Positions 1 through 64,000 of a stretch of 64,000 nucleotides of DNA are shown piece after piece. Each line of letters begins with the position of its first letter. Positions within the stretch are counted from its first letter, which is position 1. The notes under the pieces were generated by a model. It had not been told where the DNA came from. It worked only from the letters and a program-made list of their open reading frames with translations, and searched no databases. The position numbers and the translations under genes were made by a program. The DNA lies in the NCBI GenBank assembly GCA_965208635.1, contig OZ242349.1, positions 588,272 to 652,271 of the forward strand. Direction: 5' to 3'. This DNA is from Candidatus Poribacteria bacterium (GTDB lineage Bacteria; Poribacteria; WGA-4E; WGA-3G).

Positions 1-1221
1 GATTGCATCGTCAATCGTTTCGACATGGATAAGTCCTAAAACCGGTCCGAAGATTTCGGTTCTGGCAATATCACCCTGTGGGTTAAGGCCATTGAGGACT
101 GTCGGACGAAGGAAGTTGCCACTTTCACCACCGGGAATGCTCGGATACCTGCCATCAACAAGTAGCTGCGCGCCCTCATCAGCCCCCGCTTGAATAAGAT
201 TTTCAATTCGGCTTCTGCTCTCGGAGGTGATGACGGGTCCCATTTCGACCCCTTCTTCCAATCCATTTCCGACGACCCGATCAGTGGCGGTGTCGGCGAT
301 GGCTTCTGTGAACCAGTCGCGTGCCTCGCCAACAGTGAGGGTGAGAGATGCCGCGAGACACCGTTGCCCAGCACATCCGAAGGCACTCTCGGCTGTAGCG
401 TTGACAGTAAATTGCGGATCCGCATCAGGAAGAACAATCAGCGGATTTTTCGCGCCACCTTGACACTGGACGCGTTTGCCGTTTGCAGCAGCTTTTGCGT
501 AGATTTCTTTAGCCGTCGCAGTCGCTCCGACGAAACTAACCCCTCGAATATCTGGATGCGTTAAGAGTGCGTCCACAGTCTCTCTGCCACCATTCACAAG
601 GTTGACAACGCCTTTAGGCAGTCCTGTCTGTTCCAGTAATTGAAATATCTTTTGCATCGTGATGGGTACTTTTTCGGAAGGTTTCACGATGTAAGTGTTA
701 CCACAGGCAATGGCATAGGGCAGAAACCAGAAAGTAATCATCCCCGGAAAATTGAAAGGTGCGATTACAGCACACACACCAACAGGTTGGCGAATCATAA
801 ACTCGTCAATCCCGGTAGCAATATCCTCCAAATTCGTGCCTTGCATGAGTGTCGGGATACCACAGGCGACCTCAACATTCTCGATCGCACGCCGCATTTC
901 GCCCTTTGCCTCGTCAAGCGTCTTACCGCACTCCAGCGTAATGGTTCTGGCGATATCCTCCAAATTTTCCTCTAAAAGATTCTTCAAGGCAAAGAGGTAC
1001 TGAATCCGTTCGACGGGTGGTGTCCGGCGCCATTCATGGAGTGCCTCAGCGGCGGCTGTAGCGGCTTGATGTACCTCTTCCGCGGGTGAAAGCGGTACTT
1101 GGGTGAGGACTTCCCCAGTCGCGGGATTTGTAACGTCGATCAGTTCAGTCGCCTCGGATTGTTGCCATATATTATTAACGTAGTTCGGTAGCGAGCCACT
1201 TTGACTAACATCGGTTTCCAT
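1..1221 (-). CDS. aldehyde dehydrogenase family protein (methylmalonate-semialdehyde dehydrogenase-like); C-terminus cut by window edge
   Basis: Hand translation of the minus strand from ATG 1221 (AAGGAG 8 nt upstream) reads [43 protein letters not shown] (catalytic Cys motif)..EIFGPVL. The frame stays open to nt 1. It is absent from the ORF track because there is no stop inside the window. Confidence 0.8.
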
Positions 1222-1233
1222 TGTATTTTCTCC

Positions 1234-2682
1234 TTAGTTCTCCACTGCGAAGAGTTCGAGCACTTTCAATTGCTCCATAGCGGCAACGATTTGGGGATCG
1301 TGCTCCAGTTCATCACGGTCGTTTTCTGTAATTTGGGCAAGTGCGTATTTAATGCCGATATCGCTGAGAACAATCTGTTCTTCAGTCAACGCATCACTCA
1401 AACGCTGATAACTCCGCAGGAGTTTTGCGGCGTGGCGGTCATCGCGCGATGCGTGCTCAGCGGTCGCGAGTTGTCCCAACACGTCATCGCCATTCTCATC
1501 TATAAAGGTTTTGAGTTTCTCGTTATCGCGGAGTTTCAACTGCATCTGCCGTTCAGATCGGCTGAACCATGCAGACTCAACATCTGGAATAATGCCGACC
1601 TTGTCGATATCGACCCCGTTTGGTGTAAAGTAACGCGCCACGGTTAATTTCACAGCAGATTTGGCATTGCTAAGTGGAAACACACGTTGAACGGATGCTT
1701 TTCCGAAGGTTTTGTTACCCATGACAAGTCCGCGTCCGTGGTCTTTGATAGCCCCGGCGACGATCTCAGAAGCACTCGCGCTCCCACCATCAACGAGTAC
1801 AATCAAAGGAAAGTACTCCCTTTTTTCCCCTTTCGACTTGAAGTCCTCACGCGCCTCAATTCCTTTACTGTAAACAACAAGCTGATCGGGTGTGAGGAAG
1901 TCGCTCGCGATATCAACAGCTGAAGTGAGCAACCCTCCAGGATTTGAGCGGAGGTCGAGAATAACACCACGGACATTCTGTGCCTTGAAGTCCAACAAAG
2001 CATTATCTACATCGTTGGCTGTGGTATCCAGAAATTGATTGATTTTGATATAGCCGATATTATTTCCAATCAGATTCTGCTCAACGCTCGGAATCCGAAT
2101 GACTTCACGCGTGACAGTAACCTCAAAGGGACGGCTATCGTTCTGACGTACGACCGTAATGGAAACTGGAGTTCCCGGTTCACCACGCAACTGATCGACC
2201 GCCTCGTTCAAGGTCATTACAGCCGTTGATTCACCTTCAATATGACTAATAACATCCCCGCTTTGCAAACCCGCCAAAGCAGCGGGACTCCCTTTAAAAG
2301 GCGTAACCACAGTCAACATATCCTCCCGAATCCCGATCATCATTCCGAGTCCACCGTAGTTACCACGGTTTTGGGTTCGAAAGGCGGCGTAGTCTGGAAT
2401 GTATTGACTATATGGGTCTAATTTGCGAAGCGCGCCATTGATAGCACCCTCTACGAGTTCCTTAGCATTCGGTGCCTCAAGATGTGCTTGTTTGATATAA
2501 GCAAGGATTTCTGAGAAAAGCGCGAGGTTTTCTACCAATTCATCATCGGCGGTTTTGCCGGTTTCCTCTGAACTCCAACCGAGTGGTAGAAGTGTGCAAA
2601 TAAGAAATATTGATAATAAGATGTGAAAACAGGTTTTGGAGGAAGTTCGCGGGTTTCCAAAATCTATCGTTAAAAATTTCAT
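1234..2682 (-). CDS. ctpA: carboxyl-terminal processing protease (S41 family, PDZ domain)
   Basis: 482-aa ORF with an N-terminal signal/TM segment, a PDZ region (GLQSGDVISHIEG) and an S41 core (LDLRSNPGG..GKASVQ). A 12-nt spacer separates it from the downstream ALDH gene. Confidence 0.85.
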   Translation of the reverse strand: MKFLTIDFGNPRTSSKTCFHILLSIFLICTLLPLGWSSEETGKTADDELVENLALFSEILAYIKQAHLEAPNAKELVEGAINGALRKLDPYSQYIPDYAAFRTQNRGNYGGLGMMIGIREDMLTVVTPFKGSPAALAGLQSGDVISHIEGESTAVMTLNEAVDQLRGEPGTPVSITVVRQNDSRPFEVTVTREVIRIPSVEQNLIGNNIGYIKINQFLDTTANDVDNALLDFKAQNVRGVILDLRSNPGGLLTSAVDIASDFLTPDQLVVYSKGIEAREDFKSKGEKREYFPLIVLVDGGSASASEIVAGAIKDHGRGLVMGNKTFGKASVQRVFPLSNAKSAVKLTVARYFTPNGVDIDKVGIIPDVESAWFSRSERQMQLKLRDNEKLKTFIDENGDDVLGQLATAEHASRDDRHAAKLLRSYQRLSDALTEEQIVLSDIGIKYALAQITENDRDELEHDPQIVAAMEQLKVLELFAVEN

Positions 2683-2760
2683 TTTTTATTTCCTTTTTTA
2701 ATTATTCCTTGCGGTTCGCTAAGGTAGAATCAGTATCTAACGGGACTTTCCGTAGACCTA

Positions 2761-2830
2761 GGGGAAATTGAGGAAACACCCAAGCAAGGGAAACGCCCCA
2801 GCAAAAACACCCCAAGCAAAAACCCTCCAT
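2761..2830. repeat. short dispersed intergenic repeat family 1 (gaaattgaggaaacaccc..gggaaacgccccagcaaaaaca units)
   Basis: Shares the gaaattgagga and gggaaacgccccagcaaaaaca blocks with 33279-33393. The core ggaaacacccaagcaa is also found inside the CDS at 37974-37995. Confidence 0.55.
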
Positions 2831-3009
2831 TACATTACGGGCTACGCGCGTTCGTTAATAGGACTTACGCCATGCGCATTGTCCCGCAAGTCCACACGCG
2901 ACTTGCGCTATGCGCGACTACGAACCGTGCTTTTTTGAGAAAGTCATGTACTTACAAGAGGCTTCAGTTGGTAGTAAGGGGATTTATCGCCTGTTTGCGT
3001 AAGTCATGG

Positions 3010-3492
3010 TTAATAAAAGTAGTCTCGTAGCCTTTGGATACTCGGAATCCGAAAAGCGATAAAGGCGGCGGCAGCACCATAAAGCAGATCAATACGACTC
3101 ATCCGTGTCTGCATGAGTTCCCACACAGACTGCCCCTTAAACACCGTTTTCGCGATTGGCATGGCTTGCTCTATTGATATATTATGTTCTTGGCTCAGTT
3201 GTTCGGCGATTTGGGCAACCGCATTCCACTGAACGTCCAAGTATTTCCCAATAAAGATACCGAGTATCGCGAAAGATGCAGCGGCAGCACTGATAACGCG
3301 CCACATCGTTCTCGCATCACGTTCAAAGCATCGGCTGCTTGTCAAGAGCATCCCTGCTCCTGTGAATATACCAATACCGATAGCGATAAAACCAGCAGTG
3401 TGCCCTGTCCACTGGATATATTTTGCCCAAAGTACGCCGCCTATTGCCGCGCCGAGGAGTCCGCCGAGTGGTGCTGTTAAAGCGTTCATCAC
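3010..3492 (-). CDS. small integral membrane protein, function unknown
   Basis: 160-aa ORF with three or four hydrophobic helices (GIGIFTGAGMLL, AAASFAILGIFIG). I recognise no catalytic motif. Confidence 0.5.
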   Translation of the reverse strand: MMNALTAPLGGLLGAAIGGVLWAKYIQWTGHTAGFIAIGIGIFTGAGMLLTSSRCFERDARTMWRVISAAAASFAILGIFIGKYLDVQWNAVAQIAEQLSQEHNISIEQAMPIAKTVFKGQSVWELMQTRMSRIDLLYGAAAAFIAFRIPSIQRLRDYFY

Positions 3493-3503
3493 AAAACCAT
3501 TCC

Positions 3504-4970
3504 TTAAGTTCCGATCTGCGGTTTCCGTCGGTGGTGATCCGTGTTCTGCTCAAAGGTATAAGCAACGCGCAGCACTTTTTCTTCAGCAAAAGGCGCACCG
3601 AGCAGTTGTAACCCGACCGGTAACCCGTTCTCCACAAAACCGCACGGTACAGAGATGCCGGGCAACCCGGCATGACTCGCAGGCGTTGTCATCACATCGG
3701 ACAGATACATTTGCAACGGATCCGCAGTCCGTTCACCTATTTTGAATGCAGGTGTCGGCGAAGTCGGTGTTGCAATAACGTCAACCTTCTCAAATGCGGC
3801 ATCGAAATCGGATTTGATGAGCGTCCGAACTTTTTGTGCCTTTCGATAATATGCGTCTTGATAACCCGCACTCAGTGCGAAGGTACCAATCATAATCCGA
3901 CGCTTCACCTCCTCACCGAATCCTTCACTCCGCGTCGTTTTATACATATCAATCAGATCCTCCGGATTTTCCTTCCGATATCCGTAGCGGACCCCATCGT
4001 ACCTTGCGAGGTTCGCGCTCGCTTCAGCGGGAGCGATAATATAGTACGTCGCAATGGCATATTCCGTATGCGGCAAAGAAATTTCCTCAACCGTAGCACC
4101 GAGGGATTCAAGGACAGCGGTGGCAGTGTGTACCCGATCGGCAATTTCTGGATCTAACGCCGGTGTGAAATACTCTTTGGGGATACCGATTTTTAAGCCC
4201 TTCACGTCGTTAATCAGACTCTGCGTGAAATCAGGTACGGGCATATCAACAGAAGTGGCATCCATGGCATCGCTCCCACAAATGGCATTGAGTATCAATG
4301 CACAATCGGTGACATCTTTGGTAAATGGACCGATCTGATCAAGTGAGGAGGCGAATGCGACTAAACCGTAACGCGAGACACGCCCATACGTCGGCTTCAT
4401 CCCAACAACACCACAGAGTGCCGCGGGTTGACGGATCGAACCACCCGTATCCGAACCCAGCGAACAGATAGCAGTATCTGCAGATACAACAGCGGCAGAA
4501 CCACCGCTGGAACCGCCGGGGATCGTGTCCAAATCCCACGGGTTGTGTGTAATCTGATACGCCGAGTTTTCTGTAGAGGATCCCATGGCAAACTCATCCA
4601 TGTTCGTCTTACCGAGCATAACAATACCTTGCTCATGGAGTTTCGTCATGACGGTCGCGTCGTAGGGTGGTACAAAGGTCTCAAGGATCTTAGAGGCACA
4701 CGTTGTGCGGACCCCCTGCGTGCATATCACATCTTTAATTGCAATCGGGATGCCAGATAGAGGCGGCATATCGTCCCCGTTCTGAAATCCGTCATCGGCA
4801 CGACTCGCCTGCTCCAAGGCAAGATCCTTTGTTAGCGTCAGGTAACCCTTGACGTGAGGTTCCACCTCAGCGATACGTGCATAGACAGATTCGGTGAGTT
4901 CCGCAGCCGTGATCTCACGTGCTTTGAGTTTTTCATGCAGGACGTGTGCCGTCAATTCACAAAACGACAT
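3504..4970 (-). CDS. gatA: Glu-tRNA(Gln)/Asp-tRNA(Asn) amidotransferase subunit A
   Basis: 488 aa with the amidase signature [23 protein letters not shown]. It lies immediately downstream of gatC. Confidence 0.9.
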
Positions 4971-4991
4971 TCAGTTTTCCTTATTTTCGGA

Positions 4992-5324
4992 TTAGTGGCT
5001 GCGATCAACCACTCTGGGAACACCGAAGTATCCCTCTTCAGCTTCAGGAGCATTCGCGAGCACTTCTTCGCGTGGATATGAGGGTTTGACAACATCCGGT
5101 TTAGCAACATGAGATGCCTCAGTTTCTGAACCCATGATAAAAACTTGATGCGGATGGATGTGCGATGTCGGCAGCACATCATCTGTCTCGAGTTCATTCA
5201 ACTTCCCGATATAGTCCAAAATGCGAGTAAGTTGCTCGGTAAAATGCTCCGTTTCTTCCTCATTAAATTCAAGGCGCGCCAAATTTGCGACATGGCGTAT
5301 ACCTTCGGTAGTAATCGTTGCCAT
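4992..5324 (-). CDS. gatC: Glu-tRNA(Gln) amidotransferase subunit C
   Basis: 110 aa with the typical GatC N-terminus IRHVANLARLEFNEEE. A 21-nt gap separates it from gatA. Confidence 0.85.
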   Translation of the reverse strand: MATITTEGIRHVANLARLEFNEEETEHFTEQLTRILDYIGKLNELETDDVLPTSHIHPHQVFIMGSETEASHVAKPDVVKPSYPREEVLANAPEAEEGYFGVPRVVDRSH

Positions 5325-5346
5325 TTTTTCGTATTCTATCCTTTGA

Positions 5347-7533
5347 TTAATCAGACACTATTGAGAGTGGCGTGAATGCAGCCGCGAGTCGTTTTGTCCC
5401 AGCACGACCAAAACGAACGGTGACCTGCCCTGCACCATTGATTTTCGTTATTTTACCTCTCCCAAATTGCGGATGATGAACAACCTGACCGACGTAGTAA
5501 TCCACCGTGTCTTCAGAAACTATTTCATACGGACTCCCCGATTGACGGAAGGGAGATCGGTACCGATCCACATGCTTGATGAGATGCTCCGGAATTTCAG
5601 AGACAAAACGAGATTGCACGCGATACTCTGTCTCTCGAAACGTTCTCCGCGAACTTGCATGTGAGAGATATAACTGCTCCATGGCTCGTGTGATCCCGAC
5701 GTAACAGAGTCGCCGTTCCTCCTCCAACTCCGCTTGCGTATCAAGGGAACGTTGATGCGGTAGATACCCCTCTTCCATACCGACAATGAAAACAAACGGG
5801 AACTCCAAACCTTTCGCACTGTGCAAGGTCATCAATGTAACCATATCGGTGGTGTCGGTCTCCATAGCATCTATATCCGCCGTGAGTGCCACGTTCTCTA
5901 AATAATCTGAAAGGGTCGGTTCGGATGTATTCTGTTCATATTCGATAACGGCGTTAATCAATTCCTCAATGTTTTCAACGCGGTTCTGCGCTTCAATCGT
6001 TTTCTGAACCTCTAAATTTTTCAGGTAGCCAGTGACTTTCAGCACATAGTCAAGCGCATCAGCGGGTAGCATGGAGGCAGCGAAATCATCAAAAATTTTG
6101 GTAAAACGTTTCACTTTCGCTTGGATACCACGGTTAATGGTGGTAATTTCATCGACACGCTGGATAGCTTGAAAGAGAGGAATCCCTTCCTGTGTTGCAA
6201 AATTGATGAGTCGATCAAGCGTTGTCGCACCGATGCCACGACTTGGCACGTTGATGATACGTCGAACACTCATAGAGTCATTCGGATTGCACACCACACG
6301 GAGGTAGGCAAGGAGATCTTTGATCTCCATCCGATCATAGAAACCGACACCCCCGACAATCTGATACGGGATGTTTGCGGCGCGGAATGCCTCTTCAAAG
6401 ATTCGGGATTGGGCGTTAGTCCGGTAAAAGACGGCAAAGTCTTTGTAATCTACACCTTCGCCGTGCCAATCCTCAATTTGTGTGCCGACGTAACCCGCCT
6501 CGTCGTTTTCGTCCATCGCCTCGTAGCAGGTAACGAGTTCGCCAAGATCGTTTTCTGTCCAGAGTTTTTTCGCTTTCCGGTCCCTATTGTTGTGCACAAC
6601 CCCCCATGCGGCATCTAAGATGTTTTGGGTGGAACGATAGTTCTGCTCCAAACGGAGGACACGTGTGTTCGGATAATCCTGTTCAAAATCAAGGATATTT
6701 CTGATGTCCGCACCACGGAAGGCATAAATGGACTGGTCATCGTCCCCGACGACACAGATGTTTTGCTTCTCGCTAGCCAATAAGTTCACTAACTCATATT
6801 GACACCGATTCGTATCCTGATACTCATCAACGAGGATATATTCAAATTTGTTCTGATAAAATTGGCGGACCTCGAGATTTTCATTCAGGAGCTCCACTGT
6901 GAAAAGTAGCAAATCATCGAAATCAAGAGAGTTGTTCATACGCAAAGCATCTTGATAGAGCGCATAGACCTCTGCAACGACTCGCTCAAAATAGCCATCC
7001 GCTGTATTCTGGTAGGTCTCCGGTGATATAGATTCATTTTTCGCACGACTAATGTGGCTGAGGATGGCGCGCGGATTGTACTGTTTGTCACTATAGTTAA
7101 GTTGCCGGAGCACGTCTTTGACGAGCGTGGCTTGCTCACCTGTATCGAAGATAGTGAAGTCGCGGGTGTAGGCGCGGTCTTTGGATCTGAGGACGCTTTC
7201 AGTCTCAGCCTCCCTGCCCAATTTCTCAATATCTCGGCGGAGTATGCGAGCACAGGTCGAGTGGAAGGTTGACACCCAGAGATCTTGGCTCACACTGCCT
7301 TCAACAAGCACATCCAGCCGATCTTTCATCTCCTTTGCCGCTTTGTTCGTAAAGGTTACAGCGAGGATATGGTAGGGAGAGACATCGTGATGTTCGAGGA
7401 GATAGGCGATGCGGTGTGTGATGACGCGCGTTTTTCCGCTGCCGGCACCGGATAAGATGAGGAGCGGTCCTTCGGTGTGTTGGACTGCTTCGCGCTGAAC
7501 ATCATTTAAGGAACTTAATAGGTTATCGATCAA
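5347..7533 (-). CDS. ATP-dependent DNA helicase, UvrD/PcrA/Rep family
   Basis: 728 aa with Walker A GAGSGKT near the N-terminus, followed by UvrD-type helicase motifs (TFTNKAAKEM, VDEYQDTN, VGDDDQSIY). Confidence 0.9.
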   Translation of the reverse strand: MIDNLLSSLNDVQREAVQHTEGPLLILSGAGSGKTRVITHRIAYLLEHHDVSPYHILAVTFTNKAAKEMKDRLDVLVEGSVSQDLWVSTFHSTCARILRRDIEKLGREAETESVLRSKDRAYTRDFTIFDTGEQATLVKDVLRQLNYSDKQYNPRAILSHISRAKNESISPETYQNTADGYFERVVAEVYALYQDALRMNNSLDFDDLLLFTVELLNENLEVRQFYQNKFEYILVDEYQDTNRCQYELVNLLASEKQNICVVGDDDQSIYAFRGADIRNILDFEQDYPNTRVLRLEQNYRSTQNILDAAWGVVHNNRDRKAKKLWTENDLGELVTCYEAMDENDEAGYVGTQIEDWHGEGVDYKDFAVFYRTNAQSRIFEEAFRAANIPYQIVGGVGFYDRMEIKDLLAYLRVVCNPNDSMSVRRIINVPSRGIGATTLDRLINFATQEGIPLFQAIQRVDEITTINRGIQAKVKRFTKIFDDFAASMLPADALDYVLKVTGYLKNLEVQKTIEAQNRVENIEELINAVIEYEQNTSEPTLSDYLENVALTADIDAMETDTTDMVTLMTLHSAKGLEFPFVFIVGMEEGYLPHQRSLDTQAELEEERRLCYVGITRAMEQLYLSHASSRRTFRETEYRVQSRFVSEIPEHLIKHVDRYRSPFRQSGSPYEIVSEDTVDYYVGQVVHHPQFGRGKITKINGAGQVTVRFGRAGTKRLAAAFTPLSIVSD

Positions 7534-7706
7534 TGGTTACCCCTCGCCTCGTCGTATTCGGGGAAAGCGCACTTTGTAATATGTACTCGTAAGTCGCGTG
7601 TTAGAATCCCCAATTTTATGCTATAAAGTATACACGATTTGGGTTAATTTTGCAAGGGGAATTTTTAGGTGAGATGCGGGCACGCGGGTATACAATAGAA
7701 AGGTTC

Positions 7707-7952
7707 TTATTTCACCAAAGCAATAATCGAGACAATCACGGCAATAACAGCACAACCGATCGGTATCCATTCTTTGAATGCCAATCGCCTGCCTTTAATT
7801 TCAGCAACATCCGTTTCAACATCGCGAAGCCGGGCATCAATGTCATCCAGCCGAGTATCAATGCGGTCAAGCCTTGTGTTAACTTGTTCAAACTGAGTGT
7901 TAACTTGTTCAAACCCTTGCTTCATTAATTCATAGAGTATTTCTATCGTCAT
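7707..7952 (-). CDS. small coiled-coil protein with C-terminal TM anchor (hypothetical)
   Basis: Heptad-like repeats (QVNTQFEQVNTRLDRIDTRLDDIDARLRDVETD) followed by the hydrophobic tail IGCAVIAVIVSIIALV. The start is taken at the internal Met (MTIEIL), which is uncertain. Confidence 0.35.
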   Translation of the reverse strand: MTIEILYELMKQGFEQVNTQFEQVNTRLDRIDTRLDDIDARLRDVETDVAEIKGRRLAFKEWIPIGCAVIAVIVSIIALVK

Positions 7953-8127
7953 GACAGTCCCCTTTTTTGTGTCGGTTTTCGATTGATGCCTCGACCATTG
8001 TATCACAGATTGCGCGGAATGTCAACAAAAAACAAGGAATTTTTAGCAGAATTTAGAGGGTGATAGACCCAAGTCTGTGGACATGGATCTATCACTCATA
8101 CAATATTGCAACCGCGCTCCAACACGT

Positions 8128-10998
8128 TTAGATGAGGTATTCCTTCAAGAACTGCCCTGTGTAAGAGACTTTGACCTTCGCAATCTCTTCGGGTGTACCT
8201 TGCGCCAACACATCTCCACCCTTATGTCCGCCCTCTGGACCGAGATCAATGACATGATCGGCGGTTTTAATGACATCGAGATGATGCTCAATCACAACGA
8301 CTGTATGTCCACTATCAACAAGACGATTGAGACTGTCCAAGAGTTTCTGCACGTCTGCGATGTGGAGTCCTGTGGTCGGTTCATCTAAGATATAGAGATT
8401 ATGTTTGCCGCGCTTGATTTTGCCAAGCTCACTTGCCAATTTTACCCGTTGTGCTTCACCGCCAGAGAGGATCGTCGCAGGGTGCCCTATCTGGAGATAC
8501 CCCATACCGAGTTGGTAAAGTACATTCAATTTATGATGAATCAACCGCTGATCGGCAAAGAACTCAACGCCTTCCTCAATTGACATATTGAGAATCTCGG
8601 AGATATTCTTCCCGTTGTAGGTAACATCAAGCGTATCCTCATTATAGCGTGCGCCTTTACAGGTCGGACAAACGACTTCAACATCCGGCATAAAGTGGAG
8701 TTTAGTGGTGATAGTGCCTTCGCCGTGGCATTCTTCACACCGACCACCTTTGACGTTGAAACTGAATCGAGAAGCGGTATAGCCCCTCGAAAGCGCGAGT
8801 GGGGTACTGGCGAAAAGCTTGCGAATATTATCGTAAAATCCGATATAGGTGGCAGGATTGGAACGAGGTGAACGCCCAATAGGAGACTGATCGATGTTAA
8901 TAACGTCATTCAGGTGCTGGTGCCCTTCAAGCTCATCGTGTGCGCCATAGAGCGTCCGACTGTCGTGGTAGAGAGAATGAAGCTTCTTGTAGAGAATCTC
9001 GTTGACGAGCGTGCTCTTACCGGAGCCAGATGCCCCCGTGATGCAGATAAGCACACCGAGCGGAAAATCAACGTCAATGTTTCTTAGATTGTTTTCACTG
9101 GCACCCGTAATACTCAAGAAGGTCCCATTTAAGTTACGACGCTGTTCGGGAAGTGGGATCTCGCGCTTTCCACTCATATAGAGTCCCGTCAGAGATTCCG
9201 GGCAATCCAGAATCGTTTTGAGTTCACCTTGAACAACTATCTCCCCACCGTGGATACCCGGTCCGGGTCCAAGTTCAATGATATGATCGGCGGCGCGAAT
9301 TGTGCTCTCATCGTGTTCAACAACAATAACGGTGTTCCCGATGTCCCGTAACTTCCGTAGGGTCTCTATCATCTTGACATTGTCTTTTGGATGCAAACCG
9401 ATACTCGGTTCATCAAGGACATAGAGCATTCCCATCAACCCAGAGCCGATTTGTGTGGAGAGACGGATGCGTTGCGATTCACCCCCAGAAAGTGTCGCAG
9501 AACGGCGATTGAGGTTTAGGTAATCCAATCCGATGCCGAGTAGGAGGTTAATCCGAGTGACCAGTTCTTTGATAACCCGGTTGCCTGCTTCCCGCTGCTT
9601 CTCTGGAATATCCGTGATAGTCAGCAAGAAATCCCGTAATTCTTCAAAGTGCAGTTCACCGACATCATGAATTGTTTGACCCTCAATAGTAACGAGAAGT
9701 CGTTGTCGCTTGAGTTTAGTTCCGTGGCAGTCCGGACAGGTGCGCTCTACCATTACTTTTCGGAGATACTCTTCCATCCCAGAGTGTGCCTCGCCCTGTT
9801 TTCGGTAACGCCGATAATGCCTGTCAATCCGAGTGATAATCCCATCAAAACGGATCTTCCGACCGAGGTGGCGTCTCTCAACAGGTCGTGCCCCTGCTGG
9901 TTGCAGGATAGGGAATTCTTCGCCGTGTGTGCCGTGATAGAGGATATCAATAATCTTTTCTGGAAGGTCTGCAAAAGGAACGTTCAGATCGAACCCGTAG
10001 TGTTCCGCGAGACTGTACATTGTCCTACCATCCCACCTATCGGGATCGTAGTTAAAGGCTTGGTGGACAAACGCTCCATCGGCAATACTTCGACTCTTAT
10101 CAGGAACGAGTAGGTTCGGATGCACCTGCAAATAGGTACCCAGTCCAGAACAAGTTACACACGCGCCAGTCGGTTCATTAAAGGTAAAGTGATGCGGTCC
10201 CAACTCAGCCATGAGCACTCCGTGCTTGGGACATCCGAAACCTTCCAATAACTCTATTGCGTCAGCTTCGGCATCCTCTGGGAATTGCACATCGAAACGC
10301 ATGAATCCTTCGCCAACGAGCATGGCATGCTCAAGAGAAGCGAGCACCTGTTTGTCAATATCTTTTTTAACAAAGAATTTGTCAACGATAACTTGGATGT
10401 CATATTCCTGATCCGGATCGAGTTCAATTTCTTCGCTGATGTCGTGTTCAACCCCGTCAATTCTGACGTGTCTACACCCTTTGGTACGGATATCGTCAAA
10501 GAGATAGTCATAATCTTCGCCGTAGATTTTGAAGACTGGGGCGTGAATTTCAACCTCGGTGCCTTCTGGCATCGAGAGCATCCGTTCCAAGATTTGATAA
10601 TGCGAACGGATCGGGATTTCACCTTCACAATATGGACAGTGCGCAACACCGATTGTCGCGAAGAGCATACGGAGGAAGTCCTGCAAATCGGTCATCGTGC
10701 CGACGGTGGAGCGCGGATTCATCGTGATCGTTTTCTGTTCGATAGAAACGACAGGGGACAACCCATCAACGAAATCGACATCCGGTTTTTTGAGTTGTGT
10801 AATAAAGCGTTTGGCGTACGTGGACATCGACTCCAAGAATCGACGTTGCCCTTCGGCATAGACGGTATCAAACGCCAATGAAGATTTACCGGAACCGCTG
10901 ATACCTGTGACAACGACGAGTTGGTCTCGTGGAATCTCAACTTCAATGTTCTGTAGATTATTTTCTCGCGCGCCTTTAACGGCGACCGTCTGTCTCAT
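8128..10998 (-). CDS. uvrA: excinuclease ABC subunit A
   Basis: 956 aa with two ABC ATPase modules ([29 protein letters not shown]), CxxC zinc-finger pairs and LSGGE signature motifs. Confidence 0.95.
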
Positions 10999-11138
10999 GT
11001 ATTCCTCCTATTTTTTAATTTGGCACCGAGTGAGCGATGAGCCCACTTGGGCAAAGAACAGGTGTCTTGCGAAATCCGCAATGCGCCGTTATTGCATTGC
11101 TATATGACTCAGCTAATCTTTAATTTGATGTAACGTTT

Positions 11139-13121
11139 TTACATGTCAAACAGAAACGGATTATTTGCATCGAAATAATATGCGGGTTCCTCTACGGAAG
11201 TTTGGCTGTCCTTTGTCAAACGAACAGGTGCTGAGAACTGCTCAATAACCTCTTTCTGCGCAAGCCACTCACACGCCATTTCAAAGGCGAGTTGACGGCT
11301 ACCGAAGTGGGTATAGATGTCGGTTATCGTGCGTTCCTCACCCGATTCCTCTAAGAAATCGAGCAACGGCTTGAACAGTGTCCGTAGATTCTCCTCTAAA
11401 TACACATCAATCCGCTCAAGGGCATCGCGAAGCATCGCCTCGTCCTTCTGTTTGTCGATCAGATCCGTAAAAACAGCGTTGAAAAAGGACGGGTTGTGCG
11501 CGAGGGCTTGATAGATAACCTTACGTCTCGGTGTTTCATTGTGCATGAGAACTTCAATGCGCGCCAATTCTCTGACAGCATAAGTCAGATAGAGAAACGT
11601 GTAATCCATATCGCGCTTGAGGTGGAACCACTTTTCGGCTTTTGCGAGTATGGCTGTCACATTGGCTCCGGCGTTGAGAAGTTGAGAGTGTTTATCCCGT
11701 TCACCAACCTGTAGATAGGAAGAATCACCGACCCGGAAATTGGCATTGCCATCAACAGAAAAGAGACTGTCCTTGGAAAAAAGAACGCGGCTTTCCGCGA
11801 GAATCGAATGCAGTGAACTCCCTTGTAGTGTCCCATCCAACAACTTTCTATAGTCGCTTCTGGTGTGGAGTTGAACTCGGAACGGAATACCCTCTTCGAT
11901 TAATTGATACTCCTTCTGTTTGAATCTTGTTCCATCTCTCAGGATAAGTGTGATGTAAGGTGTCGTTTTCTCCCAAACGTTGTCTTCGGCGAGGTTACTG
12001 GTGAGAACTGCGGCGAGGATGTACATGTCCTCTTGGAGTGTCTCCGTTAAATTGTCCAAGGCATGATGAATTCGAGCGTGCATGTCCACTTGAGAAGCAT
12101 CGCGAGTATAACTCGCTCCTACAGCATCATCGTCAGAGGAATCGCGAGCACCGCCTGCTCCTGCAGTGTCATCGTAATAATAAGCTGGCTCCTCCACAGG
12201 GACCTGACTTTTCGCTGTAAGTTTCATCGGCATGGCGACTTGCCTGATAATCCCCTTCCAAACCAGCCACTGACAGGTTAAATCTAAGGGTTCGTCATCA
12301 AATTCGGGAACACCTTCACTGTTAACATGCAAACCACGACCCAAGTCAGCATTCAATTCAGTGTTCGTGCGCGGTGCTTTCTGCTCAGAGAGATAATCAA
12401 AAATCGGTTGGAAGATAAACTGTCGCTCATCAAGATAGGCATTAATTGCATCCAGGGCGTCCTGAATGACTGTTTCTGTCTTTTCACAGTTAATCAAATC
12501 CGCATAAACACGTTTAAAGAAATCTGGGTTGTACTGGAGTGCGGGTTGAATCACCTCTCGCGCCGGAATCTCATTGTTCAAAAGCACCTCCAACCGTGCC
12601 AACCCTTGCACCACATTCAAAAGCGATAGGAACGACGTGAGGCAATCTTTGTTGACGTAAAACTGCTTCTCAGCATAGACAAGACTCGGCAGTGTGCTAG
12701 CAATGACGTTGAGCAGTTGGAACTGTTTATCACGCTCACCGATGTTGTCAAGGTTTGCGTTCTTATCATACCACTCTTGGATAGAGGCATCGTGCGAAAA
12801 GAGGAGCGTGCTATGTGAGAAATAGGAGTGCATGAAGGAACCCTGTTGTGCACTCTCGATTGTCTGCTTAAAAGCACTACGTGGACTTATGTTGGCGTGG
12901 ATATTTACACCATTTTCAACAAGCGAAAAGAAAGATTGCGTCGGACGAATCGCGTCTCTGCCGATGAGTTCCACATCAAGATCGGATTTTTCCCATACCT
13001 GGGCATAAGAGAAACTGCCTGCCACGATAGCGGCAAGAACATACGGATCCTTTTGAACCTTTTCGACAAGCAGATCCACGGCTTCGCGGTACTGTTCTTC
13101 AATAACCTCTTGGGATTGCAT
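11139..13121 (-). CDS. tandem nucleotidyltransferase-fold protein (N-terminal half with a GS..DxD motif, C-terminal half degenerate); function unknown
   Basis: 660 aa made of two homologous halves of about 300 aa, each ending in SVEEPAYY(Y/F)D. They are joined by an acidic linker (DDTAGAGGARDSSDDD). The first half carries AGSFSYAQVWEKSDLDVE (a GS-x10-DLD Pol-beta-type motif). The second half has AVLTSNLAEDNVWEKTTPYITL with no GS and no DxD. Confidence 0.6.
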   Translation of the reverse strand: MQSQEVIEEQYREAVDLLVEKVQKDPYVLAAIVAGSFSYAQVWEKSDLDVELIGRDAIRPTQSFFSLVENGVNIHANISPRSAFKQTIESAQQGSFMHSYFSHSTLLFSHDASIQEWYDKNANLDNIGERDKQFQLLNVIASTLPSLVYAEKQFYVNKDCLTSFLSLLNVVQGLARLEVLLNNEIPAREVIQPALQYNPDFFKRVYADLINCEKTETVIQDALDAINAYLDERQFIFQPIFDYLSEQKAPRTNTELNADLGRGLHVNSEGVPEFDDEPLDLTCQWLVWKGIIRQVAMPMKLTAKSQVPVEEPAYYYDDTAGAGGARDSSDDDAVGASYTRDASQVDMHARIHHALDNLTETLQEDMYILAAVLTSNLAEDNVWEKTTPYITLILRDGTRFKQKEYQLIEEGIPFRVQLHTRSDYRKLLDGTLQGSSLHSILAESRVLFSKDSLFSVDGNANFRVGDSSYLQVGERDKHSQLLNAGANVTAILAKAEKWFHLKRDMDYTFLYLTYAVRELARIEVLMHNETPRRKVIYQALAHNPSFFNAVFTDLIDKQKDEAMLRDALERIDVYLEENLRTLFKPLLDFLEESGEERTITDIYTHFGSRQLAFEMACEWLAQKEVIEQFSAPVRLTKDSQTSVEEPAYYFDANNPFLFDM

Positions 13122-13656
13122 GGGGTTCTCCTATTTCGGCGCAATTGGAAGTTGAATTTCGGTCTAAAAATAGGAATTTTCCACTATTAATTATACTATA
13201 AACCTGTTAAGATTGCAAGTAAATTTCATCCCCAAAATAGGGCATTTTTTGTCCGAATCGCGAGTTGACGCGGATGACACGGATGAGGCGGATTTTTGGG
13301 GAATCCTCTCGTCTTAATCTACAGGTAAATCGGGGCGAGGTGCTCCCATAAGCACAAGTGAATGTCAAAAACTTTAGACGTTCCCATAACACATATCAAG
13401 GCGGGGTCTGTTGTGTCGGTACAGTTCTTTTTCTCTGGCAGTTATATGCCTCAAGGAATGTGCTGATTTTTCAGGTAAGGCGTGAGGGACTCTTGGAGTT
13501 GGAGGCGCGCATTGCGGAGATACGTTTTGAGGGTGTAAAGTCCACTGCGTCGGTATCGCAATTGATCCGTGCCGCCAAGATTACGATAGATATGGAAAAA
13601 ACGTCAAGAAAAGTGAGATTGGGACGAAATAAGGGCTGAGGTTTTCTTTGAAACCG

Positions 13657-14784
13657 CTATTGAGGCGACCATGTGCGAAGCCCTTGAAGATCAAAACGGA
13701 AAGGAATCACTCGCGCACCAACCCCTTCCAATGCGTTTCTTGTGGATTTAACACGATCTGGATTACAGTGAAACAGTAGACATCCACCACCACCCGCACC
13801 ACACGCTTTTCCACCGCTACACCCATTTGCTTTCGCAATGTTGAACAACTCATCAATACGTCCGGTGTTTATTGAAGGATGTAACTGTTTTTGGAAACGC
13901 CAGTTCTCATCAAGCAGTTGACCGAAGTCGCAGAGATTGCGAGTCTGAAACATCTGTTTCATCTCATTGGCAATCCGACGAAGTGCTTTCAGGGCATCAT
14001 GCGTCCCTCGATTTCCTGCTTGATATGCGTCAACGACATTCCGAAGAATATCGCCTGAAAAATGCGATTCCCCAGTGTAAACAAGTAGCAAAGAGCTGTG
14101 AAGTTCTTCAAGGCTTTCCTGAGTCAGTTGAAGGGAGGTCGCCTCTACCGATTCGCCTTGACATCGCAAGAAATTTATCCCACCGAGTAGGCTGGCGTAG
14201 TGATCCTGTTTCCCACACGGAATTCCTGTTTCCTGTTCAATGACGGCGGCACTGTCAACAATTTGGTGTCGCAGCAATCTCTTTTCCGTGAAGATCGAGA
14301 GCAAACTCGCAAGAGCGATTCCCAGGGCCCCGGATGCCCCCAGACCACTTCCCTTTGGAACATCACTCCACGTCACAAGATGACAGCCTCTATCAGGACG
14401 CAAACGAGATAGAACCGCTTGCGGTAGATTCAATCCGTGCAGCGATGCCGAAACCCCTACCGGATGAAAGAACTCTTTGAGATCCACGGCGTAGAGACTG
14501 ACACACGAGTCAGGCACGGGAGTGAGACAAACATAAACGTGTAAATCAATCGCAGCGTTGACCACTCCCCCTTCATTCTCCCGCGCGAACGGAATCAGGT
14601 CTGTCCATCCGCCAGCAAGGTCGATGCGCGTTGGTGCGCGCGCATAAAGCGGGACACGTTGGGATAGAGCGGTCATTGCGCTCTTGTGTTCAGCAGTTGG
14701 AGGTTTCCATTGATTTCCCTGAGCATCTTGTATGTTATGAAGCAAAGTTGAACGCATCTCGTCTGAGGCTCCTGTAGATAACAT
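13657..14784 (-). CDS. GHMP-family sugar kinase (galacto-/fuco-/heptose-kinase-like)
   Basis: N-terminal motif RAPTRIDLAGGWTD, a GHMP ATP-binding motif PKGSGLGASGALGIALA, and a C-terminal GGKACGAGGGGCLLF. The track ORF begins at TTG 14820 and overlaps the ABM gene. ATG 14784 or ATG 14757 (AGGAG upstream) are more likely starts. Confidence 0.75.
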   Translation of the reverse strand: MLSTGASDEMRSTLLHNIQDAQGNQWKPPTAEHKSAMTALSQRVPLYARAPTRIDLAGGWTDLIPFARENEGGVVNAAIDLHVYVCLTPVPDSCVSLYAVDLKEFFHPVGVSASLHGLNLPQAVLSRLRPDRGCHLVTWSDVPKGSGLGASGALGIALASLLSIFTEKRLLRHQIVDSAAVIEQETGIPCGKQDHYASLLGGINFLRCQGESVEATSLQLTQESLEELHSSLLLVYTGESHFSGDILRNVVDAYQAGNRGTHDALKALRRIANEMKQMFQTRNLCDFGQLLDENWRFQKQLHPSINTGRIDELFNIAKANGCSGGKACGAGGGGCLLFHCNPDRVKSTRNALEGVGARVIPFRFDLQGLRTWSPQ

Positions 14785-14798
14785 AATACATCCGATGC

Positions 14799-15107
14799 TT
14801 AGACGTCTAAAACCGTGCAATTCCAGAGAAATTCAATCGAGGCGTATTCTCCAACTTTTTGCATCAGTGCCGTGTGTGTCTCACGCCATAGTTTCGCCGT
14901 GCTTTGCAGATGGACCTCTCTATTTTCCCAGAGTTCTGAAATACAATAACCGGCTCTATCTTGGTAGGTATCCAACAGTTCCACCTCCAAGCATCCGGGG
15001 GCGTTTCGTAGAACAGGCAGCCACTGTGTCTGGATAAATTTCTTCAAATCCTTCTTTTTCTTTTTCTCCCGCAGTGTGAGAGTATAAAAGATTCTTGCTT
15101 TCGCCAC
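14799..15107 (-). CDS. ABM (antibiotic-biosynthesis-monooxygenase-like) domain protein
   Basis: 102 aa. The ferredoxin-like pattern FIQTQWLPVLRNAPGCLEVELL..ISELWENREVHLQS resembles ActVA-Orf6/ABM family proteins. Confidence 0.5.
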   Translation of the reverse strand: MAKARIFYTLTLREKKKKKDLKKFIQTQWLPVLRNAPGCLEVELLDTYQDRAGYCISELWENREVHLQSTAKLWRETHTALMQKVGEYASIEFLWNCTVLDV

Positions 15108-15198
15108 GCTATAACTCCTTTGTTATTTTTGATGTTTCCGGTATTCACCGGAGTGGGTAATCTTCTACTGGGGTTTGTTGATAAGAAAGGCAGGCTTA

Positions 15199-16332
15199 CT
15201 AAAAAAACGTAAAGAACGGTCCTCGGCATAAAAGTGTTAAAATAACACCCAAACAGATCACAGGCGCGAACCGCAAAGAGTGCTGAATCCGGATTGTGTT
15301 ATCAAACACCTCAAACTCGCCATCTGCTGCCAATTGTTTCAATTCCGCTACCTTCTCTTTTGAGACACCGCCCGGTAATGTCCCAAGAATAATATTCGAG
15401 TTTAACACATTCGGGAGCGCAAAACCTTCCTTGCTATAAGTTATTTCTCCGTCGTCCCCTTCAGTTTTAACAATCTGTTCAGCAGGCACCATTCCCTCTT
15501 TCAAATCAGAGATGTCTACCTCGCGATCTAATACCATACTGTCGAGATTCTCAATGAAATGCTTCCCAAAGAAGAATACAGCAAGATATAGAAGGTATAT
15601 CTTCAAGAGCGGGGTGTAAGCTTCCGACCAGGCACTCAGTGTCCAAGGAGTTGTGATTATCATCAACTCAATTAGCACTACACAGACAACATAGTTACGA
15701 ATCCTCTCGAGACCGAATTTCTTTACATAGTAACTGAGGGTGAGATACAGAGAAAATATAATCAAGAGCTGATGCCACAGTCCGAGTTCAATCCCTAACC
15801 AACGCAGCGAGAGCATAACAAACTGTCGCAACCCGAGTAGAAAAATGAGGCTGAATACCCTCTCGAAAATCTGTTTACGGAAGTCTTCTTGTCGGAAGAT
15901 TGACATAAACGCCTGCGATTTCTGTTGGACATCTGTTTTCAGGCAGAGGTACGTAACAAGGATCATGCAATACGGCACGAAAATGTTGATAATGAGGGTT
16001 GTAGGTGTGTATTGCGCGTATGCAGCCGCCTCCGAAAACAGTCCCGATGGCATCAGCAGCGACGCTCCCCAAACAAGTTTGGCATCTCCTGCGGCGAAAA
16101 TACCAAACCAATAGAGTGCCAGAACAATTAAAAAGCCGCCAACAACCGTAAAGATACTGTTTAAGAGGGCACTACTCCCTGACAAAACATCAATAACTTG
16201 ACTGAGAATGCCAGCGTAGATGAGCCCGTAGCTGCAGAAATTCTTGATTTTTCTTTCTCGCAGATCTGTATAGGCAGCATAGCAGCAGAAAAGCAGAAGA
16301 AGACTAATGAACAAATTCTGGTAACTGAGCAT
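15199..16332 (-). CDS. polytopic membrane protein with N-terminal A24 (TadV/CpaA-type prepilin peptidase) domain and C-terminal soluble domain
   Basis: AAYTDLRERKIKNF (first catalytic Asp motif of Flp-type prepilin peptidases) and FAAGDAKLVWGASLL (second Asp, the GDxKL motif). Further TM helices and a C-terminal domain of about 110 aa follow. Confidence 0.65.
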   Translation of the reverse strand: MLSYQNLFISLLLLFCCYAAYTDLRERKIKNFCSYGLIYAGILSQVIDVLSGSSALLNSIFTVVGGFLIVLALYWFGIFAAGDAKLVWGASLLMPSGLFSEAAAYAQYTPTTLIINIFVPYCMILVTYLCLKTDVQQKSQAFMSIFRQEDFRKQIFERVFSLIFLLGLRQFVMLSLRWLGIELGLWHQLLIIFSLYLTLSYYVKKFGLERIRNYVVCVVLIELMIITTPWTLSAWSEAYTPLLKIYLLYLAVFFFGKHFIENLDSMVLDREVDISDLKEGMVPAEQIVKTEGDDGEITYSKEGFALPNVLNSNIILGTLPGGVSKEKVAELKQLAADGEFEVFDNTIRIQHSLRFAPVICLGVILTLLCRGPFFTFF

Positions 16333-16343
16333 TTTTCAATTCC

Positions 16344-17450
16344 TTAAGGTTGGTTCTCGTGTTCCATTTTCAACGCACCCCAATGTGTGGAGAGTTTCCC
16401 GACCGCCTCAACTGCACGAAAGCCCATCCCGAATACCATTACACTGGTAAAATGTTCCCTGTTTTTTCCGCTGCCACCAAAGACATAGATTTTACCGTTG
16501 ACCACCGCTGCTCCAAAGGGTAGAATAGGCATTGGCAGTGGCGGAATGTCACGCCATTCGTCTGTCTCTGGGTTATAGGTATCAACAGTTGCCAGATCTT
16601 GAGGAACTCTGTTTTGCCAAATGAAACCACCAATCAGATAGATCACATCATCAAGAACAACCGTTGAGAATGAGAGCCTCAGGTTTGGCATCTCATTCTT
16701 TTTTTGCCAACGGTTGATTTTTGGATCATATTCCTCAATGACCTTTAAAAAGGGACCTCCAGGACCCACTTGCGGCCACCCACGTCCCCCGATCGCATAA
16801 ATGTGATTGTTGACAACGCCCACACCAAACCTATCACGTTTCGTCGGCATCTTTGCCCGCTTCACCCACGTATCGGTGGTAGGGTCATAGGCTTCCACGA
16901 GATCAATGCGCCACGGAGCCCCAGGTTTCTGATCCCTTGGGTGGACATACCCGCCAATGGCATAGATTTTGCCAGCAACCACACCCACACCGAACTGTTT
17001 ACGAGGAATCGACATGCCCTGTTTCCTGACCCACGTATCGGTTTGTGGATCGTACATTTCAACAACGTCCAGATTTTTGAGATTCACAATGAATCTGTCT
17101 ATTCCACTATAACCCCCGATGACGTAGATTTTATTATCAACAACTGCTGTTGCAGGCACTGCGCGGGAGGTTGGCATATCCGCAACTCTCCGCCATGTGC
17201 TGGTTTGCGGATCGTACACCTCAACAGTTGACAGTCCAAAGGGACCATTCTCGTTTTCAAAGAGGGTGCCGCCGATGAGATAAATCTTATCACCGACCAC
17301 AGCAGTCGAGAAATCCTTTCTATGTGTTGGAAGTTTAGATATAACCTCCCATCTTTCTGCGGCAATGTTTTCTATGCTGACAAGAAATAGAATGATAACA
17401 ACCAAACCAGCAACAATCCATCGTAGATGCCGAAGTGTTTTGAACATCAT
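16344..17450 (-). CDS. Kelch-repeat beta-propeller protein, N-terminal membrane anchor
   Basis: Six units of KIY(L/A/V)IGG with W/Y-containing blades, after an N-terminal TM segment WIVAGLVVIILFLV. It is a paralog of 22904-24034. Confidence 0.8.
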   Translation of the reverse strand: MMFKTLRHLRWIVAGLVVIILFLVSIENIAAERWEVISKLPTHRKDFSTAVVGDKIYLIGGTLFENENGPFGLSTVEVYDPQTSTWRRVADMPTSRAVPATAVVDNKIYVIGGYSGIDRFIVNLKNLDVVEMYDPQTDTWVRKQGMSIPRKQFGVGVVAGKIYAIGGYVHPRDQKPGAPWRIDLVEAYDPTTDTWVKRAKMPTKRDRFGVGVVNNHIYAIGGRGWPQVGPGGPFLKVIEEYDPKINRWQKKNEMPNLRLSFSTVVLDDVIYLIGGFIWQNRVPQDLATVDTYNPETDEWRDIPPLPMPILPFGAAVVNGKIYVFGGSGKNREHFTSVMVFGMGFRAVEAVGKLSTHWGALKMEHENQP

Positions 17451-17517
17451 CAGTTCCTCCTATTGACATAAGGAAGATGTCAGTAGTGTGCGGGAAACAG
17501 AGATATGACCCCCAAGT

Positions 17518-19161
17518 TCAAACGAGATTTTCTAAGATTTTTTCGGCACGTTCCGGCTCTTTACAGATGAACTCAAGCACAGTTTTTACCGCCATCGGTG
17601 TGTATTCCTCCAAAAGGGTCATCGCAATCGCTTGCTCCATATCAACCGATGTCGGAACCCTTGAGAGCATGAATGCTTCGGCCTCAATTTCACCGCATAC
17701 CGGGTTGTAATGTTTCCGAAAAAGCAGACGATGTTTCGTGGATTTAGATTGGGATACCTTACGATTTTGAAGATCTCCAAGTAGACTAAGGATTCGTTGG
17801 ATAGTCTCTTCCCATGTGTAAGTTGAAACAGCCTCTAATCCTTTCTGCCCTAAATTCGTTTGTTCATCGGGGGTTTCAAACAGCGATCTGAGTTCCTGCG
17901 ATATGGATTCAACTGGCACATCGACTGGATCGAAAAAAGTTGGTGGAATCTGAATAAACCGACACGCACCTGAAATCTCTTCAGGTGCGGCATATCCCCA
18001 GATAACCGTTGGAATGCCACATGCAACTATCTCCAGCAGGAGTAGCGGAGATGACCCAAGAATCGTCGGAAACACCAATGCGTCTAAAGCATTAAAGATA
18101 AATGGACTTGCCTCCTTGTCCTGCAGAGACGCAATATTAAAAAAGTTAACACACCCATCCCCCGTGAAATTGTCCTCCAGGGTGGAATGGATGACCAACC
18201 AATTGAACTCTGGATTGGCAAATCGCAGTTTTCGCAAGAAGTGAAACGTTTCGTGCGGAGGCAGTCCTGACACGACCCCTACCAACGGTTTTTGCGAAAT
18301 CGCTGCATTCCCGAGCGCCTGAGACAATTGGTGCTTACACTTCGTTTTATCCATCGGTCTGAAAATAGATGTATCAACACCATAAGGAATATGATGAAAG
18401 ACACTCAGATCGGGAACGAAATTTGAGAAAAAGGTCTGCGTCCAAGAGGCATCGCATGCAAAGGTATCAAAATTTCGCAACGCCGCACATCTCTCAAGCA
18501 CGGTGTTACGTGCTTCATGACGCATCAAAGTCTCGTTGGACAGGCGGAGTATAACGGGATGCCTGTTAAATTTTAGAAAAACCTGCTCCCCTACAGTCAG
18601 CGGAGCTAAAGCGAGAATACCATCACAGTCCTGCGGAATAAACTTTGCTGGCGAAAACGACCGATCGCTTCTGAAGAAAACCGGTTGAACCCCTTCAGTA
18701 CGTAAACCGTCTTTAATTTCCTGACGGTTGTTGTCCGTCTCAGATAAGGGTAGATAAAGGTCGGCATGATTTGCCAGCGTCGTTAGCAGATGGTGAGTCG
18801 CCGCATTCAGTAGGAAAGAGGCGGTCTTTCTGTTTTCCAAAACACCCGCTGTCAGAAAAATTTTCGGTCGTTCACCACATGGAGAAGGTTCAATTTCAGG
18901 TTGATCTGGCGAAAATAGAATCCCGATTTCCGAAAGTTTAGAAAGAAAAGCGAGTGCCTCAAAAACCACAGAACGGGAACCGTGTTTGTCAGCGAGCGTG
19001 TCAATGATGACATCCGTTTCCGAAACCCTACAAGCATTTAGGATGTCGCAAACAACTTCATTCACCGGGACAACAACACCCGCATCAAGATCGGCAACGA
19101 ACTGCTCGCCATCACGTTTGAAATGATGAAGGTTATGCAAATTGCAAGGAAATTCGATCAT
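17518..19161 (-). CDS. PqqD-like (RRE) domain fused to GT-B glycosyltransferase-like domain (EX7E motif incomplete)
   Basis: The N-terminal 85 aa (HHFKRDGEQFVADLDAGVVVPVNEVVCDILNAC..ETDVIIDTLADKHG..VVFEALAFLSKLSEIGILF) follow the PqqD/RRE pattern. The C-terminus LVFPTILGSSPLLLLEIVACGIPTVIWG resembles the GT4 core but lacks the first Glu of EX7E. Confidence 0.65.
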   Translation of the reverse strand: MIEFPCNLHNLHHFKRDGEQFVADLDAGVVVPVNEVVCDILNACRVSETDVIIDTLADKHGSRSVVFEALAFLSKLSEIGILFSPDQPEIEPSPCGERPKIFLTAGVLENRKTASFLLNAATHHLLTTLANHADLYLPLSETDNNRQEIKDGLRTEGVQPVFFRSDRSFSPAKFIPQDCDGILALAPLTVGEQVFLKFNRHPVILRLSNETLMRHEARNTVLERCAALRNFDTFACDASWTQTFFSNFVPDLSVFHHIPYGVDTSIFRPMDKTKCKHQLSQALGNAAISQKPLVGVVSGLPPHETFHFLRKLRFANPEFNWLVIHSTLEDNFTGDGCVNFFNIASLQDKEASPFIFNALDALVFPTILGSSPLLLLEIVACGIPTVIWGYAAPEEISGACRFIQIPPTFFDPVDVPVESISQELRSLFETPDEQTNLGQKGLEAVSTYTWEETIQRILSLLGDLQNRKVSQSKSTKHRLLFRKHYNPVCGEIEAEAFMLSRVPTSVDMEQAIAMTLLEEYTPMAVKTVLEFICKEPERAEKILENLV

Positions 19162-19174
19162 CGTTTTACTTTCT

Positions 19175-20872
19175 CTATCCGTTTACGGCTTCCTGAAAAC
19201 CAAAAATTTTTTCGAGAATCGTTTCAGTTCTCTCCTGACCATATAAATGATGTAACACGGCTTCAACTTCATGTATGCCGTGTTTTCTCAGGAGTGCCAA
19301 TGACAAGCCCTCCTCAATGGATTGTGCATAGCGGTCTTTCATCAGGGGTCTTTCCTTTTCGCGAGTGATATTGCTCAATATTGCTTGGCGTTCAATCTGT
19401 CTTTGCCGATTGTTAAGATAAGGGACGAAAGAGATAGCGAAGTGCCGTTTATATCGGTCCTCTAACGCTTGGATTTGTTTCAGTCTTCTGAACAACGCAA
19501 TGAGATTCTGTGCGGTTTTATCCCATGTAAAGGTCAGTGCTCTCTCCCGCGCCTTTTGTCCCAATGCCAATCGTGCTTTCTCATCGATGAGGAGGCTATT
19601 GACGGCATCCGCCATTGCACTCGGTGAAACCGTCCCAGCGAAACTACCAATTTCATTATCATACGCTTGTGCGGGCACAACAAGTCCCGCATTGCCGACA
19701 ACCTCAGGGAGTCCATCAAGGTTCGGCACAACTGGCGGTATCCCACAAGCCATCGTTTCTAAGAGGGCAAGCCCAAATGTTTCTTCACCGACCATTGAGG
19801 GGAAACAGTAAACATCAAAAGCATTTAAAAATCGAGCAAGTTCGTCCCTGGGTTGCTGTGGTGCACAAATCAGATTCGGTGGCAGTTGCTGATGGGCATA
19901 AATGTTCAGCGTCGGAGCGGTAAGAAGGAAACAGACGTGTGGGAGGCATCTCGCGATTTTTATGTAAATTCCTGCTCCTTTTTCAGGTTGAAATCTTGAG
20001 AAGAAACCGACCACCGGTGAAGTAGCGATTTCAGGTTTGTTCAGCATCTTCGCAACTTCAGTTTTCGCCTGCTGTTTGCCAAAGGGATGAAATTTGTTAG
20101 GATCAACTCCCAATGGTATGGCCTGAAAAACGTCCTTGTTATAGACGAATCGACCGTACAGATCGCTCACTGAGTTCGTTGGCACCAAAAAAGCATCAAA
20201 AGGACGCATCGCCGCGTACCAAAGCAATCCTGCATTAATGACATCGCCATTGTGTCCTCTTGCGGAATAGATCGGAACAACAAATGGGGCATCAATATAA
20301 CGTAAAAGAGGAAGGAACTGCGTGTCTTGATGACTTCCTAACAAGACTGCGTCATAATTGCCTTGGATTAACTTTAGAAACGCAGATTTATCGTTTCTCT
20401 GGAATCTGATACCTTGGACATTCTCATTGAACTTTTCGTCGCGTTCACCTATCACGTCAAGAAAAGCATGTGCCTCCAGTGCTTTGACGAGATTGTGATG
20501 TGCCACCGAAACCCCACCTGTTGCTTTTGTAATGTCGGCTGCATAGGGACCGTTCTGTAGGACAAGGATCTTCAATTGACTTGTAGTCTCTGTTCCTTGT
20601 GAGGTGGTGTTCCTTTCGAGGTTTGAAAAGAGAACCCCACGCTGTTCCATTGCTGATAGTGTATTTAATGCCTCAATGACTAAATCGGTGTCGTATTTTT
20701 TCCCAAGCCGTTCTATGATTTCCTCACTTGAAAAAGATGGGCAGAGGTCCAGGATCTCCCAAGTGATGTTATCGATGCCCAATACAAGACATTGGCTAAG
20801 ATCCGCGACATACAGACGGTCACCCTGCTGGAATTTATGTAGATGTGTGGTAGATTTCGGACATACGAACAT
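19175..20872 (-). CDS. PqqD-like (RRE) domain fused to GT4-family (GT-B) glycosyltransferase
   Basis: N-terminus LHKFQQGDRLYVADLSQCLVLGIDNITWEILDLC..SSEEIIERLGKKYDTDLVIEALNTLSAMEQRGVLF (PqqD/RRE pattern). C-terminus YCFPSMVGEETFGLALLETMACGIPPVVPNLDGLPEVVG (canonical GT4 EX7E and Gly-rich motif). Confidence 0.75.
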   Translation of the reverse strand: MFVCPKSTTHLHKFQQGDRLYVADLSQCLVLGIDNITWEILDLCPSFSSEEIIERLGKKYDTDLVIEALNTLSAMEQRGVLFSNLERNTTSQGTETTSQLKILVLQNGPYAADITKATGGVSVAHHNLVKALEAHAFLDVIGERDEKFNENVQGIRFQRNDKSAFLKLIQGNYDAVLLGSHQDTQFLPLLRYIDAPFVVPIYSARGHNGDVINAGLLWYAAMRPFDAFLVPTNSVSDLYGRFVYNKDVFQAIPLGVDPNKFHPFGKQQAKTEVAKMLNKPEIATSPVVGFFSRFQPEKGAGIYIKIARCLPHVCFLLTAPTLNIYAHQQLPPNLICAPQQPRDELARFLNAFDVYCFPSMVGEETFGLALLETMACGIPPVVPNLDGLPEVVGNAGLVVPAQAYDNEIGSFAGTVSPSAMADAVNSLLIDEKARLALGQKARERALTFTWDKTAQNLIALFRRLKQIQALEDRYKRHFAISFVPYLNNRQRQIERQAILSNITREKERPLMKDRYAQSIEEGLSLALLRKHGIHEVEAVLHHLYGQERTETILEKIFGFQEAVNG

Positions 20873-20885
20873 CGTGCATTCCTCG

Positions 20886-28023: not shown

Positions 28024-30057
28024 ATGCAGAAATTGGCGATTGAAGGTCAAACGCATACAAATTCAATAGGAATGCAATTCGTTAGAATTGAACCTGGGAC
28101 TTTCACAATGGGTTCAAAGAACGCTGCGCTATCAGATGCGTTGACAGCCGGAAAAGCATACCTCCGCGACGGTGATTGGGATGAACATCCCGTCCATCAA
28201 GTCACCCTCACCACGCCGTTCTATATCGGCATTTTTCAGGTGACGAATGCACAGTATGAGATGTATGATCCCACACACCACGGGTTGAAGAGTCTTCAGA
28301 ACACCGGTTTCTCTAAGGAAGATGACGAAGCGGTTGTGTTTGTAGACTGGCACGATGCGACGCGATTCTGTGAATGGCTTTCCGAAAAGGAAGGACTTCC
28401 CTATCGACTGCCAACCGAAGCAGAATGGGAATATGTGTGCCGTGCGGGGACAACAACCCATTTTCACACCGGCGATACACTACCACCTGAGTTCCACAAA
28501 AACGTTGGAGAGAGTTGGTACCCGGATACGGGGCGGAGCCGCAGTGCCGAAGAAATCGTGTCTTTGCACGTCGGACAAACGCCATCCAACGCGTGGGGTG
28601 TATATGACATGCACGGAAACGTCGAGGAGTGGTGCCAAGATTGGTATGGGAGCTACGCACCGGACCCACAGGTTGATCCAGTGGGTAGGGAAGAGGGTTT
28701 GTATCGTGTTACACGGGGTGGCAGTCATTCGACCTTACTCTGTTATCTACGCTCAGCCAATCGGATGGGAGCAGTGCCAGAAGATAAACACTGGTACATC
28801 GGATTCCGTGTCGTCTGTGGTGAGATGCCGCAGACCTCTCCAACACCGGCACCGAAGGTGGGATTATGGGGACGTGATGTTAAACAGGAAAATAGGAGTG
28901 TCCCCGCGCCAGAATCCCCCTATTTTGCGGAACCGCTCACCTACGTCAAAATTCCAGAAGGTTCAAACGGACCGCTTTTTTCGGCGCACAATCACGTTCC
29001 GGCGATCGTGGAATGCCTGAACGGTGATATGTTCACGGCGTGGTATTCCTGCGTGACAGAGCGTGGACGCGAATTGACAGTCGCCGCGAGCCGACTCCGC
29101 TTTGGTGAAACCGAATGGGATCCCGCTGAACCCTTTTGGGGTCCACCGGATCGGAACAATCACGCCACCTCCCTTTGGCGAAACGAGAATGGAAGAATTT
29201 ATCACTTCAATGGACTCTCGGCTGCTGCAACATGGGGTCCCTTAGCGTTGATCCTCCGTTACTCGGATGATAACGGTGCGACTTGGTCGAAACCGCGCTT
29301 CATATCACCGGAACACCGACTCCGACACATGCCGATCGCCTCTGTTTTCCGAAGACAGGACGGCTCTATCCTCCTCGCTTGCGATGCAGTAACTGGTGGA
29401 AACGGTGGCACAGCGATATGGCTCAGCGACGATGACGGTGAAACTTGGTACGATCCGGGAGCGGGACAACCGATTCCAGAATTCGCCGATGGCAAACAGG
29501 GCGGATGGATCGCTGGCATCCACGCCGCTGTCGTTGAACTCACAGATGGCAGATTGATGGCTTACGGCAGAGGCGATACAATCAACGAACGGATGCCGAA
29601 AAGTGTCTCTGAAGATGGTGGTAGGACATGGCAGTATAGTGCGAGTCCGTTCCCAGTAGTTTCTGGCGGACAGCGATGTGTTCTGCTACGACTTCAGGAG
29701 GGACCGATTTTTCTTGCTTCCTTCACCGGAGAACGGAAGCCCCCTACATCTATGCCGATCGTTGATGCTTCTGGCAATGAACGCTTCGTCACCGGACTCT
29801 TTGGTGCGTTGTCTTACGACGACGGCGAAACATGGGAATGTATGCGGCTGATTACAGATGATGGAGAAGATCGAGAGATCGAGACGATGGATGGACGCCC
29901 CTTTACGATGGGGTTAAACAGTGCCGAACTCGGTGGGTACCTCGCGGTTTGCCAAGGACAGAATGGAATCATTCACCTCATCAGTAGCCGTCAACATTAT
30001 CGCTTTAACCTTGCTTGGCTCAAAACACTACCGCCCGCGGGGTCTCACGCCCTTTAG
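28024..30057 (+). CDS. FGE-sulfatase (SUMF1/formylglycine-generating-enzyme family) domain fused to BNR/sialidase-like beta-propeller
   Basis: The N-terminal 270 aa carry FGE-family blocks (RLPTEAEWEYVCRAG, NAWGVYDMHGNVEEWCQDWY, RVTRGGSH). The C-terminal 400 aa carry four BNR motifs (SDDNGATWS, SDDDGETWY, SEDGGRTWQ, YDDGETWE). Confidence 0.8.
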   Translation: MQKLAIEGQTHTNSIGMQFVRIEPGTFTMGSKNAALSDALTAGKAYLRDGDWDEHPVHQVTLTTPFYIGIFQVTNAQYEMYDPTHHGLKSLQNTGFSKEDDEAVVFVDWHDATRFCEWLSEKEGLPYRLPTEAEWEYVCRAGTTTHFHTGDTLPPEFHKNVGESWYPDTGRSRSAEEIVSLHVGQTPSNAWGVYDMHGNVEEWCQDWYGSYAPDPQVDPVGREEGLYRVTRGGSHSTLLCYLRSANRMGAVPEDKHWYIGFRVVCGEMPQTSPTPAPKVGLWGRDVKQENRSVPAPESPYFAEPLTYVKIPEGSNGPLFSAHNHVPAIVECLNGDMFTAWYSCVTERGRELTVAASRLRFGETEWDPAEPFWGPPDRNNHATSLWRNENGRIYHFNGLSAAATWGPLALILRYSDDNGATWSKPRFISPEHRLRHMPIASVFRRQDGSILLACDAVTGGNGGTAIWLSDDDGETWYDPGAGQPIPEFADGKQGGWIAGIHAAVVELTDGRLMAYGRGDTINERMPKSVSEDGGRTWQYSASPFPVVSGGQRCVLLRLQEGPIFLASFTGERKPPTSMPIVDASGNERFVTGLFGALSYDDGETWECMRLITDDGEDREIETMDGRPFTMGLNSAELGGYLAVCQGQNGIIHLISSRQHYRFNLAWLKTLPPAGSHAL

Positions 30058-30095
30058 CCCCGTGGGGACAGCATTTGTGTAGAGAGGAATTAATT

Positions 30096-30986
30096 ATGAG
30101 GCTCCCATTTTTACATCAGGAAGTAGAAGTCCGTACCGATTTGCGAGAAAGTAACGACATCCTTGACAATCCCGATGCCTTGCAGGAGCGGATAGCAGCA
30201 GACGGGTATCTCTTAATTCGTGGATTACACGACAAGGACGCGATCCTCACGGCGCGTCGACAAATTCTGGAAAAACTCGCAGCAAAAGAGATGATCGCAC
30301 CGAATACACCGCTGATGGATGGGATTTTTAACCCCGATTATCCTGAACCGACATCAACCGGGTCAATGGGTAATAAGGAACTCACGCAGATGCCAGCATT
30401 CAAAGCAGTTGTTGAGGGTGAACCCATCATGAACTTTTTCAAAGGGTTCCTCGGTGGCGACGCCCGGACGTTCGATTTTAAATGGCTTCGCACGGCGGGT
30501 CCCGGATCAGGATCCCCGATACATTACGATATCGTTTTTATGGGCAGAGGCACACAAAATCTCTACTCCTGTTGGACACCGTTTGGCGATGTGTCCTTGG
30601 ACATGGGTCCGATTGTGTTCTGTCTCGGCTCCAATCGATTTGAAGAAGTGCGAGCAACTTATGGTAAGTCAGATGTGGATCGGGATCTGATTGAGGGGCA
30701 TTTCAGCGATAAACCGCTTGAGATTCTCGAGAAATTTGGGGGACGCTGGGCAACGACAACGTTTTCAGTGGGTGATGTTATTATTTTTAGCATGTTCCTG
30801 ATGCATGCTTCACTCGTTAACACATCGAATAAGATACGGATCACAGCAGATACCCGCTATCAACTTGCCGCTGAACCTATCGACGAACGCTGGGTTGGTG
30901 AAAAACCGAAAGGACATTATGCGTGGAAGCAACAGGGCACAAAGATTGAATCCTTGGAAAAATCACGGCAGAGATGGGGCGTTTAG
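30096..30986 (+). CDS. phytanoyl-CoA dioxygenase (PhyH) family Fe(II)/2-oxoglutarate oxygenase
   Basis: The HxD motif SPIHYD and overall PhyH-like layout. The start is taken at ATG 30096 (GAGAGGAAT upstream) rather than the overlapping track start 30015. Confidence 0.7.
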   Translation: MRLPFLHQEVEVRTDLRESNDILDNPDALQERIAADGYLLIRGLHDKDAILTARRQILEKLAAKEMIAPNTPLMDGIFNPDYPEPTSTGSMGNKELTQMPAFKAVVEGEPIMNFFKGFLGGDARTFDFKWLRTAGPGSGSPIHYDIVFMGRGTQNLYSCWTPFGDVSLDMGPIVFCLGSNRFEEVRATYGKSDVDRDLIEGHFSDKPLEILEKFGGRWATTTFSVGDVIIFSMFLMHASLVNTSNKIRITADTRYQLAAEPIDERWVGEKPKGHYAWKQQGTKIESLEKSRQRWGV

Positions 30987-32072
30987 ATGGATGCAATGAA
31001 CAGTGATTCGGGTGGATCTGAAACCAACACAGCCCCTAAAAAGCGAACTTCTAAATTTCTACCTCTTCTTTTCATCCTGTTTTGCGCAGTTGTCATCGGC
31101 GTCGGTATCAGATATCACAAAAGCAGCAGACCTCCTGTCGTCGCGTGGGATGTCTACTTCAGTGAAGTCGATGCTGGGGACAGTCACCCTTCGCTTGAGA
31201 ACCGTCTTGTCGAGCGGCTTACCACTGCCGTTTCACGGGTCGATGCAGCACTCTACCACTTGAGTTCTACGTCGATAGCCGACGCTTTAATTAAAGCACA
31301 CCACCGCGGGGTGCAGGTGCGAGTCGTCACTGAAACGGACAACATTGATGAGGACGCAATTGTGCAATTACAGAAAGTCGGCATCCCCGTCGCCGACGAT
31401 GGAGACTCCGACAGCTATATGCACCACAAATTTATTGTGATTGATGAGCAGTATGTCTGGACCGGCTCCTATAACACCACCTATAACGGTGCCTATAGAA
31501 ACAAGAACAATGTAATATTCATCGATTCTGTCCGAGTCGCGTATAACTTCACACAGGAGTTCCGAGAGCTGTTCCGGCAAATGCGGGCTGAGAAACCTTC
31601 CGGTGCGTCTGTTGTGCACCCGAAAGTGATACTGAGTGATGGGACACAGATATTCACCTATTTTTCACCAGACAATGATATTATGTCGTCGCTCCTGAGG
31701 GAGATTGGATCCGCTAAGAAGTCGATTCATTTTATGGCGTTTTCGTTCACACAAGATGCGCTCGGTAGTGCGATGCGGGATCGTTTTGATTCAGGGATTG
31801 ACGTCCAGGGTGTGTTCGAGAAACGACAGGTTGATGATCGCTATTCCGAATATAATGCTATGAAGAAGGCTGGGTTACGTGTGACTCTGGATAAAAATAG
31901 GGGGGCTATGCACCACAAGGTAATTGTTATCGACCAGGAAACGGTGATTACGGGTTCGTATAACTTCTCCAAAAATGCCGAAGAGCGCAACAGCGAGAAT
32001 CTATTGATTATTAAAGGAAACCCCGATATTGCCCAAGCATACCTTGCTGAATTTGATCGAATCGTGCGCTAA
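30987..32072 (+). CDS. phospholipase D-family protein (two HKD motifs), N-terminal membrane anchor
   Basis: MHHKFIVIDEQYVWTGSYNTT and MHHKVIVIDQETVITGSYNFSKNAEERNSEN (HxK-x4-D-x6-GSxN, twice). TM segment FLPLLFILFCAVVIGVGI. Confidence 0.8.
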   Translation: MDAMNSDSGGSETNTAPKKRTSKFLPLLFILFCAVVIGVGIRYHKSSRPPVVAWDVYFSEVDAGDSHPSLENRLVERLTTAVSRVDAALYHLSSTSIADALIKAHHRGVQVRVVTETDNIDEDAIVQLQKVGIPVADDGDSDSYMHHKFIVIDEQYVWTGSYNTTYNGAYRNKNNVIFIDSVRVAYNFTQEFRELFRQMRAEKPSGASVVHPKVILSDGTQIFTYFSPDNDIMSSLLREIGSAKKSIHFMAFSFTQDALGSAMRDRFDSGIDVQGVFEKRQVDDRYSEYNAMKKAGLRVTLDKNRGAMHHKVIVIDQETVITGSYNFSKNAEERNSENLLIIKGNPDIAQAYLAEFDRIVR

Positions 32073-33223
32073 GGCGTTTCACCTAATGTTACTGTAGAAT
32101 AGTGTTCGGTTCCATTCCTACCGATTTTAAGTCGGACCTTCGTATTGGGTCGCTTACTCACAACGCATTTTAACAACTCGTCGTAAGAGTGTACAGGGAC
32201 TGCGTTAAATTCCAAGATAAGATCTTGAGGTAAAAGCCCACCTTTGTGCGCCGGACTGTTTTCGATCACACCCGTAACGAGGACCCCTAAATCGCCAATA
32301 TCAACTTCAACACCGAGCCAGCCACGAGCGACCTTCCCGTGTTCGATAATTTCCTTTGCAACAGCGCGCACCGTCTCTATCGGCAGAGCGAAGGTAATTT
32401 CCTGATTCCGAGTCGCCAACGGGGGGCGATCAAGAAATTGTGTAATGTCCATACCGTCCTGCTTCCCGAAAAGTGTGTCAAGCGGAGAATGGGTAGCAGT
32501 TGGTTCTGTCAGGACTGCCAGGATCATTCCAACGACCTCTCCTGATGTGTTTACGACTGCCCCACCGCTGTTGCCGGGCGTAACCGCGGCGTTGATTTTA
32601 ATTAATTCGCCACACAATTGATTCGGCAAGGTGTCCCAACCGCCCACAATACCGAAGGAGACAATGGGACTCTGGCCATAACTACTCCCGATCGTCACAA
32701 CCCAGGAACCGGTATCAATCTTTGAAGAATCGCCCCACTTACGAGGCAGCGTGAATTCGATCCATTCGTCGGGTGCCACTGGGGACTTGACCGCATTCGT
32801 TGGGGATGTGGATTTGCGCAGCGGACCTGTAACCCGAAGCACTGCAATATCAGTGAATACATCAATGCCGATGAGTTTTGCTGAAGACACCCTTTTATCG
32901 TTAAAGATAACTTCAATCTTACTCGGGGGCCCCATCTCGAAAGTGGTCGTCACAATGTGTCCAGCGGTGTCAATGACAATACCAGAACCGATATTTTGAC
33001 GCATCAATGCTAACTCTTTCGTGTTCCACGAAAGTGGGACCGGTACGCCTTGTGTTGCGACAACCTTCACAACGGTGGGTTGGGTATCCGTGACGATCTT
33101 CTGAAAATCCTTTTCAAGCCGCTGCAGCACGCTCTCATTGGTGAAACCGGGCATGACAACAGAGAAGAGGAGACTCAGCATTCCAATTATTAATTGTTGG
33201 TGTTTTAATTTTGTCACGTACAT
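32069..33223 (-). CDS. HtrA/DegP-family serine protease (S1C) with PDZ domain
   Basis: Catalytic Ser motif GNSGGAVVNTSGEVVGM, a His region DTAGHIVTT, and a C-terminal PDZ (GVLVTGVIENSPAHKGG). Confidence 0.85.
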   Translation of the reverse strand: MYVTKLKHQQLIIGMLSLLFSVVMPGFTNESVLQRLEKDFQKIVTDTQPTVVKVVATQGVPVPLSWNTKELALMRQNIGSGIVIDTAGHIVTTTFEMGPPSKIEVIFNDKRVSSAKLIGIDVFTDIAVLRVTGPLRKSTSPTNAVKSPVAPDEWIEFTLPRKWGDSSKIDTGSWVVTIGSSYGQSPIVSFGIVGGWDTLPNQLCGELIKINAAVTPGNSGGAVVNTSGEVVGMILAVLTEPTATHSPLDTLFGKQDGMDITQFLDRPPLATRNQEITFALPIETVRAVAKEIIEHGKVARGWLGVEVDIGDLGVLVTGVIENSPAHKGGLLPQDLILEFNAVPVHSYDELLKCVVSKRPNTKVRLKIGRNGTEHYSTVTLGETP

Positions 33224-33278
33224 GCTTCACTTTCCTTAATTGCATATTTTGAGCAACCTCTGAAAATCGCGAGCGCGA

Positions 33279-33393
33279 AGAAATTGAGGAAATACCCCAG
33301 CAAGGGAAAATTGAGGAAATTGAGGAAATTGAGGAAACACCCTATCAAAAACCCTATCAAGGGGAAACGCCCCAGCAAAAACACTCGCTCCTA
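33279..33393. repeat. dispersed intergenic repeat family 1 copy with internal micro-tandems (gaaattgag x4, ccctatcaa x2)
   Basis: gaaattgaggaaataccccagcaagggaaaattgaggaaattgaggaaattgaggaaacaccc..gggaaacgccccagcaaaaaca. It shares blocks with 2761-2830. Confidence 0.55.
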
Positions 33394-33422
33394 CAGAAAG
33401 AAACTACTCATGCCTTGTTAAA

Positions 33423-34001
33423 CTAAAGCCCGCCCCGTGTGGACGCGTTGGTATAACTCACCTGTTTTAAGACGTAATGCTGCTGCATTGGACGCACCGA
33501 CCTTGGGACAACACCGCCCGGTAGGCGCTGACTACCGTTTCCCACGGCACGTCGCGTTACCACCGGCGAGGTCGCAACTTGCACTTTTTGAGACTCAGAT
33601 GTTACCGCAGTTGAACCGGCGTCTCGATCGAACAGGAATCCGTCTTGATAGAGATAGGTGCCAGTTACGGCGAGGATTAACGCCAGAATGCCACTGAATG
33701 CCCATACCGGACGGCGAAATAGATCTAATAGTTGTTTCCAACCTATTGTCGTAATTCCCTTAACCCCGTCGATCTCGCGTTGTTCTTCAGCGATCCGTTG
33801 CAGCAACGTCGGCATAAAGTAGGGTGAAGGCTCAATCTGTGGTAATTGCTGGACCACCTTAACAGATTCCTGGAATCTGGCATATTCCTGCTGACACGCC
33901 TCACACACTGCGAGGTGTTTTTCAAACCCCTGCAATGTCTGATAATCAAGTGTGTCCTCAAAATGCGCCGAGAAATGTTCCTCAGCCTGTAAGCAGTTCA
34001 T
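33423..34001 (-). CDS. anti-sigma factor, zinc-finger (ZAS-like HxxxCxxC) with single TM
   Basis: N-terminal FEKHLAVCEACQQEY motif and a TM segment VWAFSGILALILAVTGTYLY. It lies immediately downstream of the ECF sigma gene. Confidence 0.65.
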   Translation of the reverse strand: MNCLQAEEHFSAHFEDTLDYQTLQGFEKHLAVCEACQQEYARFQESVKVVQQLPQIEPSPYFMPTLLQRIAEEQREIDGVKGITTIGWKQLLDLFRRPVWAFSGILALILAVTGTYLYQDGFLFDRDAGSTAVTSESQKVQVATSPVVTRRAVGNGSQRLPGGVVPRSVRPMQQHYVLKQVSYTNASTRGGL

Positions 34002-34019
34002 AAATAACTCCTATGAACA

Positions 34020-34619
34020 CTAAATAAACAGTTTTAACTTATCTTTGAGCATGAGCCGGGCACGATTGATGCGAGATTTCGTCGTCCCGCTCCGGAGTTC
34101 CAATATCTCACTGATTTCGTCGTAACTCAGTCCCTGCAGGTCGCGTAAGACGAGCGGGAGTCTGTACTGTTCCGGTAATTCTGCGATCGCTTTTTGGATA
34201 GCGTTGCGTAATTCTTTACGTTCAAGTTCCACTTCCGGTTGGAAACCAGAGTTCGCGGGTGTATTTGCAATCAAGTCAATTTCTTCTGTTTGGTTGTTAC
34301 CATCACTTCCGCTGTTTACAACGTTATCAACCCTGTACTTGTCCCGTCGCTCCCGATTTCGGATCTCATTTTTGCAAAGATTTTTGGCGATGTGATACAT
34401 CCATGTCTTAAAGTGTGCCCGCCCCGGTTCATAACGATGCGCCGCTTTAAACATACGAATGAACGTCTCCTGCGCCAAGTCCTCAGCATTATCCCTATCA
34501 TTGATGAACCGAGCAATGAAATTGATGAGGGGCTGCTGATGCCGTCGTACGAGAAGCGTAAACGCGCCTTCATCCCCTTTTTGGTAGCGTTCCATTAATT
34601 CATCATCTAAGTCAAGCAT
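34020..34619 (-). CDS. ECF-type RNA polymerase sigma-70 family factor
   Basis: Region 2 (FIRMFKAAHRYEPGRAHFKTWMYHIAKN) and region 4 (LSYDEISEILELRSGTTKSRINRARLMLK). The start is taken at ATG 34619 (GGAGG 7 nt upstream). The track's earlier start at 34655 is GTG. Confidence 0.85.
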   Translation of the reverse strand: MLDLDDELMERYQKGDEGAFTLLVRRHQQPLINFIARFINDRDNAEDLAQETFIRMFKAAHRYEPGRAHFKTWMYHIAKNLCKNEIRNRERRDKYRVDNVVNSGSDGNNQTEEIDLIANTPANSGFQPEVELERKELRNAIQKAIAELPEQYRLPLVLRDLQGLSYDEISEILELRSGTTKSRINRARLMLKDKLKLFI

Positions 34620-34863
34620 CAGGTGCCTCCGGAGGTGCTTATCCATAATATACACCGAACTTCAGATTTGGTTGCAAATTTTTTCGGTGCGTGAGAATGG
34701 AGACCGGAAATCAGATATTTTACGTGCGTGTCTTGACCTTAAAGCAGGTTTCCGTGTATGATTATTTTGATAAAGCACTGCACAAGCCCTACAAAAATTT
34801 AGCATGTTTACATAACAGATGTCAAATTTAGAACGGAACAATCGCTTTCAGATGGAGGTTCAC

Positions 34864-35436
34864 ATGTTTGATCAAGTCCTACAAGAAGTTGAGGCACAGT
34901 GTAAAGCAGAGAGGATCCCGATGTTGGGAGAAGAAAAGGCGAAATTTCTCGCTGCCTGCGTTGAAAAGGCGAAACCGTCCCTTATTGTCGAATGTGGAAC
35001 CGCTATCGGTTATTCCGGACTCTGGATGCTACGTGTGTTGAAAGCTGCTGGCACTGGACGTTTGATAACGATTGAAATAGATGCTGACCGCGCCGCGCAA
35101 GCGCGAACGAATTTCGAGCGCGCTGGAATGTCCGATCTTGTCAACTCATGCATCGGCGATGCCCAAGAAGTCCTCAAAAGCATTCAAGATCCTGTCGACT
35201 TTCTGCTCCTCGATAACAATTTCAACAACTACTTTCCCTGTTTTCAGGCAATTGAACCGCAGTTGACGAACCCAGCAACCGTTGTAGCGGACAACGTCGG
35301 TATCGGTGCCGAATCAATGACGGATTATCTGGAGCACGTCCGAGAGCGTTATGAATCTGAAACACACTGGTTTGACATCGACCTGCCGTGGGTGAAACAG
35401 GACGCAATCGAAGTAAGCATCTATCGCCATCTTTAA
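34864..35436 (+). CDS. class I SAM-dependent O-methyltransferase (catechol/caffeoyl-CoA OMT-like, PF01596-type)
   Basis: SLIVECGTAIGYSGLWM (SAM motif I)..LITIEIDADRAAQAR..FLLLDN. The start is taken at ATG 34864, which has GGAGG 6 nt upstream. Confidence 0.8.
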   Translation: MFDQVLQEVEAQCKAERIPMLGEEKAKFLAACVEKAKPSLIVECGTAIGYSGLWMLRVLKAAGTGRLITIEIDADRAAQARTNFERAGMSDLVNSCIGDAQEVLKSIQDPVDFLLLDNNFNNYFPCFQAIEPQLTNPATVVADNVGIGAESMTDYLEHVRERYESETHWFDIDLPWVKQDAIEVSIYRHL

Positions 35437-35583
35437 TTATTCGCAAGGCGTTAAATGAAGTTATTTGTTCATTGAAGATTTTTTTATATCCGCCTGCGCC
35501 GGTGTTGCAGGCTACCATCTTCGGTTACAGTCGTAAAAATAAAACTATAGCAAGTCCAAGAATTACAGTAAGCCCGTAACGAA

Positions 35584-38370
35584 GTGGAGGGCGAATCTAC
35601 GGAGGAGACCGTGAAAACCACAAATCCCTTGACCGAACCGCAAGGAAAATTAAAAAATTTCGACGCTGTTGCGCGATTACCTTCACCAGATGATAACGTC
35701 GGTATCGCTACGCAAACACTGGAACGTGGCACACGCATCCGTTACAATGGGCAACAGTTTCAACTATCGCATACCCTCTTAGAAGGACATCGGTTTGCTG
35801 TTCAACCGATCTCGGCAACCGAACCCCTCTTGTCGTGGGGCTTACCTTTCGGTTTCGCGACACGTCCTATTTCTCCTGGCGATTACGTGTGCAATCAGAA
35901 GATGATTGATTCGTTATCGATTAGAAACCTACCCTTTGAATTGCCAGAGACTCCTAACTTTAGCGATAAAATGGCACCGTATGAGTTGGATGAAGCAGAA
36001 TTCCGCCCAGGAAAACGGGTGCCGCGTCATGCACACGAACGTCCCTTCCTGGGTTACCAGCGTCCCGGTAATCGTGGCGTTGGCACGCGAAACTATATCG
36101 TCGTTATGGGGACGACTGCACGCACCTCTGGCTTTGCGAGAAGACTTGCCGATATGTGTTCGGCAGGAGGGGTTTGTAACCCCGATACATTCCCGAACAT
36201 AGACGGTATTGTTGCCGTAACGCACACAGAAGGCGGCGAAAGCCAGACTCCCAATAACATTGATATGTTGCTCCGAACACTTGCGGGTTTCACCGTCCAT
36301 CCGAATATTGGAGCGATACTGCTTGTTGATTACGGCACCGAGTCAGTTACAAACGAAATGCTTAAGGCATATATGCTACGAGAGGGTTATGCTTTAGATG
36401 ACGTTGTACACCATTTTCATCGGCTACAGGGAAGTTTCGACACAGATTTAGCAGGCGGCGCAGAGATTATTGAGGGATGGTTAGATACCGTGAACAGCGT
36501 TCCGCGGACCGAACAGTCCTTGGAACACCTCAAAATCGCTTTGCAGTGTGGCGGCTCCGATGCGTTCTCTGGTGTATCAGGCAATCCGCTTGCCGCTTAT
36601 GTTGCGAAAGAGGTTATCCGTTATGGCGGATGCGCCAATCTCGCTGAGACCGATGAACTTATCGGTTCTGAGGCTTACGTACTACAGAACGCCCGTGACC
36701 TGCCGACAGCACGCAAATTTCTCAATACGATTGAACGGTTCAAGGAGCGCGCCGCATGGCATGGACACTCCACAGAAGCGAATCCATCTGGCGGCAATAA
36801 CTTCCGTGGACTCTATAACATCGCCATTAAATCGATCGGTGCGGCGATGAAGCGACATCCCGATGTCTGTCTCGATTACGTCATTGATTACAGCGAACCG
36901 ATGGAGAATTCGGGTTACTACTTCATGGATAGCCCCGGTAACGATCTGGAGAGCATCGCTGGACAGGTAGCATCTGGGTCCAACATGATTTTCTTTGTCA
37001 CTGGGAACGGTTCAATCACCAATTTCCCCTTCGTGCCGACGATTAAGATCGTCACCACGACAGGACGATATGAAATGCTTGAAAAGGACATGGACGTGAA
37101 TGCCGGTGCCTACCTCGACGGCACACCAATGGAAGAACTCGGCGAGTCTATGCTGGATCTGACGGTGGATGTTGCCTCGGGTGAACGTTCTGTCGGTGAG
37201 AAAGCAGGGCATTCCCAAGTCTCACTGTGGCGCGATTGGAAGCAGACAGGTCCCGTGGATTTAAACCCATTGTTGACAGAATCCGAATTGAAGTCTGGCG
37301 AACCGATTCCGATCGAGACCTCCGATGTAGCCGCGAGTTCTCAGGAATTGCAATTCAGCGCACTTCAAACAGAAGATGGATGTCGTACAGATCAAGTGGG
37401 ACTGATTTTGCCGACCAGTCTCTGTTCGGGTCAGATTGCAGAGATGATTGCGCACCGGTGCAACGAGCGGAACATTGGTAAGGAACAAGGTATATCACGT
37501 TTCGTTGCGCTCCCACATACGGAAGGATGTGGGGTCTCCAGTGGACGTTCCGAGGAGATTTACACTCGCACGATGATCGGACACCTCACACATCCGACGG
37601 TTGCCCTCGGTCTGCTCCTCGAACACGGTTGCGAGAAAACCCACAACGATCACGTCCGACATGAGATTGAGCAGTTGGGAATATCGCCGGAAGGCTACGG
37701 TTGGGCAAGCGTGCAATTGGATGGTGGGATTGATGCCGTCATTGAGAAGGTGCAAGATTGGTTTTCCGAGGAACTCGCGGATAAACCGACGGTTCCTGTT
37801 GTCGATGCCGGATTAGAGAACCTCTGCTTAGCCGTGACATCAACTGGAACACCGACGCAAGAAGTCTCGGAATCCTTGACGCAATTGACACATAGGGTCG
37901 TCTCTGCGGGGGGAACGGTCATCGTGCCAGCGAACGCGACCTTTTTACGTTACGGCGTGTTCGGGGTTACCAGGGAAACACCCAAGCAAAAACATCCCTC
38001 TCACAGTGTGCCTACTACTTTGGCATACGGACAACGGGTTGAGAAGGCGGGTTTCCATATCATGGAGACACCTACCGATCAACAGACGGAGACGCTGACA
38101 GGATTGGGTGCGACGGGTGTGGATTTGGCACTCGCGCATATCGTCGGAGCACCTTTGCAATCGCATGTGATGGTGCCGCTGATTCAGGTCTCTACAGATT
38201 CCACAACGCAAGCCAATTACGGCGCGGATCTGGACTTGACGACTGCCGATATTGATGACCTATTGGCGTTAATCGTAGAGGTGGCGTCGCGGCAGTATAC
38301 CCCGAAGCTGCACGGTAAGGGAAACACAGACTTTCAGTTAACGCGAGGGTTATTGGGGATTTCGATGTAA
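35584..38370 (+). CDS. UxaA-family (altronate/galactarate dehydratase-like) protein with SAF domain; about twice canonical length, with a duplicated C-terminal module
   Basis: SAF domain NVGIATQTLERGTRI..GHRFAVQPI. The UxaA-type HTEG(C)G blocks occur twice (GIVAVTHTEGGESQ and VALPHTEGCGVSS). Total length is 928 aa, against about 495 aa for UxaA. Confidence 0.7.
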   Translation: MEGESTEETVKTTNPLTEPQGKLKNFDAVARLPSPDDNVGIATQTLERGTRIRYNGQQFQLSHTLLEGHRFAVQPISATEPLLSWGLPFGFATRPISPGDYVCNQKMIDSLSIRNLPFELPETPNFSDKMAPYELDEAEFRPGKRVPRHAHERPFLGYQRPGNRGVGTRNYIVVMGTTARTSGFARRLADMCSAGGVCNPDTFPNIDGIVAVTHTEGGESQTPNNIDMLLRTLAGFTVHPNIGAILLVDYGTESVTNEMLKAYMLREGYALDDVVHHFHRLQGSFDTDLAGGAEIIEGWLDTVNSVPRTEQSLEHLKIALQCGGSDAFSGVSGNPLAAYVAKEVIRYGGCANLAETDELIGSEAYVLQNARDLPTARKFLNTIERFKERAAWHGHSTEANPSGGNNFRGLYNIAIKSIGAAMKRHPDVCLDYVIDYSEPMENSGYYFMDSPGNDLESIAGQVASGSNMIFFVTGNGSITNFPFVPTIKIVTTTGRYEMLEKDMDVNAGAYLDGTPMEELGESMLDLTVDVASGERSVGEKAGHSQVSLWRDWKQTGPVDLNPLLTESELKSGEPIPIETSDVAASSQELQFSALQTEDGCRTDQVGLILPTSLCSGQIAEMIAHRCNERNIGKEQGISRFVALPHTEGCGVSSGRSEEIYTRTMIGHLTHPTVALGLLLEHGCEKTHNDHVRHEIEQLGISPEGYGWASVQLDGGIDAVIEKVQDWFSEELADKPTVPVVDAGLENLCLAVTSTGTPTQEVSESLTQLTHRVVSAGGTVIVPANATFLRYGVFGVTRETPKQKHPSHSVPTTLAYGQRVEKAGFHIMETPTDQQTETLTGLGATGVDLALAHIVGAPLQSHVMVPLIQVSTDSTTQANYGADLDLTTADIDDLLALIVEVASRQYTPKLHGKGNTDFQLTRGLLGISM
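37974..37995. repeat. 22-nt family-1 repeat core (gggaaacacccaagcaaaaaca) embedded in a CDS
   Basis: A 16-nt exact match (ggaaacacccaagcaa) to 2779-2794, plus the aaaaca tail. It is translated as RETPKQKH within the UxaA-like gene. Confidence 0.4.
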
Positions 38371-38464
38371 TCAAATGAGACACTTTTTCTTGACACGAGG
38401 TCTTAATCCGCCTTATAATAATTTCATTAACTTGCTATAGAAAAGCAAACCAATTTGTTGGCAC

Positions 38465-38755
38465 ATGGCAATTTCAAGTCGTGAAGTAATTAAAAGACTG
38501 AGGAAAGAAGGTTGGGTGTTAGTCCATACTGTGGGTAGCCATCACCATTACAAACACCCAAACAAACCTGGCAGAGTGACTGTTCCTCACCCCAAGAAAG
38601 ACTTAAGAAGACAGACATTGTCGAGTATCTGTGGACAAGCAGGTTGGAATGGGTGGGATCCGAATTGGAAGAAAAACAGAAGAACGCGAGGTTCGCTATG
38701 CCTAAGCATTACCCAATTGTTATTCACAAAGATCCAGATAGTGACTATTGTGTAA
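38465..38755 (+). CDS. hicA: HicA-family toxin (YcfA-like mRNA interferase) with C-terminal extension
   Basis: REVIKRLRKEGWVLVHTVGSHHHYKHPNKPGRVTVPHPKKDL is canonical HicA. The frame continues about 40 aa past the usual end and overlaps hicB. Confidence 0.7.
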   Translation: MAISSREVIKRLRKEGWVLVHTVGSHHHYKHPNKPGRVTVPHPKKDLRRQTLSSICGQAGWNGWDPNWKKNRRTRGSLCLSITQLLFTKIQIVTIV

Positions 38756-39045
38756 CTGTACCAGATCTGCCCGGTTGCATAACTGCTGGGGATACGCTTG
38801 ATGATGCCCAAAATCAGGCATTAGAAGCTATCCAATGCCATATTGAAGGCATGCTGCTCGACGGTGAATCCATTCCTGAAGCGAAAGACATTGCATTTCA
38901 TCAAAACAATCCAGAGTATGCCGATGGCACGTGGAAATCTGTATCAATAAGTCTACCTGATATTTCCACAATTCGGATCCGTCAATCCGGACGAATACAG
39001 AGATTTTTCCGATGGTTCAACCGAACGACTCAAACGATTCGATAA
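38698..39045 (+). CDS. hicB: HicB-family antitoxin
   Basis: MPKHYPIVIHKDPDSDYCVTVPDLPGCITAGDTLDDAQNQALEAI is the canonical HicB (UPF0150) N-terminus. The start is taken at ATG 38698. Confidence 0.7.
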   Translation: MPKHYPIVIHKDPDSDYCVTVPDLPGCITAGDTLDDAQNQALEAIQCHIEGMLLDGESIPEAKDIAFHQNNPEYADGTWKSVSISLPDISTIRIRQSGRIQRFFRWFNRTTQTIR

Positions 39046-39085
39046 TCGTATTTGGAGTAAAAAGGAAGTGACCTTACGGGTTCAA

Positions 39086-40249
39086 TCAGAAGGAGATTCG
39101 CAGCAATTCCACAGGAAAATCCGCCATGAAAGCGGGTTTGCGGAATGCCATCAAACCGAGGGTCAACCATTTATCGAGTGAAGGCACGGAAACGGCAAAC
39201 CTGTCTGATTTAGGTATGAGATCGTTCCTCGTAAAAGGGGTTTTCTCGCCCCAACCTCGTGTCGCACGGTGTGCAAACCACATTCCAGCGGCTGATCCAA
39301 GGATACTCGCGACAACATAAGGTTTATGGCTCTCCGCTTCAGCCAGCAGAGGAAATCCCCAGCCGAATAGGGCACCTGCACACGCCCCAATTTGTATCAA
39401 AGCCGCCCTGCCGGCTGTGTACTCTCCCTCAGCAGTCAATTGATAACCAAGATATGCTCCCATCGGTAAGCCGACCATGGAGGCTAATACATAGGCTCGC
39501 GATGCCTCCACATCCATCAGAGAGACAATTCCATTTGCATAGGCACTCCCAACCAATCCCCCGAAGGAGATGAGATGTGAGCGTCCCTCACTTATCGGCT
39601 TGTTGTAAATCAACTTTGTTGTGGCCCATGTTCCGATAGGGACTCCAGCCATTATAGACGCAACATAGATTTTGGCTTGCGTCCACTCTTCAAGGTCTTC
39701 AATATTGGCGACATACGGAATTGCAAACCCGTAAAATCCACCCAAAAATCCGCCGTTGGTCATCAAATAGGATTCACCCTTTTTAAACCATCTGTGATCC
39801 GTAAGTCTATGGGTAATCAGCCCGCCTATTGGCGTAGCGAGCATCGCAGAAGCAAAGTAAACCTTTTCATTCTCTGATTCAAACAACACTGGCAGCCCGA
39901 AACCGTATAGGGTACCGGCGAAACTGCCCGATAGGATTAGGTTGGATCGTCCGACACCGAGTCGATGGTTCTTTGTAGCCATAAGTGCGCCTGCAAAAGA
40001 CCCGCCGCCAATTAGCAGTTCCAATCCAGCGAATTGGCTCCCTGATTCAAGGTCAAGGAGGATCGCTGTCCCCGGTCCGTAGAGGGAAAGTCCATAGAGT
40101 GTTGAAGCGGCGACCAGCAGCGTCCTGCCTTCCTGTTGCTCTTTTAGGGAAATGCTCTGTTCGATTTGGGTTTGGGAATACCCTTCAGGCACAAAACATA
40201 GAAAAATAAAAACCACAGAATAAAAAATACGAACGAATTTGTAAAGCAT
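39086..40249 (-). CDS. secreted/membrane protein built of four Gly-rich repeats of about 58 aa (hypothetical)
   Basis: A signal peptide, then four repeats of the form R(S/A)xLIxxG(S/G)xxGxxYGFGxPxL..(Y/K)(V/Y)xASxxxxPxG. I recognise no known domain. Confidence 0.5.
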   Translation of the reverse strand: MLYKFVRIFYSVVFIFLCFVPEGYSQTQIEQSISLKEQQEGRTLLVAASTLYGLSLYGPGTAILLDLESGSQFAGLELLIGGGSFAGALMATKNHRLGVGRSNLILSGSFAGTLYGFGLPVLFESENEKVYFASAMLATPIGGLITHRLTDHRWFKKGESYLMTNGGFLGGFYGFAIPYVANIEDLEEWTQAKIYVASIMAGVPIGTWATTKLIYNKPISEGRSHLISFGGLVGSAYANGIVSLMDVEASRAYVLASMVGLPMGAYLGYQLTAEGEYTAGRAALIQIGACAGALFGWGFPLLAEAESHKPYVVASILGSAAGMWFAHRATRGWGEKTPFTRNDLIPKSDRFAVSVPSLDKWLTLGLMAFRKPAFMADFPVELLRISF

Positions 40250-40437
40250 AAAACGAATTTCATTTCTTTTTTGGATTTATGTGAATGATTCTCTGTCCCC
40301 CGGCATACAAAGGACTTGTCTTCGGTGAATGAGAATCAACTTTGGTAATCAAGTATTCTACCTTAAGTCTATGCCTCCGTGCAAGAGAGAATAGGAAAAT
40401 GGCGATCACCAGACCTTACTCTATGGTTGTGAAAGAT

Positions 40438-43400
40438 TTATTTCCTTATCAACATTTTTCGCGTCGCAGTAAAATCGTCCGCTGTGAGCGTGTAGAAATA
40501 GACACCACTTGCGACAAGTTCACCCAAGGCGTTTCTACCGTCCCAATAGGCAGCACGGGAACGACTCTGATACAGACCCGCAGGTTGATGTCCGAGTGCT
40601 AACCGCCGAACCATTTGCCCATTTACGGCGTAGATAGTGATGGTAACCTCCGCGGGTTTTGACAACTGATAGGGTATCCACGTCTCTGGATTGAACGGGT
40701 TCGGGAAGTTTACCAAAAGCGCGTCCTCTCTGTGGGCGGTGACAGTTATTTGTGCCGTGAGTGCAGGTCCGTTATAGTTCGCAATAGCACCCGCACCGAC
40801 AGTGAACGTGAGGACTCTATCCGTGTCAAAGTCGCCGTCGAATTCAAGGGCAATCGTGAGTTCGGTATCATTCTTTCGTCTGGGTTGGTGCCACGGGATT
40901 CTGACCCCCGCAATACCAGAGACCGTCACGGCATCCTTAATGTCAAAGATAGACCGGGCGTACTTAGCCCCCTTCAGCGTCAATGTGACAACGCTTCCAT
41001 CCAACGTCGCTTCTGTCAATGCCCCCTCCGTCGTGGCAGTCACCGATTCCTCGCCCCCACTGACAGGCACTTCAACGGTGAATGCAGGACCGTTATAGTT
41101 CGCAATAGCACCCGCACCGACAGTGAAGATGAGGACGGCATCGGCATCAAAGTCGCCGTTGAATTTAAGTTCAATCGTAAGTTCTGTATCGCTCTTTCTG
41201 TCCGGTTCGTGCCAAGGTATCGTTACGTCCCTAATACCAGAGACCGTCACGGCACCCCTGATTGCGAAGATAGAACGTTCGTATTTAGCCCCCTTCAGTG
41301 TGAGGGTGACAACGCTTCCATGCAATGTCGCCTCCGTTAATGGCGACTTCGTCGTGGCTATTACTGATTCCTGTCCCCCACTGACAGGCACTTCGAGAGT
41401 GAACGCAGGACCGTCATATCCCAAGAGTGCCTCCGCCCCGACGGTGAAGGTGAGGACAGCATCGCCATCAAAGTCGCCGTTGAATTTAAGTTCAATCGTA
41501 AGTTCTGTATCGCTCTTTCTGTCCGGTTCGTGCCACGGGATTGATACGCCGTTGATACCAGAGACCTTCACAGCATTTCTGATCGTGAAACTGGATCGTT
41601 CAAAAGTTCGTCCACTTAGCGTCAGTGTAACCACGCTTCCGTTGAGCGTTGCTTCCGTCAAGGGGGACTTCGTTGAGGCAACTATTGATTCCTTATCTCC
41701 AGTGACAGGTAGCTGTGCGATCAAAGCAGGTCCGTCGTAGCCCGTTATCGCATCCGCCCCGACAGTGAAGGTGAGTGTCGCATCCGTGTCAAAATTGCCT
41801 TTGAATGTCAGTTCAACCGTCAATTCCGTATCGCTGACGCGGTCTAAATCGAACCAGTGAAAAGTAACGCCCTCAACCCCAGATACGGTCACAGCACCTC
41901 TGATGTCAAAGTTAGAGCGTTCGTAAGTCGCACGGTTGAGCGTGAGGGTGACGATGCTCCCATTGAGTGTAGTTTCCGTCAAGGGTGCTTCCGTTGATGC
42001 CTCCAACGATTCCTGTCCTCCAGTAACAAGCACTTGTGTGATCAACCCGGGACCATCGTATTCCACTATGGCATCCGCTCCTACTGTAAAAGTGAGCGTG
42101 GCATCCTTGTCAAGGTTTCCATCGAATTCAAGTTCAACAGTAATTTCTGTGTCCTTCAGACGCTCTACACCTGACTTCTTAACAGTTACACCCGCAATAC
42201 CAGAGACCGTCACAGCATTTTTGAGGACAGGGAGAGATTGCGCGTAAGTCCCGTTGTTGAGCGTCAACAGGATGATGCCCCCATCCAGGGTCGCCTCTGT
42301 AAAGGGTTGTGGGGTTAATAGGGTGATTGTTGGTCTTCCCTTGACGACAGCAGTAACAGGTATCTCTGCGATGCGTGCGGGACCGTTATAGGCAACAATT
42401 GCGCCTGCCCCAATCCTGAAAGTGAGCGTGGCATCCGTGTCAAAATTTGTACCGTCAAATGTCAATTTAACGGTCACTTGCGTATCACTGAGACGTGTTA
42501 CATCCGGCTGAGGAAACGTAACGCCGGCGATGCCGGATACTTGCAACGCACGCCTGATGTCAGCAACGGATTTCGCATACACACCACTGGACAGTGTCAG
42601 TGTGACGACTCTCCCATTTAGGGTTGTCTCCGTCAATGGTCGTGGTGCAAAGGCAGTGATTATCGGACGCCTCTCTACAACGGCGATGACAGGCAATTGC
42701 GCGACGAGCGCGGCACCCTTGTATCCCATCACGGCATCCGCCCCGACCTTGAAGGTGAGCCTCGCATTGGCATCAAAGTCCGTCCCATCGAATATCAATT
42801 TGATAGTCACCTGGGTATCACTGATGCGTTCTGCATCAAACCTGCTAACAGTCACACCAGTAATGCCCGATACCGTCACGTTATTTCCAACAGTGTGCTG
42901 AGCCTCGTAGATCCTGCCGCTTAACGTCAGTGTGACGATACTCCCATTTAGGGTTGCCTCTGTTAGCGGCACTACGGACGAGGCGTTCACCGACTCAGTA
43001 ACCGCAGTGACAGGCACCGTCGCGGTGAGTGCGGGTCCATCGTAATTCGCGATTGCATCCGCTTGGACTGTGAAGGTGAGGGTGGCATCGGTGTCAAGGT
43101 CAGTCCCATCAAAGGTCAGTCCAACTGTCAACATCGTAGCATTGACACGTTTCACATCGGCAGGCTTGACAGTTACACCGGCAATACCGGCTACCCTTAC
43201 AGGATCGTTGAGCCAGTTTTCATAGATCCGGTTTCGTAACGCCAGTGTCACTATGCTTCCATTCAGTGTCGTCTCCGTTAAAGGAGACCGAGAAGTCAAC
43301 GTTATCGTCGGGCTTTTCTGATCGTCCACGTCGGTGACTTCAATAGTGACAGTAATGGCGTCGGTAAGATTGCCATCAGAAACAGTGACTTTTACGGTAT

Positions 43401-45027
43401 AGGTGCGTTTGGTTTCGTAGTCAAGGGCGGCAAAGGTTCTCAATTGACCAGTTGTAGGCTCAATATCAAACGATGCCGCATCAGGACCGCCAAGGGTGTA
43501 GGTTAGAGAATCGTTGTCCGCATCCGTCGCCGCTACCGGCTCGCGGATGTTCATTCCTCTCGGTGTATTCTCCGCCACTGTACGGGTGGTGTGACTACCA
43601 TCTATGAACTCCGGTGCGTCGTTTGTCGGCACTTCAACGACGATATCAACAACAATGATAATCACCGTGATTTTAGCTATCAAACTGCCATCGGAGACAG
43701 TGACTGTTACCCTATAGGAGGCTTTGGTTTCATGGTGGAGGGCTGTCTTGGTTTTCAACTGCCCAGAGGTGCTATCAATGTCAAACGATGCCGCATCAAT
43801 GCCACTTAACTGATAGATTAACGGCTCATTGTTGGCATCAGTAGCCACTACTGGATCACCGATGCTTACATTTGCGCCTGTCTTCTCCGCCACCGTGCGG
43901 GTGGTAGCGGAGCCTTCGGTGAACACGGGTGCTTTGTTGATGGACCATCCCATATCTTCGAGCATACCCAATGCAATAGGGCCAGGATCGTGAATGGCTT
44001 CCTGTCTATCAAGATATGGAGTCATTAACGAATTAACATCTCCAGGGGGAAATATTGTCTCATCTAAATGGGCGTACGCTGACCCTGTATCCCAGGTACT
44101 GGGCGCGTGGAGTTGGGGACGTCCGCCCCCGTTTGCGGCAACGCCTTTTGCGCCGCTCCAGACGAGGTTGTTACTGGTAAACTGTTCCAGAAGACTCGTG
44201 GATGGATCATCAAACTCCATGATAGCCGTTCCAGACCCATTGACGACAAAGAAATCATAAATATGAGGCAATGCATCAGGCTTTCCACTCCTTAGCTTAC
44301 CTTGGTTATCGGAGGGAGAAAAAGTCCAAGTTGAAATATTTTCTTCCCTGGCGGCACTAAAAAAACCGAGACCGTGAGCAATCTCATGAATCACGGTGCT
44401 AACGAAGTCCATTTTACCGGCGGGTGTGTTGCCATCTGTTTCAAAATACCAATTGACATCTTCGTGACTGTTGAATTCCGTTATGATATCTGGCTCTCCA
44501 TCTGCAAGGTCTCTGCCAGCCTGCTGATCAGCAAGTGCATCAACGAACCACAAATTTAATGCACGGGACGGTTTCCAAGCAACTGGCTGAGCCGCTCCCA
44601 AAATAATCTCTCCGTCCTCATACCCCCCGAAGTCGGTAAAAATTGCGTCAATCCAGATTGGCACAGGCGATCGGATCAGCGAATTCCAAATATCAACCGC
44701 ATATTGGAACGCTTCCCTCGCTTCGTCCGTAAAACCGGTGTAGGTCACTCTAAATTGGGGCTGTTCCGTTCCAAAATAGTTATCGTGTCGGGAGAATTGC
44801 TGCAGTGGTGGTGCCGGGACACTTGTATTCGAATTTTCATTGGTTCCATATAAAATGATCATGCCGTCCAATGCTTTGTCTTGGCTCGTTGGATTTACCC
44901 GTGACAGCACTTCAGATGTCTCTGAGCGTTGCCGCAGTACTGCGTCTCGGCTTATGGCGTGAGGGGTCAATCCAAGTAGAATGGATATGAAAAAGAAAAC
45001 TGTCAGTAATACTTTAGCAAATTCCAT
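40438..45027 (-). CDS. giant secreted protein: zinc-metalloprotease-like (HExxH) domain + cadherin-like domains + about 10 tandem Ig-like repeats + T9SS type-A C-terminal sorting domain
   Basis: Signal peptide, then VIHEIAHGLGF (HExxH). Cadherin-like units (VVATDANNEPLIYQLSGIDAASFDIDSTSGQL). Repeats of 95 aa (PLTE(A/T)TLNGS(I/V)VTLTL..VSGI.GVT). C-terminal FPNPFNPETWIPYQL..YWDGRN..GVYFYTLTA..TRKMLIRK. Confidence 0.8.
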   Translation of the reverse strand: MEFAKVLLTVFFFISILLGLTPHAISRDAVLRQRSETSEVLSRVNPTSQDKALDGMIILYGTNENSNTSVPAPPLQQFSRHDNYFGTEQPQFRVTYTGFTDEAREAFQYAVDIWNSLIRSPVPIWIDAIFTDFGGYEDGEIILGAAQPVAWKPSRALNLWFVDALADQQAGRDLADGEPDIITEFNSHEDVNWYFETDGNTPAGKMDFVSTVIHEIAHGLGFFSAAREENISTWTFSPSDNQGKLRSGKPDALPHIYDFFVVNGSGTAIMEFDDPSTSLLEQFTSNNLVWSGAKGVAANGGGRPQLHAPSTWDTGSAYAHLDETIFPPGDVNSLMTPYLDRQEAIHDPGPIALGMLEDMGWSINKAPVFTEGSATTRTVAEKTGANVSIGDPVVATDANNEPLIYQLSGIDAASFDIDSTSGQLKTKTALHHETKASYRVTVTVSDGSLIAKITVIIIVVDIVVEVPTNDAPEFIDGSHTTRTVAENTPRGMNIREPVAATDADNDSLTYTLGGPDAASFDIEPTTGQLRTFAALDYETKRTYTVKVTVSDGNLTDAITVTIEVTDVDDQKSPTITLTSRSPLTETTLNGSIVTLALRNRIYENWLNDPVRVAGIAGVTVKPADVKRVNATMLTVGLTFDGTDLDTDATLTFTVQADAIANYDGPALTATVPVTAVTESVNASSVVPLTEATLNGSIVTLTLSGRIYEAQHTVGNNVTVSGITGVTVSRFDAERISDTQVTIKLIFDGTDFDANARLTFKVGADAVMGYKGAALVAQLPVIAVVERRPIITAFAPRPLTETTLNGRVVTLTLSSGVYAKSVADIRRALQVSGIAGVTFPQPDVTRLSDTQVTVKLTFDGTNFDTDATLTFRIGAGAIVAYNGPARIAEIPVTAVVKGRPTITLLTPQPFTEATLDGGIILLTLNNGTYAQSLPVLKNAVTVSGIAGVTVKKSGVERLKDTEITVELEFDGNLDKDATLTFTVGADAIVEYDGPGLITQVLVTGGQESLEASTEAPLTETTLNGSIVTLTLNRATYERSNFDIRGAVTVSGVEGVTFHWFDLDRVSDTELTVELTFKGNFDTDATLTFTVGADAITGYDGPALIAQLPVTGDKESIVASTKSPLTEATLNGSVVTLTLSGRTFERSSFTIRNAVKVSGINGVSIPWHEPDRKSDTELTIELKFNGDFDGDAVLTFTVGAEALLGYDGPAFTLEVPVSGGQESVIATTKSPLTEATLHGSVVTLTLKGAKYERSIFAIRGAVTVSGIRDVTIPWHEPDRKSDTELTIELKFNGDFDADAVLIFTVGAGAIANYNGPAFTVEVPVSGGEESVTATTEGALTEATLDGSVVTLTLKGAKYARSIFDIKDAVTVSGIAGVRIPWHQPRRKNDTELTIALEFDGDFDTDRVLTFTVGAGAIANYNGPALTAQITVTAHREDALLVNFPNPFNPETWIPYQLSKPAEVTITIYAVNGQMVRRLALGHQPAGLYQSRSRAAYWDGRNALGELVASGVYFYTLTADDFTATRKMLIRK

Positions 45028-45178
45028 AATGACCGTACTTCTTTCGTTGGTGTGATATTACTCGCGCTCGGGACGGATTCCTGTGATATTTGAGATCCTA
45101 GTCACGAATGCCAATGAACACAAAGTGTTTGACAAAAACCACAACCGCACCGCAGCAAATAGGATTTATGAAACACCC

Positions 45179-46129
45179 TCAATATAATACTTCTGTTCCA
45201 TTCGCCTCGATTGTAGGGATAATCAGTTTTTTGGAATCGTCGCTCAGCGGATTGTCTGTAAGGTCTAACTTCTGCAAGTTTTTTAACCTCTCAAGGGGAC
45301 TTACATCTACAATAGCGTTGTTGCTTAGATACAACCCTCGTAAGTTTTTTAGTCCCTGAAGGGGACTTACGTCTACAATAGCGTTGTTGTCAAGGTGTAG
45401 CTGGTTCAAGATCCGTAATCCTGTGAGCGGACTTACATCCACAAGTTCGTTATCGTCAAGCCACAGTTTTTGCAAGATTTTTAATTCCTCAAGGGGACTT
45501 ACGTCCACCAGAGAAGTGTCCCTAAGGTTCAGCCTTCGCAAGTTCTTTAATTCTGCAAGGGCACTTATATCCACAAGAGCGTTGCCTCGAAGGACTAATA
45601 CTTGCAAGTTTTCTAATCCTGTGAGGGGGCTTACATCCACAAGAGCGTTGTAGTGAAGTCGCAGGGTTTGCAAGTTTTCTAATCCCGTAAGTGGGCTTAT
45701 GTCTACAAGCTCGTTGTTACCGAGGTTCAGATCTCTTAAGTTTTTTAGGTTCTTAAGGGGAGTTACATCTACAATATTGTTGGCATTAAGGTTTAGGACA
45801 GCGAGGTTTTCTGCGTATTCAAGTCCAGTCAAATCGAAAATGGGTGTATTCTTGACTGGAATAAAAAGAAGCCACCCGTCCTCTTCAAATTCTGCCTCCA
45901 ATTCAGTGAGTTTGAGCATATCCTCTGCAGTGATTGGTGCGCCGATGTTAAGGTCAAGGATCCGCCTAATTTCATGGTGCAGCTCAGTATCAAGGATCAG
46001 ATTGTCTTCAACAGGGTCAAAGGGGTCATTAGGGTCAAAGGGGTTATTCCCTTCCTCGCACCCAAACATTGAAAAAGAGAGTATGCCTATTAAAACGATA
46101 CTGATCACTGGAATACTTCTTGTTGTCAC
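45179..46129 (-). CDS. leucine-rich-repeat lipoprotein (internalin-like 22-aa LRRs)
   Basis: Signal with Cys (ILSFSMFGC), then about 9 repeats of LxxLxxLxLxxNx(L/I)VD(V/I)SPLxxL. Confidence 0.8.
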   Translation of the reverse strand: MTTRSIPVISIVLIGILSFSMFGCEEGNNPFDPNDPFDPVEDNLILDTELHHEIRRILDLNIGAPITAEDMLKLTELEAEFEEDGWLLFIPVKNTPIFDLTGLEYAENLAVLNLNANNIVDVTPLKNLKNLRDLNLGNNELVDISPLTGLENLQTLRLHYNALVDVSPLTGLENLQVLVLRGNALVDISALAELKNLRRLNLRDTSLVDVSPLEELKILQKLWLDDNELVDVSPLTGLRILNQLHLDNNAIVDVSPLQGLKNLRGLYLSNNAIVDVSPLERLKNLQKLDLTDNPLSDDSKKLIIPTIEANGTEVLY

Positions 46130-46277
46130 AAAAAACTCCTTTTATTAACATCAATACCTTCGCGAAAAAATAGGGGCTTCTTTAAATATCAACCAAATCC
46201 CTATGAACTCAACGATGAATCTATCAGTGTTCAGTGGGTGGGAAATGTTAAAGCGAAGGTATTGTTATGAAACACAC

Positions 46278-47246
46278 TCAATACGATACTCCTGTCCCAT
46301 TCGCTCTGATTATAGGGATACTCAGTTTTTTGGAATCATCACTCAGTGGATTGTCTGTAAGGTTCAGCTCCCTCAATTTTTTTAATTCTGCAAGGGGACT
46401 TACGTCTACAATAGCGTTGTTGCTAAGATGCAACCATCGCAAATTTTTTAATGCTTCTAAGGGGCTTATGTCTATAAGCTCGTTATTGTCAAGGTGGAGC
46501 TGGTGCAAGTTTTCTAATCCTGCGAGAGGACTTATATCCACAATCTCGTTTTTTTCAAGCCACAGTATTTTCAAGTTTTTTAATCCTACAAGGGGACTTA
46601 TGTCCACAAGGGCAGTGCCGGTAAGGCTTAGTCGGTTCAAGTTTTCTAATCCTGCAAGGGGACTTATGTCCACAAAAGCGTTGCCGTTAAGGGCTAGCAC
46701 TTGCAAGTTTTTTAATCCCGTAAGCGCGCTTACGTCTACAAGAGAGTTGTAGTGAAGCAGTAGTGTTTCTAAGTTTTTTAGTCCCGTAAGCGGGTTTATG
46801 CCTATAATATCATTGTTGCTGAGGTCCAGCGTTTTCAAGTTTTTTAATCCTGCAAGGGGACTCACATCCACAATATCGTTGCCACTCAGGTTCAGTACTA
46901 CAAGGTTTTTTGCGTATTCAAGTCCGGTCAAATCGGAAATGGGTGTACCTTTAGTAAAAAATTCTGCCTCCAATTCAGTGAGTTTGAGCATACTCTCTGC
47001 TGTAATCGGTGTGCCATAGGGGAGGTTAATTGGGTGGGTTCTTAGTTCCCACTCAATTTCAGAGCGGAGCGCAGCATCAGAGATAAGGTTGGCTTCAACA
47101 GGACCAACTTCAGAGCGGAGCACAGCATCAGAGATAAGGTTGGCTTCAACGGAATCAACGGGGTCATCTGCCTCCGCGCACCCGAACATTGAAAAAGAGA
47201 ACACGCATATGAAAACGATGCTAATCGCTGGAATACCTCTTATCAT
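46278..47246 (-). CDS. leucine-rich-repeat lipoprotein, paralog of 45179-46129
   Basis: The same architecture (VFSFSMFGC, LRR x about 9, C-terminal NLTDNPLSDDSKKL). The N-terminus has a duplicated 16-aa segment (ANLISDAVLRSEVGPV / ANLISDAALRSEIEWE). Confidence 0.8.
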   Translation of the reverse strand: MIRGIPAISIVFICVFSFSMFGCAEADDPVDSVEANLISDAVLRSEVGPVEANLISDAALRSEIEWELRTHPINLPYGTPITAESMLKLTELEAEFFTKGTPISDLTGLEYAKNLVVLNLSGNDIVDVSPLAGLKNLKTLDLSNNDIIGINPLTGLKNLETLLLHYNSLVDVSALTGLKNLQVLALNGNAFVDISPLAGLENLNRLSLTGTALVDISPLVGLKNLKILWLEKNEIVDISPLAGLENLHQLHLDNNELIDISPLEALKNLRWLHLSNNAIVDVSPLAELKKLRELNLTDNPLSDDSKKLSIPIIRANGTGVSY

Positions 47247-47439
47247 AAAAAATTCCCCTTGTTAACGTGCGTTCGACATAAGAGAAAGTTGGGTATTATA
47301 ACCCAAGTTGATAGTTGTGTAGCATAATCTTTTAGATTGTGCACAAACGTGCGCAAACTGAAAGTTTACGCTACAAAAATCAGCGAATCCGCCACGATTT
47401 GCGATGCAAACGGGGCACATAAGCCTAAAATCTTATAAG

Positions 47440-47517
47440 TAGCAACTTGGGTTATTATAGTAAAACCTACAATTAAGTTTACACTACCTGATATGGCGAG
47501 GTTCAGAAACCTCGCCA
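47440..47517. repeat. dispersed intergenic repeat family 2 copy with hairpin tggcgaggtt-caga-aacctcgcca
   Basis: See 26707-26770. The same block and hairpin (47494-47517) are present here. Confidence 0.5.
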
Positions 47518-47554
47518 ACAAAGGGGTTTGCATAAGTTCTAACCCTTTCCTGTG

Positions 47555-50500
47555 TTACTTCAAAATCAACATTTTACGTGTAGCAGAATAATCGCCCGCA
47601 GTCAGCGTGTAAAAGTAAATTCCACTCGCCACCCTATCGCCGACCTCGTTTCTGCCATCCCAATAGATCGCTTTGGATCGGCTCTCGTAGACCGAGGCGG
47701 CCTGGTGTCCGACATCGAGCCTACGGATGACACGCCCCCGTTGGTCATAGATCGTCAACGTGACGAACCCATCTTCTGCCAACCGATACGGTATCCAAGT
47801 CTCAGGGTTAAAGGGATTCGGATAGTTCGGCAACAGTTCAGTCTCCTTCGGAATTAACAGAGACAGAAGTTGTTGGAAGAAAAGGATACCTCTTTGCAAC
47901 TTCGGATCCGTGAGGTCCAACCCGTAGGCTTGGCTCAGCCATTCCCGGATATCAGCCGCGGTGAGTCGTGAAAGTGCCGCGGGAGACAGTGAGGGTGCCG
48001 CGGGTGCTTGACCGAGCGCCCCAGCCATCTCAATCAGGTCCTTGACATTGACCACACCATCACCGTTAACATCAGCGATATTTGGACCGGATTGCCCGAG
48101 ACGTTCGGTAACGATCACCAGATCGTCGATGTCCACCACCCCATCGTGATTGACATCATAATCGGTGAAGTCTGGGGATATGTCGTTGACGACGATGCCA
48201 ATGCCCGGCGTGCTGATATCATTCTTATCCCCATAATAGGTGCGTTGATCCGCTGTCAAATTCGCGTCCACAGTGGGTATCCAGCTACCTGCTTGGGTCC
48301 CGTCGAGCGGCAAGCCATTGACATAACGTCGAATCATCGAAGTCCGATTTCCTGCTCTGATCCTACCTCGGTTAAAACCGTAAGGTAAGTCCCAAAGCGT
48401 CGTATTTCCATCGTAGTTTCCAACTTCATCTACCACATTACCATCTTTATCGGTCAACGTGATACGAAAACCCTCTGTACTCATCCACGTAGTCCAGAAC
48501 CCAATGTCTACAGTATCTTTTCGCACCCCTTCTATCCATCTGAGATCGTAAATTTGGTCTTCCAAGAAGTCTCCTGAGTTCTCATCAGTTTTCGATGTCA
48601 CTATCAAGAGAACGTCATTTGGCCATATCCGTGGTGCATCGTCAAAGGTAGAATCACTAAACTTGACTGTCATAGTCACCGGTCCGAGTAGGTCTTCCGA
48701 GTTTACATTCTGAACAGTCAGTTTCCATCCAGTGAGATCGACTGCTTTTGTCCCAGAATTGGATATCTCTATCCATTGCTTTGGCGTAAACCTTATCTCG
48801 GAACCAAACATAATTTCACTAATGCTAATTTCACTGTCTACCTGGGCGGGACGCGAAGCTTCACCTTCGTCTACATCAATGATGGTAATAGCGACGTTGA
48901 TGGTATCAATGCGGCTGCCATCGGAGACCGTCACTGTCACTGCGTAAGCCTTCTTCTTTTCATAATCCAACGGCGCATGCGTCTTCAACTGACCCGAACT
49001 GCTCACAATGCTAAAGGATACCGCATCCGTCCCACCAAGACTGTAAGTCAAGGTGTCGTCATCCGCATCCGTCGCTGATACGGGATGTCCAATCTTTACA
49101 TCCGCAGGCGTGTTCTCGGCTACAAAGCGCGTTACCCTATCCCCCGCGAAGACCGGCGCATGCGTCTTGACGGTCTCGTCTACATCAGTAATCGTGATAG
49201 CAACACTAACAGTGTCAGTGCGACTACCATCGGAAACTGTGACCGTCACCGAATAAGCCTTCTTCTTTTCATAGTCCAACGGCGCATGCGTCTTCAACTG
49301 ACCCGAACTGCTTACTATCTTAAACGATGCCCTATCTGTGCCACTAAGACTATATGTCAAAGTGTCACCATCCGCATCCGTCGCAGACACAGGGCTCCCG
49401 ATATTCACGCCAGCAGGTGTATTTTCTGCTATTGAACGTGTCGTCTTATCTCCCGTGAAGACCGGCGCACGCGCCTTAGGTGTCTCGTCTACATCCGTGA
49501 TCGTAATCGTGACGGTGATGACATCCGTGCGCCCCCCATCGGAAACCGTAACTGTCACAGAGTAGGCGTTCTTCGTCTCATAGTCAAGAGGTGCCTTGGT
49601 TTGCAACTGACCCGAACTCCTCACAATGCTAAACGATGACGCATTCGTCCCACCAAGAGTATACGTCAAAGTGTCACCATCCGTATCTGTCGCAGACACA
49701 GGCCCCCCAATGTTCACACCCGCAGCTGTGTTCTCCGCTATCGAACGCGTTGTGCTATCGTTCGCGAAGACCGGCGCATGCGTCTTGGGCGTCGTGTCTA
49801 TCTTAGGAACCACGATCCCCTCAGTGACTGGCACAGGCGCGGGGTCCTCGTCAGGAACAGCCTCATCTTCGTCAGCAACACTGATAGCAACACCGATCGT
49901 GTCGGTGCCACCCTCGCCATCAGAAACCAGGATCGAGACTGAATAGGCGTTTTGGATCTCATAGTCCAGTTCTGCACGCGTCTGCAACTGACCAGATGCC
50001 CCTACAATACCAAAAGAGCCAGCATCTACACCGCCGAGACGATAGGTCAAGGTATCGCCATCCTCGTCTGTCGCGGACACCGCGCCTCCTATGTTCATAC
50101 CCACAGCTGTGTTCTCTGCCACAGACCGCGTCGTACTATCGCCTTCTATGAAGATCGGATCATCGTTCTCATCCGTGACACTGATCGCAACACCGATCGT
50201 GTCGGTGCCACCCTTGCCATCGGAAACCATGAGTGTCACGGAGTAGGCATCTTTGGTTTCATAGTCCAACTCTGCACGCGTCTGCAATTGACCCGTCGTC
50301 CCCACAATACCAAACGCTGCCGCATCTACGCCACCGAGCGTGTAAGTCAAAGGGTCGCCATCCTCATCTGTCGCAGATACCGGTCCCCCTATGTTCATAC
50401 CCGCCTCCGTGTTCTCGGCTACCGACCGCGTTGTGCTATCGCCCTCTATGAAAATCGGATCATCGTTCTCATCCGTGACATTGATTGTCACACCGATCGT

Positions 50501-51859
50501 GTCAGCCCCGCCTCGCCCATCGGAGACGATAACGACCACTGAATAGGCGTTCCTCGTCTCATAGTCGAGGGGGGCACGCGTCTGGAGCTGCCCGGTGGTA
50601 CCTACAACGCCAAACGCTCCGGCATCAGGGCCCTCAAGCCCGTAGGTTAACGGGTCGTCATCTTCATCTGTTGCAACCACGGGACTACCAATGTTTACAC
50701 CCGCCTCCGTGTTCTCCGCCACAGCCCGCGTCGTGCTAATCCCCTCGGCGAAGATCGGGGCATGGTTTACATTCGGTTCGTAGTTCGGACGCCGGATACC
50801 GACAGCAAAAAGGAGCGACTCGTCATCACCACCTAAGCCACTCGGTTCAGCAAGACTATAGCCGTAATGACCTGCAGGCAACTCCGGTAAAACGACAATA
50901 TTCACGGCGACCGGATCCGAGGCACCCGGGGTAGGGGTCACGGTGAGCGGTTCGCTTTCTATACCACCAGCAGGAATCTCGATGGTCGTTGCCCCGCCAT
51001 CAAGAGTCCCATTCATAACACTCAGCGGCAGCACAATATTGAAGGGGGCACCGGTCGGAGCACTCGCTTTGAACTGGTTCTCTTCGATCTGTTCTAAGAA
51101 CACTGTAATGGATAGGTTCACTGCGTTGTCACCTAAGTAAAACGAACGCAACGAAGATAATCCAGAAAAGATCCCCACAGGAAGACCAATTAACTCGTTG
51201 AAAGACAGACTTAACCAACTCAGCGAAGACACCCCAGAAAAGAGGTCGGCAGGCAAACCGCTGAGTTTGTTGGAAGATAAGTTGAGCGTCCTCAGGGCAG
51301 ATAGGTCGGAAAAGAGGTCCGTAGGCAAACTACCTAACTTGTTGTAAGACAGGTTGAGCGTATTCAGTGAGGACGCCCCAGAAAAGATACCCGTGGGGAG
51401 ACTGCCTAACTTGTTGAAAGACAGACTCAGCCAACTCAGCGAAGATAGGTCGGAAAAGAGATCCGAAGGGAGACTGCTCAGATCGTTGCTCCCTAAGTCC
51501 AACCTACTCAGCACAGACAATTCAGAAAAGATATTCGCGGGTAAACTGGTTAACTCGTTTTTATAGAGGGCGAGTGAGTCCAACGCAGACAACCCATCAA
51601 AATCACCGGATTTCAGCGTCGTAATATTCTGCTCGCTCAGATTGAGATTTTTGATTAAAGATAGATGTGCCGCTGTTACATCGTTGGCAGAATCTATACC
51701 TGGTACCAAGGCTACAATGGCATCACGGACCTGCGGGGTCCGATCGTTGACTGGAGTGAACGGCTGTTGTCCATGGCTTGCAGTTTGTATGCCGTGTATT
51801 AACAACATTATAGTAATAATTGACATCACAATCTTTCGATTGATACTTAGCGTTTGCAT
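47555..51859 (-). CDS. giant secreted protein: LRR block + about 8 cadherin-like repeats + lamin-tail domain + dockerin-like Ca-binding pair + T9SS type-A C-terminal domain
   Basis: Signal peptide. LRRs (LSxNxLxSLPxxLFSxLSxL). Cadherin units (VxATDxDxDxLTYxLxGxDAxxFxIxxxxGQLxT). LTD-like ISISEIMFGSE..WIEISNSGTKAVDLTGWKL. Dockerin-like DVNHDGVVDIDDL..DVNGDGVVNVKDL. C-terminal NYPNPFNPETWIPYRL..RKMLILK. Confidence 0.8.
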   Translation of the reverse strand: MQTLSINRKIVMSIITIMLLIHGIQTASHGQQPFTPVNDRTPQVRDAIVALVPGIDSANDVTAAHLSLIKNLNLSEQNITTLKSGDFDGLSALDSLALYKNELTSLPANIFSELSVLSRLDLGSNDLSSLPSDLFSDLSSLSWLSLSFNKLGSLPTGIFSGASSLNTLNLSYNKLGSLPTDLFSDLSALRTLNLSSNKLSGLPADLFSGVSSLSWLSLSFNELIGLPVGIFSGLSSLRSFYLGDNAVNLSITVFLEQIEENQFKASAPTGAPFNIVLPLSVMNGTLDGGATTIEIPAGGIESEPLTVTPTPGASDPVAVNIVVLPELPAGHYGYSLAEPSGLGGDDESLLFAVGIRRPNYEPNVNHAPIFAEGISTTRAVAENTEAGVNIGSPVVATDEDDDPLTYGLEGPDAGAFGVVGTTGQLQTRAPLDYETRNAYSVVVIVSDGRGGADTIGVTINVTDENDDPIFIEGDSTTRSVAENTEAGMNIGGPVSATDEDGDPLTYTLGGVDAAAFGIVGTTGQLQTRAELDYETKDAYSVTLMVSDGKGGTDTIGVAISVTDENDDPIFIEGDSTTRSVAENTAVGMNIGGAVSATDEDGDTLTYRLGGVDAGSFGIVGASGQLQTRAELDYEIQNAYSVSILVSDGEGGTDTIGVAISVADEDEAVPDEDPAPVPVTEGIVVPKIDTTPKTHAPVFANDSTTRSIAENTAAGVNIGGPVSATDTDGDTLTYTLGGTNASSFSIVRSSGQLQTKAPLDYETKNAYSVTVTVSDGGRTDVITVTITITDVDETPKARAPVFTGDKTTRSIAENTPAGVNIGSPVSATDADGDTLTYSLSGTDRASFKIVSSSGQLKTHAPLDYEKKKAYSVTVTVSDGSRTDTVSVAITITDVDETVKTHAPVFAGDRVTRFVAENTPADVKIGHPVSATDADDDTLTYSLGGTDAVSFSIVSSSGQLKTHAPLDYEKKKAYAVTVTVSDGSRIDTINVAITIIDVDEGEASRPAQVDSEISISEIMFGSEIRFTPKQWIEISNSGTKAVDLTGWKLTVQNVNSEDLLGPVTMTVKFSDSTFDDAPRIWPNDVLLIVTSKTDENSGDFLEDQIYDLRWIEGVRKDTVDIGFWTTWMSTEGFRITLTDKDGNVVDEVGNYDGNTTLWDLPYGFNRGRIRAGNRTSMIRRYVNGLPLDGTQAGSWIPTVDANLTADQRTYYGDKNDISTPGIGIVVNDISPDFTDYDVNHDGVVDIDDLVIVTERLGQSGPNIADVNGDGVVNVKDLIEMAGALGQAPAAPSLSPAALSRLTAADIREWLSQAYGLDLTDPKLQRGILFFQQLLSLLIPKETELLPNYPNPFNPETWIPYRLAEDGFVTLTIYDQRGRVIRRLDVGHQAASVYESRSKAIYWDGRNEVGDRVASGIYFYTLTAGDYSATRKMLILK

Positions 51860-52003
51860 TACAAACTCCTTTTACAATGGTTATCAGTTCGGTTTTTCTG
51901 CGAAAAATCTTTCAGTTATCAGCTGTCAGTTAACCCTTTGTGGTAATCGCTTTACGCGTCGCTGCCACAACGCCTCTCTTAACTAAAGAATAATGCCTCA
52001 TCA

Positions 52004-53716
52004 CTATTTGCGTATCAACATCTTGCGCGTAGCGGTGAAAGCGCCCGCTGTGAGGGTGTAGAAATAGACGCCACTTGCCACGGGTTCACCGAACGCGTTT
52101 TTACCATCCCAATACGCCGCACGACTGCGAGTCTGATACATACCGATGGGTTGATATCCCAATTCTAACCGTCGAATCACCTGTCCGTTCACGGCATAGA
52201 TCGTCAGCGTGACATCTGCAGGTTTGGACAACTGATACGGTATCCATGTCTCTGGATTGAACGGATTCGGATAGTTCGGCAGCAAGGCGGTCTCGTGGGG
52301 ACGCACTGCAGCTAAAATCCCTTGGAGAATGGCGAGTGTTTTGTGATAAACAATCGAGCCATCGCTGTCGGCCTGCAGTAGATTTAGCCACATCTGAAGC
52401 GTTTCGGGTGAGACGGCAGCGAGTGACTCACGGAGCGCAGGTGCTGCAGGAACTGCCGAATCATCAAGGTTTTCGACAATTATCAGTAAGTCAGTCTTAT
52501 CAACGCTTCCATCACTGTTGACATCAACCCGGGGATTGATGGGAGCCGTTTGTCCCAAGGCGTGTATCACGAAAATTAAATCGTCGATGTCCACGTGCCC
52601 ATCTTCATTAACATCGGCGGCAACTGATGGCAGCTCGCTCGTCATATAGATAGAAGTCTTGTATTCTGTAGGTTCCAGATAGATTTTAAAGAACATCCCC
52701 CAATTCTCCGTGTTATCGTTGACTTTGACTAACAAGGGGTTGTTACCTACCTCCAAATTGACATCGAACTTGTCTTGTATGCCGCTCGTTTTTCTATCGG
52801 CATTATTCCTGTGAACCACGACTCCATTGAGCCAAACTTTGATGGCATCGTCACTACCGACTCCCATCTTCACAGCCTGATCTCGCGGTGAGATAATATT
52901 CATAAAGGCGTAAGCCGTGTAGTAGTCCAGGTCCTGAACCGCACTCAGCCCAGTCGCATTCACGACATGCTGAACATTATTGGATTTACAACGGTGGACA
53001 GGAATAATGAAGACCCACTCTGTTGCACAGTGAACTGATGAAGGAATGACTTCAGGAGTCCATTGCAAGTCGCCCAGGGTGTCTCCCGACTTCACACCAT
53101 CTATGGAGATGAGAGCCTCAGAAACTTCGTCGTTGCTCAATGTAGAAAGGTAATCGGTATCTATATCTGAACCTTCGGCGATCATCCAGAGCCAAGGACC
53201 TTGTATGTATTCCAATGTATCGGTCGTATCTTCTATCTCTGCCCCCTGCTGTGGAGGGTTCGGGACCTCTTCTACTGGGACCTGTTCTGCTGACACAGTG
53301 ACAGAGACCTGCGCAGTCAGCGCGGGCCCGTCATAGGCTTCTATCGCACCTGCCCCCACGGTGAAGGTGAGTCTGCTATCGGTGTCAATGTCCCCCTCAA
53401 ATCTAAGTTCAACTTCGATTTCAGTGTCGCTGACACGCTTTACGCCGAACCATGCCACACCCAACCTCCCAAAGGTTACCCCGGGAATTCCGGATACCGT
53501 CAAGGCATCTGCGATATCCCATCTAAACCGTACATAAGTTCCGCCTTGCAAACTCAACGTTACAACGCTCTCATTCAATGCAACTTCTGACAGTTGTTGA
53601 GGCGCCGCGCTTAGGGTCAACTCCTGACCATCGCTCACGCTAGGCACACCAAAAACGAACAAAACGGTAGATAGTATTAACACGAGGCACTTGAAATTCA
53701 CAGAGGTGCTTTGCAT
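52004..53716 (-). CDS. secreted protein with Ig-like repeat, central beta-rich domain, dockerin-like pair and T9SS type-A C-terminal domain
   Basis: The start is taken at ATG 53716 (AAGGAG 7 nt upstream), which gives a signal peptide MQSTSVNFKCLVLILSTVLFVFG. Further blocks are DVNEDGHVDIDDL..DVNSDGSVDKTDL and a C-terminal NYPNPFNPETWIPYQL..RKMLIRK. Confidence 0.75.
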   Translation of the reverse strand: MQSTSVNFKCLVLILSTVLFVFGVPSVSDGQELTLSAAPQQLSEVALNESVVTLSLQGGTYVRFRWDIADALTVSGIPGVTFGRLGVAWFGVKRVSDTEIEVELRFEGDIDTDSRLTFTVGAGAIEAYDGPALTAQVSVTVSAEQVPVEEVPNPPQQGAEIEDTTDTLEYIQGPWLWMIAEGSDIDTDYLSTLSNDEVSEALISIDGVKSGDTLGDLQWTPEVIPSSVHCATEWVFIIPVHRCKSNNVQHVVNATGLSAVQDLDYYTAYAFMNIISPRDQAVKMGVGSDDAIKVWLNGVVVHRNNADRKTSGIQDKFDVNLEVGNNPLLVKVNDNTENWGMFFKIYLEPTEYKTSIYMTSELPSVAADVNEDGHVDIDDLIFVIHALGQTAPINPRVDVNSDGSVDKTDLLIIVENLDDSAVPAAPALRESLAAVSPETLQMWLNLLQADSDGSIVYHKTLAILQGILAAVRPHETALLPNYPNPFNPETWIPYQLSKPADVTLTIYAVNGQVIRRLELGYQPIGMYQTRSRAAYWDGKNAFGEPVASGVYFYTLTAGAFTATRKMLIRK

Positions 53717-54008
53717 GAAAAACTCCTTCAATTTATTCTTTTTGTTTTTTTGAAATAAAAACACTACAAAGAACATCCTATAGATTTACAAACAGCGTGT
53801 TTGGTTATAATAAGCCAATTTTTATTTTATTTAAAGAAAAAACACAATAAAGTCGATACCTAACTATAGATTATTGGATTTTTGCGGTCGAGAAAAATTT
53901 TTGATCTGAAAAGCAAATTTTGGAGAGTCAGGGGCGGATAGAGAGGTCCGCCCTATAACGTATGGAGGGATATTGTGGAATTGTTTGTACAAAAAAGAGG
54001 AGACGCTA

Positions 54009-55070
54009 CTACAGCGGCAACGAAATCGGGGCACCGATTTGGGAGGAACGATACGTCGCCTCGGCTAACGCAATGCCGTCTCTCCCGATGCGTCCGTGGG
54101 TCGTCGGTTCCGCTTCACAGGCGATACACTGGAGCCAATGGTCGATGCTCGTTCCTTTTGCCGCTACACCCCAATACCGTTGCTGACGTCGTTCCTCTGG
54201 CATGTTGCGGTAGGTGCCGTCATCTGGCACAGAAGCAGTGAACTCTTCCTCCGCTGCCATGTCGTGGGTTTTCCAACGGAGTCCATTATGGATCAACGTC
54301 GCTGAACCTTTGCTCGTGACGAGACCGTTACCACTGTTCCGAATCTCAGCCGCCCAACTCTTCATCATCATACCGACACCGCCATTCTTGAAATGCACGG
54401 TTAGCACGGCATTGTTCTCCACGGCTTGGTCGGCAGGTGGGTAGGTGCCACCGAGTGGAACATGACTCGTGAATCCGTAGACAGTCGAGGCGGGACCGTA
54501 GAGCCACAACCAGATATCGAGTTCGTGAATCGCTTGCTCCACTAACATACCGCCCGACTCCGCCTTCACAAAAAGCCACGGATGCCGTTCCGGTGAAAAC
54601 CAACCGACCTGATTCGAATACGCCATCTGCAACGTGCCGAGTGTGCCATCGTCCAACAACGATTTCAGTTTCATGTAACCCGGACTGAACCGCATCATAT
54701 AGGCAACCATCAGGAGAACACCCGCCTTCTCAGCAGCAGCAATCATCGCTTCACCTTCCGCGACGTTGCAACACATCGGTTTCTCCATCAAGATATGCTT
54801 CCCAGCAGCGGCGGCAGCACGGGTGATTTCGAGATGAGGGCGCGGATGGACACAAACATCGACAGCGTCTATATCCTGCCTGTCAAGAAGTGCGCGGTAG
54901 TCGGTGTAGGCATCAGCACCAAATCGATCTGCCTGTTCATTTGCGGATGCCTCGTTGATGTCCGCGATTGCGACGATATCTGCGCGCCGCGTCGGTTCTT
55001 CGTAATACGGGGAATGGAGACTGCGGAAGATACCGCCACATCCGATAATTCCAACTTTAATTCTGTCCAT
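54009..55070 (-). CDS. Gfo/Idh/MocA-family NAD(P)-dependent oxidoreductase
   Basis: N-terminal Rossmann KVGIIGCGGI and EKPM motifs (HILMEKPMCCNVAE). Confidence 0.85.
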   Translation of the reverse strand: MDRIKVGIIGCGGIFRSLHSPYYEEPTRRADIVAIADINEASANEQADRFGADAYTDYRALLDRQDIDAVDVCVHPRPHLEITRAAAAAGKHILMEKPMCCNVAEGEAMIAAAEKAGVLLMVAYMMRFSPGYMKLKSLLDDGTLGTLQMAYSNQVGWFSPERHPWLFVKAESGGMLVEQAIHELDIWLWLYGPASTVYGFTSHVPLGGTYPPADQAVENNAVLTVHFKNGGVGMMMKSWAAEIRNSGNGLVTSKGSATLIHNGLRWKTHDMAAEEEFTASVPDDGTYRNMPEERRQQRYWGVAAKGTSIDHWLQCIACEAEPTTHGRIGRDGIALAEATYRSSQIGAPISLPL

Positions 55071-55158
55071 TTTTTAATTATCCCTTTTATTGTAGCACCA
55101 ACTGTCTGAATCAGGATTTACAGGATTTTAGGATTTGCAAGATAAAAAAATAAACAAA

Positions 55159-64000: not shown

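Follow-up and report, generated by a model that had tools for sequence, protein, structure and literature searches.

Previous reports describe several systems that share parts of the arrangement examined here. In the O-GlcNAc transferase of Gram-positive serine-rich-repeat adhesins, GtfA (Gtf1) is the catalytic subunit, whereas its partner GtfB (Gtf2) has no enzymatic activity and takes part in binding the substrate; Asp1 resembles GtfB in missing two positively charged residues of the active site, and it carries a Gln in place of an essential Glu (bioRxiv 10.1101/219105). The N-terminal domain of CteB, the radical SAM/SPASM enzyme of SCIFF thioether formation, is an RRE that binds the CteA leader through beta-sheet extension, and the RRE of SuiB makes no contact with its leader (PMC6231123). 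Glycocin S/O-glycosyltransferases such as SunS and ThuS, which are predicted to be GT2 enzymes (PMC11912497), and other RiPP glycosyltransferases modify a ribosomal precursor in the cytoplasm prior to export, and their products are secreted and contain disulfides. Cao24, the GT4 of the cacaoidin cluster, is not fused to an RRE, and a tailoring role has only been proposed for it (PMC8068269). RRE-Finder in 2020 and a structure-based survey in 2025 had picked out, by bioinformatics, fusions of an RRE to a glycosyltransferase in putative novel RiPP clusters (PMC7470986, PMC12710340). The former gives no family detail, the latter cites PF00535 and not the PF00534 matched here, and the term “GT4” is absent from its main text. 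None of these fusions was characterized, and neither a paired pseudoenzyme nor an A24 peptidase nor the precursor family reported below was described.

The window analyzed here is a 64,000-nt stretch of contig OZ242349.1 (GCA_965208635.1, positions 588,272-652,271) from a Candidatus Poribacteria bacterium, and it contains two adjacent genes, upstream GT-A and downstream GT-B (the protein, as distinct from the GT-B fold). The source bacterium is sponge-associated. The pair is like GtfA/GtfB in that a cytoplasmic enzyme of the GT-B fold is encoded next to a predicted inactive paralogue, with a putative target that is exported later, and in that the inactive proteins of that pathway lack positively charged residues and a Glu, as the GT-B protein does. 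However, neither an RRE nor a leader peptide is involved in the GtfA/GtfB system, its proteins contain an extended beta-sheet domain insertion for which GT-A and GT-B give no Pfam match, and its substrate is a huge Ser-rich adhesin exported via accessory Sec rather than a peptide of about 100 aa. No specific sequence relationship between the two pairs was detectable beyond the GT-B fold, and no SRR adhesin or SecA2/Y2/Asp genes were found in the window. With CteB the pair shares a homologous N-terminal RRE, expected to bind a leader and present the core to the fused catalytic domain, but the catalytic part of CteB is radical SAM/SPASM, whereas here it is GT4, in two RRE-bearing paralogues of which one lacks the catalytic residues. 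The contrast that the original prediction drew with the GT2 enzymes of glycocins also holds (PMC11912497): those are single GT2 enzymes, whereas here a GT4 is fused to an RRE and accompanied by a pseudoenzyme partner, and Pfam and fold searches returned only GT4 or GT-B-fold matches and no GT2 domain.

Domain architecture of the paired proteins

Both open reading frames lie on the minus strand, start with ATG and are separated by 13 nt in the window (Table 1). They encode full-length paralogues (BLASTP, 26% identity, E 2e-42). Each protein is of cytoplasmic type and combines an RRE, a GT-B fold and a helical C-terminal extension.

Table 1. Position in the window of the two paralogues, their domains and motifs, and neighboring features
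Feature	Position	Strand	Basis
GT-A: RRE, canonical GT4 (GT-B fold) and C-terminal extension, 565 aa; predicted catalytic subunit	19175..20872	-	ORF, Pfam, PDB, Foldseek
RRE (PqqD-like winged helix) of GT-A, residues ~10-83	20624..20845	-	CteB profile match, AlphaFold2, NF040492
GT-B fold (two Rossmann halves) of GT-A, residues ~100-465	19478..20575	-	Alignment, PDB matches, model, Foldseek
SRFQPEKG of GT-A	19976-19999	-	Within GT-B fold
EX7E of GT-A	19757-19783	-	Within GT-B fold
C-terminal extension of GT-A, residues 466-565; last three helices modeled confidently	19178..19477	-	A/B conservation
GT-B: RRE, degenerate GT4-derived GT-B fold and C-terminal extension, 547 aa; predicted non-catalytic partner	17518..19161	-	ORF, profiles, motif loss
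RRE of GT-B, residues ~9-84	18910..19137	-	Profiles; retention in B-like sequences
Degenerate EX7E block (SSPLLLLE) of GT-B: first Glu substituted, two residues deleted, second Glu present	18031..18054	-	Alignments
Candidate precursor/substrate, 102 aa: n-region of ~28 aa, hydrophobic segment, AxA-like site, Cys/His/Asp-rich core with CCS	24249..24557	-	RBS, homologues by GT pairs
Peptidase A24 (prepilin/preflagellin-type aspartyl peptidase, archaeal-type C-terminal domain); candidate leader peptidase	15199..16332	-	Pfam PF01478 and PF06819
GHMP-family kinase, best matches sugar kinases; possible donor-sugar supply	13657..14820	-	Pfam GHMP_kinases_N and _C
UshA-like/cytochrome c554/DsbA-like fusion; may form disulfides of the Cys-rich core in the periplasm	20886..22862	-	Pfam, NCBIfam
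Sigma-54 promoter-like element, upstream of the precursor gene	24835..24849	-	Motif search
Sigma-54-dependent activator (AAA+, HTH_8; without receiver domain)	25513..26553	-	Pfam Sigma54_activat E 3e-68; NCBIfam

That the N-termini are PqqD-like, as the original prediction had it, is borne out at the level of the RRE and not by the Pfam model of that name. PqqD (PF05402) stays below threshold in both proteins (14.1 and 13.3 bits against 23.4; E 0.06 and 0.11); the RRE call draws instead on the modeled fold and on homology with the RRE of CteB. The N-terminal profile A2 aligns with residues 5-81 of CteB (5WGG) at E 2.6e-14, and the B-family profile on its own also matches the CteB RRE (E 7.8e-8). 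Rather than an unrelated fold, AlphaFold2 modeling of GT-A gives three strands followed by three helices (E11-16, E19-24, E29-33, H35-43, H49-57, H62-77), the beta3-alpha3 order of a winged helix-turn-helix in which both N-termini are modeled, with pLDDT mostly between 70 and 88 over the block in GT-A. The N-termini of these proteins match the N-terminal portion of SPASM maturase models in NCBIfam, and that of NF040492 matches the RRE region of GT-A at E 2.6e-7. These profile and model data support the assignment of both N-terminal domains as putative RRE-type winged helices, in the absence of leader-binding data.

The central part of GT-A has every sequence hallmark expected of a GT4 enzyme. 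Pfam Glycos_transf_1 (PF00534) scores 70.6 bits (cut-off 26.4), the top PDB sequence matches are MshA, GlgM, PimA and BshA, and the proposed comparison with GT4 members of known structure returned a Foldseek probability of 1.00 for these four and for SPS. The GG loop (G119/G120), R293, K298, E364 and E372 are invariant across 13 GT-A orthologues. Profile and model thus support a bona fide GT4 with GG loop, Arg/Lys pair and EX7E, whose transfer activity is inferred.

The proteins had been predicted to end with the GT-B domain. This fold is present (approximately residues 100-465), but a conserved extension of about 85-100 aa beyond it, found in both proteins, had been missed. Its sequence is conserved between the A and B families; in GT-A it has no match in Pfam, PDB or Foldseek, and comparison with the N-terminal RRE by hhalign gave a probability of 2%.

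A precursor-like gene beside the pair

An exhaustive search for relatives found 31 lineages with an intact (A-like) and 42 with a degenerate (B-like) protein. Nine pairs were found in eight loci, two of them cut by contig ends, and in 8/8 loci A precedes B directly. The small gene of the window that is listed in Table 1 as candidate precursor is preceded by the ribosome-binding site aaaggag and has homologues beside the pair in L001, L003 (two copies), L004, L082 (two copies) and L083; a precursor-like gene was found in every GT-pair locus with enough flanking sequence. The family comprises 203 clusters. Across 120 of them residues 1-49, the leader, are nearly invariant, with the conserved n-region MQTHVVQLTKQRLSDFFVKEEGHVAHKN..., and the Cys-rich core is hypervariable.

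The original prediction reasoned that GT4 enzymes fused to an RRE would be peptide-directed. Our results favor this claim, since a precursor-like gene is co-located and its leader is near-invariant while its core is hypervariable, and we regard peptide-directed action as supported, without binding or product data or other biochemical proof. Some caution is needed, since a signal-like hydrophobic segment falls within the conserved stretch of the precursor, and this conservation may partly reflect export and not recognition by the RRE.

It could alternatively be hypothesized that the pair is not peptide-directed, that the winged helix serves dimerization or regulation, that lipids, polysaccharides or larger proteins are the acceptors, and that the small ORF encodes an unrelated secreted protein that is merely linked. 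Most GT4 enzymes, the top matches among them, indeed use lipids, sugars or small molecules as acceptors, SuiB provides an RRE without leader contact (PMC6231123), and the Kelch, LamG and transglutaminase-like genes around the pair vary between loci. Yet it is precisely these neighbors that are inconstant, whereas the small ORF is constant wherever the flank suffices, and in L003, which has two GT pairs, each is followed by its own divergent precursor. The N-terminal domain, moreover, is specifically homologous to a leader-binding RRE, and the precursor combines a near-invariant leader with a hypervariable core. We consider this alternative unlikely.

Within the core, the Ser/Thr that follows a Cys pair (C79-C80-S81 in the window precursor) is almost invariant. 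The CCS motif is missing from the cores of L004 and L083, and the acceptor residue is consequently not universal. The precursor layout, in which a hydrophobic segment comes after a charged leader, is that of the type IV prepilin or class III signal peptide substrates of A24 peptidases, and an A24 peptidase with catalytic Asp motifs is co-encoded. The canonical Gly at position -1 was not found at the junction (...HKN/ALVAG...), where N28 is invariant in 120 clusters; the A24 cleavage site is thus undetermined.

The HXS anti-phage system is also relevant to the precursor. HxsA is reportedly matured in the cytoplasm, processed at its N-terminus and exported (PMC13128918). The N-terminal region of the precursor weakly resembles HxsA3 (NF038309; E 2.5e-5 and 9e-4; 19-24 bits, cut-off 65), and in L083 the precursor, the peptidase and the GT pair have HxsB-like and HxsD-like genes as neighbors, the former at 316 bits (cut-off 370) and the latter also below its cut-off. 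The system differs in its radical SAM maturases (HxsB/HxsC, with HxsD) and its His-Xaa-Ser repeats, whereas the putative maturase in the window is the GT pair: direct reading of the precursor core revealed no such repeats, and no radical SAM genes, HxsB/HxsC or HxsD were found in the 64 kb. PADLOC returned no hits.

Degeneration of GT-B

The upstream copy had been credited with a canonical EX7E block and the downstream copy with the absence of its first Glu, and both observations extend well beyond the window. GT-A contains EETFGLALLETMACGIPPVV, and EETFG...E is kept in 112/112 GT-A orthologues in which a regular expression located the block (of 120 listed). The equivalent block of GT-B reads SSPLLLLEIVACGIPTVI, and the first Glu occurs in 0/68 of the GT-B orthologues in which the block was located (also of 120 listed); the loss is a family trait and not an accident of the window. 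Column counts in 13 GT-A and 16 GT-B sequences give the same division of retained and lost Glu.

The original prediction was right about this Glu but understated the extent of the loss. At the positions of the GG loop GT-B has F/L, the equivalents of R293 and K298 in SRFQPEKG are G/E, and a 2-residue deletion in the EX7E block is common to all B-like representatives. Pfam GT1 gives GT-B only 18 bits (cut-off 26.4), and its profile weakly matches the GT4 enzymes PimB', sucrose synthase and GlgM. The divergent L004 pair (38% identical) displays the same division into an intact and a degenerate member, the latter with the same deletion. Identity within the GT-C domain is 0.54 within the A clade and 0.32 within the B clade, and for the RRE the values are 0.38 and 0.35. 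The RRE region is present in 42/42 B-like sequences, and the dN/dS of GT-B (0.19-0.23) indicates purifying selection. GT-B is an ancient paralogue that has lost the hallmarks and kept its RRE.

Two readings had been offered for such a pair, an active and an inactive member or two different specificities. The former is strongly favored, since GT-B lacks all four hallmark donor-binding or catalytic elements, the second Glu is lost as well in many distant B-like lineages, and the GT-C half lacks in the B clade the extra conservation that it shows in the A clade. Under the latter, both proteins would be active on different donors or acceptors, and a non-canonical active site in GT-B would serve to attach a second sugar or to modify another residue. 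GT-B is full-length, under purifying selection and has kept the scaffold of its fold, and mutational data on the essentiality of the first Glu vary among GT4 enzymes. Within the Poribacteria clade GT-B also retains the second Glu and the ACGIP block, so that some remaining nucleotide binding or an atypical activity cannot be ruled out. However, the GG loop, Arg, Lys and first Glu were lost together with two residues of the catalytic loop, many distant B-like lineages have lost the second Glu too, the extra conservation of the GT-C half is gone, the Pfam score is below threshold, and the missing positive residues and Glu resemble the losses reported for inactive proteins of the GtfB/Asp1 type. 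The loss of the four elements disfavors two specificities, and we consider it very unlikely that both proteins are active.

Neighboring genes and a possible pathway

Several neighbors of the pair could contribute to peptide maturation. The A24 peptidase of the window has the motifs YTDLRERKIKN and AAGDAKL, and a peptidase with YTDxxxxKIxN and AAGDAKL occurs in 6/8 related loci. The GHMP kinase matches HddA (E 6e-36) and fucokinase (7e-32) in NCBIfam, both below cut-off; it is conserved in L001 and L082, which links it to the pair in three loci, and was not found in the fetched parts of L004 and L083. A nucleotidyltransferase-like protein encoded nearby in the window is not a classical sugar-1-phosphate nucleotidyltransferase. 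The UshA-like/cytochrome c554/DsbA-like fusion gene lies immediately upstream of GT-A and is also found by the pair in L001 (as a fragment) and L082. The sigma-54 promoter-like element, TGGCACGGAACTTGC, is situated downstream of the sigma-54 activator gene and is the only match in the window, where 0.10 would be expected by chance.

The remaining alternative, that the pair acts chiefly as a chaperone that binds the leader, or as a gatekeeper of export, and keeps the precursor in the cytoplasm for the A24 peptidase to cleave or for other maturases (HxsB-like radical SAM enzymes, for instance) to modify, with glycosylation secondary or absent, draws on the better preservation of the RRE and C-terminal helices in both subunits than of the catalytic half of GT-B, on the HXS accessory proteins required for HxsA processing and export (PMC13128918) and on the gene content of L083, but it is the least probable of the three, because catalytic residues that are invariant in 13 GT-A orthologues and retained in all 31 A-like lineages, within a protein whose GT-C half is its most conserved region, are hard to explain without catalysis, and because a kinase with sugar kinases as best matches is linked to the pair in three loci.

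We hypothesize that the RRE of GT-A, of GT-B or of both takes up the n-region of the precursor as an added beta-strand, by analogy with CteB. GT-A would then move a sugar from an NDP-sugar to the precursor core before export, with the Ser/Thr after the Cys pair (S81) as the leading acceptor candidate, and GT-B may be a subunit without catalysis of its own that binds the substrate or has an activating role, in the manner of GtfB towards GtfA. After modification, the peptide would be inserted or exported via its own hydrophobic segment, and its leader could be removed by the co-encoded A24 peptidase, by signal peptidase at the AxA site, or by both. Cys oxidation would follow in the periplasm, where the cytochrome/DsbA fusion encoded next to GT-A is a possible agent. 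Expression is presumed to be driven from the sigma-54 promoter under the neighboring activator.

In conclusion, no biochemistry is available, and the sugar, the acceptor residue and the complex itself are inferred. On the present data we think it probable, short of confident, that a catalytic subunit, GT-A, and a pseudoenzyme, GT-B, together make up a two-subunit glycosyltransferase module directed by the leader peptide. The combination of an RRE-GT4, a disabled RRE-GT4 copy and a peptide gene has not been described before, and the two proteins most likely act jointly to decorate a small, secreted, Cys-rich peptide encoded nearby.

Domain architecture of the gene pair

The original prediction had claimed two adjacent reading frames for fusion proteins, and both are borne out as minus-strand ORFs with ATG starts; we refer to the upstream gene and its product as GT-A and to the downstream one as GT-B (to be distinguished from the GT-B fold). 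Between them lie a TAG stop codon and 13 nt of spacer. BLASTP aligns the two proteins at 26% identity (E 2e-42), and since the alignment spans them end to end the paralogy extends to every domain. The few named matches indicate Candidatus Poribacteria as the source organism. That the pair has an RRE-GT4 domain architecture is, in our view, practically certain.

The predicted PqqD-like N-terminal domain, a RiPP recognition element (RRE), stands as to its type but not as to Pfam membership: on Pfam PqqD the N-termini of GT-A and GT-B score 14.1 and 13.3 bits, under the threshold of 23.4, and assignment to PF05402 was rejected for both. Residues 9-100 of both proteins align to the first ~94 positions of the NCBIfam models for ScfB-related and SCIFF radical SAM/SPASM maturases (E 2.6e-7 for GT-A, 1.2e-4 for GT-B). 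A profile of 17 N-terminal domains matched residues 5-81 of the SCIFF maturase CteB (5WGG) at E 2.6e-14, the only solved structure that it matched convincingly, and the B-family profile alone reached the CteB RRE at E 7.8e-8. In CteB the RRE is the N-terminal domain and binds the CteA leader via antiparallel sheet extension (PMC6231123). The AlphaFold2 model of GT-A (mean pLDDT 73.7) displays a beta3-alpha3 winged helix at this end (E11-16, E19-24, E29-33, H35-43, H49-57, H62-77). The NCBIfam match, the homology to CteB and the modelled fold together therefore justify the term RRE-type domain. The region is kept in 31/31 A-like and 42/42 B-like sequences.

Both proteins were also predicted to end with a GT-B domain; the fold is present, but a further ~85-100 residues beyond it had been missed. 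The last three helices of this extension were modelled at pLDDT 83-90, and no Pfam, PDB sequence or Foldseek match to it was found. In the full-length model, residues 479-564 hinted at a beta-beta-(beta)-alpha-alpha-alpha arrangement and hence a possible second RRE. This was rejected: hhalign against the N-terminal RRE gave a probability of 2%, the strands were lost in a domain-only model (pLDDT 65), and Foldseek returned nothing below E 0.5, with CteB at rank 31 (E 2.1). An A-B interface is a reasonable guess for the extension, though only a guess.

A canonical and a degenerate glycosyltransferase

On Pfam Glycos_transf_1, GT-A reaches 70.6 bits. Among PDB sequences it comes closest to MshA, GlgM, PimA, BshA and PimB', and its model matches the same enzymes at a Foldseek probability of 1.00. 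When 13 GT-A and 16 GT-B orthologues were aligned, G119-G120, R293, K298 (in SRFQPEKG) and E364/E372 of the EX7E motif were found without exception in the GT-A set, while in the GT-B set the GG is replaced by F/L, the Arg by Gly, the Lys by Glu and the first Glu by Ser. The EX7E block of GT-B additionally carries an internal 2-residue deletion. The second Glu and the ACGIP behind it are all that is left. On PF00534, GT-B reaches 18 bits, under threshold; because its profile still weakly matches GT4 structures (PimB' at 2.5e-5), we interpret it as a diverged GT4 and not as another fold. The EX7E motifs originally quoted for the two proteins were found in both, and they proved to be family traits: EETFGLA[LV]LE.MACG occurs in all 112 GT-A blocks that a regular expression could locate among 120 listed orthologues, and the first Glu in none of 68 GT-B blocks located likewise (0/68, from 120 listed orthologues). 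In our judgement GT-B has very probably lost its catalytic activity as a glycosyltransferase.

When 1.84 billion representatives were searched exhaustively with a profile, 92 proteins came up at E <= 1e-30, and ~60 of these are full length. With these matches added to the alignment there were 31 A-like sequences (Arg, Lys and EX7E intact) and 42 B-like ones, the latter all sharing the identical deletion and many lacking the second Glu as well. In the A clade no region is better conserved than the donor-binding GT-C half, at a mean pairwise identity of 0.54. For the B clade the figure for this half drops to 0.32, and there the RRE (0.35) and the C-terminal helices (0.34) are retained best, if only marginally so. 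GT-B is not decaying. Its dN/dS was 0.23 between the related loci L001 and L082 (0.16 for GT-A) and 0.19 between the window and L002, the only two usable comparisons, dS being saturated between the window and most loci. The division is also found at a distance: in the poribacterial locus L004, where GT-A is only 38% identical to that of the window, the same pair is present, the first gene with SRVQPEKG and EETFGLTLLE and the second with NGFQPQNS and G--TPFSMVLE. An A-like gene is followed immediately by a B-like gene in 8/8 loci examined (nine pairs, as one locus contributes a second; two pairs are cut by contig ends). As read from sequence, conservation and adjacency together form the pattern of a catalytic subunit that is always accompanied by a pseudoenzyme.

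A scan of reference genomes yielded only three full-length loci, but relied on two peptide patterns. We do not claim restriction to Poribacteria, given the ~60 full-length representative clusters of unestablished taxonomy in the exhaustive search.

Assignment to a defence system was rejected. PADLOC gave no match for any operon protein, and a match of GT-A to the Pfam entry GT4-conflict (29.1 bits against 26) spans only the generic C-terminal GT4 region.

The candidate precursor and its surroundings

Features of the GT-A/GT-B operon and its flanks (positions in the window)
Feature	Position	Strand	Remarks
Nucleotidyltransferase-fold protein, 660 aa	11139-13121	minus	directly downstream of GHMP kinase
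GHMP kinase	13657-14820		best matches are sugar kinases
A24 aspartyl peptidase	15199-16332	minus	archaeal-type (Peptidase_A24 + Arc_PepC), in a bacterium
Kelch-repeat beta-propeller protein	16344-17450	minus	flanks GT pair
GT-B, 547 aa	17518-19161	minus	ORF
GT-B C-terminal extension, ~85-100 aa	17521-17775	minus	past GT-B fold; conserved between A and B families
GT-A, 565 aa	19175-20872	minus	ORF
GT-A C-terminal extension, ~85-100 aa	19178-19477	minus	past GT-B fold; conserved between A and B families
UshA-like/cytochrome c554/DsbA fusion, 658 aa	20886-22862	minus	multihaem c554-type and DsbA/GILT-like thioredoxin domains
Kelch-repeat beta-propeller protein	22904-24034	minus	flanks GT pair
Terminator-like hairpin	24089-24105		after precursor gene
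Candidate precursor, 102 aa	24249-24557	minus	upstream in operon of GT pair; good ribosome-binding site
Sigma-54 promoter-like element	24835-24849	minus	unique perfect consensus; downstream of activator gene
Sigma-54 activator gene	25513-26553	minus	without receiver domain

Small ORFs homologous to the candidate precursor adjoin the GT pair in five related loci (L001, L003, L004, L082 and L083), and a leader HMM recovered an extra divergent copy from L003 that was outside its training set (E 1.4e-14). A database search returned 203 clusters with lengths of 80-106 aa, whose only annotation is that of hypothetical poribacterial proteins. Among 120 of these that were aligned, residues 1-49 are almost invariant, with an n-region of consensus MQTHVVQLTKQRLSDFFVKE[ED]GHVAHKN and a hydrophobic segment of consensus ALVAGTVATGAI.A..L.AP followed by an AxA-like site; the remaining ~45 residues are hypervariable except for C63-G64, C72, C79-C80-S81, Y91-x-C93 and often C100. 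Position 81, after the Cys pair, is Ser in 108/120 clusters and Thr in 8/120. A conserved leader followed by a hypervariable core meets the expectation for a RiPP precursor, and the hydrophobic segment and AxA site indicate, as far as such signals can be predicted, that the peptide is exported. We consider this small ORF to be probably the substrate of the GT pair.

On one contig (L003) two complete GT-A/GT-B pairs were observed at 3-3056 and 10001-13478, each followed by its own divergent precursor, which suggests duplication and co-diversification of the enzyme pair and its substrate.

Precursor, GT-A and GT-B are constant across loci. The A24 peptidase is present in 6/8, the other two having short or crowded flanks, and closer relatives share the GHMP kinase and the cytochrome/DsbA protein, the latter beside the GT pair in L082 and, as a fragment, in L001. 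Its match to the NCBIfam model "UshA-like (seleno)protein" (E 3.6e-64) is below cut-off; a haem-linked disulfide oxidoreductase adjoining Cys-rich peptides is unusual. The 660-aa protein has only weak N-terminal matches to Pol-beta nucleotidyltransferase and YgxA-like substrate-binding domains, and could be an unconventional sugar-activating enzyme. In other loci the Kelch proteins are swapped for LamG-like or transglutaminase/Big_5 proteins. The window has a single copy of the promoter-like sequence TGGCAC-N5-TTGC, where chance predicts 0.10; it is located upstream of the precursor at a distance of ~280 nt.

Further from the operon, 40438-53776 and 57118-60717 encode several "eukaryotic-like" proteins of very large size, with cadherin, LRR, lamin-tail, dockerin and LVIVD repeats. 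Each of them terminates in a FlgD_ig-like domain that may serve them in common for sorting or anchoring. A gene at 28024-30057 (plus strand), oriented divergently from the operon, encodes a 677-aa protein with an N-terminal PvdO/GldK/EgtB-family match and a long unassigned C-terminal region.

The N-terminal region of the precursor weakly matches that of HxsA3 (E 2.5e-5 and 9e-4, below cut-off). In L083, a distant relative of the locus, a precursor of the same type lies between genes for HxsD-like and HxsB-like radical SAM/SPASM proteins on one side and the A24 peptidase and GT pair on the other, the HxsB-like protein scoring 316 bits against a cut-off of 370. Together the Hxs-like genes and this precursor, which has the same leader and a Cys-free core (TATHSQYTAYHRDASF), take up 648-2729 and 3308-3511 of L083. 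Through this arrangement the GT pair is connected with maturation systems of the HXS type. No radical SAM gene was found in the window. An RRE common to the glycosyltransferases and the HxsB-like enzyme received no support (hhalign probability 0.2%).

Proposed pathway, precedents and implications

We infer that in the cytoplasm one or both subunits would hold the conserved precursor n-region through the RRE, and that GT-A would glycosylate the core with an NDP-sugar as donor, the foremost acceptor candidates being S81 and the Cys residues next to it. GT-B would contribute to substrate binding or activation in the manner of GtfB. Export might then proceed through the hydrophobic segment of the peptide, and the A24 peptidase, signal peptidase acting at AxA, or both would take off the leader. 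The cleavage site is uncertain, since the presumed junction, between HKN and A, lacks the canonical Gly at -1. Disulfides may form in the periplasm, possibly via the cytochrome/DsbA protein. The overall logic is the same as that of HxsA, which reportedly matures in the cytoplasm, is processed N-terminally and is exported to the periplasm (PMC13128918).

Our degree of belief differs between the parts of this scheme, and the whole case is for now entirely computational. A leader-directed glycosylation module with GT-A as catalyst and GT-B as pseudoenzyme is a reading that we moderately favor, and towards a physical A-B complex we lean only slightly. The full proposal, namely a heteromeric RRE-GT4 and RRE pseudo-glycosyltransferase that glycosylates hypervariable secreted Cys-rich peptides in a leader-dependent manner, with an unusually long leader that serves recognition and export and is removed by a dedicated archaeal-type A24 peptidase, evolutionarily linked to HXS, widespread in sponge-associated Poribacteria and constituting an undescribed RiPP-like pathway, remains tentative, with chances that we would put somewhat short of even.

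The closest documented precedent for such a pairing is GtfA/GtfB of the serine-rich-repeat adhesin pathway, in which GtfA is the catalytic subunit and GtfB an enzymatically inactive GT-B protein with a part in substrate binding; according to the same paper, two positively charged residues of the active site are missing from Asp1, "like GtfB", and an essential Glu is Gln in Asp1 (bioRxiv 10.1101/219105). RRE-glycosyltransferase fusions have appeared as uncharacterised sightings by RRE-Finder (PMC7470986) and in a 2025 survey citing PF00535; GT4 is unmentioned in the main text of that survey, and in one file of its supplementary material PF00534, PF13692, PF00535 and Glycos_transf_1 do not occur (PMC12710340). 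Glycosylation is described as relatively rare in RiPPs, and the RiPP glycosyltransferases characterised so far belong mostly to glycocin pathways, with GT2 as their predicted family (PMC11912497); the cacaoidin cluster contains a non-fused GT4 as a proposed tailoring enzyme (PMC8068269). In the literature we found neither an RRE-GT4 enzyme described, nor a pseudo-glycosyltransferase that carries an RRE and is paired with one, nor the combination of this precursor with an A24 peptidase. Each ingredient is known; the combination is new. We know of no earlier case of an obligate pseudoenzyme partner in RiPP-type biosynthesis.

If the proposal is true, RRE-fused GT4 enzymes would open a second route by which peptides are glycosylated under the direction of a leader, structurally unrelated to the first and potentially programmable because RRE-leader pairs can be transplanted. 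The GtfA/GtfB principle, in which a catalytic subunit works with an inactive paralogue that binds substrate, would no longer be confined to giant adhesins but would apply to small peptides too. The function of these peptides is not known, antimicrobial activity, host interaction and anti-phage activity being options, and the question is directly testable with three or four genes. The 203 hypervariable, disulfide-rich cores under one invariant leader suggest that these uncultivated sponge symbionts maintain a diversifying arsenal of secreted peptides.
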